From: Marsupella aquatica
Taxonomy: Eukaryota; Plantae; Marchantiophyta
Length of the DNA stretch: 64,000 nt
NCBI GenBank assembly: GCA_973895155.1
Contig: OZ316896.1
Span: 16,664,654 to 16,728,653, forward strand
Direction: 5' to 3'
The position numbers were made by a program, and so were the translations under genes. The notes below the pieces were generated by a model. The model searched no databases. It worked only from the letters and a program-made list of their open reading frames with translations, and was not told the origin of the DNA. Of this stretch, positions 1-64,000 are shown in pieces (position 1 is the stretch's first letter; every line of letters starts with the position of its first letter).

Positions 1-1439
1 GGACGCACCGCATACAAACAAGTATCCACCAAAAAGCATCCCAGGCATTGGCTGGTGCTCTGAGAAAACGAGACTCCTTTGGAAACGGAGACCATTTTCA
101 CTTTTAGAAACAAGATCAAGCAAGCATACCCACAAATGCAACGCACGACGCCCCCCTCCTCATACAATGCTGACTTCCTGTGCGAAACAACCATGTCGGC
201 CGAACGATTGTGCCAGCCAACAGATCGTTCCAGTAAAACTTATGGACCAGATCTGTACAGACTACCCAAACAAGAAGGCCCTACTAAGTCGCAGAACTTC
301 AAGCAGGTATGTTCGAATCAACAAAAATCCACATCAGCGACGAAATTAAAGCGAACTTTAGGACACTGAGAGACAGAAATTCAGGATCCGACTGATCGCA
401 CCATGACCTAGGAAACCACTCTTCATACAAGATACCGAAAAAGTTGATCTACATGAAAGTGTAAGTGGAGAAGGTGTAGGGAAGACCTCTGCAGGTAAGT
501 ACATGTTGTCGGTAAACAGAGGAGATGAAACAGAGGAACCATAGAACGGGATAGAGGCTGCTTGAGCCTGCATCACTTTCAGCCCCCGTGACGAATCCAT
601 TATATTGCCACTGTTGTTATGCCCTTCCAACATCCTTCTCTGCAGTAAACTAGCCTGCCTTCCACCGCGACCCTAGTATGCACCGGAGTCCTAAGGAGCG
701 CACAGATGTTGAACAATTGGCAGGGGAGTAAATAAGACAGAATGAACCACACACGTTCCTCCGCACTGCCAGGACCGGAGCCCCGATCTGGAAGCCTCAG
801 TACGTCACACCGAGAGTGAATCGCCGTCCGGGGGAGCACCTCCCAAATGCTCATGAGGAAGGGGAACAATAGAACACCGTCCGTCCTTTCCTTCTTTCCT
901 CCTTCCTCCTCCTCCTCCTGCCAAACCCCCTCCACAGCAGCACCACACCCCCCACTCGCTGGGGATGGAGAGTGCTTGCTGCTGCCGCAGAACTCGCCTG
1001 AATGCGTAACTCCACCAAACTCAAACACCACCTTCTGCACACCACCCGTGAAATCGAAATCCAACAATTATCCTACCGCTCGTCCCCAAATCGCCCTCGC
1101 CATCGCTCCAGACATGCCTCGTCTGTCTATCCGCCCGTTCGTCCGTCCGTCCTTCTGCCCCAGTGGCCCCCTGCTTGCCTGCCTCCGCTCGCTCGCACGC
1201 ACGCACTCTCGCCCGTGACTCCTTCCTTCCTTCTCTCCGCTCCCCGCCCCGCAGGAAATGAGCAACTCTCCCTACCAACGCCTGGGAGGAGGAAAAAGGT
1301 GTGTGGCAGACGGGACCGAAAAAGCGGGGAAAAGTTGGAAGGCAACAAAAACGCCCAACAACCAGGCACTGGAATCGGAGGACGCAACCCCAACAAGCCT
1401 TCCCTCCCTCCCTTCCTTCCGCACCCTCGCTACCGCCCT

Positions 1440-2112
1440 GCAAGCAACCGAGAAACGCAACGAAACGCAACGCAACGCAACGCAACGCACACAGACAAGC
1501 ACGAATGCAGGCACGCAGGGAGGCAGGGATGAAGGACGAGACGAGGAAGGCGAAGACGACGACGGTAAAGAATCACGGACGATCAACGCATAATCCCGCA
1601 GCACCGAAGTCGAGAGAGAGCCAGGCCGGTCGTCAATTAGCACGTCCACAGACACCACACCATCATCACACCCAGAGAGGTGACAAACAGGGAAACACAC
1701 GAACAAATGACGAAACAAGATGATGCCACCACCGCCAGCTTTTGGCTTCCTCCAATCAAGCAATCAACCAAGCAATCAATCACTCACTCCCTCACTCACT
1801 CAATCACTCAACCCAACCCCAACCCCAACCCAACCAAAGCGCTCCGCTGATCCGCTGATCCGCACCCCCTCCTCCTCCTCCTCCTCTCTTTCCGTGCCAT
1901 GCTTCGGTTGGTTGCTTTCCTTGCTCATCCGCTCTGGTCGTCGTCGACGACATTGCATTGTAGTAGTCGTCGCATCCACCACCATAGCAACCCCGCCACG
2001 CCACGCCACGCCACGCTCAGCCCAGCCCAGCCCAGCCCAGCCCAAGCCAAAGCCGAATCAATAATCAATCCCATCCAAGCGATGAACCCCTCTCTCTCTC
2101 TCTCTCTCTCTC
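1440..2112. repeat. Cluster of microsatellites ((CGCAA)n, (TCAC)n, (CCACG)n, (CAGCC)n, (CT)n), probably the long 5' leader/promoter of a minus-strand gene running off the left edge
   Basis: Simple repeats are directly visible at ~1455-1490, 1780-1810, 1995-2045 and 2090-2112. The overlapping ORFs are low-complexity translations of these repeats. The leader interpretation is inference. Confidence 0.6.
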
Positions 2113-3068
2113 TCCACCACTCCACCACTGTAGCGCGGAACGAACGAAGGAAGACGGGAGGAGAGAGGCTGGTGGCGTGACCGCACGCACACCCCCCAAT
2201 CCTCGCCTTTCTTCAACTCGCCCCTTCCCCCCGCTTCATTCCCGTGTGCCTAGTATAATAATAGTCGGAACAACAAACAAGTGAACAACAAACAAGTGAA
2301 CAACAACAATGGCAGCAACAACACGAAACAAGTCCAGGCTCAGCTCCTCGACCTCGCTTTCCGGCCACATGACGGACGGAAATCCCTCGGACGAATAACA
2401 CGAAATAAGCTCGGCCTCAGCTCGTTTTCCGGCGACATGACGGACAGAAATTACTCCTTCGCGGCCGCGGAATCCCTCGGACGGACCTGCAGACGAGGAT
2501 CAGTCGCCGCAAAGCTGAACGGGCGGCTTCCACTAACTACGGTTACACTAGGGGAATGGATTATTCGCCGCAAAGTCAGGACGGGAGACGCTGCCAAGGG
2601 ACGGAGTGACGGGGACGGGCTTGGGGAAGCCGCAAAGTCTCATGGGACGAAGATGTGTCCCACTCCAGTCCCACTCCAGTACCAATTACACGGGAGCATT
2701 TATTAGCGGTGTCGGGATTATTTTCCATTGGTCTAGCAATGTCCGTGTTTATTTGAAGTTTTGCTTTAGATGCCATAAACTGGAATCAATCCAAACCTTT
2801 GAACTCATATGACTATGAGATCCCAAAGTGCTCCTTGGACCAGGCGGTGACCAAAGCTCTGTGGTGGATATTGTGATAGTCATTATCACAACTTAAAAAA
2901 CCCAAGCCTAATGACAGGCTTATCAGGGCAGCCCCCTTGAGTGATTGTTGCCATTTTGGGATGGCCTGTTCAAAGGGTCTGACAGAATACCCATCCCAAA
3001 GCAAACACCAACTATTGTATATTAGTGTTCTCATTAATAAAGGCTAAAGTGCACCCCAACAACAACTA

Positions 3069-3518
3069 ATGTTCAGACCCATTAATATATTCTACACCCT
3101 GGAGACATTTCAGGTCTTCAGATTTGTTACTCTGGCCAAGGTTTTTGTTTGGAGCATACTTGCTCAAGGACTTCTTACAGGTTCTCAGGCCCTTAGGAGT
3201 GGAAAGTCTGACAGTTGTTGCCATATCTGCCAGGGAATACTCAAGACCATTCCCCATCTTCTCTGTGATTGTTTCCATGCCAAGTACTGCTGGAGGACAG
3301 CTTGTGATTGGCGCATTGGGGGCAAGATTGAACCTCATTTCAAGCTAGTTGGTACCGCTCAACCTTTGAAGATCAGGACACAACCAGATATATTTCTAGT
3401 TTACCAAGTACTGTGGAGTATACAGTTGGCACAGAAAGGGCAGGTCTTTGATCTAACCAAGCGCAGTCTCTTTAATCAACGATCAACTTTGTCTGGAAAT
3501 TTTGATCATCTACTTTAG
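3069..3518 (+). mobile_element. Degenerate L1-type LINE ORF2 C-terminal fragment (zf-RVT zinc finger)
   Basis: The ORF contains KVFVWSILAQGLLTG...CHIC...TIPHLLCDCFHAKYCW and VLWSIQLAQK..VF, matching the CCHC zf-RVT signature and the W.IW..RN..VF motif of plant L1 ORF2. Confidence 0.75.
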
Positions 3519-4734
3519 CTGTTGTTGAGGCAAGCACCCCTCTCAGGAACAAGCGCACAAGACTTCTATGAACGGGAAAAAATGCTACTATAGCTTCTGA
3601 GAACCCCACTATTATTGTGACAAGGTCCTTGAACACTCCCTTTCTGAATATTGGTTGCCTTATCTTGGAGAGAAACAGACACTACTGAAGTTGCTTTTGG
3701 CCCAATACTCTTAGAAGGATCTAAGAATAAATGTATACTGTCACTTAATGTTTCTATGTTCTTGTTTTGAAAGGTCTCCTGCTTGACTGACCTGATCACA
3801 CACCTTTTCACTACTGTAGATACTATTGGACTCTCTGGATGATGGGACAGCCCCTGTGGAGGACCATGTTGGTTGGTCTGGTCTGAGAGTATGTAATGGT
3901 GGCATGAACACCTTTGATGTTGTTGAAGCGGGTCAAAATGTGTTGGCCTTTTTGCCTTGAAAGGTCCTGATATGCCTCTCTTGGCCTGCTGGTTTCCCCC
4001 ATCCCGGTAAGCAGAGTACCATTGCGAGTTGCTTGTTTTGAAAAATTCTAGGGTTTTGTTTGCCATTCCCCAAGTAAATCATTTCTAAGGTGTCAGGATT
4101 TTTTTGAAGTGCACAAAAAGCCCAAACCATTTGCCAACCATACTTAAACTTATCTAGGCCACCCTAAAGCCTACTTATTCAACTCGATTGCCTTTCAAAA
4201 CACATGGATTTGAGAAATAAGAACCTAGTGTGATCCAAAATATTCTTTTGACACTTGTTCAACAAAATATTATTTTTATATATTTTATAAAGTAAAATTG
4301 GTCATGTAGATGTATTGTAGAATATTCTCAATATAAAATTGAGATGTATTAATTACTTCAGGATCATTTGTACTTGTCTGGAAAAGTCCACCAAATAACC
4401 TCCAAGTGAACAAAACAAGAAGCCTTAAGGGATGAGTCCAAAGCCTTATTTCTCTTTTCAAAATCTTCATGATATTAAAAAGTGTATACCAAAAAACCAC
4501 CAAAAAATGGTATGTATTTTCCAAACTAGACTCAAGAGAATTTTACCACCAAAATCTAAGCATATCTTATATGATATTCTCACAATTGTATAAACCTTGA
4601 AATATGCACTTTATAAAAGTAATCAAAATCAAACTCATCGATCAGAGTTTAAGTCAAACTCAAAGTTTTACAAAATATAACCCAACTTAAGCCCAAGTGG
4701 TTTCAAATGCTACGAGTCCCTCTATTTATCTAGT

Positions 4735-7700
4735 CTAATCCAAAGGGACCGCTTCCCCTTCCCCGGTTCCGGAAGTCCCTGTCGTCAATTCTGGAACAAT
4801 TGTGGCATCGTCAACCACGCTATCCTCTCCGGCCTGAGGAATGTCTTCCTCACTCTCCTCATCCATCTCCCCCTGTCCGTCTTCCTCTTCAATGTTATCT
4901 GCAAGGTTAAGAATCCTCCCTTTCAACACACTGCTCTGTCGCTCGTCAATCTCAATGGCAACGCAATGTCTCCCCATGGCCAAGGAGGAGGTTGTCCCAG
5001 TCCCTGATCCTGAACAAATATCCAAAACCCAGTCTCCAACCTGACTAAAATGACTCACTTCCCAATCTAACAATGCACGTGGTTTCTGATAAACATTCAC
5101 TGCCTTGTTATCCCCGTTGTGTTTCAGCTTCTTAGTCACAGCTGCGCATACAACCACATTGTTCCTTGATTCATTTGTGTCAAAATTGAAGTGCTCCAAT
5201 GACCGTTTACCATCCTGGCTGTGAAAGCCAATTGTAAAGCACTCAAAGTTGCTGTTCAATCTTGGTCCACCAGCATTCTTCACATTATCCTTAACCCTGA
5301 AAAGTCACAAAAAGTCAAGGAGTTATTTAAACTGAGAAACATGGTTCATGAAATCATGAATAACTAATAGTTGTTTTTTTCAAAAACAAATATTTCTTAC
5401 CACACACAATTCTGGAACCCTCCATTACACTCCGCTTTCAAAACGGTCTTGATGGCCTCATATTGGTCAAGGCTGTGGTGAATGATAATACGCCACAACT
5501 TTGCAGTAGTAGCCACCTTGAACGATTGGACCATTTTTGTGATCTCCTCAGTTCCCCATCCAATAGTGTCTTCATGAAGACATCCAGGCAATGCAAACCT
5601 ATAGGGAATATCCACTAAAGCTAATGTGTAAGCCCGACCCAGAACCACCTCATGTAATCGCTGAGCATCATGAGTAAAAATATCATAGTGCACATCACCA
5701 AACTCTGGATGCTCAAACGAATTTGGATGAAGTTCCCCCTCTTGGGTTTGCCGACTAGAAGTCTTCATGGATAGCCAATTTTGGGCTTGCACAATATGCG
5801 CATTGAATTTGTCCGGGAATGACTTGAGATCTTTGCCTTCCTCATCTCCCTTCTTTTTCCGGGAGGTGGTATCTTTCTACAAAAAGGAACTGTAGAATTA
5901 GAAACAAGGATTCCAAATATTAAATGAATTCAAACAATCATTCGAAGAAAGGTGACAGAATCTTACCCATGTCTGGAAAACAGGTACGAAATTCTTAAGC
6001 ACATTGTCTGTGCAATGCTCAGGGTACTTGGTTTTACAACCTGACCAACTCTCCTCGTGTAGACACGTGAGGAAGGCCTTCTGCACCTGCATCTGAAATT
6101 TGTGTCGAGTAAATTCGTGACCCATTTCCTGTAAAGAGAGTTCTTTAGTAAGAACTCTCTGTAACACTGGGCAAATCATATCAGGATCTTTCAAGGCCTG
6201 CATGTGTCTCCACTCTGTTAATTTCATGTCCTCATAAGGCAATTTGGCATCTCCAGACTTAGAGACTTTCTTCTTGCCTTTGTCTCCTTTTTGACCTTTG
6301 ATCTCACACATCTCCCACTTGTCACAAATCTGCCTCACAAATGACCACACAGGATCTTGTCGGAATGCCAACTGAAATAGGTTATCATTGGCATTAAGAA
6401 CCTCAGCATCCTTTCGTACACCCCAATCCTTGAGATTGATTTCAGTAGCACACTCTTTCTTGAAATCCTGGTTGGACGACAATCCATTCTCAACAAATCT
6501 CATGTGAATATAATTTACTCTCTGGATTGTCGTCATCTGTTGTCGAAATTCAGAATCAATATTGTGACTCCACGCAAGGTTTCTTGCCTCTTGCACACTC
6601 AATCCCGCAAATATCCAAGATTGCACTCTCCGAAATGCCTTGTTGTTAGGGAACTGAAGAGCAAGGTCTGCTTTGGCACAGGCTGAATGGTTGCCCCCAA
6701 TCACATAATAATGGTAATCAGCTTTCCTTGAAAAATCAAAGTCTTGCCTAGTAGCACACTCCTTCGGATCCACCAAGAGGACAAACGGAGCTGCAAGTGG
6801 ACTGGCACCTACAGTCTTCATCCGCAAGGTCAATTGGGTCAAGAAATATGGTTGGATGTGTCGGACCTGGTAAATGGGCAAGCCCACAGCCTTCTCTCTC
6901 ACTGGAGGGTAAAGTTGACCAATGTCAACGGTCACGGTCTCCTCTTGAACACCACATCTTCCCAGAATCTCCTCCTGGTACAATACCCGTGCATCCATTG
7001 ACATTGATTGAGCCTTTTGCTCCAAATGCGTTGGAATTTTCTCCAAAGTCTTCTTTTTTGACTTTGTAGCACTGGGCTCGGTAGGCTCAGGAGTCATAGC
7101 AGGTCGCTTCTTTGAAGAAATGCGAGTTCCAGTCGTACCTTGTGCCGACCCACCAGTCAAAGCCGTTCCCTGGGATGATCTGCCAACTTGAGATCCCCCT
7201 CCAGATGCTGCTGCTTCCCGGGAGGTTGTAGGCGCTACCACGGTCAAAATATCATTGGGTAAAATGCTAGGCCTCGATCCAGAAGGAACACCGGAAGCCC
7301 CAGATTTGGGTGGACGACTTACTCCCTTCTCTGCCGACCTTCTCCGGAGAATCTCTCTTGATTTTTGGATTGCACTCTTTAAAGTGCTAGCGTGAAATTC
7401 AAACACAAAACCGGAAATCTTTCCCGCGACGTCGTGGTAACGTTCCTCACTCGAAAGAGACTTGACAGTCTCAATGATGCTATCGATGTCCTCATCGAGA
7501 TAGCAGGTGGCAGCCGTTCCAGAAAACCTCTCCACATCCACGACAATCAAAGTTGAAGTTTCCTTCGTTGTGATCAACATGTTCACAACTTCGTCGCCCC
7601 GTCGAAATACATCGATGCGGCCGTAATTTACCCACCCTAATGCCCCCGATGGAAGCCCCTCAAATACACACAGCATTAGGAAGGGCTTCTTCCATGTTTC

Positions 7701-7790
7701 TGTCCCTAAGGAAATCGTCCAGGATGAGTTGTGGAAGTCTGTCAAAGGATGGCGCGAAAAGATGTCATCCACCAGCTCTTCCTGCGACAT
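4735..7790 (-). CDS. ParB/Srx-like domain + beta-class amino DNA methyltransferase (N6-adenine/N4-cytosine family), 953 aa; exons 7790-5967, 5876-5401, 5296-4735
   Basis: GT-AG introns 5966-5877 and 5400-5297 join three ORFs in frame with no lesion. ParB-like core: YQVRHI...APFVLLV...YYVIGGNHSACAKADL...EARNLAWSHN. MTase motifs are in beta order: LALVDIPY (IV), CVWVK...NFE, YQKPRALL (X), VLDICSGSGTG (I), CVAIEID (II). Confidence 0.85.
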
Positions 7791-8546
7791 TGTTATGTTT
7801 TTGCCTGATCTTCAAACCTGAGAACATACCACAAAATCAGTCCACTTCAACCCCAACCTGCGAGACAAAGTGCCACAGAACCAAGGAATGTGCCAACAAA
7901 TGGCTACTAAAACCGTGTCCTTACGGATCTAACAATGCTCTCGGCCACCCCAGGACTCCTATCATGAATTCATGAAGGGAGTCTCCCTCTCGCTCCGACC
8001 TTCTTTGCTTGTACACCTCGGTGATGCAGAAGGGTATTTAAAATAGGGTTCGGAGGGGGGTGACGTGAAGAAATCACCCAGGGCCTAAATTACTACCTAA
8101 AACAGGGTCGAAATGAAGTGCGACCGCGACAACTCGCGACACGTCGCCGATGAGTGCTGAAAATGGCACGAAATTGGACAACGAGATTGTTTTTCACTCT
8201 TTTACAAAGGAAATCCAAATGACATTGAGTGAAAATGAATGGGCTGCCCCGTGTTCCTTGGTTATACATACTAATCACGGATCAGGCGCGACTTAGTAAA
8301 ATTAACCCAGAATCATGATAAATCAATGTTTTTGGGCCAATTATTCATGAATATTTCGGGGTATTAACGGGAAAAAGCTTGCAAATTTCATGAATATTTG
8401 ATATTTTTGAAGTTAAAAAGTCCCAACAATCCGTGAAAAACTATAAATAGGCTCGTTTATTCATGACTCTTGGTCATTATTTTGAGAAGATTTGTTAGAT
8501 TTTACTGATTTTCTGAGTTTCTTGTCAATTTGCACTAGTTTTTCCA
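7791..8546. promoter_or_regulatory. Bidirectional promoter/leader region between the MTase and transposase genes
   Basis: CTATAAATAG at 8441-8450 lies upstream of the + gene ATG (8547). A TATA-like TTTAAATA lies on the minus strand at ~8035-8042. Six TCATGA sites occur in the interval. Confidence 0.5.
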
Positions 8547-11500
8547 ATGGCGGCGTGTTACGAATCAGATGATTATTCAGATGGAGTTTCTGATGATGTT
8601 TCATTGCCGGATGGCCCCTGCACAGTGGTTGGCCCAGATATCCCTGGAATAACTACTGTTTTAGATATGCCACCCCCACCCCTATGAGCAAGTTAAAACG
8701 TAGTCCTTTACGACTTGCAATTAGTGGGAAGAAATCATTGGTCGGTGGTAAAGAGAGGTCAAGGAGCTCCTCTGACTCCTTGGAGAGTATTGGTCCACCT
8801 GGACGTCAAGTTGTATCTCCTTTGTCACCAACAAAGGACAAATTGGGGAGTAATCTGGAAGGTTCAATGCCTATTTGGATGTCTGGGAAACGGTCTCATG
8901 AATTCATGAAGACTGGATTTGGAAAGACGAAGAAGGCACTAAGTGGGGAAAATGACAGAGATTTTTGCAGTCTCCAAAGTGTTCAGCGGCTGAAGCAAAT
9001 GCCAAAAAGTAAAACCTTTGGTAAGCCACCATCGGAAACATTTCACAGGGGGATGAGGGAAGAAACTAGACGACCAGTGTTATTGAAAAGTATTCCAGAA
9101 AAGAATTCTAATGTGCGTTCCTCAGTTTTACCTAGGAGTCATGGTGTTGGGGCAGGGAGCGGATCAAGTCACGGAAACTCAAACAGGGAAACCAACCTGG
9201 TGGAGAGGGACCCTAGGAAAATATTGAAAGGGTCCCTACACGGTAATGGAGGGATTTCTGAAATACGCCCAGGTATTCCAAGGGTGCATAGAGTGAAGGA
9301 AGAGCCTCCATCTCCGAAGGCTGCAGGTCTGGAATCTAGGCATGTTCAGAAGCAAAAGTTGGTGACCATTTCATCATCGAATGAAAGCGAGTCTTCGGAG
9401 AGTGGGGAGGATGATGATGTTCCGGTGGCATCTAGTCGTTACAAACGTACGAGCAACGCCACTTTGTGTGAAACAAAGTTGAAAGAGGAGGATATCAAGA
9501 AAACAAATAGTAAGTACTGTTGTCAGAGTCATTGTCTCCTAAGTCTATCTCCAAAAGAAATTTGTGAGGCGCGTTCTAAATTTTTGAGGCAGAAATCTCA
9601 GGATCGATCTTTATCTTTGCAGTGGCTTATAAAGCGAGACGGAAATGAAGGAGGGAGGCAGACTATATCTTACACGTTTGGTCAAAAGAGTATTTGTCGG
9701 AAAGCTTTCAAGCTTATATTTTGCGTTGGCAATCATAGATTAAATAGAATTTTGAAATTAGACAACCAAGACTTAGGATATTCTAAACCAGTTGGACGCC
9801 CTCCATCTGTTAAAAGATTAGTCTTGGTCAGTTGGCTTAGGTCATTTTTTGAGACACGCGTGGAAACATTGCCAAATAAAGAAGTTTTACATTTACCGGA
9901 TAATTATTCAAAGCTGGAGGTATGGAAGATCTACGACTCCAACTATGCCAAGATTGATGAATCTTCAAAAATATCCTATCGACAATTCTTGAAAGTTTGG
10001 GTTCAAGAATTTGGTCATGTGAAGATTCCTCCAGTCAATCGATTCAGTGCTTGCGCGGATTGCGAGGAGTTCAAATCAATTCGGGACAAAGCTGTCTCGG
10101 AGACCGAAAAGAGTAAGTTACTTACAAGTTTGACAAGTTTTTGTTTCAAGAATATGGCTTAACACATGATTTCTAATTTTTTTTGAAGAAACTAACAAGT
10201 TGTTTTTCCAGGGCGAGGGGAAATTATGTTAAAAAAACATAGAGACCAACAATCCAAAGAACGTGAGAAACTCGCAAAGCATCGTAAGAAATGTTTTTCA
10301 AATTCTGATAAATATTTGGGAGTTGTCATTGATGGGATGGATCAGAAGAAGACAAGGTTGCCTCATTGGCCGCGGCCCCCAAAATCGGTGGACGAAACAT
10401 GTTTGATCCAAATGCACGTTGTCGGATGCCTGGTTTTCAATGGTGCACTATTTTCAAGAGTGTTTCTTAATTATCCTGTATTGCATAATGATGGAAACTT
10501 GACAGTCACAATCCTGCAAAGGGTGTTTCACGAATGGGAAGAAAAGCCTAGTGGCTTGCCGCCTGTTCTCTATCTTCAACTTGATAATACCAGTAGAGAA
10601 AATAAAAATAATTTACTCTTTGCCTATCTTCATATGTTGATTCGAAGAAAGGTTTTTCGGAAAATCAAACTAGGATTCTTGTTGGTTGGACACACACACG
10701 ACCAAATAGATCAAATGTTCAGTCGATTTTCTAAACGACTAGCAAGGTTTAAGGCATTCACATACGAAAGCCTATGTGATATTATTTGTGAATCATATCA
10801 ACCCCAACCAAATATCACTCTTTTAAAGGAAACATATGATTTCCGTCAATATGCCTTCTCAGATCCACCTTTAGTCATTGAAAGGATTCGAAATGTTACC
10901 TTCCACCACCAGTACAAATTTGCATTTGACAAGTTGGAAAATCAAGTTCCAACCCAATGGGGGAAGAAGTTTTCCACGGACTCAACTTGGAAACCTGACG
11001 GAGGCGTGAAATTTTTGAGGGAAGAGGAGCCAGAAAAGGTGATGGGTTGTGCTCCCGGATTACCCCTTTTCAAAAAGGGGGATAAGAACGTTACAAGGAC
11101 TCAACCAAATATGTCTAGTTCTTCAAGAATGACTTTGAAGGAGATGGATGATTCGTTAAATGAGATTCAAAAGGGAATACTTGCAGTTGAAACTTTATTC
11201 TCAGAAGAGGAAGTGAACTGGTGGAGAATGTTTTTTGAAGAGCAACGAGAATTGAATAAATCTTTGCTCCTTGATCAAAGACCATTGATTTTCCCTTTTC
11301 AATGGCCACGCTCCCAAAGGGAGATTGCTGTTGCTGCTGAAGTTCCCAGAGTCCTTGTCAATGTAAATTGAAGAGAGAGTATACAGACCTACCAGAGATA
11401 TATACGTGGGTCCTTATCGGAATCAAGGAAAGATAGATGCAGAGAAGGAGAATATGGAAGGAGACTTTTCGGATCTTGAAGTCAACACTTATATTTCTGT

Positions 11501-11939
11501 TGCTGGAGAAGAATCGGAAACATTTTGGGTGGCCAAGGTGGAAAGAATTGACCAGCGCGACGAGTTCAACATTCCAAAAATGATTTATGTTTTATGGCAT
11601 GCTACAAAAACCGGGTCAGATCCTTGGAAAGCCAAGTACTTACCAGAAGTCTTAAACTACGAAAAGAAGAAAAGTGGTCGTGGGAAAGGAACTTTGAAAC
11701 CAATATGGTTTCACCAAGAGCTTGATTTATCTTCAACGACTGTTTTTGCTTACAACTTCATGTTGACAAAATCTGATACATTGTACAAAAAGACAGCAGA
11801 TCGAATCAAAATCCAATTGACTGAATTTTTGGCAGAAGAGAAAGAGCAAGAACAAGAGAATGGATCAACTAGAACCCCGCTAGGAGATAAATCTAGGGAT
11901 ATTTCGTTTCAAGAATTGAGGACTTCTGGATCTGAGTAA
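8547..11939 (+). CDS. DDE-type transposase, Sola1-like/DUF7869-like; intron 10113-10211; two single-base frameshifts in homopolymers (~8680, ~11365)
   Basis: Cys-rich region CCQSHC...ICRKAFKLIFCV, then FSACADCEEF, VIDGMDQKKT, YLQLDNTSRENKN and FLLVGHTHDQIDQMFS. The GTAAGT...TTCCAG intron joins ORF 8684-10162 to ORF 10226-11371 in frame. The N-terminus (ATG 8547) and C-terminus (ORF to 11939) are each offset by one base. Confidence 0.75.
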
Positions 11940-12640
11940 TGAAAAGTAGTTATTGTTTGTGACATTACCATTGAAAAACATGGATAACTTGAAAATTTAC
12001 AAATTTTCAAAATGCCTTTACCACTTATTCATGAATTCATGGTTAAAGTTTCTTGAGAAATTTGTAGTTTAATATTATCTTAGTGGGTTGTGTTTCAATT
12101 CAATTAGATGGTGTCATTTCTATTCTCCTTGTCTTCTTTTCACAATAATGTGTATCAGGTTAAGTTGTAGTAATTTATTTTCTGGTTTTTAAATGACAAT
12201 GGCTTTTGGAGGTGATTTAGTTGTTGTTTCAAAAGACACCTCGTGTAATTGTGAGACCATTGTAGATAATAGTGTTGTATTTGAGATCATTTATTGGTGG
12301 AATGTAACTTCAGATGAATTTGGTCATTTTTAGGTGTCAAAACATAGCTAGTTTATGTCATATTTTGTTCGCTCCATATTTTTGCTCTAAAATAGGTGCT
12401 AATTTTTGCACTTTTTTTGACTTTTTCGTTGTTTTTCTGATTTTTTGGCTAGAGTTCCTAAAGTATGGGCTTGTTACTCATCATTTAAGGCTTCTTGTTA
12501 CAAATCTAAAATCACATTGCACCCATTAATTCAACCTGAATACAAGCAAGTTACATCTGGACCCCAGGTTTGGCCTTGACGGGCATATTGGGGTCTCGAC
12601 CCCATCAAACCGGCATCCGTCACCCGGTCGCCAGGTCCAC

Positions 12641-12825
12641 CACCCACCCGGCCAGCCCCAACCCCGACCCCAACCCCGCCCCTACCATTTTCGACCCAGC
12701 CCCAACCTCACCCGGTCCCCCACCCACCTGGCCCGCCCCGACCCCGACCCTGCCCCCACCATTTTTTACCCAGTCCAGCCTCGACCTCACCCGGTCCCCC
12801 CACCCACCCTACCCTGCCCGGCTGC
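12641..12825. repeat. C-rich imperfect tandem repeat, ~80 bp unit, ~2.3 copies
   Basis: The unit CACCCACC...CCCCGACCC...ACCATTTT...ACCTCACCCGGTCCCC starts at ~12641, ~12721 and ~12801. Confidence 0.75.
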
Positions 12826-13381
12826 GACCCCAAACCGGGGGACCGGCTCATTAGACCAGGGGAGTCCAGGGGGAGTCATGGGGAAAAATTGGGAATGGCC
12901 CGGGAATCAACGGGAATATGCATCAAATTGTCTGTTTTTGGTCCGTCATTTGACAGTTTATGTGCCCCGCAAGGCGTCAAGTTGCCCGTTAGGTTAAATC
13001 TGGTCTGGACCAGCATGATTATACAATTTCTTTGGTTGGTACAGGCTGGAAGTAAGATAATGGTGTGTTATTGGGTTTAATAACAGATAATTTTCTACAT
13101 ATAATAGATTTTTAATTCTAGCATCTTACTTATATAGCGCCAACTATGATCTAGAGTTGGGGCCTAGGTTTCTAGAGTGAAGCCTCTACTAGACCATAAC
13201 TACATGGTTCACCATGTAAATGGGAAAACTTATGGCTATGAGATATGTTAAATGATAACTATCATGCATGCTTTTTGTCATTATTTCTACTTACATTCAA
13301 AAATGGACTCTGTAGCCCCACCATAACATATGTGCAGGAAGAGGGATGTGCATAGAAAAGATGGTGGCATGTTATGTATGA

Positions 13382-13684
13382 CTAGCTCAATATCGGTGTG
13401 TTGCACAAAGATTTTGTGAAGAAAATAGATGTTGTATCGTCTAAAAACTTGTTAAGGAAAAAAAATGTTGCTAACAAAAAGATGTTGTGTCGCCCAAGAT
13501 GTTGTTAAGAAAAAAAGATGTTATATCGCCCAAGATGTTGTTAAGTTAAAAGATGTCGTGTCACCTAAGATGTCGTAAAGAAAAAAAGGGGTGGTGTCGC
13601 CCAAGATACAATCTTTAAAAAAAATGATGATGTGTATGATGGTTTTTTTCATTTCATTAAAATTCAAAGAATATAAGTAGAAGA
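13382..13684 (-). mobile_element. Non-autonomous Helitron-like element with internal ~38 bp tandem repeats
   Basis: On the minus strand it has a 5' TC end, a 3' GTGCAACAC hairpin and CTAG, between A and T. Internal repeats read AAGATGTTGTGTCGCCCAAGATG. It is homologous to 30943-31224. Confidence 0.6.
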
Positions 13685-13853
13685 TATACTTTGGTGACAC
13701 TTTTATTGTCCTAAGTGCTATTTCTTTGGTAGTAGGGGCTAGTTGTGATTAATATTTATAACATTTTATTATTACACATTACATACTATGCCAACTACCA
13801 GCATTACTTGCTCATGAAGGATCTCCCTTCTCAACTATATACTTGATTCCCTT

Positions 13854-13899
<46 letters not shown>
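13854..13899. repeat. (TA)n microsatellite
   Basis: Directly visible. Confidence 0.95.
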
Positions 13900-13901
<2 letters not shown>

Positions 13902-14577
13902 ATGACAAGGACACACTCTAACAACTTGGATGTATGAAAAAGCATTTGGAGATCCTATCCCATAATATTATATATATTTTAAGGCTATAGATGTGAGCGT
14001 CAAAATTAAGAATATTTGGTGAGTCCCACTAAGGTATCATACGAAACTAGATTCCACATACATTTGAAGTACAGAACTACTGTAGCTAGGGTTACATTTT
14101 TTTAGTTTTAGAACTACTACACAGCCAACGCCAGGTATTACTTTGCTTGCTAGCCCGATGCTGCGTCCTCCCTTTCACTCCTTCTGGACTTTCTCCCTCC
14201 CAACCCGACTCCCTCCCTTCACCCACCACCCTTTTCACCCCTCCAGCATGATTTAAAAAATGTGACCCAAAGGCAGAAGAACAGTTACTCTTCTCACCTA
14301 ATAGCGAAAAAGCCTAAAAGGCTCTCATGCTGATGCACTTCTCATGTTGAGTGGGGCTCCAATGTCCCAAAGTATTCGATGTAAAGTACTCTACACTAGC
14401 ATTAGGTGTAGTCGGTACCTTTTACCTCCTTACTGTATAAGCAAGTAATAAGGACATCTTCGTCAACCAAGGGTGTCAAAAACCCTGGAAGATATGTCCT
14501 GTAGTGTGGTAACTATTCTCTCATTTTTCAACTTTGTAAACATAGTTCACGGAAGCCTTTTGGTTGGATAGGGTACT

Positions 14578-15000
14578 CTAGTGTTTGATGATGTACCCCA
14601 TCCGTAGAGGAGTATGGTTGTGTGCTTTATCCTCGACTTTATCTTCCGTTGCCCAACCTTTATGCTTTTTGTTCCACTTTGAGCCAATCAGTTGATGAGA
14701 TGAAATTGAAAGAACAAAATATTGAAAATTAAACAATCTGAAATAATCTGGTAATTTCATATCCAATATGAGCCACACAGATTATTTAGCACAAGAATTA
14801 CAATATATATGCTTGATGGGACCCTGGCAAAAAAATTTTACCTGATAGTACCTCACCAAAGTAATCTTACCAACTAGGGCCCCTCTGACACATTTGTCTC
14901 TGAAGTTCTTGTAACAATTTCTATAAACAAGTTTCTTCTTGGTATTGTGACCACCAACATCTCCCGCGACAGCTATTGTGACATTTATAGTCAACCGTGC
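14578..15000 (-). mobile_element. Possible degenerate MULE transposase remnant
   Basis: KWNKKHKGWATEDKVEDKAHNHTP resembles the W...HNH end of a FAR1/WRKY-GCM1 DNA-binding domain and lies next to a palindromic repeat array. The evidence is weak. Confidence 0.25.
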
Positions 15001-15496
15001 CTAAACCACAAACAATGTAATGCTGTACATTAGTTAGAAATGATGGAAATTTTATAAGTTTTAAACTTTTTCTAACTCAAGGTACAATCTAGTTACCTTT
15101 TATAGCAATTTAGATCAACTGAACACTTAACCTAATGTTATGCTTCATCGGAGGCTATTGTATTGGACAAGGATTGCGAATATAAATCCTTGCTCTTTAC
15201 ATGCTACCAAGAAAGAAGACTGGACATCATTGGAGAAGCAATGCAGACTAGAAGATTCAAGAACCGACCTCCAAAACACTTTTTCAACAAGAATGAGCTC
15301 TGTATACAATTATCACAATCAGCCGATCTCTGCTATTTTAGTTCAATAGCTAAAGTGGTCAGAAAAGTCTCATACTTTTTCAGGAGGTAGTAGTTGCGTA
15401 GTAGAATCATCCCTGCAAGTTTCATCTCAAACCGACATGTGTTTTGAAAGTTAGAATTAATTTAGTTTTGTTGTTTTTTGCATAACCGCGACTTCG

Positions 15497-16115
15497 CCGA
15501 CGCTTTGTGAAGCGTCCCTTGTATTGGTGGACGCTTCAGAAAGCGTCCACCCAAAGACCACGACGCTTTCTGAAGCGTCCACCACCCAACCAGTTGTACT
15601 CCGACGCTCTGCAATCCACATGAGGAGCGACGCCCACAGAAACGTCTGCTACCCCGAAGGTGACCTCGACACTGTGACGCCCACTGAAGCGTCGCACCCG
15701 AAGACCAGAAGACGGACACTGCGACCAAAACCTCAAAATTCAGCCGACGCTTTCTGAAGCGTCCACAAAAGTCCTTTGTAGTTTTGGACGCTTTCTGAAG
15801 CGTCCACTATGTTCCCGACACTTAGAAAAATTTTCAGTTTTCGCACTTTTATAACACCGCGCCACTTTTACCGATTTATTTGAGGCACTTAGAAGTCTCA
15901 GAAAAGTCTGAAACTTTTCCAGCATATAGACTATATGTAGTAGAGTACCCTAGAAAAGTTTCAACTCATTCCGACTCTTAGTTTAGAAGTCAAAATTAGA
16001 TTAAAATCACTGTTTATTAGTTTTACCGCAAACACCGACGCTTTACAAAGCGTCCGCTCAAACCTCGACGCTTTCTGAAGCGTCCCCTGCATTTTTGACA
16101 CTTTCAGCAGTGTCC
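15497..16115. repeat. Array of palindromic GACGCTT-N4-AAGCGTC motifs, likely transposon subterminal repeats
   Basis: Seven good copies near 15499, 15530, 15562, 15746, 15788, 16037 and 16067, plus degenerate copies; spacing is irregular. Confidence 0.75.
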
Positions 16116-17735
16116 ATTCACTTTTCAAGGATGACCGTCATTAAGTTTATTCAAGACCCTTTAGATATGAAAGGGCATATCCTTTCAGTATCTCAGTCTC
16201 CTTGGGTTCCTGCTAGCCTATATGAAGTAGAATTTGTGTCATTTTCAAGTGTGAAGAAATAAAGTAGTGCCTGTGGCATGTGCTGCAGTACTATAATCAC
16301 CTTTGCAAAGCTTCCGTGTGTTTTCGTATGGTATGGAGCTTGCAAATACAAAGGAATTCTTCTCCCTTCCTTGGTCTGAATGATTGAGAGTTTAGATCAT
16401 TGAAGTAAAATTACTTGTATGAAGTTGAATCTCAGAAGTATGAGGGAATAGATTCCTTAAGTGGTGACAACCCATCTTCTTGAGTTCTTGATGCATAGTT
16501 TTTGGCGTGACATTGCTTGTGTATGGGATGCAAAGATTGTTACTCACCAATTACCTGTGACTTCAATTTGATCATGATGGTGTTTATTATTCGTGACTCA
16601 GAGTACCGACTGGATATCGAAGTGATTGATTACTAGTTTCTTCTGAGTACCTTTGGAAGGAAAAGTTGAGACATGTTGACGGCATTTTAGTAATCATCCT
16701 AGTACAGTAAACCATTCCAGAAATGTTCTTACGGATATACCACCCAAAATCATATCAAATGAAGTATTGATGAGAAGTTACCTTGGTGTTTTCCAGACTC
16801 CCTCATCATACCTCAAGATTTCATTGTGTTTTGTTACTTGTTTCCATTTTATTAATTGCATTTACAATGTTAAGCAAATATTCAAATCTATGCCTTGCTG
16901 AGCAATCATAGTAAAAGGCTCAAACCTGTGTTTTTGTTACCTTAGTCATTCATAAGTGTTAAACGATAGAAAATCATTCCTTTATTGTTCTTCCATGGGA
17001 TCGAATATCGAGTTTTGGATATTAAATGTTGATTTATGTCCTTAGTGCAATACTACAAACAACGTGGTTGGAAATAAGGCCCCAACCTTGGACGGTCGAT
17101 GTAGGGTTGGGAGAACTGAATAATACTGATTGTCTTCGTCCGAACTGCAATGTAACTTAAGTAAAGACAATATGGTTAATGCCTTTCAGTTTAAATTTTT
17201 ACCATACCTTAGTTTTTCATTAGGTTTACTTTCACATAAGCTATCTAGGGTCTTTCCACAATGTTCCCGATGTTTTTCTTGATGCAAATATCTGTGCGTG
17301 CATAGCATAGGAGTTTATATCCAGCTACACGAGGGACATGATGCAACTCAGCTAGGTGCAATTGTTGCTGGTGATGTAAAGATAGGTGGAATATATCATG
17401 ACTTCAAATATGATCTGTGGATCAAATGTTCATGACCATTCATTTATCAAGAGATGATCTCAGGCTCACAATGTAACATACTTCTCTTAATTTGTCTTAC
17501 TAATTACTTTGCAACAACCTCAGGATGCAAAGCCATCCTTTAATCACAACTTTTAACTTGCTCAAATTGCTGTCCAATGGTTGGGCGGGTGATCAAGAAA
17601 AAGGGAACGTCCAGATGGCATCCAAGCAAACCTGCTTATGTCAAGAAATCTGAATGGCCCAAGTTTATGGACAGCAAGAGAATGTTTGAATGGTTGAAGA
17701 TGATGAAAAGCAAAGAGGAGGAAGAAAGTAGTCCA

Positions 17736-18060
17736 TGTAAGATCAAAATGAACAGCATAACGTCTCACTTTTGTCCAACACAAAGCACACGAGTACACCT
17801 ACACAAAAATATGTGGTTCATCTCGTATGGGCTAAGTCCACGGTCATACCAAGAGCTCCACTATGAACACAAAAAGTACATATCACCTTAACTCCATGGT
17901 TCAAGCTTTTTCTCTCTCACACAGTTTTCAACCAAGTGCTCTCTCTTCATGGGATACAAAGAGGGTTACTTATCCCCTCATGAAGAGTCTAGCTAACTAA
18001 TATTAACTTCGATTAATTTAGTCTAGTTAACCTAGCCAAGGTTGAGTCAAAACCTTAACA
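17736..18060. mobile_element. Solo LTR (325 bp)
   Basis: TGTAAG...TTAACA termini flanked by GTCCA / CTCCA (4/5 TSD match). It shares GGCTAAGTCCAC with the LTR at 31944. Confidence 0.65.
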
Positions 18061-18586
18061 CTCCACATGCAGACCAAAGTTAACATTTTTGAAAAGCCCA
18101 ACAACCAAGCGCGGTATTTTCCCAGCGTCAAGTAAAGCATGCCATTATTGATAAATCCTGTTCATGAAACAGATCGCAAGAGCCTCTCAAACATCATCAC
18201 CTATCACTAAGCAATAATCAAAAGGCTAAGCCCACAAGAAAACACCATTTCATTGCCTCTGCCATATCTTGAAAATGCCAAAATCCATGACAAAACAATT
18301 AGTCACTAGCTGCTAAACCTGATGAGATGGAAGCGACACTAACAAACCCTTATTGATCAGAAGACATAAACCATAATGTCGTCACCGAACAACAGCAAAT
18401 GATTAGAAAACTATAGGAAATTGCATAGGGGCAACTTTGACTGCAAACAAAGTGACTTGGTAAACCATAGAACAAAACTGCCCAACAACGCAGGAAGCAA
18501 AGGCCAAAAACTATGTAGGTCCTCCATTTAGAAGAACTTCCTATACTGCTCTATACCAGGGTCCTAGTAGGTAGCAAAACTTCATA

Positions 18587-18658
18587 GGGTCCCATCACGT
18601 AAACAAAGTTCTGTTAGGGGTCCCATCACGTAAACAAAGTTCTGTTAGGGGTCCCATC
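18587..18658. repeat. 32 bp tandem duplication
   Basis: GGGTCCCATCACGTAAACAAAGTTCTGTTAG occurs twice, followed by a partial third copy. Confidence 0.85.
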
Positions 18659-20932
18659 AAGCATATATCTCCAAGAATGACTGGTTGCTTATAGTAGGCC
18701 CAATTTTCAAGGTTGATTCCTTAAATGCAAATTACTAGCACATAGAGGGAAAAAGAGAAGAACATAGGGGTATCCAAATTTCTAAATATAGCTAATTGCA
18801 TGGTGATGATAAACAATTATGAAGACCAAACAAAATCTTCTACTAATGGCAACTTAGGGTGGTTTTACAAGAGGTGAGGGCCCATCACTTTTTTTATTCC
18901 CTTTGAAATAAGAATGCTGAATATGATGAGTGGAATCGGTGGTTGGAGTCAGCTCTACAAGAACCCAGGGGTCCATTTTGGTATGGTGTATACCAATTCT
19001 ATATTGCAAGGAGTGGGCCCAAGGAAATACTCATGTGGAGTGTTTATTTGGTCTAGAATTATAGGTCACCTCCACATGTTGGGTAAACCAGTGTGAGGTA
19101 GGTATAATAGTGGAGCAAGGTATTGCAATAGAGCCTGGCTTCAGCTCTTCCCATACCTACCTGTACACTTGGCCTCGCAATTATAGATGTTATTATACCT
19201 AAGTTATCTTACTTATAAAGGGGAACTAGAGTCAAGGTCTAGGCTTCTAAAGTAGCCTCTAGACCATGACTCTAGGGCCCCACCAATGTAAATGTGCATG
19301 GAACAAAGATGTGCATAGATATGATGGTATATTTTGTATAACATGAATGAGAGTATATGTGCATGTAACGAAGATATGCATAGACATGATGATATATTAT
19401 GTATGATATGAATAATTGTTTTTTATCATTTCATTAATATTTAAAGAAAGAAAATAGCTAGGGAATAGATTTTGTTATATTTTACTGTCCTCTTCTCTAC
19501 TCATGTTCAAAAAATGGGTAGTCCGGGCTAGTACCATACCATTAAGCATAAAGGGAGATATTTGCCATGTAGATAGCCCTATACAAAAAAGACCAAAACA
19601 CTTACTAGGTCTAAAAATGTTGAGAGGCTGTAGGAGAAAGCATATCTCTCTTTGACTTGAAGGGGTTGGTATGTGTGACTCTATGTCCATGGTAGCTTGC
19701 CTCTATTAGACTGGCAGCTCTCACAGCAAATTAATCAATTCTGTTGAAAATTTCACAGTTGTTTACAGTTGCTTAAGAGGATTGGATTTGGGCAATGCTA
19801 AGTTTCTCACTTCTGGATCGCATCTTAGGCCATCAATTTGCAGCATGTTGAGCATTTGAAAGGAGTGGACATAAAATGTGTGCTCTCATCTAGCAGTCAT
19901 GTGATTCTCTTTGATTCTTGTGCTGCCTTCCTCAATCCTCTTCTCTTCACAGCAAGTTTCCTTCCCTTTTGGTTGTTGATGTGATCATATGTGTTGCAAT
20001 TTTCTGTTAGATACATGTTGTTTGATTTTTGCAAAAAATTGCCTCTATAGCCACTATGCTACTCTGTCCACCACAACTAGTGTTATTCGCCTAATTTGGT
20101 AGCCCTTAAAATTTCCCTTCTCATATGAAATAGAGTAAGTCACATTATATCTGGTGTCACTCTAATTATAGTGTTCACATGAAGTCACACTTTTAATCAC
20201 ACTAATTGAGGTGCCCCCACACTTTTAGTAGCACTCTTTGAGGTGCTCTTGTTACAATTGACTATTGCACATGAAGAATCTTAGCAGCAATACTCCCACA
20301 CTAATTGAGGTGCTCCCCTTATAGTTGACTATCGCACATAGACAATCACAACAAAGGGCATATAGTGAGACTCATGGGCATGTTTATGCGAGGTTCTTTT
20401 TTCATAATGTTCATTTGCCCGGCCTTAAATAGTGTGATTTTAACATACCTAATTAGCAACCTAATTAGCATAATTCCTGATTGAAAAGTAATATGTGCAC
20501 AAATTAGTGTGAGTCACTCTAATTTTAGTGTCACACTTATGGTGGGCAGTGTAGCGGAATTGGACAGCATCAATCAAGGATCAAATCTATTAGAAAAATT
20601 GACTCAAATTCCCAGCTTAGTTAGGTTGGCCTTACCCAGGGTTAGTTAACCCTCGATTGCTTTAGGAGAACTCAGATTCACTTATTTAGGCCCACACATC
20701 CCATATCCCATAGGGGGGATAGGTTGGAAGAACATCTTTCTCTTCCTCATTTTCATATGTAATCTTTCATGTTATAGATGCTTCATGAGTCTTTTCATTG
20801 TGGTGTCTTGTTAGTTTTGAGTGAGATTGAGTGCACACTCATGTTTTGCACTGTGTTGTCTAGTAAGTGCGCTTTCATCAACCTAGACAAAATTTCTCAA
20901 TCATGTTGTCCAATTTTTGCCAGATAAAGATG

Positions 20933-21285
20933 TGTCATGCCGAGGGACAGTGCCGCTTGTGCACATCGGCATGTCCCTCGCATGCCCGCTAGGTATGGTT
21001 AGGGCTAGTGTACTACTTGAGTTAGTGTCATGTTCTTGTAGCGAGTCTGGGCTGTTCTTGAGGTTTGTTAGTGTGACGCCTGGACCCGGTCCTACTTAGG
21101 GCATGTTTTTCTTTGCTGTTCTTCAGTTCTTCTTGAATCGCTGTGAGACAGAGTTTTTCAGAGGCTGCTCGTCGATTCCGTACACGGAATTCACACAGTG
21201 ATTCGTTAGATGCTCCCGGCCGATCTTGGCATCTCGCCGGTTTTCGATTCGATTTCAGTACGTTTGTTTCTATCACGCCTTTTAT
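20933..21285 (+). repeat. Terminal repeat A1 (353 bp)
   Basis: Matches 30096-30448 with 3 substitutions seen; begins TGTCATGCC. Confidence 0.95.
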
Positions 21286-21298
21286 TCAAGAAGAACTG
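21284..21298 (+). promoter_or_regulatory. Self-priming primer-binding site (Tf1-like)
   Basis: ATTCAAGAAGAACTG is the exact reverse complement of CAGTTCTTCTTGAAT at 21124-21138 in repeat A. No tRNA-type TGG PBS is present here. Confidence 0.75.
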
Positions 21299-22540
21299 CC
21301 GAGTTAGCGGTGAGGAGAAGAAGTTTGCTCGTGGCAATTTCGACAATTTCTGGTGAAGCCATTGCAATTTCTTCGATGGACATTGGAGTGACGAGTTAAA
21401 AGTTATGGGTTTATTGTGGTGTTATGTGTATACTTAAGTGTATACACATAACAAGGGACCCGGATTTTTATTTTCTGGCCGCAACTTGTTTCGCGACTTG
21501 CTGTTGTCGACTGCTGCATCGACGCCGACTTCAAAGGGCACACCCACGCTCGTGTTTTTAACGACCTCTTTGGGGCCCTTTTTCGTTTACCGGCCACTAC
21601 TGCCTCGGCCACCGCGCGCCCCTTTTCTTTCGCCCTTTTTCGCCTTGCCAATCCTCGAAGTTCCTCCCTCCGTTTGTTTTCCTGCCTTTTCTTCTCTCGG
21701 TATCTCGCAGGCTGTGCGCATAGGGCATCGTGCCCTCCCACTGGCAGCATTTAATTAACGAGAGGAGGGGGAGCGAGTGCAAGCCGGGAGGAGGAGGCAC
21801 AGAGGCTACGAAGCATTAAAGGGGGGGGAGTACATTCGACTCCCTCTCTCGGGACTCCTGCCAAGCACGAGGCCTAACTTACAGGGCATTAAAGGAGGGG
21901 AGGGGAGGGGAGTTCAATTCGAACTCCCTCACACGGTGACACAGGAGTCTTTTTGCAGGGCACGAAGCCCATCCAACAGCATTAAGGAGGGGGACGCAAC
22001 AGGAGGGCACGAGGCCCTATGAGGAATTAAAGAGGGGGGGAGTACTCGCGACTCCTCTCTCGGGAGTCACTCGCTGCCAGGGCACAAGGCCCAAAAGGGG
22101 GATAGGGGGAGCTCATAGTGGGGCACGAAGCCCTATGCAGGGCCCGAGCCATTAAGTTGTCACCTCGCCTCAGCCTCGCCTCGCCTCGCCTCGCCCTGCA
22201 GCATAGGGTACGGTGCCTCCCGAGTGTGCGTACACCTGCTTCTTTCCGGCCTCTTTTTCTTCCAGGGAGCCCGACGATGTATCCACATTGGGCACCGACC
22301 GGTGCCCTTTATGTGTATACACAGACCCCTGTCTATACACATAACGGAGGCCCCTTTTGACCATTTCCTCTTGTTTTCTTTCCATTCATTTTCTTGTGAG
22401 CATATTTTTGGCAGGGCCGGTCTACACATTTCTGCCTCACAGTGTTGTTTCCTTTGTGGGTTACATTTCATAGCCTTGGGGTTGCCACACCTTTTTCTTG
22501 TCAGTTTCTTTCCTATTGGCACCCCGGGTGAGCATGCAGC

Positions 22541-25230
22541 ATGTCAGCAGAGGAGCCGAGTCGTAGCAGCTCATCGCCACCGACACCCCGGTACCACTTA
22601 CGGAGTGATCCACGACCGTTGGTGCCAATTTCATTGGAGTCTCGGCAATTTCGACGACGTCCACAGACAGCAGCAGCACACACACCACGCAATCCTCCTG
22701 CTACATTTGGCGGTCGCTTCACCACTACTCCGAAGCCTGCTATCACTTCATTGCCATTTACCCCTTCTACATCCGTGGTTGTTCCTGCTTCACCGACATA
22801 CAGCATGGATGCCAGCCACTCATCTGGCCGCATTGAACGCTTCAGCGGGCGGCCAGGCACTGTTTCTTTACGTGAGTTCAAATCCACTTTCTACACTGTT
22901 GTTTACGAATTGGAGTTGAAGTACGGCAGCAATTTCACAAATGCTTTTGTATTTAAGCAGCTAGCCAGGTATGTGCACCACGAGGCTTTGGATGTGTATG
23001 AGCAGCACTCTCAACGGCTGCTTGCTGTCACACAATTGCCTAACCCTGCCTATGCCAGTGCAATTGCGGCTGCCTCACAATTGACATTACAGAATGCCAT
23101 TGCAGCCCATGCTGCTGCTCCTGCCACTTCCCCTCCTACTCCAGTTCCTACCACTGCGCCAGTTACTCCCACTATCTTGGCACAGGCTACATCAGGCATT
23201 TCTCCCACCATTGATTCCCCTGCCTTTGTTGATCCAGTGGCTGAGTTTTTCCAGGTTCTTGAATTGGGATTCCCAATCAAGAGTGCTGACAAAATCATGC
23301 AGTTGGCGACCTTTGTGAGGCAGCGTGATGAAACCTTGAAGATGATGTATCGTCGGCTTCTTAAGCTAAAGGAGGACACCCAGAGCATCACTGACTTGGA
23401 AGCTGCTCATCGCTATCTTCGCGCATTGGAGGGCACACCAGCTCTCCATTCACAAGTGTTGCAGCAAGTATTCTCAGAGTTTGGAGAGAGCTACACATTG
23501 CTCAATGTCTACGACACTGCTGAGAAACTTGAGTTGGCCCATGCACATTATGAGGCCAGTATTGCGCATCCACCGCGATCTAGGTACCAGGCTGCTGCTC
23601 CTACAATGGCCACCCCTTCCCGTGTGCCACAGTATGCTTCCAAGACCAAACCAGCACATGCTGCTTTCATGCTGCCCTCTTGCAACTACTGTGGCAATCC
23701 TAATCACAAGGCTAATGAATGTGATATTGTTGCTGAGGACCTGTCTTGTGATTTTTGTGGGAAAGTGGGCCACTTGGAGGCAGTTTGTTTTGCCAAATTC
23801 CCAGAGAGGAAGCAGCTACAACAACAGGCCACTCATCCTACTCCTGTTTCCACTCCCCCACCAGCTAGGAGGGCTCCTACTGCATCAGTTGCTCCTCCTT
23901 CTAGTGGCAAAGCAACTAGTGCCAACAAATTGCCCAAGCAGCCACAGAAGCCCCCAGCTCAGAAGGAGGCTCACAACGCACAGGCAACTCAACTCCAGTC
24001 TCTGACTCATGAGGTTGAGTCCTTACGTGCCCAACTTGCCAACATCAAAGGCAAGTCCACTGCCTCTGCTGGTCCTTCTCAACCGGCTGGTCACGTGCAA
24101 CCCATCCCTGGCCCAGGCACCGCTGACAGTTCAGCACCTCTACCCCGCTCTTTCTATGGTTTACCATTTGATGCTCATATGGGTGAGTGTGTGCTGTCCT
24201 CTGCTCCACAGCCTGGCCTTACAACAGAATTTTCAGATTCATTCTGCCCTTCATATTTTGCTTACCAGCAGGCCAGTGTTGCCTCCCGTATTGCTCCCAC
24301 ACGCCGCATTGTACAGGCTGATGGTCTTGCTGCCGGTCCTATGACTAGAGCCAGGGGAGCTCGGGCTATCATGCCCCAATCTTTTCAGCCACTCACACTT
24401 GCTGAAGAGCGCACCTTGTTGGCGAGGGGGGAGGGAGCTGCAGCTACATCCATTCCACCACCAAGTGCTGCTGACATTTCACAGGGAGTTGTTTCTCCTG
24501 AGCTGCTTGAGCATTTCACCTCCGGTATGGCACAAAGGATTCTTACAACTCCACTTTTCAGTTGCCATGATTTACAGCTGGATGCTAGAGCTGTCCTCAG
24601 GGCGCTAGAGGGTTCACTGCATTCTTCATCAGCCCCTGTGACACCGGTTTTGGAGGTCCAATCTCATGTACATACTGGACCTTCTTCTTCTCCTTTACAT
24701 GTTTCCACTGGTTTGGCTGCCCCAGTACCGATTGCTGCTGATTGTGTGACCAGAGCTACACTTGATTCTGGTCATGCTGCTCCATCTTTCCTGGCTATGT
24801 TGTTGAGTGGAAAGACCGTGGACACTAACTCCCTTCACAAGGTACCTCATCATTTGCCGAGAGTGGTGCCTAGTGACAGGACTTCAGTTTCCACCACCAT
24901 TGCCATTGTTGACAACAGGAATTCAGTGGTCAAGTTGGAGGGTCACACTCCTCAGGTGGTCATGCTAGACACAGGTGCTCAACCAGTGATATTGGGCATT
25001 CAGTTTGCCAAGAAGATGGGACTGCTGACTGATCATTTACAGCAATCCAAGTGGCACATTCGGACTGCTAGTGGCACTGTGGAGGATGTGCTGGGTGAGA
25101 GTTTACTTTACTCACTCTCACTTTTAATGGAGGTACAGATCAGGAACTGCATTTCCCAGTCAGATGTCTGGTTACCAATGCCACTACGTATGATGTGCTC
25201 ATTGGCCAGGAGGCTTTGTTCCCACCAGGT
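22541..25230 (+). CDS. Gag (two CCHC zinc knuckles) + aspartic protease; frameshift near 25100
   Basis: CNYCGNPNHKANEC and CDFCGKVGHLEAVC at ~23681-23788; VMLDTGAQ at ~24960. The protease C-terminal YDVLIG continues in the -1 frame. Confidence 0.88.
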
Positions 25231-25632
25231 TTTACCATTGACAACTGGCATGAGCATGCATACTACAGAGTTGATTGGCATACTGATGGCTCACACTTGG
25301 GCTATATTCCACTTGATTTGCATGGTGCCCATACACCTATGGCTCACCACTGTGTGTTGAAAGCAGTGCACACAGCTACCTATGTCAACCACCCATTGCA
25401 AGATTGGATTGTGGAGGATGACGATGAGGTGGCTGCTGCACATGCTGCTGCATGTATAGCAGCACTTTCCAGCAACGTGGATCATCAACCAGAGGTGGTA
25501 CAACGGCTCCAAGCAGCCCATGGACCTTTGGTGGCTACATTGCGCAAGTTTGAAGACCTTGGGCAGCACAATGGACAGCCAATAGCCCCAATCTTGAGCG
25601 CACCAGTTACATGGACTCCTGCTCCGGATGGC

Positions 25633-26575
25633 CTTACATTGCTTGAGCTTTTTGGTGGCATTTCTACAGGCCTGGAAGCTCTCCTACAGTCTGGCATGGT
25701 GATGAAGCAGTACATCTATGTGGATATTGATCCAGGTGCAAGGCAAGTGGCTGAATCCCGTCTGCTGGAATTTTCAGAGCGATTTCCTCAGCAGTTTCCA
25801 CACAGTGCAAGGAAGTCTACATTTTCTTTCTTTCCTTCAGATATCCAGCTTGTCCAGCACCGGCACTTAACCCTTCTTGGCTCCCTTGATTTGATCATAG
25901 CTGGTTGGGAATGCCAAGGGTTTTCAGCTGCTGGTCACGGTGCTGGACTGCATGATTCTCGTTCTGGCCTTTTCACAGCATTGGTTCAGATTCTCACCTG
26001 GGCTCAATCCCTTTATCCTGCTGTTGGTTATATCATTGAGAATACTCCATCTCAGTTTGACCAGCGACCACAGGTCAAAGAGGATTTCAGTGTGGTCCAG
26101 CACTACTTGGGACCACCCCTTCTCATTGATGCAGTGCACTGTGGTTCTTATGCACATCGTCTTCGTAACTTTTGGACTAACCTTGCACCACCTTCCTTGT
26201 TGGAGTTAGCTCTTCACCACACATCCAGGGACACTAACCTCACAGTGGACCAGATTTTGGATCCTGACAGTTCTTGCCAACCAGTTACACGGCAAGAGCC
26301 AGCACCTTGGTATCCAGCCAATACCATTGGACAGCCCCGTGCTGCTTGGCCTACATTGTGTCCTTTCCAGGTGCACATGCTTTTCAGGGTGATGGTCCTG
26401 GCCTGGTTTACCGACATTCTACCGGTACATGGGATGAACCTAGTCCTGAGGAGAGAGAACGGGCTATGGGCTTCCAATCTAGTACTACAGGTCACACCCA
26501 GATCACCAGGCTGGCCAGGAATGCTTTACTTGGCAGGGTAATGGATCTCAATGCTCTCACTTGGCTTCTGGTCAC
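25633..26575 (+). CDS. C5 cytosine DNA methyltransferase domain within pol; frameshift near 26358
   Basis: Motifs in order: LLELFGGIS (I), YVDID (II), DIQ (III), IAGWECQGFSAAG (IV), DSRSGLF (V), IIENT (VI), AHRLRNFW (VIII). ERERAMGF (IX) and LLGRVMD (X) follow in the next frame. Confidence 0.92.
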
Positions 26576-26699
26576 TTGCATCCTTTTTCAGATGTCCATT
26601 CCTCCAGCATCAGGAGTTCCAGTTCTACCACTCCATGGTGCACTTACCTTTGTCCAACACTCACCACTTCAGTCCCAGTGTTGGGGGGGAGGAGGTCCC

Positions 26700-28245
26700 T
26701 TGTAATGTGGCTGACATTATTTCTGAGTTTCATGGTGTGGATCAGACCAGAGCAACAGATACAGCAGGCCTTGGAGAGGCCTCATCACTTTATCAGCAGC
26801 ATGCTAGCAGCTTGGACAGTGGAGAGGCTAGCACTTCTGGCTCTTCAAGCACGAGTACATCAGGTCCTATTCCTAGTGTTGCGAACTACACATTTATCAT
26901 GGGCAACCACTTGAGTAAAAGACAGAAGGACCAGCTGCTGAATTTGCTCCTCAAGCATGAGAACGTGTTTGCTTTCTCTATGAAGGACTTGGGTAAGTGC
27001 AAGACTATGCAGTTCTCCATTGAGTTGGCTGATGAAACACCTATCTTCAGGCGAAGACACCGTTTGAGTAAGCATGAGTGGCAGTTGGTGGATGAGAGGT
27101 GCCAAGAGCTCTATGAAGCTGGTCTTATTCAGCCATCTACATCAGATTTTGCAGCAGCTACAATGATGCCTGCAAAGAAGGATTCCAGTGGATTGTGGAC
27201 AGAGAAGCGCATGTGTGGGGACTACAGGCCACTAAACCTGGTCACACCCCAGGACAGGTACCCCATGCCACGGCCAGAGGAGCTATTTGATAGCATTGGA
27301 GACTCAGACATCTTCACTCTTGTGAATCTAAGGCAAGGCTTTAACCAGATTTTGCTGCTTGCAAAGGTCCGCAAGAAAACAGTTTTCCATGGTAGTAACC
27401 AACTATGGGAGTGGTTGGTGATGCCATTTGGCTTGAAGAATGCGCCCATATTCTTTCAAAGAGTCATGGACCAGGTTCTTCAAGGTGCTGAGTTTCTGAA
27501 ATGCTACATTGATGATGTGTTGGTCCACAGCAAAGGATTTGACCAGCATCTACTTGACCTTGAGGAGCTATTCATGAGGCTTAAGAAGGTGAACCTAAAG
27601 ATACACCCCAAGAAGTGTGAATTTGCTGTCAGATCAGTAGTATATCTTGGGCATCGCATTCTTCCAAATGGAACCATGGCTCACTGGGCCAAGGTGGTAT
27701 CCATCTTGGAAATGCCCACTCCTACCGATGTTCACACTTTGAGGAGTTTTATTGGGTTGTGCAATTACTACCGAATCTACATCAAAGATTTCAGTACCAT
27801 TGCACACCCATTGTATGCTTTGTTGAAAAAGAATGTGACTTGGACATGGAGTACAGATGCTGAGGCAGCATTTGCCACTTTGAAGGAGAAGCTCTCAGAA
27901 TACCCGGTGTTGAGAAGACCTGATTTCAGCAAGGTCTTTGTGTTACACACAGATTGGAGTGCCCTTGGGATTGGTGCCATTCTGGGCCAGCATGATGAGG
28001 AAGGTAAAGAGTACGTCATTGCCTATGCATCCAGGAGCAACAATCAGGCAGAGAGTCATTATTCTTCTTATGAGGGTGAATGCCTTGCTGTTGTGTGGGC
28101 TGTCATACATTATAGGCCCTACCTCTATGGGACCAGGTTTGTTCTCTACACCGACCACCAGCCCTTGAAGTGGTTGATGACCAACGACAAGCTTACTGGC
28201 AAGCTTGCTCGTTGGGCGCTCATACTCCAGGAGTATGATTTTTAG
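26700..28245 (+). CDS. Reverse transcriptase + RNase H (Ty3/Gypsy type)
   Basis: RMCGDYRPLN, MPFGLKNAP, YIDD (27505-27516), YLGH, HTDWS, YSSYEGECLAV and TDHQPL. Motif A reads VNLRQGF (Asp to Asn at 27325). An in-frame TAG at 28243-28245 interrupts YDF*VIHRPG. Confidence 0.95.
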
Positions 28246-29878
28246 GTAATTCATAGGCCTGGTGTGACACATCAGAATGCTGACACTATGTCCCGCAGCC
28301 CTTTGATTACCTCTGATGATTCCTCAGATGCACGGCAAGATTTTGACCAGGCTTCCATCCTGCCTACATTTCATGCATCGACCTATCTTGCTTTGCTGCC
28401 ATGCTATGTTGTTGACCAACCTATGGTGGACATATGGGAGGACAGCGACACTCTGAGATTTCTGCTGCATGGGGAGTACCCCTCACATGTTACTGCTGCC
28501 CAGAGAGACCGAATTCAGCAAAGGTCCAAGCGCTACTTGTGGAAGGGAGATCATCTCGTGCGTTGCTTGCCAGACAGGGAAGTGGTGGTTCCACCTATTC
28601 ATGAGAGGGTTGGCCTTATCCGTAAGGTACATTCTGAGCTTGGTCATTTTGGTGTTAAGAGGACTTACAGCCTCTTGGTCCCTCATTATCATTGGAGAGG
28701 CATGCATGGCCAGGTTCGAGATGTTATTGCCCGGTGTGAACAGTGTGATAGGGTGAGGACTTCCTTCACATCTCGACAACCCACACTTCATCCACTCCCT
28801 ATTCAGGGCATGTTTTATCGCTGGTCATATGATTTGGCTGGAGAATTACCCCTCACGTCTCGGGGTAATCTCTACATCATGATCATGATAGAGCATTTCT
28901 CCAAGTGGATAGAACTTGTGGCATTGCCGGATAAGACCTCCCATAGCACCAGCCAGGCATTCCTACAACAAGTTCTCAGCCGCTTTGGAGCTTGTGCAGA
29001 ATGTCTCACTGACCAGGGCTCAGAGTTTAGAGGAGAGTTCCAGGAGCTGCTTGATCAGGCCCTCATTGATCATCGCCGGACATCACGAGATCACCCACAG
29101 GCAGATGGCTTGGCAGAGCGCATGGTTCAGACATGCAAGAAGGGCCTTCGGAAGATCTGCCTCACCAAAAACAAGGAGGATTGGGACCTGGCCTTACCCT
29201 ACATTGCCATGGGGTATAGGATGTCCAGACATGCATCACTGTCTAACTTTTCTCCCTACTTCTTGTTGTTTGGTCGTCACCCAGTTCCACCTTCTGCTAT
29301 TGCTTCTCACATGTTTCAGGTGGTGGACTTGGATTCAGCTGTGACTTGGTCTGATGTGATCTCTGAGAGGGCTGCCCCTATTCAGGAGGGTTATGCCCAT
29401 GGCCATGGAGAATTTGGCCATTGCACAGCACAGGGACACACTGCGTTATGCACACACACGAGGGGGCACTTTTCAGCCCAAGGTCAGGAAGTTTGAAGTG
29501 GGAGATTTTGTGTACTTGCAGCGGCAAGCTAACGACACCCTGGACACCTCTACCAGTCGCACTATTCTGAGGGTCAAAGCTATTCGACCGTCTGGAGTGC
29601 TAGAGTTACAAGGGGCAGATGGGCGCACAATTGCTGACAATGCCAAGAATTGCGCCCCTTGTCATCTGCCTAACCTGGATCCCACCATTGTGACTTCTAC
29701 TTGGATTCCACCTGTGGACTACCCTTGCAAAGTGTGTTTGCGAATTGATGATGCTGACCAGATGCTGCTGTGTGACAATTGTAATGGAGGGTACCATCTT
29801 TTCTGCCTTCGGCCTGAACTTACCCAGGTGCCAGAAGGGTTATGGTTTTGCCCTTCCTGTGCTCCACGTGCTATCTGA
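28246..29878 (+). CDS. DDE integrase with C-terminal PHD finger; frameshift near 29378
   Basis: HSELGH...CEQC zinc domain; YDLAG, TDQGSEF and AERMV catalytic motifs; FEVGDFVYL. The C4HC3 PHD CKVC...LLCDNCNGGYHLFCL...WFCPSC lies at 29726-29860. Confidence 0.93.
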
Positions 29879-29910
29879 CTTTTCTTTAGCCCTCCTTTTG
29901 GCTGTGGTCT

Positions 29911-29917
29911 GGGGGGG
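29911..29917 (+). promoter_or_regulatory. G-tract, putative polypurine tract
   Basis: GGGGGGG immediately precedes repeat B1, 33 bp after the integrase stop codon. Confidence 0.6.
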
Positions 29918-30093
29918 ATACAGAGGTTTACACCTCCACTACGTACATACCACCTCAGTTGCTTTTTCTTGGCACCTGTGAATGTGATTGGACTTTTTCT
30001 ATGCATGTTGGTTGCTAGCAGCTTGCACATATGCATTGCCGGTGACTTGTATGTTTTCGATACACTATGGCTACGATACTATATGTCACGACA
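29918..30093 (+). repeat. Terminal repeat B1 (176 bp)
   Basis: Matches 30449-30624 with one substitution seen; ends GTCACGACA. Confidence 0.95.
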
Positions 30094-30095
30094 GC

Positions 30096-30448
30096 TGTCA
30101 TGCCGAGGGACAGTGCCGCTTGTGCACATCGGCATGTCCCTCGCATGCCCGCTAGGTATGGTTAGGGCTAGTGTACTACTTGAGTTAGTGTCATGTTCTT
30201 GTAACGAGTCTGGGCTATTCTTGAGGTTTGTTAGTGTGACGCCTGGACCCGGTCCTACTTAGGGCATGTTTTTCTTTGCCGTTCTTCAGTTCTTCTTGAA
30301 TCGCTGTGAGACAGAGTTTTTCAGAGGCTGCTCGTCGATTCCGTACACGGAATTCACACAGTGATTCGTTAGATGCTCCCGGCCGATCTTGGCATCTCGC
30401 CGGTTTTCGATTCGATTTCAGTACGTTTGTTTCTATCACGCCTTTTAT
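30096..30448 (+). repeat. Terminal repeat A2 (353 bp)
   Basis: Direct repeat of 20933-21285. Confidence 0.95.
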
Positions 30449-30624
30449 ATACAGAGGTTTACACCTCCACTACGTACATACCACCTCAGTTGCTTTTTCT
30501 TGGCACCTGTGAATGTGATTGGACTTTTTCTATGCATGTTGGTTGCTAGCAGCTTGCACATATGCATTGCCGGTGACTTGTATGTTTTCGATACACTATG
30601 GCTACGATACTATATGTCACGGCA
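30449..30624 (+). repeat. Terminal repeat B2 (176 bp)
   Basis: Direct repeat of 29918-30093; ends GTCACGGCA, followed by the GATG TSD. Confidence 0.95.
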
Positions 30625-30942
30625 GATGTTGTCCAAGAGTATTTTGATTCCCTTCCATTCCCTATGTCTTTCATGAGGGTTTTTTTTGGGTTAGTTTTAT
30701 TTCAAGTTGATTCTTCTCAATTTTTGGCTCAAAGTGTTGTTGGAGAAGTTTGTGCTTGTTATGTGACTCCAAGCCAGATTCCTAGTGTATTGCATGCTCG
30801 GTTCTTCCTATCTTACTTGGTGTGATTCCTTCCATGAGCTCACTTGCCTCCATCTAGAAATTGTTAGGTGAAGGTATCATGAGCTCATGCCTTCATACTG
30901 AGGTCACCACATGGGTGGGTATATGCCTTGCATTCTATTCTA

Positions 30943-31224
30943 CGAGCTCAATACCCGTGCGTTGCACAAAAGAAGTCGTGTCGGCCAAGATGTCGTTGAG
31001 AAAAAAAAGAAGTCGTGTAAGCCAAGAGGTCGTGGAGAGAAAAAATGACGTGTCGGCCAAGAGGTGGTTGAGAGAAAAAAAGTCGTTGAGAAAAAAAGAT
31101 GTCATGTTGGCCAAGAGGTCGTTGAAAAAAACTTGTCATGTCGGCCAAGATGTCGTTGAAAAAAAATGTCGTGTCGGCAAAGATATCATTGAGAGAAAAA
31201 TAGAATTATTTATATATGAATAGA
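30943..31224 (-). mobile_element. Non-autonomous Helitron-like element with ~38 bp tandem repeats
   Basis: The minus strand begins A|TCTATTCATATATA and ends with a GTGCAACGCAC hairpin and CTCG|T (variant of CTAG). Repeats read GTCGTGTCGGCCAAGATGTCGTTGAGAAAA. Same family as 13382-13684. Confidence 0.65.
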
Positions 31225-31943
31225 TTTATATAAAATTTGATTAATTTTTTCATTGTGGCAGGTATGGGAAGGTTAAAGGGTAGTTTGGGCATTTTTAAAA
31301 GGGGTGTATGGATAGATCTAACAGTGTGGAAAAAATTATGTTTTAATAAACATTCAAGATTGATTGTCACTTTTTTTAGTTTGTAAAGGGGCTGGATCAA
31401 GATTATAGTGGTACATGGTAAAAGGAGGTCTCCATGATACTCTTGCATTGCTAGAGACCCTCCTTATTTTCTTTGTACTATTAAATTCATTTTGTGCTTG
31501 GAAACATTGCTCTCCATTTTCATTCACAAAAGATATCATTCTTTCATGTTTTTCATTTTTGGGATATTGCAAATTTGAATGACTACTATCATTATTATAT
31601 TTTTCAATATTATAATACTTGTAATAATATATAGTATCATATATATTATGTACTTTTGTATTTCATGTGTATACCTCCTTGATACTCATGCATGTACATT
31701 CATTCTCTTGTTTTGTGTGCCCCATTGGTTCTAGCATTGGCTCCCTATTTTTGTGTCTCCCATTTGATTCCCCGTTTGTTTGGAATGTATTTATTATCTT
31801 TCGGTGCACACTAAATTTAATACAACCTTTATTCCTTCTCTTTGACATGATTAATATTTTTTAGACACTCTAAATTTGAATGATGACCACTTCATAGAAA
31901 GGCGCAACCTTGTATTATAATTTAGGATGTTCACTGTTTAGGT

Positions 31944-33223
31944 TGTTGAGAAAAGACGACATTCACAACATTTGGTAAGCCCATGATCATTCAACGCACA
32001 ATTAGTCAACATAGAGAGATATATGCGGTGATATGTGATTCACCTCAGCTGAGGCTAAGTCCACATAAGAACTTTATTGCACTCTCGGCCCGTTGGTATA
32101 CTGATCTCTGCAATATAGGATCTCCTTATCTCTCAACTAGCTCCGTAACAATGAGCTTAAGTAAACACTGCTTGAAATATAGTGTGCAAAATGTCTAACC
32201 TAACCAAATACCCATTAAACCAAAAATTTGCTAATTTTTTTTTCTCAAGTTACACACCTTATTGATCCTATTTTAAACGGGAACAATGATTGCCAATAGC
32301 AATGTTTCCAAATTTTACCCGATGCCGTCAACAAGTCCAGGAGTGCAAAAACCTCCCGTTCCAACTTGCTCACTCCGCATCAAGTGCCAATCCTAGACTC
32401 AAAATGATTCTTTTGTCGTGATCTCTTTGTTGAACCGTAGCACAAGTTAGATGCAACAACAAGGAACCCGGTTCAGGCAAACAAACTCCATAGCCTATCC
32501 AAAAACAATAAATCTTCTTTTGCTCATTATGTCGCACTTCTTACGCAAGTGTCAGCAAACTGAGCTGTAGCATGCAACAGCTTGTTCACTGCAAAGCTCA
32601 CACCATAAAAAATGTACTTTGGTCCCTCCTTCCAAAAACACAAAACTTCACTGAAAGTTCAAAAATTACACAAACTTTAATTCCTCCACACCACAAAGTA
32701 ACTCAGATCGGTGATTCTAAGCACCGTTAGAAATTCCTCACACCAACCTATCTGCTGAGCCCATAACCTTTGCTTTCCATGCAACAAAACTCCGGAAAAC
32801 CCACTAACACAAAACGCTAGAAAAACCATCACAAAAAAAGAAAAAATCTCTTCACCTCCTAGGCATGCTCTAATACCAATTGTTGAGCAAAGACAATATT
32901 CACAACGACAAGCCCATGATCATCCAATGCACAAGTAATTGACACTGTAAGAGATACATGGTTCACCTCAGCTAAGGTTACGTTTACAGGAACAAATAAG
33001 AGCTTTATTGCACTCTAGGCCCATTGGTTATACTGAGTCTCCGCAATACAAGATCTCTCTATGTCTCAACTGGCTTTGTAACAATGAACCTGAGTTACTC
33101 TATCCAAACAAACACCGCTTGGGATATAGTGTACACAATGACTAACGTAACCAAGTCAACAACTAGGGTTAGCCCTATTGCGGTTATAGTCGTAACCCTA
33201 GACGTAAGAGTAAATGCCTCACA
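31944..33223 (-). mobile_element. Small non-autonomous/deleted LTR retrotransposon (LTRs 32881-33223 and truncated 31944-~32210)
   Basis: 5-bp TSD TAGGT on both sides and TG...CA ends. A Met-tRNA-type PBS TGGTATTAGAGC lies on the minus strand at 32867-32878. The two LTRs are visibly diverged. Confidence 0.8.
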
Positions 33224-34829
33224 TAGGTGAGGATGTTTGTTTTTCACAATTTCCCTCACTCGCCATTGTGACCTTAGCTACTTGTTTTCTTGCTTGATTA
33301 TGCTGGAGCTTATGCTAAGTTTTTATGCTCTTTTGTGCTCCAATTCGATGTTGTGATTCATTGCAATTTTATTTTTATGCTCATTCTTGCTACCACGACT
33401 CAGTTCTTGTTCCAAAATCCAGCTGGGATTGTGCTTAACTCTTGCCACAAAATCTTGGTATGACTTTGAAAACACATATTCTTGATTGCTGGTGTGTTGA
33501 TGAACCTTTTGTCGACATAGGAGATTTTAAGCTGTTGGTGATAAACTGCAAGAATTTGCCAGATGATTGTTACGTAATGTGGACACCATTTGGGAGAGTC
33601 TAGTGGAGACTACTAGCACTATGCCTCTTGGCTTCAAAGGTGGTATCATTAATCATGTTGCCAAGGATGCATTGGTGATGTGCAATTGGCAAAGGTGTGT
33701 CCTTGACTAACTTGGCATAGTTATATAATCAATCTTCATAATGGTGTAAGGAGGCTGGACCTAATGTCAAAGCATATATTGTATCACCAAGTTTATTAAA
33801 GGGGTGCTCCAACTTTAGACATCCTTCCCCAAATGGTATGAAAAGCATTTAGTACTAGAATATCTAGATAAATCAGCAAAACAATTGTCTCTAAGTTAAC
33901 TTAAGTGTGAGGATCCCACAAAAGAGAGTTAAGTAGCTTGTCTTGCAGTGTTTTTGGCTCAAAAAGATTATGATATTAGAATGATATTCCTTAATCATTC
34001 CCTTTTTATAACTCTGATGAACATTCTATGAATCACCCTTGGGTGACTTGGTACCCATGCAGCCATGCTCCTCATGACCTTAGAGCATCTCCAACCCAAG
34101 AGTTGACCAAACCCAGTAAAGAAAGCGCAAAGAGTCAGGTCCAACCCACTCACTGGAAAGCTATCAGGTCTTCAGGAACAGGGTTTTTTACTTATTGGAT
34201 TTGTATTTGGAAGAGATATACCTTGGGTTTGTTGCTGGATTGTCAAGATTTCAATTTATAGTTGTCAAATTGGTGATACCTAGTGTTTACGCCATCAAGG
34301 TTGAGGCTAAGTTTCAATTGGCCATGATATGTACACTGAACTATTATAAGAAAAGAACTTTGTCAGACTGAGTATTTAAGGCACCCAACAAGCAAAACCC
34401 CGTTAGAATGGAGATGCTCTTAGGGGGGCCTTACAAGAACTCCACAACAACAATTCTTTTTTCTGTGTGTGACATGCAATGTTAGGCAGTCAACTGTGGA
34501 AACACATTGCACTAAACTTTACATACATGAACTTGGGAGCACAAATAGGGCAGAACCATTACTCGTCCCAATCATCTGATGGAGGTCTCTTTTTTCCTGA
34601 TGTGTATATGTTTTTGGTCACAGACTTAGACCTCTTGTGAGGTGGTCCAAGATTAGACCAAGCGGCCATTTCTTTTTAGGGCCTTTGCATTTATTAACCC
34701 CAGACTTTACACATTTGGCTCAAGCATTCTAACTTTGGTGCGTGCATCTGGCCTTATGCTTTGCTTTGGATTGGAGATACATTGAATGGCCTCCACTATA
34801 TTATAAATGTTTAGTAAAGAACGACTACT

Positions 34830-35171
34830 TATAAGGGAACATGCACAATCACGTGCAACATTCAACAAATAACACAAGTAGTTGACACAAGAGACATGTG
34901 ATTCACTTCACCAGAGGTTACGTCCACAAGAACACATAAGAGAGCTCTTCTGAACTCTAAGCCCATCATCCATACCAAGTCTCCTCATACTAGTTCTCCC
35001 TATCTCTTGACTGTCTTGGTAACAATGAGCCTAAGTTTCATTCACAAACAAAGTCCTGCTAGTGAATTAATTAATGAGACACATCTAACCTTAGCCAAGC
35101 ACTTGACTATCAAGGTTAGACTAATTGTGGCTACATTATAATTCTAGACAGGCTAAGAGTACATGCCTAAA
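34830..35171 (-). mobile_element. Degenerate solo LTR related to 32881-33223
   Basis: Shared blocks GGTTACGTCCACAAGAAC, GTAACAATGAGCCTAAGT and AAGAGTACATGCCT. Confidence 0.6.
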
Positions 35172-38100
35172 AGTTGAAAACCCCTTACATAGTGTTGGCC
35201 CCACTTTTAAAGCAATTCTAATTAATTTATGATTACATTTCCACTAAACATGTTCAAACTGACAATATTGTCACTGTTGTTATTATATTTATCAAGATGT
35301 CACAATTTTACAATGCTCCTAATGACAGATACAAAGGCCTAACCATGCCTGGGTCATAGGTAGTCAGCTATGAGAAGCATGTCAAGGTGAATTGTCTTTT
35401 CTCTACACTGCCCTGAAGTTCCTCTCGAGCAAATGTTGAGAGCAATCCACTTAGCCCTGGTCAAACTACTCAGATCTATGTTCGTCCCAAGACTGCCATG
35501 AAGCTTCCATTTAAAAAACGTAAAGTTTTGTGAGAAAACAAGAATATTTGTGGGTGACCTTCCACATTGAGGAGGCAGGCCGTTAAAGTTTAAAGCCACC
35601 TACTGTAGAAGTGGGATGGCGACCTGATCAGGGACTGCTGTGTGGATTATATTTTCCTTCTATATATGTCTTGATGTGGGTATGCAATCGCTTTATAGGA
35701 ATTGCGCTCGTGGACAATGTAAATTTGAGCATACATTCTGGACAGAAAATACACAGAATGGCGGAGTGACCTGGGGAAGACAACTTTAGCCAAGTTAACT
35801 ATATACAACAGTCATGACATATTTGTACTACAATAAAATAATCATAGTTTTGTCAATAGGAATATCTTTTTGTGGGAAAGAAGTTGAGAATTGTTTACTA
35901 GTAGACAAGTCTTGAGCTTCTTAAACATGCCTGTCACTTTCAAAAAAGTGGTGTAGCTTTCTTGTACTTCTCAAATAATGACCTTAATTAGGTTTTTATT
36001 AGTGTTCTCAGCTTCCTTTGCCTTATTGAGAATACATTTGTTTCAATTTATTTTACAAAATGTGTATCTTTTGTATTTTTGTACTTTGAAATTATTGTCA
36101 TCCTCGTAAAGTTTATAATTTTCCTTTTGAGACCCTCCACTCTAGGTTTACATTTTATTTTTCAATCTTACCCATCTTTTGTTAGGATATGTTGTTTTAA
36201 TACTTATATTCAAGTTATATTATATATATTTTTCATACACTATTAATGGATACCTAGACCTTAAGCTTTATTTTCTCAAGAGTGTGAAGAATCCAAGGGA
36301 TGTGAGAAACAAACACTTCAAATAATGCCACCTCTCCCCTCTTATATAGCTCAGAAAATTAATAAAGTGTACTTTAATAGGTGTCCACTATGGCTTTGCC
36401 CGACTGGTATGGGGAAAACCTTATACCCTCCCAACACTTGTCATAAAGACTTTCAAACTTTGGCTCCTTCATTCAAGAGATTCTCATTTATTCAAGTGAT
36501 CTTGGTCTTTGAGTCTATCTTTAGAACAAGAAGTCGTCATCCAGTTTGCTTTGGTAGGGGCTTTGGTGAAAACAAGTGTCCCATTTCTTGTTAAGCCACC
36601 CTTACTATACCTCATATAAACCATGGAAATTTAAGCATAGTCCCTTTAAGTTTGTTCTGTTCAATAGACATGTTTATGCAAACAAAAAACAAAGGCTTAG
36701 GAACAAGCCATGTAGCCTTTCTCACTAGTTAGCTAATTAGATTCTGTGTCACTCAGCTAAAAAATAAAATAAAGAAAGTCTGTGTCAGCTTGCCTTGACC
36801 CTAATCCACACTCCCAATGCCTAATAACATATGGTCAACATGATCGATGGAATTGTAATTTTTTGAGAGAAGAGAAGAGGAATAAAGCAACTTTTAGATC
36901 ACTCGTGTAATCCTGATGGGAGTGTCTTTGAATTGAATGTGAAAGGTGCAAGGGAATATGTTAAGTCAGTTATTCCTCTTAGTTTGGTATTCTTGAACGG
37001 GTATCCAGTGGTTTTTTTGTGATGATTTATAACTAGAAACCTTTACCTAAAGTCATGGGCAATTTAACACAAAGGAGGAAAACAACAAAATTAAGGCAAA
37101 GTCAAACTTCCCCAAGTTGATGCATATCAATCATCAAAATATAAATTATTGGATAGGGGTCATGAAAAAAGTCATTGGTTGTAATAGGTGAGCAACAATG
37201 TAAATTGCCAAGATGAGTTTTTCTGTCATTTTAGTGTAGCGACATTGTTAGTGACATGTAGAGTTGCTTTAACAAAATTCCAGTTTATCCTGCGTGAACC
37301 CAGAGGATGGGGGATACGAGCAGGCTGAGAGCCATGTCAGGAAATAAAACCAAAGAGCCACAAAAAAGAACCTAGCGGCAAGGGCTCAGTTTCCTATGGA
37401 ATTCTGAGCAACCCCACCAGCCCCAATCAATTTCAAAAAGTTTTCTTGCGCCTCACCACTCAGCCACGTAGAGGTAGTTTAGAACCTTAATGTGTTAGCG
37501 ATATCCACAGCAGGTAGTGGGGCTTGCTAGTGACTTGTGTATATGATGGTGGCCTAGCTTGCCAGTTCCCTTAGTTATCAATGGCAATTGAGGTTAGGTC
37601 CCCACTTTGCAGCATCACTTTAGGATCTTAAATTGCCACATTCCTACACCCTAATCCCTTAATCACAATTTTGACTATGTTATTAAGTAACTTTGGAGAT
37701 GACAAACACGTATTGTGCAAAGCAAGAATTCTGGTAGATAGATCTCACAGTGGCATGGCATTGTATTGCACAGTGAACATCGAGGCAAGATAATAAAAGA
37801 GTCCAGTTGCATGGGTTGCCCTTGTGCAGTTTCTCCTTCTTAATTTTATTTAAATGCTTCAGTATGCAACAGAGAGATATACTTGAGGACATCCAAAATC
37901 AAAGATGTTACCTTATGGCCTCATGAGTGACCCAGACCCTTGATGTACCTTGAGTCAAGGTACCCAAATTTCATGGGGTCCATCAAGTAATACTTTCCTA
38001 TTAAAGGGTCCATCAATTATATCTCTCCTATGCAACAGGATGGTGAAAGGATTAAGCAACTGCATAACTGAAACTGCACTTCATCAGTAAGAGCTGGTAG

Positions 38101-40207
38101 TTTATGAGGATATCCTGAACACCTGCTTTGTCTCCCCCATTTTTCCTAGCGATTTGAGGGTGAGGCATTAATTTGGCATTCTGTCGTATGGATTGGTTAA
38201 ATAAAGGGAGTGCTATAAACATGCCAATATCTTCTACAAACTGGCCCCAGGATAGAGCTTTTAGAGCATTGCATTGCCTGCAGTTATTATTCTCACACAA
38301 TAACACCATGTGGTTCTTTCTGGCTGGCTGTTGCTCCATTGCTTCAGTGTATTTTGCTTTGGGAACAAAGGGATAGTTTTTGCTTTGCTTTGGGAACCAA
38401 GGGATAGTTAGGTTTTTGCTGCCGGTTATTTGATTATACTCGCCCTTGCATTATTGCAAAGGTTTCACCCTGCTGAGCCTTTCTCCAGGGCATGCTGCAT
38501 AAAAGTTAGGTCAAGGAAAATGATGCTCAGATGGACCACAATGTATAACCAAGTAACTCGGATGGACCCACAGCTCATGAAACCCAAACGAGTGATCATT
38601 AATACAAATAATGAGCGATACAATTTAAGTTTGGTAGGACTTTCGCTATTTTTGGCTTGGTCACTTTAAGGGCATCATATTTGCTACAATACTCACCTTG
38701 CTTTGAGGAGTGCCTGATGTAACTCAAAGGCCAACAGTTTTACCGTGTAAAATTGTCTCATCTTTGCTTGGCCGAAAATCCTGGCAATCGGCTTTCCTCA
38801 CACAGTGTTGGATTACCTTAATTCCGGGGATTTTTTTTTGTCTGTTTTCACAAACTCACTCAAGTTTCTGCATAAGTTAAGGTTCTGATCACAGCATTGT
38901 GAGCCATATAGCATGCTCATCCTCGAATATATTTGATATTTTGTCTTTTAGTGACATGTAAGTGGATAAAATATGAGAAAGAACTAGAATACATATTAAG
39001 TGCAAGTGGGATAAAATAATATAAATAGAGCACATGCAAAGAAAAGCACATAGTCATGTGACCAATGAAAAGTACCTTCAAGTGCTATGGCACAAAGGTG
39101 CTACAATGTGTGCACTTATTAATTCAATGTGCTGAAACTCAATTCAATAAAAACCATAAACTTAGGAAAGAAAGCCATGAGGGGAACATAATGTGTTCAG
39201 ATTATTTGCAATCATTTTTCTCTCGCATGAGAAGACTTGAAAATTTTGTTCAAGTGGTAGAAATTAAAGTCAGTGGTTAATCTAAGAGACACCAAAGACA
39301 AAATGAGTTCAAAATTGTTAAGATACCAAAACTTAAAGGGGTCCAAAAATTAATTAAAAATGTATATGATACAAAGGATGCCCCTTGATAAGGCACATTG
39401 AAAATAAAAATCCAAGACACAAACAATATGAATAAGACAAAATCTGAAAGGTGATTCACCATATAGGAGCTTGAAATGCCATAATGTCCTCTCAAATTTG
39501 GGCTGAAGCCTTTATTGGGGGACATTCTATCCAGAATGCCTGTAACCAGGACATTGCCCTGTTAAAAACTTGGGACTTTTGTGGGGCATTATATGTCAGA
39601 ATGCCCTCTAACCAGGACAATATACTATCAATACTCTTGGTTAACGATGGCCTCTATGGATTGCAAGAGTCCCACTTGGGGTGTTTGTCAATTGTTATAG
39701 ACTAAAGCGCTTACCTCCACCTTTCCTCCAATAAGAAAAAACACAATGTGGCCAACTCTGGTCACGCCCCCCACCGGTTTCATCATCAAGTTGCGATTTG
39801 GGGGTAAGGAATTGTCAGGTTGTCAGACTCATTGTCCAAAAAGGTGTGTGACTAATGACTCTTTGGGAGAAATGTCTCGAGCTCAGCGTTATTTTTAGTG
39901 TTGAAATTTCCTCAAAGTCCACCTCACTGAAATGTATTGGCCACTTTTGGCCAGGCTTTTTGTCTTCAGTTTTCAAGTTCCTTCCTTGCCTGGGACCCCT
40001 ACAGGCAATCTGACTGTTATCCTTAATCTAGGAAGATCTAATGGTCAGGAATTAAGTAAAATTAAATAGAAATATTCTTAGCATCTTCTCTTTGGCCAGC
40101 ATTTGAACCACATTTTGGGGGTCAATGGGAGTTTGGGGCCATAACTTGATGATCATGAGTACTAAAACAAGTTTTAGTTTTGCACCTGCAAGGTAACTAG
40201 AGAAGGA

Positions 40208-40495
40208 GGAGACAAAAAAACACAAGCTCAAATATTTAATACCGACACAATGAAAATTAATCTCATGGAATTGACCCACCACTTATGATGAAAAGAGAAA
40301 GAGGAGACCAAACAAAAACACAAGCTCAAATTTTTAATACTGACACAATGAAAATTAATCTCATGGAATTGACCCTCCACTTATGATCAAAAGAGAAGGC
40401 TGAGACAAAAAAAAAAAACACAAGCTCAAATATTTAATACTGACACAATGAAAATTAATCTCATGGAATTGACCCTCCACTTTTATCATGAAAAA
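40208..40495. repeat. ~97 bp tandem repeat, 3 copies
   Basis: CACAAGCTCAAAT...GACACAATGAAAATTAATCTCATGGAATTGACCC occurs three times. Confidence 0.9.
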
Positions 40496-43400
40496 CTCAA
40501 CTAGAATGGTTAGGAACTCACTGTCACTGTGATGGAAGTGTAGTCTACCTACTATTCTAGCATTTAAAATTGAATTTATGAATATCAGGTTATTACATTT
40601 AGACTCAAATTTTGGGGAAATGTGTTTCATGGGGGTTCCGAAGACCAACCTTGTGGTCCATGGGGGCTTCAAATTAGTGGCATTGCCTCGGCCAACAATA
40701 GTTTTAATTTTTGTTGTAGCCTGGGCTAGCTTCCACATGCTGATGTCATCAGTGTCATGAGAGGACGCTTTGTGCGGTTACTCCGATGCAAGATCCCGTT
40801 TCCGCATGGAAAAGTGGGTCAGTTTTGCCAGTGCCTTTTGGGAAAGGTTACCTGCTCGTGGAGCAATTGATGAAGGGGAGATCCGAAAGCTCTCTGGTCG
40901 TTTCTTTCTACTCGACAACAAAACAAGCTCTCTAGTGTCTCTTACGCAAGCCTTGCCTTGGCCGTGGCCCCACTCCTGTTCTCTACAGTCCCAACCGAAA
41001 TTCGCTCCTTTCTTACGTAATGAATTACGTTTGCCTCTCGATAGTTCCCTCATTATTCAATAGACTAATAGAGGGCTTTACAAGACGACTGGAGTAAGAT
41101 TTCATCCCAGGCAATAGTTTACTGTCATGGCTAGTTCTTGATTTGTAGAAGAAAGAGTGTGATGGCCATTTTATCTCCAGTTTGCCCGAGCCTACATGAG
41201 AGTGGATGGGTCGTATCCACCTGTACAGTGTTTATGTGGCCAATGTTTAGACCACCTCTCCAAATTCACGTCCACTTGTGCTAGTTCAAAGGTTTGGATG
41301 AAGATCCTGTCCCAACTAATGACTAATATATAAAAAGAAAATTTTATAGTATTCAATTTTTTTTGGGTCAATAGTCTATACTATCCTACTCGCCAAGAGC
41401 ACTATTGTGGAGGGGCATGACACATTCAAGAGCATAACCAGAGAGAGGGAGGGGGGGGGGGACTGACCAACTGGCTTTTGTATGGCCAGAAAGGACATAA
41501 GAACAAGCAAGGGGTGTATCAGAGTGCTTTGGGGAAAGAATCTCTAGAGTCCTGAGTCACGGGTACTCAAGATTGAGGTAGAGATCATTTCTATCAAATC
41601 TTGATATGGCGGTGTGCTATTTGCTAAAAAATATGACACAAATATTGCATGTTATCTTTGCTCAAACTTACGTTCTGGCATTTTTGGTGGACCCGCTATT
41701 TGATAAAAAATATGACACCATGTTATTCAAGCTCAAACTTAAGTTATGGCACTTTTAGTGGACCCCAATGAAAAGTTCCTTCCAATCCATGGCAACACAT
41801 GCAGTCACATCAGCACCATTGATCACAAACAAGAAAGGCTAGTTGTGCAAAAAAACCAAACCTACTGATTTGTGTTGGAGCCAAGGCAAGGAAAGAAACC
41901 ATTAGACCCTCTAACAATAGAAACTATGGAAATAAAAATGCAATAATTCAAATAAACAAACAAAGGGGTATTAGAAAACAACGTTTTGGATTATGTTAGG
42001 ACACTTGACGTGGACTATAGATCTTGCCACATTTGTTTCTGATGTGGACGCACTAGTGAGGTGTTGCATACAGTGCTTTGTGCTTTCTCTTCTTCTTTGG
42101 TTTTCTTTTTGCTTGTTTAGTGTTTGTCTATTTGGACCTCTTTTTCTTTCCTTTCATTCTACTTTGTTTTTTCCCTGATTTATAAATTTTGGTGGAAGTT
42201 GGTTTTTTTGGATGGTTGGTGCTTTTAAATTAGTTTTGTTGTGATTTCACATATAAGTGTTTTCCAGTAAAATGTTTGCATTTTCTATTTAATTGAATTT
42301 TTTTTGAAACGGCCATAGATAGGAATAAACCCTTCTGCTTCAATCTGTAAATGCTTCATAGACTATATGGATAGTCAGAGGACTATCAACTGAATGTAAG
42401 AAACCCTTCGACTATTATAGACAGAGGAAGACAAAAGGAATGTAAGAGACCTTGCATAGCTTTTTGTACGGATTCTATGGACAAAGGGGTACATGGATGT
42501 ACCGTGAATAATATATTCTTTGTCTTTACCTAATTATTGTAAAACCCCATCCATTCAGAATTCTCCATTTAGTCTTTGTCCTCTCATTTCCATATTCAAA
42601 TCTATACATGCAACTTTTGATCTCTCCAACTTGTTGAATAACAGCAAGGTTACACAACCAAGGGGTCCTCAAACTAGTTTTGTTTTGGAAGGGAGGGGGG
42701 GGGGGGGGGAGATGAGGGGTGAAGCTTGTTGCATGAGAATAGTGTGATATGGATCGTGTTCATTCAGTTGAAATATCCTGTGGTTCTATCAGTTTTGTAT
42801 TATAGGGACAAAAGAATATTAGCGTCCAAACGGGACATATGGGAAAACTCAGTTTCCTTGGAAAATTTCGGAAAACAGTATAGGAAGATATTGCGTTTTT
42901 CTCTCTAGTGTTACTTTTCCGTTCACAAGATTTCTGCCTGCAGCTCATGAGAAAAGCCTGACAAATTTATAAAAAGCGAAGCGGGATAGGCCAAAGGTGG
43001 ATGGTAAATACCATGCAGTGACCCCACTGGTGCTAAGCAGATAACTAGATTTAACACTGAGGTATGTCAGTTTGGACTATACCAAGCAAGACCCAAGTTG
43101 CATATCTCATTGGTTAATGCACGAGATTCTGCTCCAGCCGGTCCCTGATTCAAATTTTCTTGCATGACCTATAGGGGCTCCAATGTTTTATGCACTTTCT
43201 TGAGCTTTTTAACAAGAGTAGCCGCTTTGCATGACTTAGGTTACACAATCATACTACTGAGATTGCCTTGTTCTCCACTTATGCAATGGGGACATGTGTT
43301 GGTTCTCAAGTGGTGGTGGAGTGTTGCCATGATATAGATGCTCCCATGTATATATCATTATGAGCTGCAATTACATCAAGATCGAAATAAGATCGGTAGC

Positions 43401-46400
43401 ATTACTTTTTTTTGGAAGATACCTCCCCAAAATTGAGACGAATGTTCAAGTTATTTCCTCTTTCCTCCCCTTTAGTTGACCACTACGAAGTACTTTAACA
43501 CTTTCTCAGAAGTCAGAATTGTTGAACTTTGAAGCCATCCCTCATGAGGTAGTCTATTTTTTGGGGGGCTTGTGGTTGAAAAGAAATGAAAGAAGGTAAC
43601 TTCAGCGAAGGGGGACTACTTGTGTTACCATCTACCATGTACTGTCCCCCCTTACTATGTGCATAACGACCAATCTTGCCCCTGGCCCCATGACTTAATT
43701 CCATATGTAGTTTCTACCATGGAGGGAGGTGTAGAGGGAATTCTCATTGGATGCATTCATTTAGTGGGCCTTAAATATCATCTCAATTTTGAGGAGAAAA
43801 TTGAATTGAAGCACTTGATACAGTTTGTGAAAATGAGTGCTGTTGCAGATATGATATTTAACGATGTTCTGAGAACCAATTTAAATTAAAGAGTGGGGGA
43901 GCCTGGTTGCATCAACCTGGGCCCTTGGTGTGGGGACTAGCATGAAGGGCAAGGGCATCAGACACAGAAGGCAAGGGCAAGAAGAGGACAAGGTGAGAGA
44001 GGGCACATTAGGAAGGGCATCGGGCACAGAGGATGAGGGCAAAGGCAGGGCCAAGTACAGTCCACAAGTTGAAGACAGGGCAGGAAAGATAGGATTAAGG
44101 GAGTGCAAGGGGCCTCTTGGAAGATAATACGGTTTGGAAAAACAGTAACTGTGTCAGTGAACTGTCAGTATTCATTCTTGCCCATTTCACTTTTTGTAAA
44201 CAAACAGCAAAGGATTGAATGATGCCATGGGCAGTTTATGAATCACTAAATTCACAAAATTAAAGGTGCATAAGAGATCACCATCCAACTCTAGGGGAGG
44301 GGGGTCATTCAAAATCTTCCAACCCATCAGGTATAATTGTCAGTATGGTGTTTTAAATTAAATTTTAAAAAACATAAAAGATAAAATTTTAAAAACTTAA
44401 AAGACAAAATTTTAAAAAATAATTAAAGAATATTCCAAAAATATAATAAATTTACAGGGGTAAGACATCTCCCCAAAAATCATTATATAATCTCCCCAGT
44501 AATTTAATCCCTATAAACATCGCATGTGGTGCTCCAGGAGGACCAGAATCCAGATAGTGCCCCCAAGCGATCCAACTTCAGACGGATGAACAAACAAGAA
44601 ATCATGTTGCCCAGTTAAATTAGAAATTAAATAATGACAACAGGAAAAATAGAAGCAGGTCTTCTGTGATTCGTCTGTATTGTATGGCCACACGCTCACT
44701 TATCCCCGAATGAAATAAAATAATATGGGAATTTTAAGCAAAGAGACCTGGGAGGTGGTCGGACATATTTCCGTGCATCCTGTGCAAGACACCTGTTTCT
44801 AGCCTGCATTTTGCCAACTTGGCAATTACACTCCGCACTCATGCACCTTCACCAGCGCGGGCATGTGCCACGTAAAAAAGTACTCCGCCGTTTAGGCACA
44901 AGGCGTTTGCGTCGCATCCACCGGCGATCAAGAGTCGCCTGCTCCTAAACGACCCTGGCGACTGGCAATAGGCAGTAGGGATTATCCTGTTTACAGGCTA
45001 CAGCCAGTCCAGTTTGTCTTCGTTTCTGCATGTGAGGACCGGACCACCGGACGACTGGCTGGAGGCGGTCGGACTGCCGAAGTCCGGTAGTGCTGGGGAA
45101 CGAGACGAGTGAATGCATGGGTGAAAGAAAAGAAGGTACGAGAAGAAGAGACGAGAGAGCAGATTCAGTCGAAAGCTCGCGAGGAAGAGAGTCACTGGAT
45201 GTCTGAGCTCATTCGAAGTCGTTCTTCTCGAGAATCGTTCGTCGTCGCGGAAATTTCAGGTGAGTCTCGATCGAGCCACTGTACTGTGTTTGATTGCGAG
45301 TCAATTCGTGTTGTTCGTGGAGATGACTGTCTTCGTACCTTTTGTCTGGTCTTTCTCTGGTCTTTCTCTGTTTCTTCGGAGCTGCATTCTCGATTTTTGG
45401 AGAAAGATTGCTGTAATCGATGTTTGGTTTCGTGTTCCTGGGCTCCCTCCCTCCGTCCCTCCGCGCCGAAACTGACCAAACGCGCCACACATTCGAGGAT
45501 TGAGCCAACCTTTGAGCTTTGTGTTCGGTTTTTTTTCTTTCGTTTTTGGTGGCGGGGTAGGTGAGACGCTTGGTTCTGGTCCAAGACGAGAAACTTTGTG
45601 GTGTGGCAATTGCGGAGAGTAAAATTAAGTTGGCTAGTCAGACGAATTCTCTGGTTATTACACTATCGCGAGGTTGGGGGAGCCTCGGTCGGTTTTGTTT
45701 CAGGATGTAATTTGAGGGACTTAAGATTTTCTTGCGCCTTTTGATGGCATTAATGCCGAACTAGACCGCCAGTGTTGTGTGTTACAGTGATTTTTCACTA
45801 GGAATGCGTCGTGGACGGTTTGGTCTCCTGCATGCAATATCTTGTAGGAGCAAATGCGTTTTACGCACGCTTTACAGTTGTCATACTCCCCTCGCTATTC
45901 TTCTGAATGCTGTCGGGAGGTTCTAACTTTTATTCGGCTCTCGTTCTAGATTGCCTAATGAGCTGCTTCCAAAAGAGAGATGATGCTTTCACGGATATGT
46001 TTTGCATGGTGATTCTTTTCTGATTTGGATTGATATTTTCTCCGTAATTAACATCTTCCAAAGCGGGATGATGGTTTGGTGGACATGCTTTTCTTTGTGA
46101 TTCATTTTCTGATTTTTGATGTTTGGGTAAGCTATCCTGGTAAGGTTGCTGCTGAGGCTCGCGGTACCTGGCTCGTGATCGACCACTTGTACTACACGAG
46201 ATTGTGTCGTTTGCACCCGTTTTGGATTGTACTCGCCTGGATGTGTTGATGTGACTTGATGTCATGGTAACCTGTGTCTTGAGTTAATGTGTATAACTGC
46301 ATGTTGGTATTTTCTTGGCTACTGCTGCAATTCTTGGAGATCAGTCGTTTCTACTATGCGCTTCAGCTCACCAAATGTTAAGTCACTTTTTTGAGCTTTA

Positions 46401-46816
46401 TCATCCTGTAAATAATACTAAAAGGCTTTCCTGACATTTTGGTTTGTGGCTTTCACTAATTCTTGTTACCCGCATGAACAGCTGAGCCGTTTCAGTTGAA
46501 GTAGTGGAGTGCGGTCCTAATTTTCGTTGGAGTTGTGGAGCTCGTCCTAATTCTTGTTTTTTCTTCCTAGAATGAGGACTTGTGACTGTGTTTTTGTCAT
46601 CCTAGCCATGAGTCTCTCAGCAGAGGTAGATCCAATCAATATGGCCTGCGTAACATAAGCCGGAACTCTGTCTTTCGGGTCCCTTCAGTTTCCTATATTT
46701 GCCAATCAACGTGGTTTCTAGGACAGGTATCTTCTATTATGTTCCATGTCGCGAGTGCTTAGAACCTTGTCTTTGGTCCTAAAATTTGTGCTCTTGTCAT
46801 TTAATCTTTGTGCAGA

Positions 46817-49800
46817 ATGGCATCGTCTGCTCTCCTTGGCAATTTGGGGCAATTGTCCCCCTGTACAACCTTGAACGTCCGAGAGAAACCCAATTTGACG
46901 ACAAAAAGTTCTGGCCATCTAGAAGGCAACCGAGTACTCCATCAACGAAGACAATGCCTCACCTTGGGATCTCAGGTATGTGCAGGCCTCTCATATGGTT
47001 TGCTCTTATCAGAGGGATTATGCATTCCTTGCCAACAAGTTGAAAGTTAGTCGTAAAATTAGATTATCTGCCGCGGTTCCCCTCTAGTCCTTGGTACAAC
47101 TTGTCTTCAAATTATTGTTTTTCATTGTAGAAATCTGAGTTTGATTTGAATTTTGTAGAGTTTACCTCCATTACATTGGGCGGAATTCGACTTATGGACT
47201 ACATGCATGCCAATAACCCATCCGTGCGCCATGCTCCCAGATCTGGGGAAGCACCATGAAGGAGGTGACTCGAGCGAGCTCACGCTTCCGTAAGCTCCAT
47301 TCATGGAAGCTGAGAGCAGAGCTAACAGAGGAGGAAGAGAAGAAAAACCGGTCTTCAAATACGGTGGTCGAGAAGCCAAAGGAGACAAGCGAAGATGGGC
47401 AGCCTCCCGCAGCAGCTGACAAGAAGCAGGAGTTGGACTGGAAGAAAGACGAGGATGTGAAGAGATACCTGTCCAATCCATCCATTGAGACGCTCCTGAA
47501 GGTGGAGGCCAAACGAGCGGAGCAACGGCTGAAAGAACTGGAGACACAGGAGCAAGGAAATTTTTTTAACAAATTGTTCGCAGATTTCAGGAGAAACACC
47601 TTGAAGAGAGAAAAGGAGAGGCTAGACAAGGCTCAGCAGACCTTTAAGGCCTTGGATTTGAACGAGGTATGCAAATCCTCCTTATTTGTTTGCGTCCCCT
47701 CTTTTGCACGTTGTTCAAATTGCTTGATCGTCGGCAGTCAAAATCAATAAATTGTCATTGCTAGGGTCTCTGTACTTTCACCATTCATGTGAATAGGCCA
47801 ATACAGCAGTACATCATCAGAGAACAAAAGCGTGCAAGGATCTTGCTCACGACTTTTTCACCAGGAAAGAAGTAAAACTTCCAAACGAGAGAAATTCATG
47901 TGTCACAGAACAGCACATAGGATACTGAAACTTTCTGAACCTGAAACAAATACTCATTTGTTTGAACTCCAGAGATAGAGAAAGAGTTGTTTGGAGTCTC
48001 TTTTGGCAAAGTACAAAGGTAGAAAGAGGCAATTACAAAGAGTGAAAGATTGTGTGCATGCCTTGCTTTCTCGATTACAGTACTTCGCGGTTTGGCTGGG
48101 CCATTGATGTGTACATGATTTGTTCAGCTGAAGAAATGCTTCGGTTATGACACATTCTACGCGACGGAAGTCCGTCGGTTTGGGGACGGAGGGATCTTCA
48201 TAGGCAACATCCGGAGGCCACTGGAGGAAGTGAAGGGAAAGCTGGAGTCCAAGCTCGCGCAGGCTGCGGGAATGGAGGTGGACGTCTGGTTTCTGGAGGA
48301 GACGTCTCCCGACGGCGAGAAGAAGCAGGTCGGTTGAATTGGGTTGAGTTGACTTTGATTGGGTTGCGAACTGCATGGTTTTTCGTTCAGTGAATTGGAT
48401 CCAGGTGTGCCTTTCGCGGGTTATATTGCTCTGCTTGGTTTGCCCAGGGGTTGTAGATGCGCCAGAAATACTTGGGCAAAGCAGAGGAAAAAAGAACGCT
48501 AATCGATTGCTATAGTGAATGGATGCAATTGAAAGGCTATGGCAAAGGGACATAAAGTACGAAGTCAAATGACGTGAGAATGAAAACATACATTTGGAAT
48601 ATAAGTATGACTGGCATTAGGTTGAATAGAATAAGTAACGAACAATTAGAAAAAGATAGTAGGAACGATATGATGTGCGCATTCTAACTAATTTGGAGTA
48701 CGGATTAGTCGTTAATAAATGCACGTATTAGCTGATGAATGATGCTGATACAGCTATTCAATGTCTGAGGCAAACTTTACTTAAACTCGAAAGAATTTGA
48801 GTAATATTATGAGCCTGAAAAAACATGGGATTAGTAGACAGTAGATACAAATTATGGATCTTTCAATCCACAGTCTTGTCATTGTGTTCTCAAGTGGGTC
48901 CTGAGCAATAATCCCTCCTACTGCATGGCGCTTATAGCCTTGGTGTGTGATTCCAGGACATTTGGAATTTTTCGTCTATTGTCAACAATTTGACAACTTA
49001 TTCGGTGGGAAAGCTTACATTCCCAAACCACTGTCTTGATGATGTATGCAGGTCTGTGTGGTTCAACCAAAAGCAGAAATAGACCTGCAATTCAATGTTG
49101 AGAAGCTCAGCAACGTATACGGATATGTGGTCTCTCTCCTCTTGGGTGTCACCACTGTTGGGACAATTGCTCTTATGAGCGGTTTTTTCTTGGAACCTGG
49201 AGCAACATTCGATGACTATGTTGCACGGGTTTTGCCCCTTTTCGGAGGATTTCTTACTATCCTCGTTACTTCTGAGGTAACTTAAGAGCAGCTCCCAAAT
49301 TAATGTACTCCCCACATTTGCTGCTGCTCTTATTGTTGTACTAGCTACAGGTGATCTGTCAGCTTCAAATTTCTGGCTTTCCTGCATCGATCACGTAAGT
49401 ATTTGTGTAATGCTCATGGCAGGTCGCTACAAGGTTGACAGCCGCCAAATATGGAGTGACGCTGAGCCCAACCTTTCTTATCCCCTCAACCTGGACAGGA
49501 TGCTTAGGTGCGGTGAACAACATTGAGTCGTTGCTTCCAACGAAGAAAGCACTATTCGACATTGCTGCTGCCAGGGTAACCAGTGCTTACTTGGCGTCTG
49601 GATTGCTGGCCTTGGTGGCCTTCTACATTGATGGAAGCTTCAATGGTGGCGACAATGCATTGTATGCCTTCCCTCTTCTTCTTCCTCTGGTGGGCTGATG
49701 TTCAACTTCACCGTCACCGAAAATCTGATCAGATGTGTGGTGCAGGACTGCTGTGCATTCTAGTTAAGGTACTCGGCAGGACCTTCTCTAATCTTGTGCA

Positions 49801-50568
49801 CTGAATGATGTTACAGGGTCATCCGACCGCAGTTTTTCTACAACAATCCTCTCCTGTCATTCGTGCAGTATTGGATTGGACCCTACAGCGATGAGTTAGG
49901 CAACGTCCTCCCTCAAGCTGTTCCTGGCGTAGGAGTGCCAGTCGATCCTCTCGCCTTTGCCGGGATGCTTGGTGAGGATTTCTTCCAAGCAATTTCTGTA
50001 CCTACCCAACTGCATGTCTTTTTCACTTGTGTAGGGCAGTGATCCAGCAAGTTTGTGAACATGTGGTTATTGAATCCATATAACGTGTTTTACAAGATGG
50101 ATATCCGACTGGGCCATAAATTTTGTTCCATTGTCGTTAGATTTTTGTCCTCTGGATATCTACGATTTCGCGTTCTGACCCGAAGAATGTACTTGCGAAA
50201 ATGGGGATGCAGGAATAGTGATAACATCCTTGAATATGCTGCCATGTGGGAAGCTGGAGGGTGGACGCCTGACACAGGCACTGTTTGGCAGAAGCCTAGC
50301 GAGTCGTCTATCATTTTTCACTAGTCTGATTCTAGGATTTGGAGGGCTGTCGGGGAGTGTTGTAGCCCTGGTGTGGGCTTTTGTAGCCACATTCTTCCGA
50401 CGAGGTGAGGAGCTTCCTGCCCAAGATGAGATCACACCATTAGGCCAAGAACGCTACATCTGGGGCTTTGCTCTGGCCTTCATTTGCGTGTTGAGCCTAT
50501 TTCCCAATAGCGCTGGAACCTTCCCCAGCCCTCTGTACACTCCTCCTTTCTTCCGTGGCGATTTCTGA
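46817..50568 (+). CDS. EGY3: EGY3-like chloroplast M50-family pseudoprotease; exons 46817-46975, 47241-47666, 48128-48328, 49052-49276, 49423-49661, 49817-49971, 50213-50568
   Basis: Transit-peptide-like MASSALLG; NPSIE; CFGYDTFYATEVRRFGDGGIFIGN; PSTWTGCLG; RPQFFYNNPLLSFVQY; VPVDPLAFAG; TSLNMLPCGKLEGGR. All junctions are GT-AG and in frame. It lacks HExxH, as expected for EGY3. Confidence 0.92.
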
Positions 50569-53500
50569 GAGCCTCCAGGACTGTAATATGTTGTACAATG
50601 CTCATGTTAAAAATACTTCGCAGCGCTCAAGGGCATGATTTTTTAGAATTGATCAGAGCTTTAGTTGACCGTCTATATTTCATGAAGAGGTTTCCCCAGT
50701 TTGTAATGGCAAACGGAAATTTTTGTACTTGTTTTGAAGAATTGTCTGAAACAATCAATGCTTTCTCTGGGAGGAGAGAAAATGGGAAATGGAAAAAGGT
50801 AATTGGACTGCTTAAGAGCGCAACAGTGACAAACCCAGGGCCATGAAAACTTGGTTTTATTTACCCATTTTCCTAATGGGAAAGCCAGTTTCTCAGATCC
50901 CATTGAAATCTTTCTTTGGGTTGTAAATCAGACACTCAGGTAGACCAATGACAATTTCCAATGTGAAAAACACAGACTACTTAGAGTACTCTTGTCTCAG
51001 ATATCCCCCAAGTCCAAGAATCTTGACTACCATGTAAACATACTCTCTTGCAGCACCATGACTACCTTGTAAACCTACTCTCTGTCAACGGAGTTATAAC
51101 TCTGACTAAAAGCACATAATATAAGGGATCATAATTCTATAATCCTCTCTTGTCTCAAGGTCTCTAACTCATGATTGAGGGCTTTGATTGCTGAACTAGT
51201 TGCAGAACTACTGTCTGTCCAAGCTAGGGATTTAGGGGCCAAGAACAGAGTCTGATCTGGGGATGGCAGATCCTCCATAAGCATACACAACGGGAGTAAG
51301 ATTGGGTCACCCTTGCCCATGAGTGACTACACGAACAAATGTTCACTAGGAATAGCTGCAATGCTACTGTCATCAAAAATCAAATGCTGTCTTATGCCAT
51401 AAGTACGACAGTGTAAGGGCGTCTGACTTGAGATGCACCCTGGTGTGGGTGGTCTAGAGTCAGAAGCCAACCTCTGGTGCACGCAACACACACAATGCCA
51501 CAAGGGGATGAGGTCCTAATCTATCTCACACCACTTCAAGCATCTCTCATCTCATCTTGGCTTGTGGGAGTGACTGGTAAATTTGATCACTTTGGGAATT
51601 TCTCCGCTCAACCAGGACCCTTCTGGTTTCTAAGCTACCAATATTCTCGCTAAGATTTGCATCCCCTTCATCATTTGAGGAGCCCTTGGGGTCTGGTCTT
51701 CTTGCTCCTGCATTCACATAACCAAAAATAAAAGCACTTCTAATCCACTTTTGACATCACATTTCACCTATAGTTCAAAACTGCTATAGAGTACCCATAT
51801 GAAACAAAGAATCCTTTAAAATAAAATTTGTTACAAAACCTGAACAGTTAGAGTGCAAATACTTGATAAATATGGGAACATTCCTCTTTCTCCTGCATTC
51901 ACATTATTTACCAAAATTGAAAGTACTTAGAATCCACTTTTGACAACAAAGAGTCCTTTATAATAAACTTTATTACAAAACCCCAACATTTAGAGTAAAA
52001 TACTTGGTAGAAATGGAAGTTGACTACTTCCTATTCCTCTCAAGCAACTGACTACACATTACAGATGGCATTGTGGATGGGACTCTGTTGACAGTTCCTT
52101 GAGGAACCCTAGCATCGAAAGTCTCTAAACCCCATCACTTAGTGCTCTGTTGGAAAGCTGTGGATGCTTTTGCTTCTGCCAGAGGGTTCTCCATTGTGCT
52201 TGAATGTGGGTCATCTCGTCAGCTTCCTTTCCTCCATGTTGATTCCACCTGACCAGAACACAATCATGATTCATGAGGTACATTTTTCCTTGACATGCAA
52301 TGGGCCCTCTGTCAGTAGACACTCTCATGACTTCCTATCCCAAAACGTGATCCCTACATTATATGTGCAAATTTGACTTTGCTATGAATGACACTTCTTG
52401 ATATTTGCTCCTATAGAGGGTCTGCCTTTCTATACTTGTTTTTTGTGCAGCTCTGCCCTCTGCACTTCCAGAAACTGCAAAATGGTCAGAAAAGGGAAGA
52501 ACAGGACACCTTGTGATTTATCCAGGGTGTGCATTCATGGAGTGTGCACTTGAGAGAGTGGTCACTGCATTGGTATATGGTACACTGACTCAATATACCA
52601 TCAGTGATAGATTTTATTTAGTAGCAAAAAATAGCTAGATTCCACCTCTCTAAAAACCTTTCGCCACTTTTGGCTAAAATTGGTGTTCTCTATCTTCAAT
52701 TAGCCAGTTTCTGACCTAGTCATAGGCCTCAGTAGCTAACATAAAACCGTCTTTCTTAGATCTACGGATCCGATGGTCAGAAAATTATAGAAATAGTATT
52801 CCTAGAAAGTCTGCTCTTGCCCTCAAGGTGACGTTGGCCACATAGGTGAAAAAATGCAACAAACTGCTAAATTACATAAAGCGCCCAATGGGGAGACATG
52901 ATCCCACAAGCTAAAGACCCAAAGACCCAATGAAGGGGAGGCATCCAATGAGCCAAAATGCAACAGGTGAAAAACGAAAATCCTTGAAAATTAAGCCAAC
53001 CACTAGATTTGTAAGGAGTATGTATCAGCATCCTATAAAGAGAAGTAGGACCAGGCAATAGTGAGGTCAGCTACAGTAGCAGCGCTTTCTAATAATAATA
53101 GCCTGATTACCCGTTCTTTCACACTCATGTTCAGTTATGCACAGCATCCTCACTTTAAGTTGTGATCTTATGTAAAGTTATGCTCTAGAGGCTTCACTCT
53201 AGACATTAGGCCCAAGAAGTAACTTTCATTGAACTTATTCACTGACTGGCATGACTACTCACTAGCCCGACTATCCATTCTTTGAACATGAATAGAAATG
53301 AGTATAAAAAAGTGCCGACCCTCCATGACAGGGACTGACCAAATCTTATTCAAGTTTCTTCAAGTAACTGAAGAAGAGCTGGCCGTTTCACCAGAGCCCT
53401 CGACCCTCAATGACTGCAGCTGACCTCTTCACATGCAGCCTCCCTAATCCATGGAGTCTCTTCATATGCAGCCCCTACTCCACCGACTCTCTTCACAGGC

Positions 53501-54639
53501 CCGTTCACAGGCAGCCCAATTTTCAAATGTGATGCACTACTCCTGACATTACTCCACCCCATCCCCAATTTTCACCTTCACCCCTAATTTGATTATTGCC
53601 TTGTAAGTCCTTCAACATAAATAAAGACCAAGACAATAAAGAATAATCCAATAAAAATGATTATATATTATTTCTGGTTAATGTTTTTCCCATCTCTGTT
53701 TTTGTTCACTCAACTTTTTTATTTTGTCTATATTGAGAGTTACCGTCTAGGGGCTTCACTCTACACAATAGTTCTCACAAGTAGCTTTGCATTTTGCTTT
53801 ATTAGCAATATTCTTTTGAACACAAATATCAGGTGAATACAAAAAAACCTTGCAAGGAAAAAATCTTTTTTATTCACCCCATACCCTCCACAAAATTAAC
53901 AGACCCAGGTTATGGTCTAGAGATTTCACTCTATACTAGGCCATAAAAGTACACCTTTCACTGTACTTAGTGTTATGCAAAATTTGACATAGTGAGCTGT
54001 CAGGTACATCCCACAACAAATATGTTTAATATACTTTTTTCTATGCAGAGGTTGTAAGGAGAGTTTTAAACAACGTCACCTTCCAAGAGGTTCTCACCAT
54101 AATATATACTTATCTCCGTGTCAACTTCGATGAGGATATCACCTTAACTAGAAATATCTCCTGCAGATTTGTAAGGAGTATTTTAAACAGCTGTCATCCA
54201 AGAGGTTCTCACCAACTTGTGAGATAATAATTACATTATAGTTATAATGATTGTTATGTATGAGTCTAGGAAGTAGCATAGTGCCATCTCGATTTGTGTA
54301 ATGAATAAAAACATTATTAGAAATTTTGGGCCCGAAAATTTATTTTATATAGGTTGTAGACGTGGAATGCTTCGGTTGACATTCATTGCATTTAGGTTGT
54401 AGATGTGGAATGCATACAGTAGGTTGCCACGAGATTGTGGGTGAAAAGTGACCAATGTGATGGAAAGAAAAAAAAATCCAAAAGGAAAGACAAAAATAGT
54501 ATATTGGAGCAAAAAGGTTCCCATGCAAACAGAAAAATATGCTGGAAGATGGAAGAAAATAAAATGGGAGGTAATTTCAATTAAAACTGGAATCTGGCCA
54601 AGATGGATAGTGGGAGTCCGGAGTGACCCATATGCCCGT

Positions 54640-55480
54640 GAATATCATGAGCCGCCTGTCAAAAAAGCCCATCAAAGTGAGGATAAAGATGCCCATATAT
54701 CTCAAGAGCAAGGGGAAGGAAGGTATCAAATGAAGCTCGAGCGACATATATTGCCTCCTTTGTTGTGGGCACTCGAGATGCCGCTGCCCCTGCTGTTGTC
54801 GCTGCTATGTCAATGATGTTCTGGCACAAAGGGTTCACTACCACAACATCGGCCAAAGTACGCCGACCATCATGGACCATGGTCAGATCAACCGGTAATC
54901 ATTGTGGTGGAGGACCAGGTAGCTCGAACACCACCTCTCACCACACGTGTACCAAAGACCTAGAGAGAACCTGAGGAGTAGCATCTCTCCCAACTTCATG
55001 AATCATTCACTATGGTTTCACCTCCCACATTGCACCAAAGAAGATGAACCCCTATGCCCACCCCTATGACATCACAAGGCTTCCTACATGTGCAGGGAGT
55101 AGGTAAACCTACAATAAGAGAGTGGGGCTGCCCCAGACGAAGCCAAAAAGTGATCGATAACTCCTTTGAATACATCCGCAGATGAGGGGTGGCCGTATTG
55201 GCCTGAAGCCACCCTCTTGTGCCTTTCCCTCCGAAAGAAAGAATCCAAGCTTGGTACCTTTCAGGTGCTTCGGCGAGGATGCTAGAGAGAATGAAAGTGT
55301 ACACAAGGTCAGCCTGAAGACGGGTAGGGTTCAAGGCGGGCAGAGTTCAAGGATAAAAAGTCCTGAAAGGAAGGTAACGAGATGCATACAAGATCTGGTA
55401 GTGAGGACAATGCCTCTCGCAAATGAATCTGAAATGGGAGGGAAACCTCCTCACCTCCAAAAGAGATTAAAGTAAAGACA
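54640..55480 (-). mobile_element. Degenerate CRE-like non-LTR retrotransposon C-terminus (zinc finger + restriction-like endonuclease)
   Basis: GWLQA...LRLG...CTC...CD..G.HLLWCNVGG followed by LADVVVVNP...KEAIY...FLPLALEIYG, with stops and frameshifts. Confidence 0.7.
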
Positions 55481-56094
55481 TGAACCCAAAAATCCCAAGG
55501 GTATTATGCTCTCAATGAAAATAAACCCAAAACCACCTTGAGAAACAAGAAGTGTTGGTGAGAGAGTGTTGTTGTTATCTTCTCTTTTTGTCATATGTGC
55601 TTAGTGAGTTTAAAGTTAAGAATTAAACTAAGTGCTTTGATTTTTCTCTTTTGTCATGTAATGTAGGTTTGCACTCATTGCGCTTTCATTCCTTCCCTAT
55701 TCGCTTTTTATAGATTCTTTTCTTCTTGTCAACTAAAAGAATACTTTAGTGAGGATGTAGATTCATTGCCCTTTCATGTGTTTACTATGCACTCTTTAAT
55801 GAAATACTATTTTTCTACTTTTCAACAAAAAAGGTGATGTTTTAGTGCTTTCAGTTTAAGTCCACTTAATTTTCCCTCTCTTTGGCTCCACTCCAAGAAT
55901 AATTAAGATCAAGTTCAATTTTTTGGGTAATTTGTTTATTTGCGCGAAGTCAAATGGCAGTACGGTACTGCCCTTGAGGTCCCCAATACATTTCATCTCT
56001 TTGTACCATATATACTAGTACCTTTTGAGATGTATCAGGGCACCCATTCCGTAGTATATCTTTAGACGAGTATAAAGTAGTATCTTTGCACATA

Positions 56095-56340
56095 TATCAC
56101 TCCAATCAATCTCACACTACCATAAACCCTTGAAAACTTTTGATTGTTGAGTTTTGTTCCCTCCATACATATACCTTTGAAAACATGCGTCTGAGTTATA
56201 GTAGATTTGCACATATACCACTTCAATCAATCTCACACTACCATAAACCTTGAAACATGTCTGAGCTATATAGTCGTATCTTTACACAAATTCCACTTCA
56301 ATCAATCTTACACTACCATAAACCCTTGAAAACTTTTAGT
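56095..56340. repeat. Imperfect tandem repeat, 3 copies
   Basis: CAATCAATCTCACACTACCATAAACC(C)TTGAAA at ~56103, ~56224 and ~56299. Confidence 0.8.
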
Positions 56341-57467
56341 AGTAAGTTGAGTTTTGTTCTCGTTATTGAAATTTTTGGTTTAGTTCTGTTCCCTCTATCC
56401 ATAAACCCTTGAAAAGGTGTGTGTCTGAGATCGTTTCTCCATCCAAGTTTGTAAACAGATCACTGGGAATGCTTTTGAGAGGGTGGGGTACGATGGAGGC
56501 AGTATGCTAGCCCACTGCTGGCGATACCTTTTAAGAGTTTACAAGCAGAAACAATCGCTACTATCTACGCATAGCAATAAGTGTCAATTTCAGATAGCGC
56601 AAAGAATTCACTTGGAATATGGATTGCTCCAAGAGAAAGGAGACATTTATTTCTGCAAGGAACGCATAGAATGTTGGTAAAATGTTTGGACAATTATCCA
56701 ACTCCGACCGAAAATGAGCTCAACGATAGAGTGCATCTTAAAGGGTGCCAGGAGGAGGCAGCTGAGTCAAAGAGTATCACTGAAGAACACCTAGCCCCAC
56801 TCAGACAGAATGCCCAACTGGGAGTACTCTAAAAAATTGCTACACAACTCAGCATGCCGAGAGGATCATAGGGATCCAGACTGTAGGACACTAACTGAAC
56901 ACCCCACCTTCTGCTGCCGATCAAACTAACAACTCAACAATCTAGGAGAGGACAACGAGTCTCCAGACTCGGATTGCTGACTACATTGCCCTTCTGCTGC
57001 TGCGAACTCCGCCCGGTGAGACGACACCGTCAAGGTCTAGCATAAAAACATTCAACTACCTTGCCCTTCCTTGGCTACTTAGCTAAATCAAAATACTTGG
57101 CTGCACCTAATGATTCTATGCTCTGAAGCAGCTGCATCACTTCAGGTTCCAACTTTGTTCAGACTTTGTCACGAAAAATGTAGACTGTCTGAATCTGATT
57201 ACCCAACTAGTATCTAAATCTTCGGCTGCAAGTTCAGAGAGTGAGATGTCCTTGCCTTCAGGGATGTGCTGAATGTATGTCAATTGAACATAATTCTGTC
57301 TCTACAAAAAATAATGTACAGATCTATTCTGTAGGTGAGGACACCTTGCCTAAATATAATCACTACCTTCGACAATTTGTCAGCATGAATTGGTATCGAA
57401 GCCATTCTCGAACCTTGCCCATTCGGTGGTCTGATTAGAAAGAGACTCCTCCTCGACTTGCAGTAGT

Positions 57468-59779
57468 TCAACGGCGTCGACCTCCTGTCTCTTTCTGGGA
57501 ATTATAATACACGGCAGCTACCGGCAACCCGAGCCCATGCTCTTGAGCAAAGTTCTTCACATTAAAGTTGAGGCGTGTGGAAGGTGGTGCTAGTGACAAT
57601 GGACAATCTTGCTTAAAGACCGCAAAAATATATCGGTGAATTCCAATAGGCGGCGCAGGGCCTGTGTATGGCACTATCTGTCTTCCTGCAAAATTACAAG
57701 AAGAAACATAAGAAGATATCCGAATGGAATATCAGGTCAGCACTAGCCACAAAACTTGACCAGAATGGTGAGAGACATTACTGATCAAAGATCGAGTCAC
57801 GCGCGCTAGTTGCCAGCAAATTCCAAGCGTTCGGAGTTACCTAGTACGAGGGCACCGATAAGTTTTCTCTACCGAATCTAACCTTGTCACTGCTCTTTAT
57901 TCGGGATCTGATTAGTGAACGAGAAAATTCAATCGGTCCGGAATCGTCTCCACAACGAAGATGAGCACCTCTCACCCTCATCTTGTCCAGACGGATCCAC
58001 GTCGCCGTTTACCGAGGACTTTGGAGTGCTGGGACAATCCAGGTCACTGCTAGATAAGGGGGAAACGTGCAAAATTCTCTCTTTTCTTCAAATCCCAGTC
58101 ACTTCCTTCCGCTAATCTGTCAGTCTTCTCCACTAATTCAGGAAAAAATTACTATTGACGATGGAACCTGGTAGATTCAGGATTGATGATTCATAGTGGC
58201 GTTTTCAGTCCGTCTCCCGGGTGACAAGTTAGACTAGACGCATCAATCCCACGGGCTTGCTGCCTAGAGAGCAGTCAAGAATGGCACTTGTGTTACCACT
58301 TCAGGTAAATTCGCGATAGTATTTTAAGCTACTGTTGAAGGATCTATCCTTCCTCGCCTCCTACATGCGAAGCCAAAGATCGCTAGTCACCTCTCTTCTT
58401 CCATAAGAGTTCCATCCTCTCTGGTGGCCACAACGCAACAGCTTGCCCCGACTTTGCCACCTGTTTAGTCAGCTAAGGAAGCTCAAAGTGTACGTACTCA
58501 CACGTGTACACGACACCAGCCATCGAAGTGGTGATGAGCAGGTGACCCAACCTCAGCTGATTTGAAAATCTACCAATTGTATAATGCCAGATTACTCGGA
58601 GCCGCATGCACCCTGGTGAACGAGACTAGAACGATATCCAAGCCTTATTCCCGTCTCATGGGATTCTTGTTGGTTGCGGTCCGTGAAACCTGAAACCTCA
58701 GATATCGAAGGCCATTCTGGTCATCAGCAGACTGGCCAGACTCAAGAAGGATAGTATATTGCGATCTACTACTTGTGGTTCTAGTAACGATTTAGTACAC
58801 CGAAGGTCGAATTCGCTTTTTCGACGGACACTAGATATAAAGGTACAGTACGACATGTACGCGAGCGGAAGAAGCGCCATTCATACCAATTTGAACTCCA
58901 GACAGTCAGGGACTCAACTAACCTGGCACCCAACTGACACGACCAGCAGGTCTGATCCTTACGGGTATGAGCTGCATGCATAATCCATGGCAGAGAAGCA
59001 AACGTTTGCACATGTCTTCCCTTAGTTGGTAGGTAGAAACGTTACAACAAGCGGGTCGTCGCATGTCCCAGAAAATGAGACAAGGGAGGTAAGAAGTCAT
59101 GGGATACGGCGAAAGAAGACAACAGGGACACATCGCAAATGCGGGTTGCCTCCCTTTCAAGCCCGGTTCGTTGAATCACATTGTCGAATTCAAGAACTTC
59201 TTCAACTAAAAACTATGGGTATCAAAAACATACAAGTAAATTCATCTACTGAACGCCGGACAGCATCGGCCTCCTTCGTTTCCGTATTCAAAGTACGGCT
59301 ACTATCGCTTTGGCAAGACATTCTTCGTGGACCATACTCCCAACAGACATTTATATCTAAGAATTCGTGCAACATTTGTGAGGACATTGAAGAGGAAAAT
59401 GTAGATAACAAAGATAGATTGAAGAAAATAAAGAAGGATACCTTGTCGGGCATCAGAACCACCAGGAATGTCAGTTACAAGCCTGCAGCCAAGGAAAACG
59501 GGTTAAACGAACACCTTCAGCTTGCTCAGTAGCGTTCCCTGCCAGGTGCTCATAGAAGCTCGAATTTATCCTCGGTATGCTGAATCAGATTGTAGAGGCC
59601 TCTCTCAATTTTGGAGATCATGTATGGTGACGATGAGGTCCAAAGTAAATTCTGATATGAGAAACGTTACTTCGTTGTGATAAAAAATGTGGACTAAGAG
59701 GACAGCGGTACAGTAGTACGTGGATCAAAAAACCAAAGGACCTATACAAAGTGCTGCCATAAGCTTCTATGCTGCGTGT

Positions 59780-59845
<66 letters not shown>

Positions 59846-60585
59846 CAGTGGAGCAACTCGCGTTGGGACGGCTCGCTGGGACTCGGCGCATCAGGATCTG
59901 TCATTACCTGTTATATTCCGAAAGGAAACGTTTAGTCATAAGCTCAAGTTTTGATCAGATGGGACCCTAGACTTTCATGTCAACATAACTTGACCTAATC
60001 CTCTCAAGATTCTTCGTACAGCTGAATTCAAATGCTACAAGCTGAGCAATCGTCCGCTCTGGCCACGGATGAATTATTTGCCCTCTTGTGACTTCGAAGG
60101 CCCGCATGGAAGCTTCAGAATGTAGTCGAGAATGCTTCTAACTTAACACCTCTCACGTGACATTGCGGATTCTGAGCATCCAAATATCTTTTCCGGACAG
60201 GGACCGCTATCTGTGCGTCTGGTGCTGCGTGCACTTCACCACTAAGGGCACAAGCTACGGTGTCAGGACTTTCAATAAGGGAGTCGGAGCCAACAATGTA
60301 AATTTTACCTACTCTACACGTAAGCCTTCGATCCGATAAATGAGCTTGAGAGAAGAGCAGATGAGAGGAGAGGAGAGGACTGACAAGGGTGAAGAGAGCC
60401 TCCTCGGGATTTCGTCTTCCCACTTGAACCTTCGGCGCCGCCGCAGTGGCCGAGGGTTTCAGCTCACATCCATTTTTAACCTGCCGCGTTTCGTATTGGA
60501 CGGTAAGCTCCACGGAAGGAGCAAATGATTCTAGCACATCCCCTATTACCCGTCCCACCACCAGCGGATCTGAAGAGCGCGACAT
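57468..60585 (-). CDS. MFT: PEBP-family MOTHER OF FT AND TFL1-like protein; exons 60585-60385, 59907-59846, 59482-59442, 57685-57468
   Basis: DPLVVGRVIGDV, VMTDPDAPSPSEP, HWLVTDIPGG, GPAPPIGIHRY and GLPVAAVYYNSQKE, with the canonical 62 bp exon 2 and 41 bp exon 3 of plant PEBP genes. Confidence 0.92.
59780..59842. repeat. (AG)n microsatellite in PEBP intron 2
   Basis: Directly visible, abutting the exon 2 donor site. Confidence 0.95.
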
Positions 60586-63014
60586 GGAGGACTCTCGCCG
60601 ACGCTTCTTCCCTGCGTTGGCAGGGGCCTTGGTCAAATATCGTCTATCAATGACTGCACCCTACTTGTAAACCTGGAGATTTATTTTACACCCCGCCCCC
60701 AAAAGCAGGTCGCCTAATCGATCGATGTAGATTTCTTTAGGACTTCTGTTATCAGTCCCCGTTCCAGCTGCTGCTTTCTTCTGTGTCAGTCAATGGAGCA
60801 CCGCCGGTCGACGAAGTCAAAATGTGTAACGGGAAAGAACGTTTGTGATAGCGAACTTCTCCAGTCTATTGCTAAAGAAATGGCAACATGTCCTGCGCTA
60901 TGCATGCGCTCTTTAATTCTTTCCTAGCTCAGCATTCACAAACAATGTGGTGAGACTTCCTTTTCCCGGTGCTCCCCTCAAGCTCGTAAGTCCCGTTCCG
61001 TCAATGAGTACCTGGCAGCACTAAATTCACATTCCTCCACTCCGCGTTCTAACTGCAAGCCAAGCGAATCCCCCGATGCCAAATGAAAGAACTCAATCCT
61101 TCAATCTGTGACAATCAGAGCTCGAGCTGAGACGGACTAAACAAGAGGGCAACAACAACCCTCCTACCACCTAAATAGAACCAGAAAGGCTGACTTGACG
61201 TTGCCTACTTCGCCGCTCAGTAGACTAGAATGCAGCCAGCGCACAACCTCTACTCACTCATCGTTGCTCCTCACTCCTACACATGCGAGCCAGCTGCCAG
61301 CCAGTCCTCCAATCTACGACACTAAATCGATATCGTTTCGCTTTCTTTCTCCTTTCTCCCTTTCTCCTTCCTACTACACTTCTCCGCACTGCATTCGTCT
61401 AAATAATGAATCTCACAGAATGCCCACCACACTACTAAAAACTATGATCGTGCTCTCATTCTTCATATCATGCCCGCGAATCGTCCATTCTTCTCTACAC
61501 TACACTACACTCCACTCCACTCCGCACAGAACATTCGGCGCAGACAAGAGTTGCATCTCTCGTCGATTCACTCTCTGGGCATCGGCCCACGCAATTCATT
61601 CGGTCGCAATTCCACTGCTGCTACCGTGATGTTGATTTTGCGGCAGCACCACCTCCGCCATCGCCGTTGCTACGACCTCTGCTTCCGTATGTAAACCGTA
61701 TACCAGGAGGGTAAATTTTGAAAACGAGAATGTACTGCAGCATACGTGTCGCGTGGTGACAGAGAAAAATCACGGACGTGTCGGCTGCAGAGGAGAGGTG
61801 ATTCATCACTACTACGGACGGGACTTTAACTATAATATTGGAACAGTGCCCAGCAATGCACAATATGCACAGGTGGCACTCGGGTCAGACCATTATGGTC
61901 ATCGCCGCATCGGCTCAGACCAATCGGTCACCGTATTTTCTTATTTTAATTGCCTACTGTAGATGGAATTTGACCTTAATATAGTAATCACATGCGTACC
62001 ATTTCATTTTGTGTTTCTTGTTTGTAGCATTTCAATATTGACACACTAGCAACGCTATGTGCCTATGTATGTATGTGATATGTGATTAATGAGTAACGAC
62101 ACTCTGGAATATTTATGATGCAAGGGGTGGCCTTATGTTGACGCGTGTACGTGAACATGTCTCTAATAGACCTGTATGCCATAAATACTCTGGTGTCATC
62201 TCGAAAATTGAAGCTTACATGTGCCTCCACGTTTACTAGACCCTGCTATATATGTACAACCACGATGGATTTCTCGAAACTTCATGAAAATTAGAGATAT
62301 TAAACTGCTTGGAAAGCCCCTTCTAACAAGCTCAGACCAAGAAGGGCCTCCATCGAATTTCAACGAAGATAAGGAGGCATTGAAAACTAGTAGCAAACTG
62401 GGCATGAGACATTATATATTAAAGCTCTCTAGTAAAAGGATATTATCCTACTTTAAAGACAGTTGGGGTGTATCAAAGGGATCACCAATTTCTCTAGGTG
62501 TTGGGTAAGCCATAGAAGTTGTGCCAAAATCTTGCAAAGGAAAAGCATGCAAAGCTCAGTTTGCAAAGGCTCAAGCTTCCCACAGGGGTTGACGTGCTGA
62601 CTACCTTATCCGGCTATTTTCTTCACATGTGGTGCAATTCAGATGAAAGGCACTATTTACACCGACTCACTGTTAAAGTACATACTAGTAGATCAAGTCA
62701 GAGCTATTTGCACATTACAGTGCAACATCCAAAATGAAGTACATTTGATATGAGACCTTGTATGAATGCTCAGTCATCATTGTCTGGGCTTGGAGTTGTT
62801 ACCCGTCATACTGAGTTTTGAGGGGTTGGCTGATGGTTCTTTCATCGATGTGAATAAAGTAGTTTTCTCCTCCCCCAAGCCTTCTAGCCATTTGGCTTTG
62901 ATGCTCTGGCAGGATTAAAAAATGCTCAAACTTGTTAGACATTTACTCTTTGGTCTACAGTAACCATAATTCTAAGTGTAATCAAGTGCTTGTTTAAGGT
63001 GATACCTGCTACCA

Positions 63015-63103
63015 CTATATTCACTAGCAGGACTATATAGTGAGTGAAACTGTGGCTCATTGTTACAAAGTCTCTCACTATATAGTCCTGCTAGTGAATA
63101 TAG
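63015..63103. repeat. Perfect 30 bp inverted repeat with 29 nt spacer
   Basis: CTATATTCACTAGCAGGACTATATAGTGAG (63015-63044) and its exact reverse complement (63074-63103). Confidence 0.9.
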
Positions 63104-64000
63104 AAAGAGCTTAGTATGTGGAGACTCCCTGTGACTGACAGACCTACTGTAAATCGAAATCACTAAATTTATGTTGTGTGTTCCCTTGTACATAACCTTT
63201 GTTATGGTGAATCACATATATTTTATGTCAACTACTTAGTTTGTGTGTTTGTTGGGTGTTGTACATTATTTTGCATGTTGTTTATGACTAACAGTTGTTT
63301 GCTCAACAAACCTCAGGTTAGTAGAGAGGGATCTGCAATCACTTACCTACAGACTTCGCTGGATGAATGCATAAACAATGTACAATAGCTTGATATGGCA
63401 AAAATCTAGTGCATTTTATATCCCATTCTTGGGTACACGGGCTACTGACTGTATGTCAATCCACATAAGTTTAGCATCGCATCATTGTAAAAACATTTAC
63501 AGACCAACACTTAGTGCTTTCCATTGCGGCCACCAAGTCCTCTCTGACCTCATTTACCATTCCCAACCCCCGACTCCAAGCCGCTTCTTGAAATGGTAGA
63601 CAAGACCCTAATTAACCCGGACCCTAAACCCAAACTCATCCCTCCCATGTGTGTGCACATAAGGATATGCACAAGAAGGGCTCCCTGTACCCAGATTGCC
63701 TAATCAAGCTTTTTTGAAGTCACAAATATAGTCTAAATATCAAGACCTGTTATAATATCATAGAATTACAGCCTATGGCTTCAAGGTACAGAGTAGCCCA
63801 GAAAGTGCAGACTTTGATCACAAATTATAGTATGGGTTTTCTAGGTGCCCTGTGCAGAGACAACATTGTTTATTTTAGCTGGGATGCACATAGTTATAAC
63901 ACCCTATTTCCAGGGCCTTGTGGGCTCTAATGCTGCTCTAGCCCAAGTTTGAGGGGTTTTATTGCACAAAATGCCCTGGTAACAAAAACGCACTTCAATC

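What the first reader, a model, noticed from the sequence alone, without database searches (positions are those of the whole stretch)
4735..7790. Intact intron-containing ParB/Srx + beta-class amino-methyltransferase gene linked to a transposase
Seen: a 953-aa spliced ORF without lesions, with a ParB-like core (GGNHS where ParB has GxHR) and a DIPY...QKP...DICSGSGT methyltransferase. Known: beta-class DPPY enzymes (CcrM, M.RsrI type) make N6-methyladenine and SPPY enzymes make N4-methylcytosine; ParB-MTase pairings are typical of phages and prokaryotic mobile elements, and this is not an MT-A70 protein. Inference: a eukaryotic DNA transposon carrying its own bacterial-type DNA modification enzyme, analogous to TET/JBP-carrying fungal transposons, and a possible source of 6mA or 4mC in a plant genome.
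Basis: partly seen in the sequence, partly recalled or inferred. Interest (0 to 1): 0.88.

Follow-up and report, generated by a model that had tools for sequence, protein, structure and literature searches.

The report
Plant transposon carrying bacterial-type DNA methylase
An 8-kb, multi-copy DNA transposon in a plant genome carries, back to back with its transposase, an intron-containing gene for a ParB-fold protein fused to a bacterial-type DNA methylase that likely marks the element's own repeated palindromes; the same arrangement was described in a brown alga in 2025, so this extends a known but untested kind to land plants.

Summary
Observation confirmed. The 953-aa spliced ORF, both introns (same positions in two relatives at 66-68% identity), the PF01555 domain (above cut-off) and the ParB fold (AlphaFold pLDDT 93; top Foldseek hits Noc and ParB) hold up. 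The gene lies in an 8,086-bp cut-and-paste element (4414-12499) with 32-bp inverted ends, a 4-bp target duplication and a divergent DUF7869 transposase. Contig depth is about 25-50 times that of the flank. Linkage to the transposase recurs in L001 and in Riccia (adjacent locus tags). Relatives occur in liverworts, Chara, a fern and Ginkgo. The kind is in print: Ectocarpus Sola1-1_Ec32 (PMC12477816) has the same gene pair and similar ends. New here: land-plant members, and a 14-bp palindrome, TCATG-N4-CATGA, found four times in the element (one copy with a mismatch) and conserved inside intron 2 of all three loci; it is a candidate parS-like site or methylation target. Best reading (inferred): the protein binds these sites and methylates its own element, more likely 6mA than 4mC. 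No activity or expression is shown. This copy's transposase has two frameshifts and its methylase has at least one private missense change.

The parts
4414..12499 (.). Whole DNA transposon, 8,086 bp, termini AACAA...TTGTT
   Evidence: Inverted repeat; depth step and differing flanks at 12499-12501; unique-flank contigs end at 4441
4410..4413 (+). Left target-site duplication ACAA
   Evidence: Sequence
12500..12503 (+). Right target-site duplication ACAA
   Evidence: Sequence
4414..4445 (+). Left terminal inverted repeat (32 nt; 84% complementary to the right arm; first 15 nt identical)
12468..12499 (-). Right terminal inverted repeat
5967..7790 (-). ParB-methylase exon 1 (aa 1-608): conserved N-terminal domain of unknown fold (aa ~5-150), low-complexity linker, ParB domain, helical domain
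6540..6944 (-). ParB/Srx N-terminal fold (aa ~283-417), with GGNHS at 6684-6698
   Evidence: Foldseek Noc E 2.4e-5; VIA Z 9.9, rmsd 2.5 over 99 aa to Caulobacter ParB
6093..6539 (-). Helical domain (aa ~418-566), weakly like the ParB/Spo0J DNA-binding domain
   Evidence: Z 5.1 over 96 aa to Spo0J-parS and Z 3.7 to a ParB DNA-binding domain; weak on its own
5877..5966 (-). Intron 1 (90 nt)
5401..5876 (-). Exon 2 (aa 609-767) with catalytic motif IV DIPY at 5601-5612
5297..5400 (-). Intron 2 (104 nt), containing one palindrome
4735..5296 (-). Exon 3 with QKP and SAM-binding motif I DICSGSGT (4999-5022), then an acidic tail
   Evidence: PF01555 35.3 bits
8547..11939 (+). Transposase gene (DUF7869, Sola1-like), about 1,100 codons. 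Predicted intron 10113-10211 (unverified). This copy is frameshifted near 8672 and 11362. Conserved Asp codons at 10331, 10583 and 10709.
   Evidence: PF25273 E 1.5e-51
5346..5359 (.). Palindrome TCATG-N4-CATGA in intron 2; same place in L001 and L002
7962..7975 (.). Palindrome between the two divergent start codons
8896..8909 (.). Palindrome in the 5' part of the transposase ORF
12029..12042 (.). Palindrome (1 mismatch) downstream of the transposase

Best explanation
This is an accessory gene of a multi-copy, Sola1-like cut-and-paste DNA transposon, and its ParB-fold/amino-methyltransferase product likely binds the element's own TCATG-N4-CATGA palindromes and would methylate the element in cis, more likely at N6-adenine than N4-cytosine. 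Shown: element ends, target duplication, high depth, gene pair, domain order, fold, purifying selection, conserved palindrome. Inferred: that the protein is made and active; that it dimerises on the palindrome through its helical domain, as ParB does on parS; that the CATG halves or nearby adenines are the substrate; and that the mark tunes the shared divergent promoter or transposase access while the host silences copies by CG methylation. Step odds: transposon-borne 0.97; family catalytically active 0.75; palindrome is its site 0.6; 6mA over 4mC about 2:1.
For: Ends, target duplication and depth step. dN 0.11-0.38 against dS 1.6 or more, or saturated, in all 9 exon comparisons, methylase exons included. 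Motif IV starts with Asp in 16 of 16 aligned segments and with Ser in none; distant members have DPPY. Phage ParB_N + DPPY methylases have the same domain order and align along the whole methylase domain. CATG-N4-CATG occurs 4 times in 8,086 bp against 2 in the other 55.9 kb, 6 times in L001 and 3 times in L002; 0 of 600 order-3 Markov simulations reach the count in any of the three. It keeps its place in an otherwise diverged intron 2, with a locus-specific centre. A published analogue proposes self-binding and self-modification (PMC12477816 passage; Bostrychia preprint passage).
Against: There are no expression, modification or binding data. The motif is D-[I/A/F/L/V]-P-[Y/H/C] in close relatives, not DPPY, and only 6 of 35 long relatives pass the PF01555 cut-off (many are fragments or mis-spliced). 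The ParB motif has Ser or Thr in 63 of 89 rows where ParB has its conserved Arg (register by motif, role of the Arg recalled), so a CTP-clamp mechanism is doubtful. The DNA-binding-domain match is weak (Z 3.7-5.1). The palindrome was found post hoc in the window and its general form was chosen after seeing L001 and L002; only three loci were tested. The N6_N4 domain has switched between 6mA and 4mC repeatedly (PMC8885841 passage). This copy has drifted: 10 of 15 window-specific A/T-for-G/C changes fall in CG context.
Confidence: 0.45

Rival explanations
1. Same element and self-targeting, but the enzyme makes N4-methylcytosine (for example at the C of CATG or at CG), which could block or mimic host 5mC.
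For: PF01555 covers both chemistries and specificity has switched repeatedly (PMC8885841 passage). Liverworts already use a beta-class 4mC enzyme (MpDN4MT1, TSPPY; bioRxiv 2021.02.12.428880 passage).
Against: None of 16 aligned motif-IV segments starts with Ser. Most of the 9 solved-structure hits with a stated specificity are adenine methylases, as are most of the 15 listed phage hits of a full-length relative.
Confidence: 0.2
2. The protein is a sequence-specific DNA-binding regulator (repressor or anti-silencing factor) of the element, and the methylase domain is weak or dead and acts as a binder.
For: Non-canonical DxPY, loss of the ParB Arg, and DIPH/DFPC/DALY variants in relatives. Inactive methylase domains in DIRS elements are a precedent (PMC4738411 passage).
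Against: Asp, Pro and Tyr of motif IV, QKP and DxxxGSG are all retained, and exon 3 is as constrained as the ParB part (dN 0.11-0.23).
Confidence: 0.2
3. The enzyme is active, but the palindromes belong to the transposase or a host factor, and the methylase marks another motif genome-wide.
For: One half-site lies at 4467, near the left end, and several lie in the intergenic region. Many transposases bind internal repeats (established knowledge).
Against: The full sites lie about 460 and 930 bp from the nearest ends, are absent from the terminal repeats, and one is conserved inside the methylase gene's own intron.
Confidence: 0.12
4. A captured host gene or prokaryotic contaminant lying by chance beside a transposase.
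For: Prokaryote-type domains.
Against: Conserved spliceosomal introns; location inside shared ends with a target duplication; linkage in distant relatives.
Confidence: 0.02

Closest known systems
Sola1-1_Ec32 of Ectocarpus (PMC12477816; passages and supplement rows read)
   Same: Cut-and-paste element with a gene on the strand opposite the transposase encoding a ParB-like domain plus an N4C/N6A methyltransferase; AAC...GTT termini; 4-bp target duplication biased to end in A; self-modification proposed, not tested.
   Different: 21.5 kb with 282-bp terminal repeats and a 1,104-aa protein in a brown alga, against 8.1 kb, 32 bp and 953 aa in a plant. No binding site was proposed in the passages read. 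I could not compare sequences (FASTA supplements unreadable).
Bostrychia Plavaka accessory genes PAG2/PAG3 (bioRxiv 2025.02.11.637652; one passage)
   Same: DNA transposon carrying an N6A methylase and a ParB-like protein, with inverted-repeat arrays proposed as ParB sites.
   Different: Plavaka transposase; ParB is fused to a 2OG oxygenase and the methylase to SET, in separate genes; the repeats are tandem arrays, not dispersed single palindromes.
Phage ParB-beta-methylase fusions at terminase loci (e.g. Javan93 QBX22681.1; loci described in PMC4738411 passage)
   Same: Same domain order, ParB_N then N6_N4_Mtase; a profile of 5 eukaryotic domains matches at E 2.8e-14 (two-sequence search).
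   Different: The phage protein is 418 aa with GGHQR and DPPY. The plant protein adds an N-terminal domain, a long helical insert, introns and an acidic tail, and has GGNHS and DIPY.
Domesticated eukaryotic beta-class enzymes: bdelloid N4CMT (PMC8885841 passages) and Marchantia MpDN4MT1 (preprint passages)
   Same: Bacterial-type amino-methyltransferases with introns (N4CMT) acting on eukaryotic DNA.
   Different: Host genes making 4mC; MpDN4MT1 has TSPPY and N4CMT has a chromodomain; 'ParB' does not occur in either text.

Membership tests
Beta-class N6/N4 DNA methyltransferase (PF01555) | Profile match above the curated cut-off | tested here: met
   35.3 vs 26.7 bits, exon 3 alone
Beta-class N6/N4 DNA methyltransferase (PF01555) | Permuted order: catalytic motif IV before SAM-binding motif I | tested here: met
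   DIPY aa 697, DICSGSGT aa 859; aligns with DPPY and DPFxGSG of phage enzymes
Beta-class N6/N4 DNA methyltransferase (PF01555) | Canonical (D/S)PP(Y/F) motif | tested here: inconclusive
   D, second P and Y kept; first P replaced in the window and close relatives; DPPY in distant members
Beta-class N6/N4 DNA methyltransferase (PF01555) | Methyl transfer to DNA, and which base | not testable with these tools
   Needs an assay
MT-A70 / METTL4 | Match to the MT-A70 profile | tested here: not met
   No such family among the Pfam hits of the three exons at E up to 1 (exons scanned separately)
ParB/Srx superfamily | ParB/Srx N-terminal fold | tested here: met
   Model pLDDT 92.9; the top 9 Foldseek rows are Noc, ParB or Srx, 4 of them with E under 0.001; Z 9.9, rmsd 2.5, 99 aa; the top viral hits are mostly annotated ParB-like
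ParB CTPase (canonical) | GxxR arginine patch (recalled as needed for CTP binding) | tested here: not met
   GGNHS; the column holds S 53, T 10, G 6, C 4, L 4 of 89; register by motif only
ParB CTPase (canonical) | HTH domain binding a palindromic parS site | tested here: inconclusive
   Weak fold match, Z 3.7-5.1; a candidate palindrome exists; binding untested
Sola1 DNA transposons | Terminal inverted repeats | tested here: met
Sola1 DNA transposons | 4-bp target duplication | tested here: met
   ACAA on both sides, one insertion only; Sola1-1_Ec32 is also 4 bp
Sola1 DNA transposons | AWWT target preference (PMC3845634 passage citing Bao 2009) | tested here: inconclusive
   The one site seen is ACAA, not AWWT; one site cannot test a preference, and Sola1-1_Ec32 is described as ending in A
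Sola1 DNA transposons | Transposase groups with Repbase Sola1 proteins | not testable with these tools
   No Repbase set. Only a DUF7869 match and three conserved Asp in 21 aligned sequences; the DUF7869-Sola1 link is my inference from recalled motifs and the Ectocarpus parallel

The most novel reading that the evidence does not exclude
A streptophyte-wide family of transposons encodes its own 'ParB-parS' epigenetic module. Each subfamily's protein reads a palindrome with its own 4-bp centre and writes a bacterial-type mark (6mA at CATG) on its own copies to escape host 5mC silencing. Such elements would be a real, sequence-specific source of 6mA in liverworts, ferns and gymnosperms, and a reservoir from which host amino-methylases are domesticated.
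Probability: 0.25. Interest if true: 0.88.

Novelty: new member of a known kind. Interest (0 to 1): 0.62.

Why it matters
Transposon-borne ParB-amino-methylases have been noted in algae but, in the passages I read, not assayed. This element is compact and apparently recently amplified, and it comes with a candidate target sequence that differs between subfamilies. That turns a speculation (elements that epigenetically mark themselves) into a direct experiment, and names a motif to look for in long-read 6mA/4mC data from bryophytes, ferns and Ginkgo. It would also add a non-MT-A70 route to amino-methylated DNA in land plants.

Tried and rejected
No whole genome is held, so copy number rests on contig depth, which the tool says is not a copy number. 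No RNA holder was listed among 7 runs; this is no evidence on expression. A single-sequence fold of exon 1 was unusable (pLDDT 37). Sequence searches did not detect ParB: Pfam 0 of 15, PDB profile 0 hits. Pattern-seeded scans, which reach close relatives only, found none in viral contigs or prokaryotic genomes; exon 2 had no phage match. The Atlas gave no usable hit for aa 1-155; for the ParB part it gave unnamed and DUF3723 clusters at 0.96 and a ParB_N cluster at 0.92 with only 133 shared features, a lead only. A right end near 12603, suggested, was rejected: one search shows the step at 12499-12501 and a separate repeat from about 12567. An X2 contig that starts matching at 12500 after 59 other letters may be an empty site, but those letters were not shown. 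The wide VIA search was not run. Three look-ups of earlier findings returned nothing. Bao 2009 is not held, and Iyer 2011 was seen only as a reference. No complex prediction was sent.

Full report
Observation. Of 44 open GT-AG combinations, this one is singled out by relatives. The two metagenome loci L001 and L002 (68% and 66% identical over 353 aa; 2 confirmed of 106 pattern matches) have both introns at the same codon and phase. Several database relatives called by prokaryotic gene finders also lose similarity at the intron-1 donor. Exon 3 passes the PF01555 cut-off (35.3 vs 26.7 bits). A profile of 23 exon-3 sequences finds 9 solved structures, among them MboIIA, RsrI, CcrM and DpnA. ParB is invisible to Pfam. 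An AlphaFold model of aa 274-607 built on 115 sequences has pLDDT 92.9; its best matches are Noc, ParB and sulfiredoxin, with Z 9.9 and rmsd 2.5 A over 99 residues to Caulobacter ParB. The following helical part resembles the ParB DNA-binding domain only weakly (Z 3.7-5.1).

The element. A 32-nt inverted repeat (4414-4445 / 12468-12499, 84%) encloses this gene and a divergent transposase gene, and ACAA stands on both sides. In run X1 the summed contig depth is 20-22 over 3000-4100 and 484-1019 over 4468-12541; in X2 it is 37-52 against 1910-4352. Unique-flank contigs stop at 4441, one k-mer into the left end. At the right end depth falls from 2446 to 6.6 (X1) and from 10498 to 76 (X2) across 12501, and four listed loose ends at 12499-12501, in three runs, each continue into different sequence (73 further rows not shown). 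X1 contigs of 0.6-1.8 kb at depth 480-620 differ from the window at 0-8 letters. This suggests a few dozen near-identical copies; the tool warns that depth is not a copy number, and X1 may be the source sample. The transposase matches DUF7869 (E 1.5e-51) and keeps three conserved aspartates across 21 aligned sequences. In this copy it is broken by a 1-base and a 5-base deletion relative to the high-depth contigs. Among the best-supported differences listed, 15 are A or T where X1 reads G or C, and 10 of those 15 are in CG context against 12.5% of cytosines (P about 2e-6; only 40 of 664 rows were shown). This fits a copy that the host has methylated and that is decaying. One such change turns a conserved Pro into Leu at aa 687.

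Relatives and linkage. The ParB region finds 235 clusters at E up to 0.001 among 1.84 billion representatives. Of 20 looked up, 15 carry names: Riccia sorocarpa 3, Chara braunii 5, Adiantum nelumboides 2, Ginkgo 1, Ptychodera 2, Actinia 1, Clastostelium 1. The animal and amoebozoan hits are weak (23-28% identity) and none passes the methylase cut-off. Calypogeia fissa gives the closest named hit (62%). Six of 35 long relatives pass PF01555. L001 has a divergent ORF whose first 21 residues match the window's transposase start at 15 positions; L001 also has a stop in exon 1. L002 ends before a partner could be seen. Synonymous sites are saturated (dS 1.6 or more) while dN is 0.11-0.38 in all 9 exon comparisons. 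The host is a plant: an FT/TFL1-like gene lies at 60.1-60.7 kb. I did not identify it further; the nearest named relatives are liverworts.

A candidate target site. Counting palindromes and 8-mers in the element turned up TCATGA pairs spaced by two bases. TCATGAWWTCATGA occurs 3 times in the window, all inside the element, and 0 times on average in 100 shuffles. The general form CATG-N4-CATG occurs 4 times in the element and twice in the remaining 55.9 kb, although CATG alone is rarer inside (4.1 vs 5.7 per kb). It occurs 6 times in L001 and 3 times in L002, and 0 of 600 order-3 Markov simulations reach these counts in any of the three. Over the whole window the general pattern is only mildly enriched (6 seen, 1 of 100 shuffles as high). 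Sites lie upstream of the methylase gene in all three loci, in the 5' transposase ORF in the window and L001, and at the same aligned place in intron 2 of all three, whose other letters have diverged; the centre differs by locus (AATT/AAAT, ATAT/ATTT, CTAG). The motif was found post hoc and tested on three loci only. A 14-16 bp palindrome is what ParB dimers bind, and CATG is a common target of bacterial and viral adenine methylases (both recalled, not from a call).

Mechanism. I commit to self-marking in cis: the protein would bind these palindromes and methylate its own element, probably adenine, and so influence the divergent promoter or transposition (0.45). For adenine: motif IV begins with Asp in 16 of 16 aligned segments, never Ser; distant members read DPPY; and a full-length relative's methylase domain finds 574 phage records, the listed ones mostly annotated adenine-specific. 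One of these, Javan93, is a ParB_N + DPPY fusion a few genes from the terminase subunits. Against: specificity cannot be read from the domain (PMC8885841, passages), the first Pro of DPPY is replaced, and the ParB arginine is Ser or Thr in 63 of 89 rows, so a CTP-driven sliding clamp is not assumed. Rivals: 4mC (0.2), a non-catalytic regulator (0.2), palindromes belonging to another factor (0.12), chance neighbour (0.02).

What is known. PMC12477816 (passages, part of the reference list, supplement rows) describes Sola1-1_Ec32: a 21.5-kb element with an opposite-strand 1,104-aa ParB-like + N4C/N6A methylase, AACCG-CGGTT termini and a 4-bp duplication biased to end in A. [quoted passage not shown] The window's element has the same gene pair and AAC...GTT ends, so I file it as a new member of that kind. 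Formal Sola1 membership is not tested, since no Repbase proteins were available, and the one target site is not AWWT (PMC3845634 passage). PMC4738411 (passages) lists ParB-linked eukaryotic methylase clades in chlorophytes, chytrids and haptophytes; I saw no land-plant transposon clade there. PMC5751038, PMC9033089 and PMC3985635 (passages) gave only background on Sola. Searches aimed at such a report (listings only, the top 10-20 rows where more were held) showed no land-plant report and no palindrome; one search returned only the Ectocarpus paper. The library lacks most subscription journals, the Ectocarpus FASTA supplements could not be read, and bioRxiv supplements are closed, so priority is not established.

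Verdict. Real, well supported and biologically interesting, but not a new category: a land-plant member of a recently named, untested class of transposon accessory genes, with a candidate DNA site that makes its function testable. Interest 0.62.

Noticed in passing
window 20933-30629: Gypsy-type retroelement encoding a C5 cytosine methyltransferase (PF00145, 29 bits, above cut-off) between protease and RT, and a PHD finger after the integrase. It has split direct repeats A...B-A-B at 99% identity. This matches the KnitGypsy-Dnmt3 description in PMC5890265 (passages), reported there from the alga Klebsormidium, so the window holds two different methylase-carrying mobile elements about 8 kb apart. 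Its ORFs are interrupted by stops or frame changes.
   Followed up: partly
window 7340-7790 (minus), aa ~5-150: N-terminal domain conserved in close relatives (Calypogeia E 3.9e-30 in a session-only search), with no Pfam or Atlas hit; fold unknown.
   Followed up: partly
L001 2105-2311 and L002 1037-1101: Both relatives appear to have an extra intron in the N-terminal part that the window's gene lacks.
   Followed up: no
window 12460-12499: Depth at the terminal repeat is about four times the internal depth in X1, more than two ends explain; short non-autonomous derivatives may exist.
   Followed up: no
window 12567-12850 and 13150-13640: Separate repeats next to the element: a C-rich repeat starting with a short hairpin, and a high-depth 36-bp tandem array also found near 31,000.
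   Followed up: no
window 60115-60660 (minus): First exon of an FT/TFL1-family gene (Hd3a E 3.5e-13).
   Followed up: no
   Followed up: no
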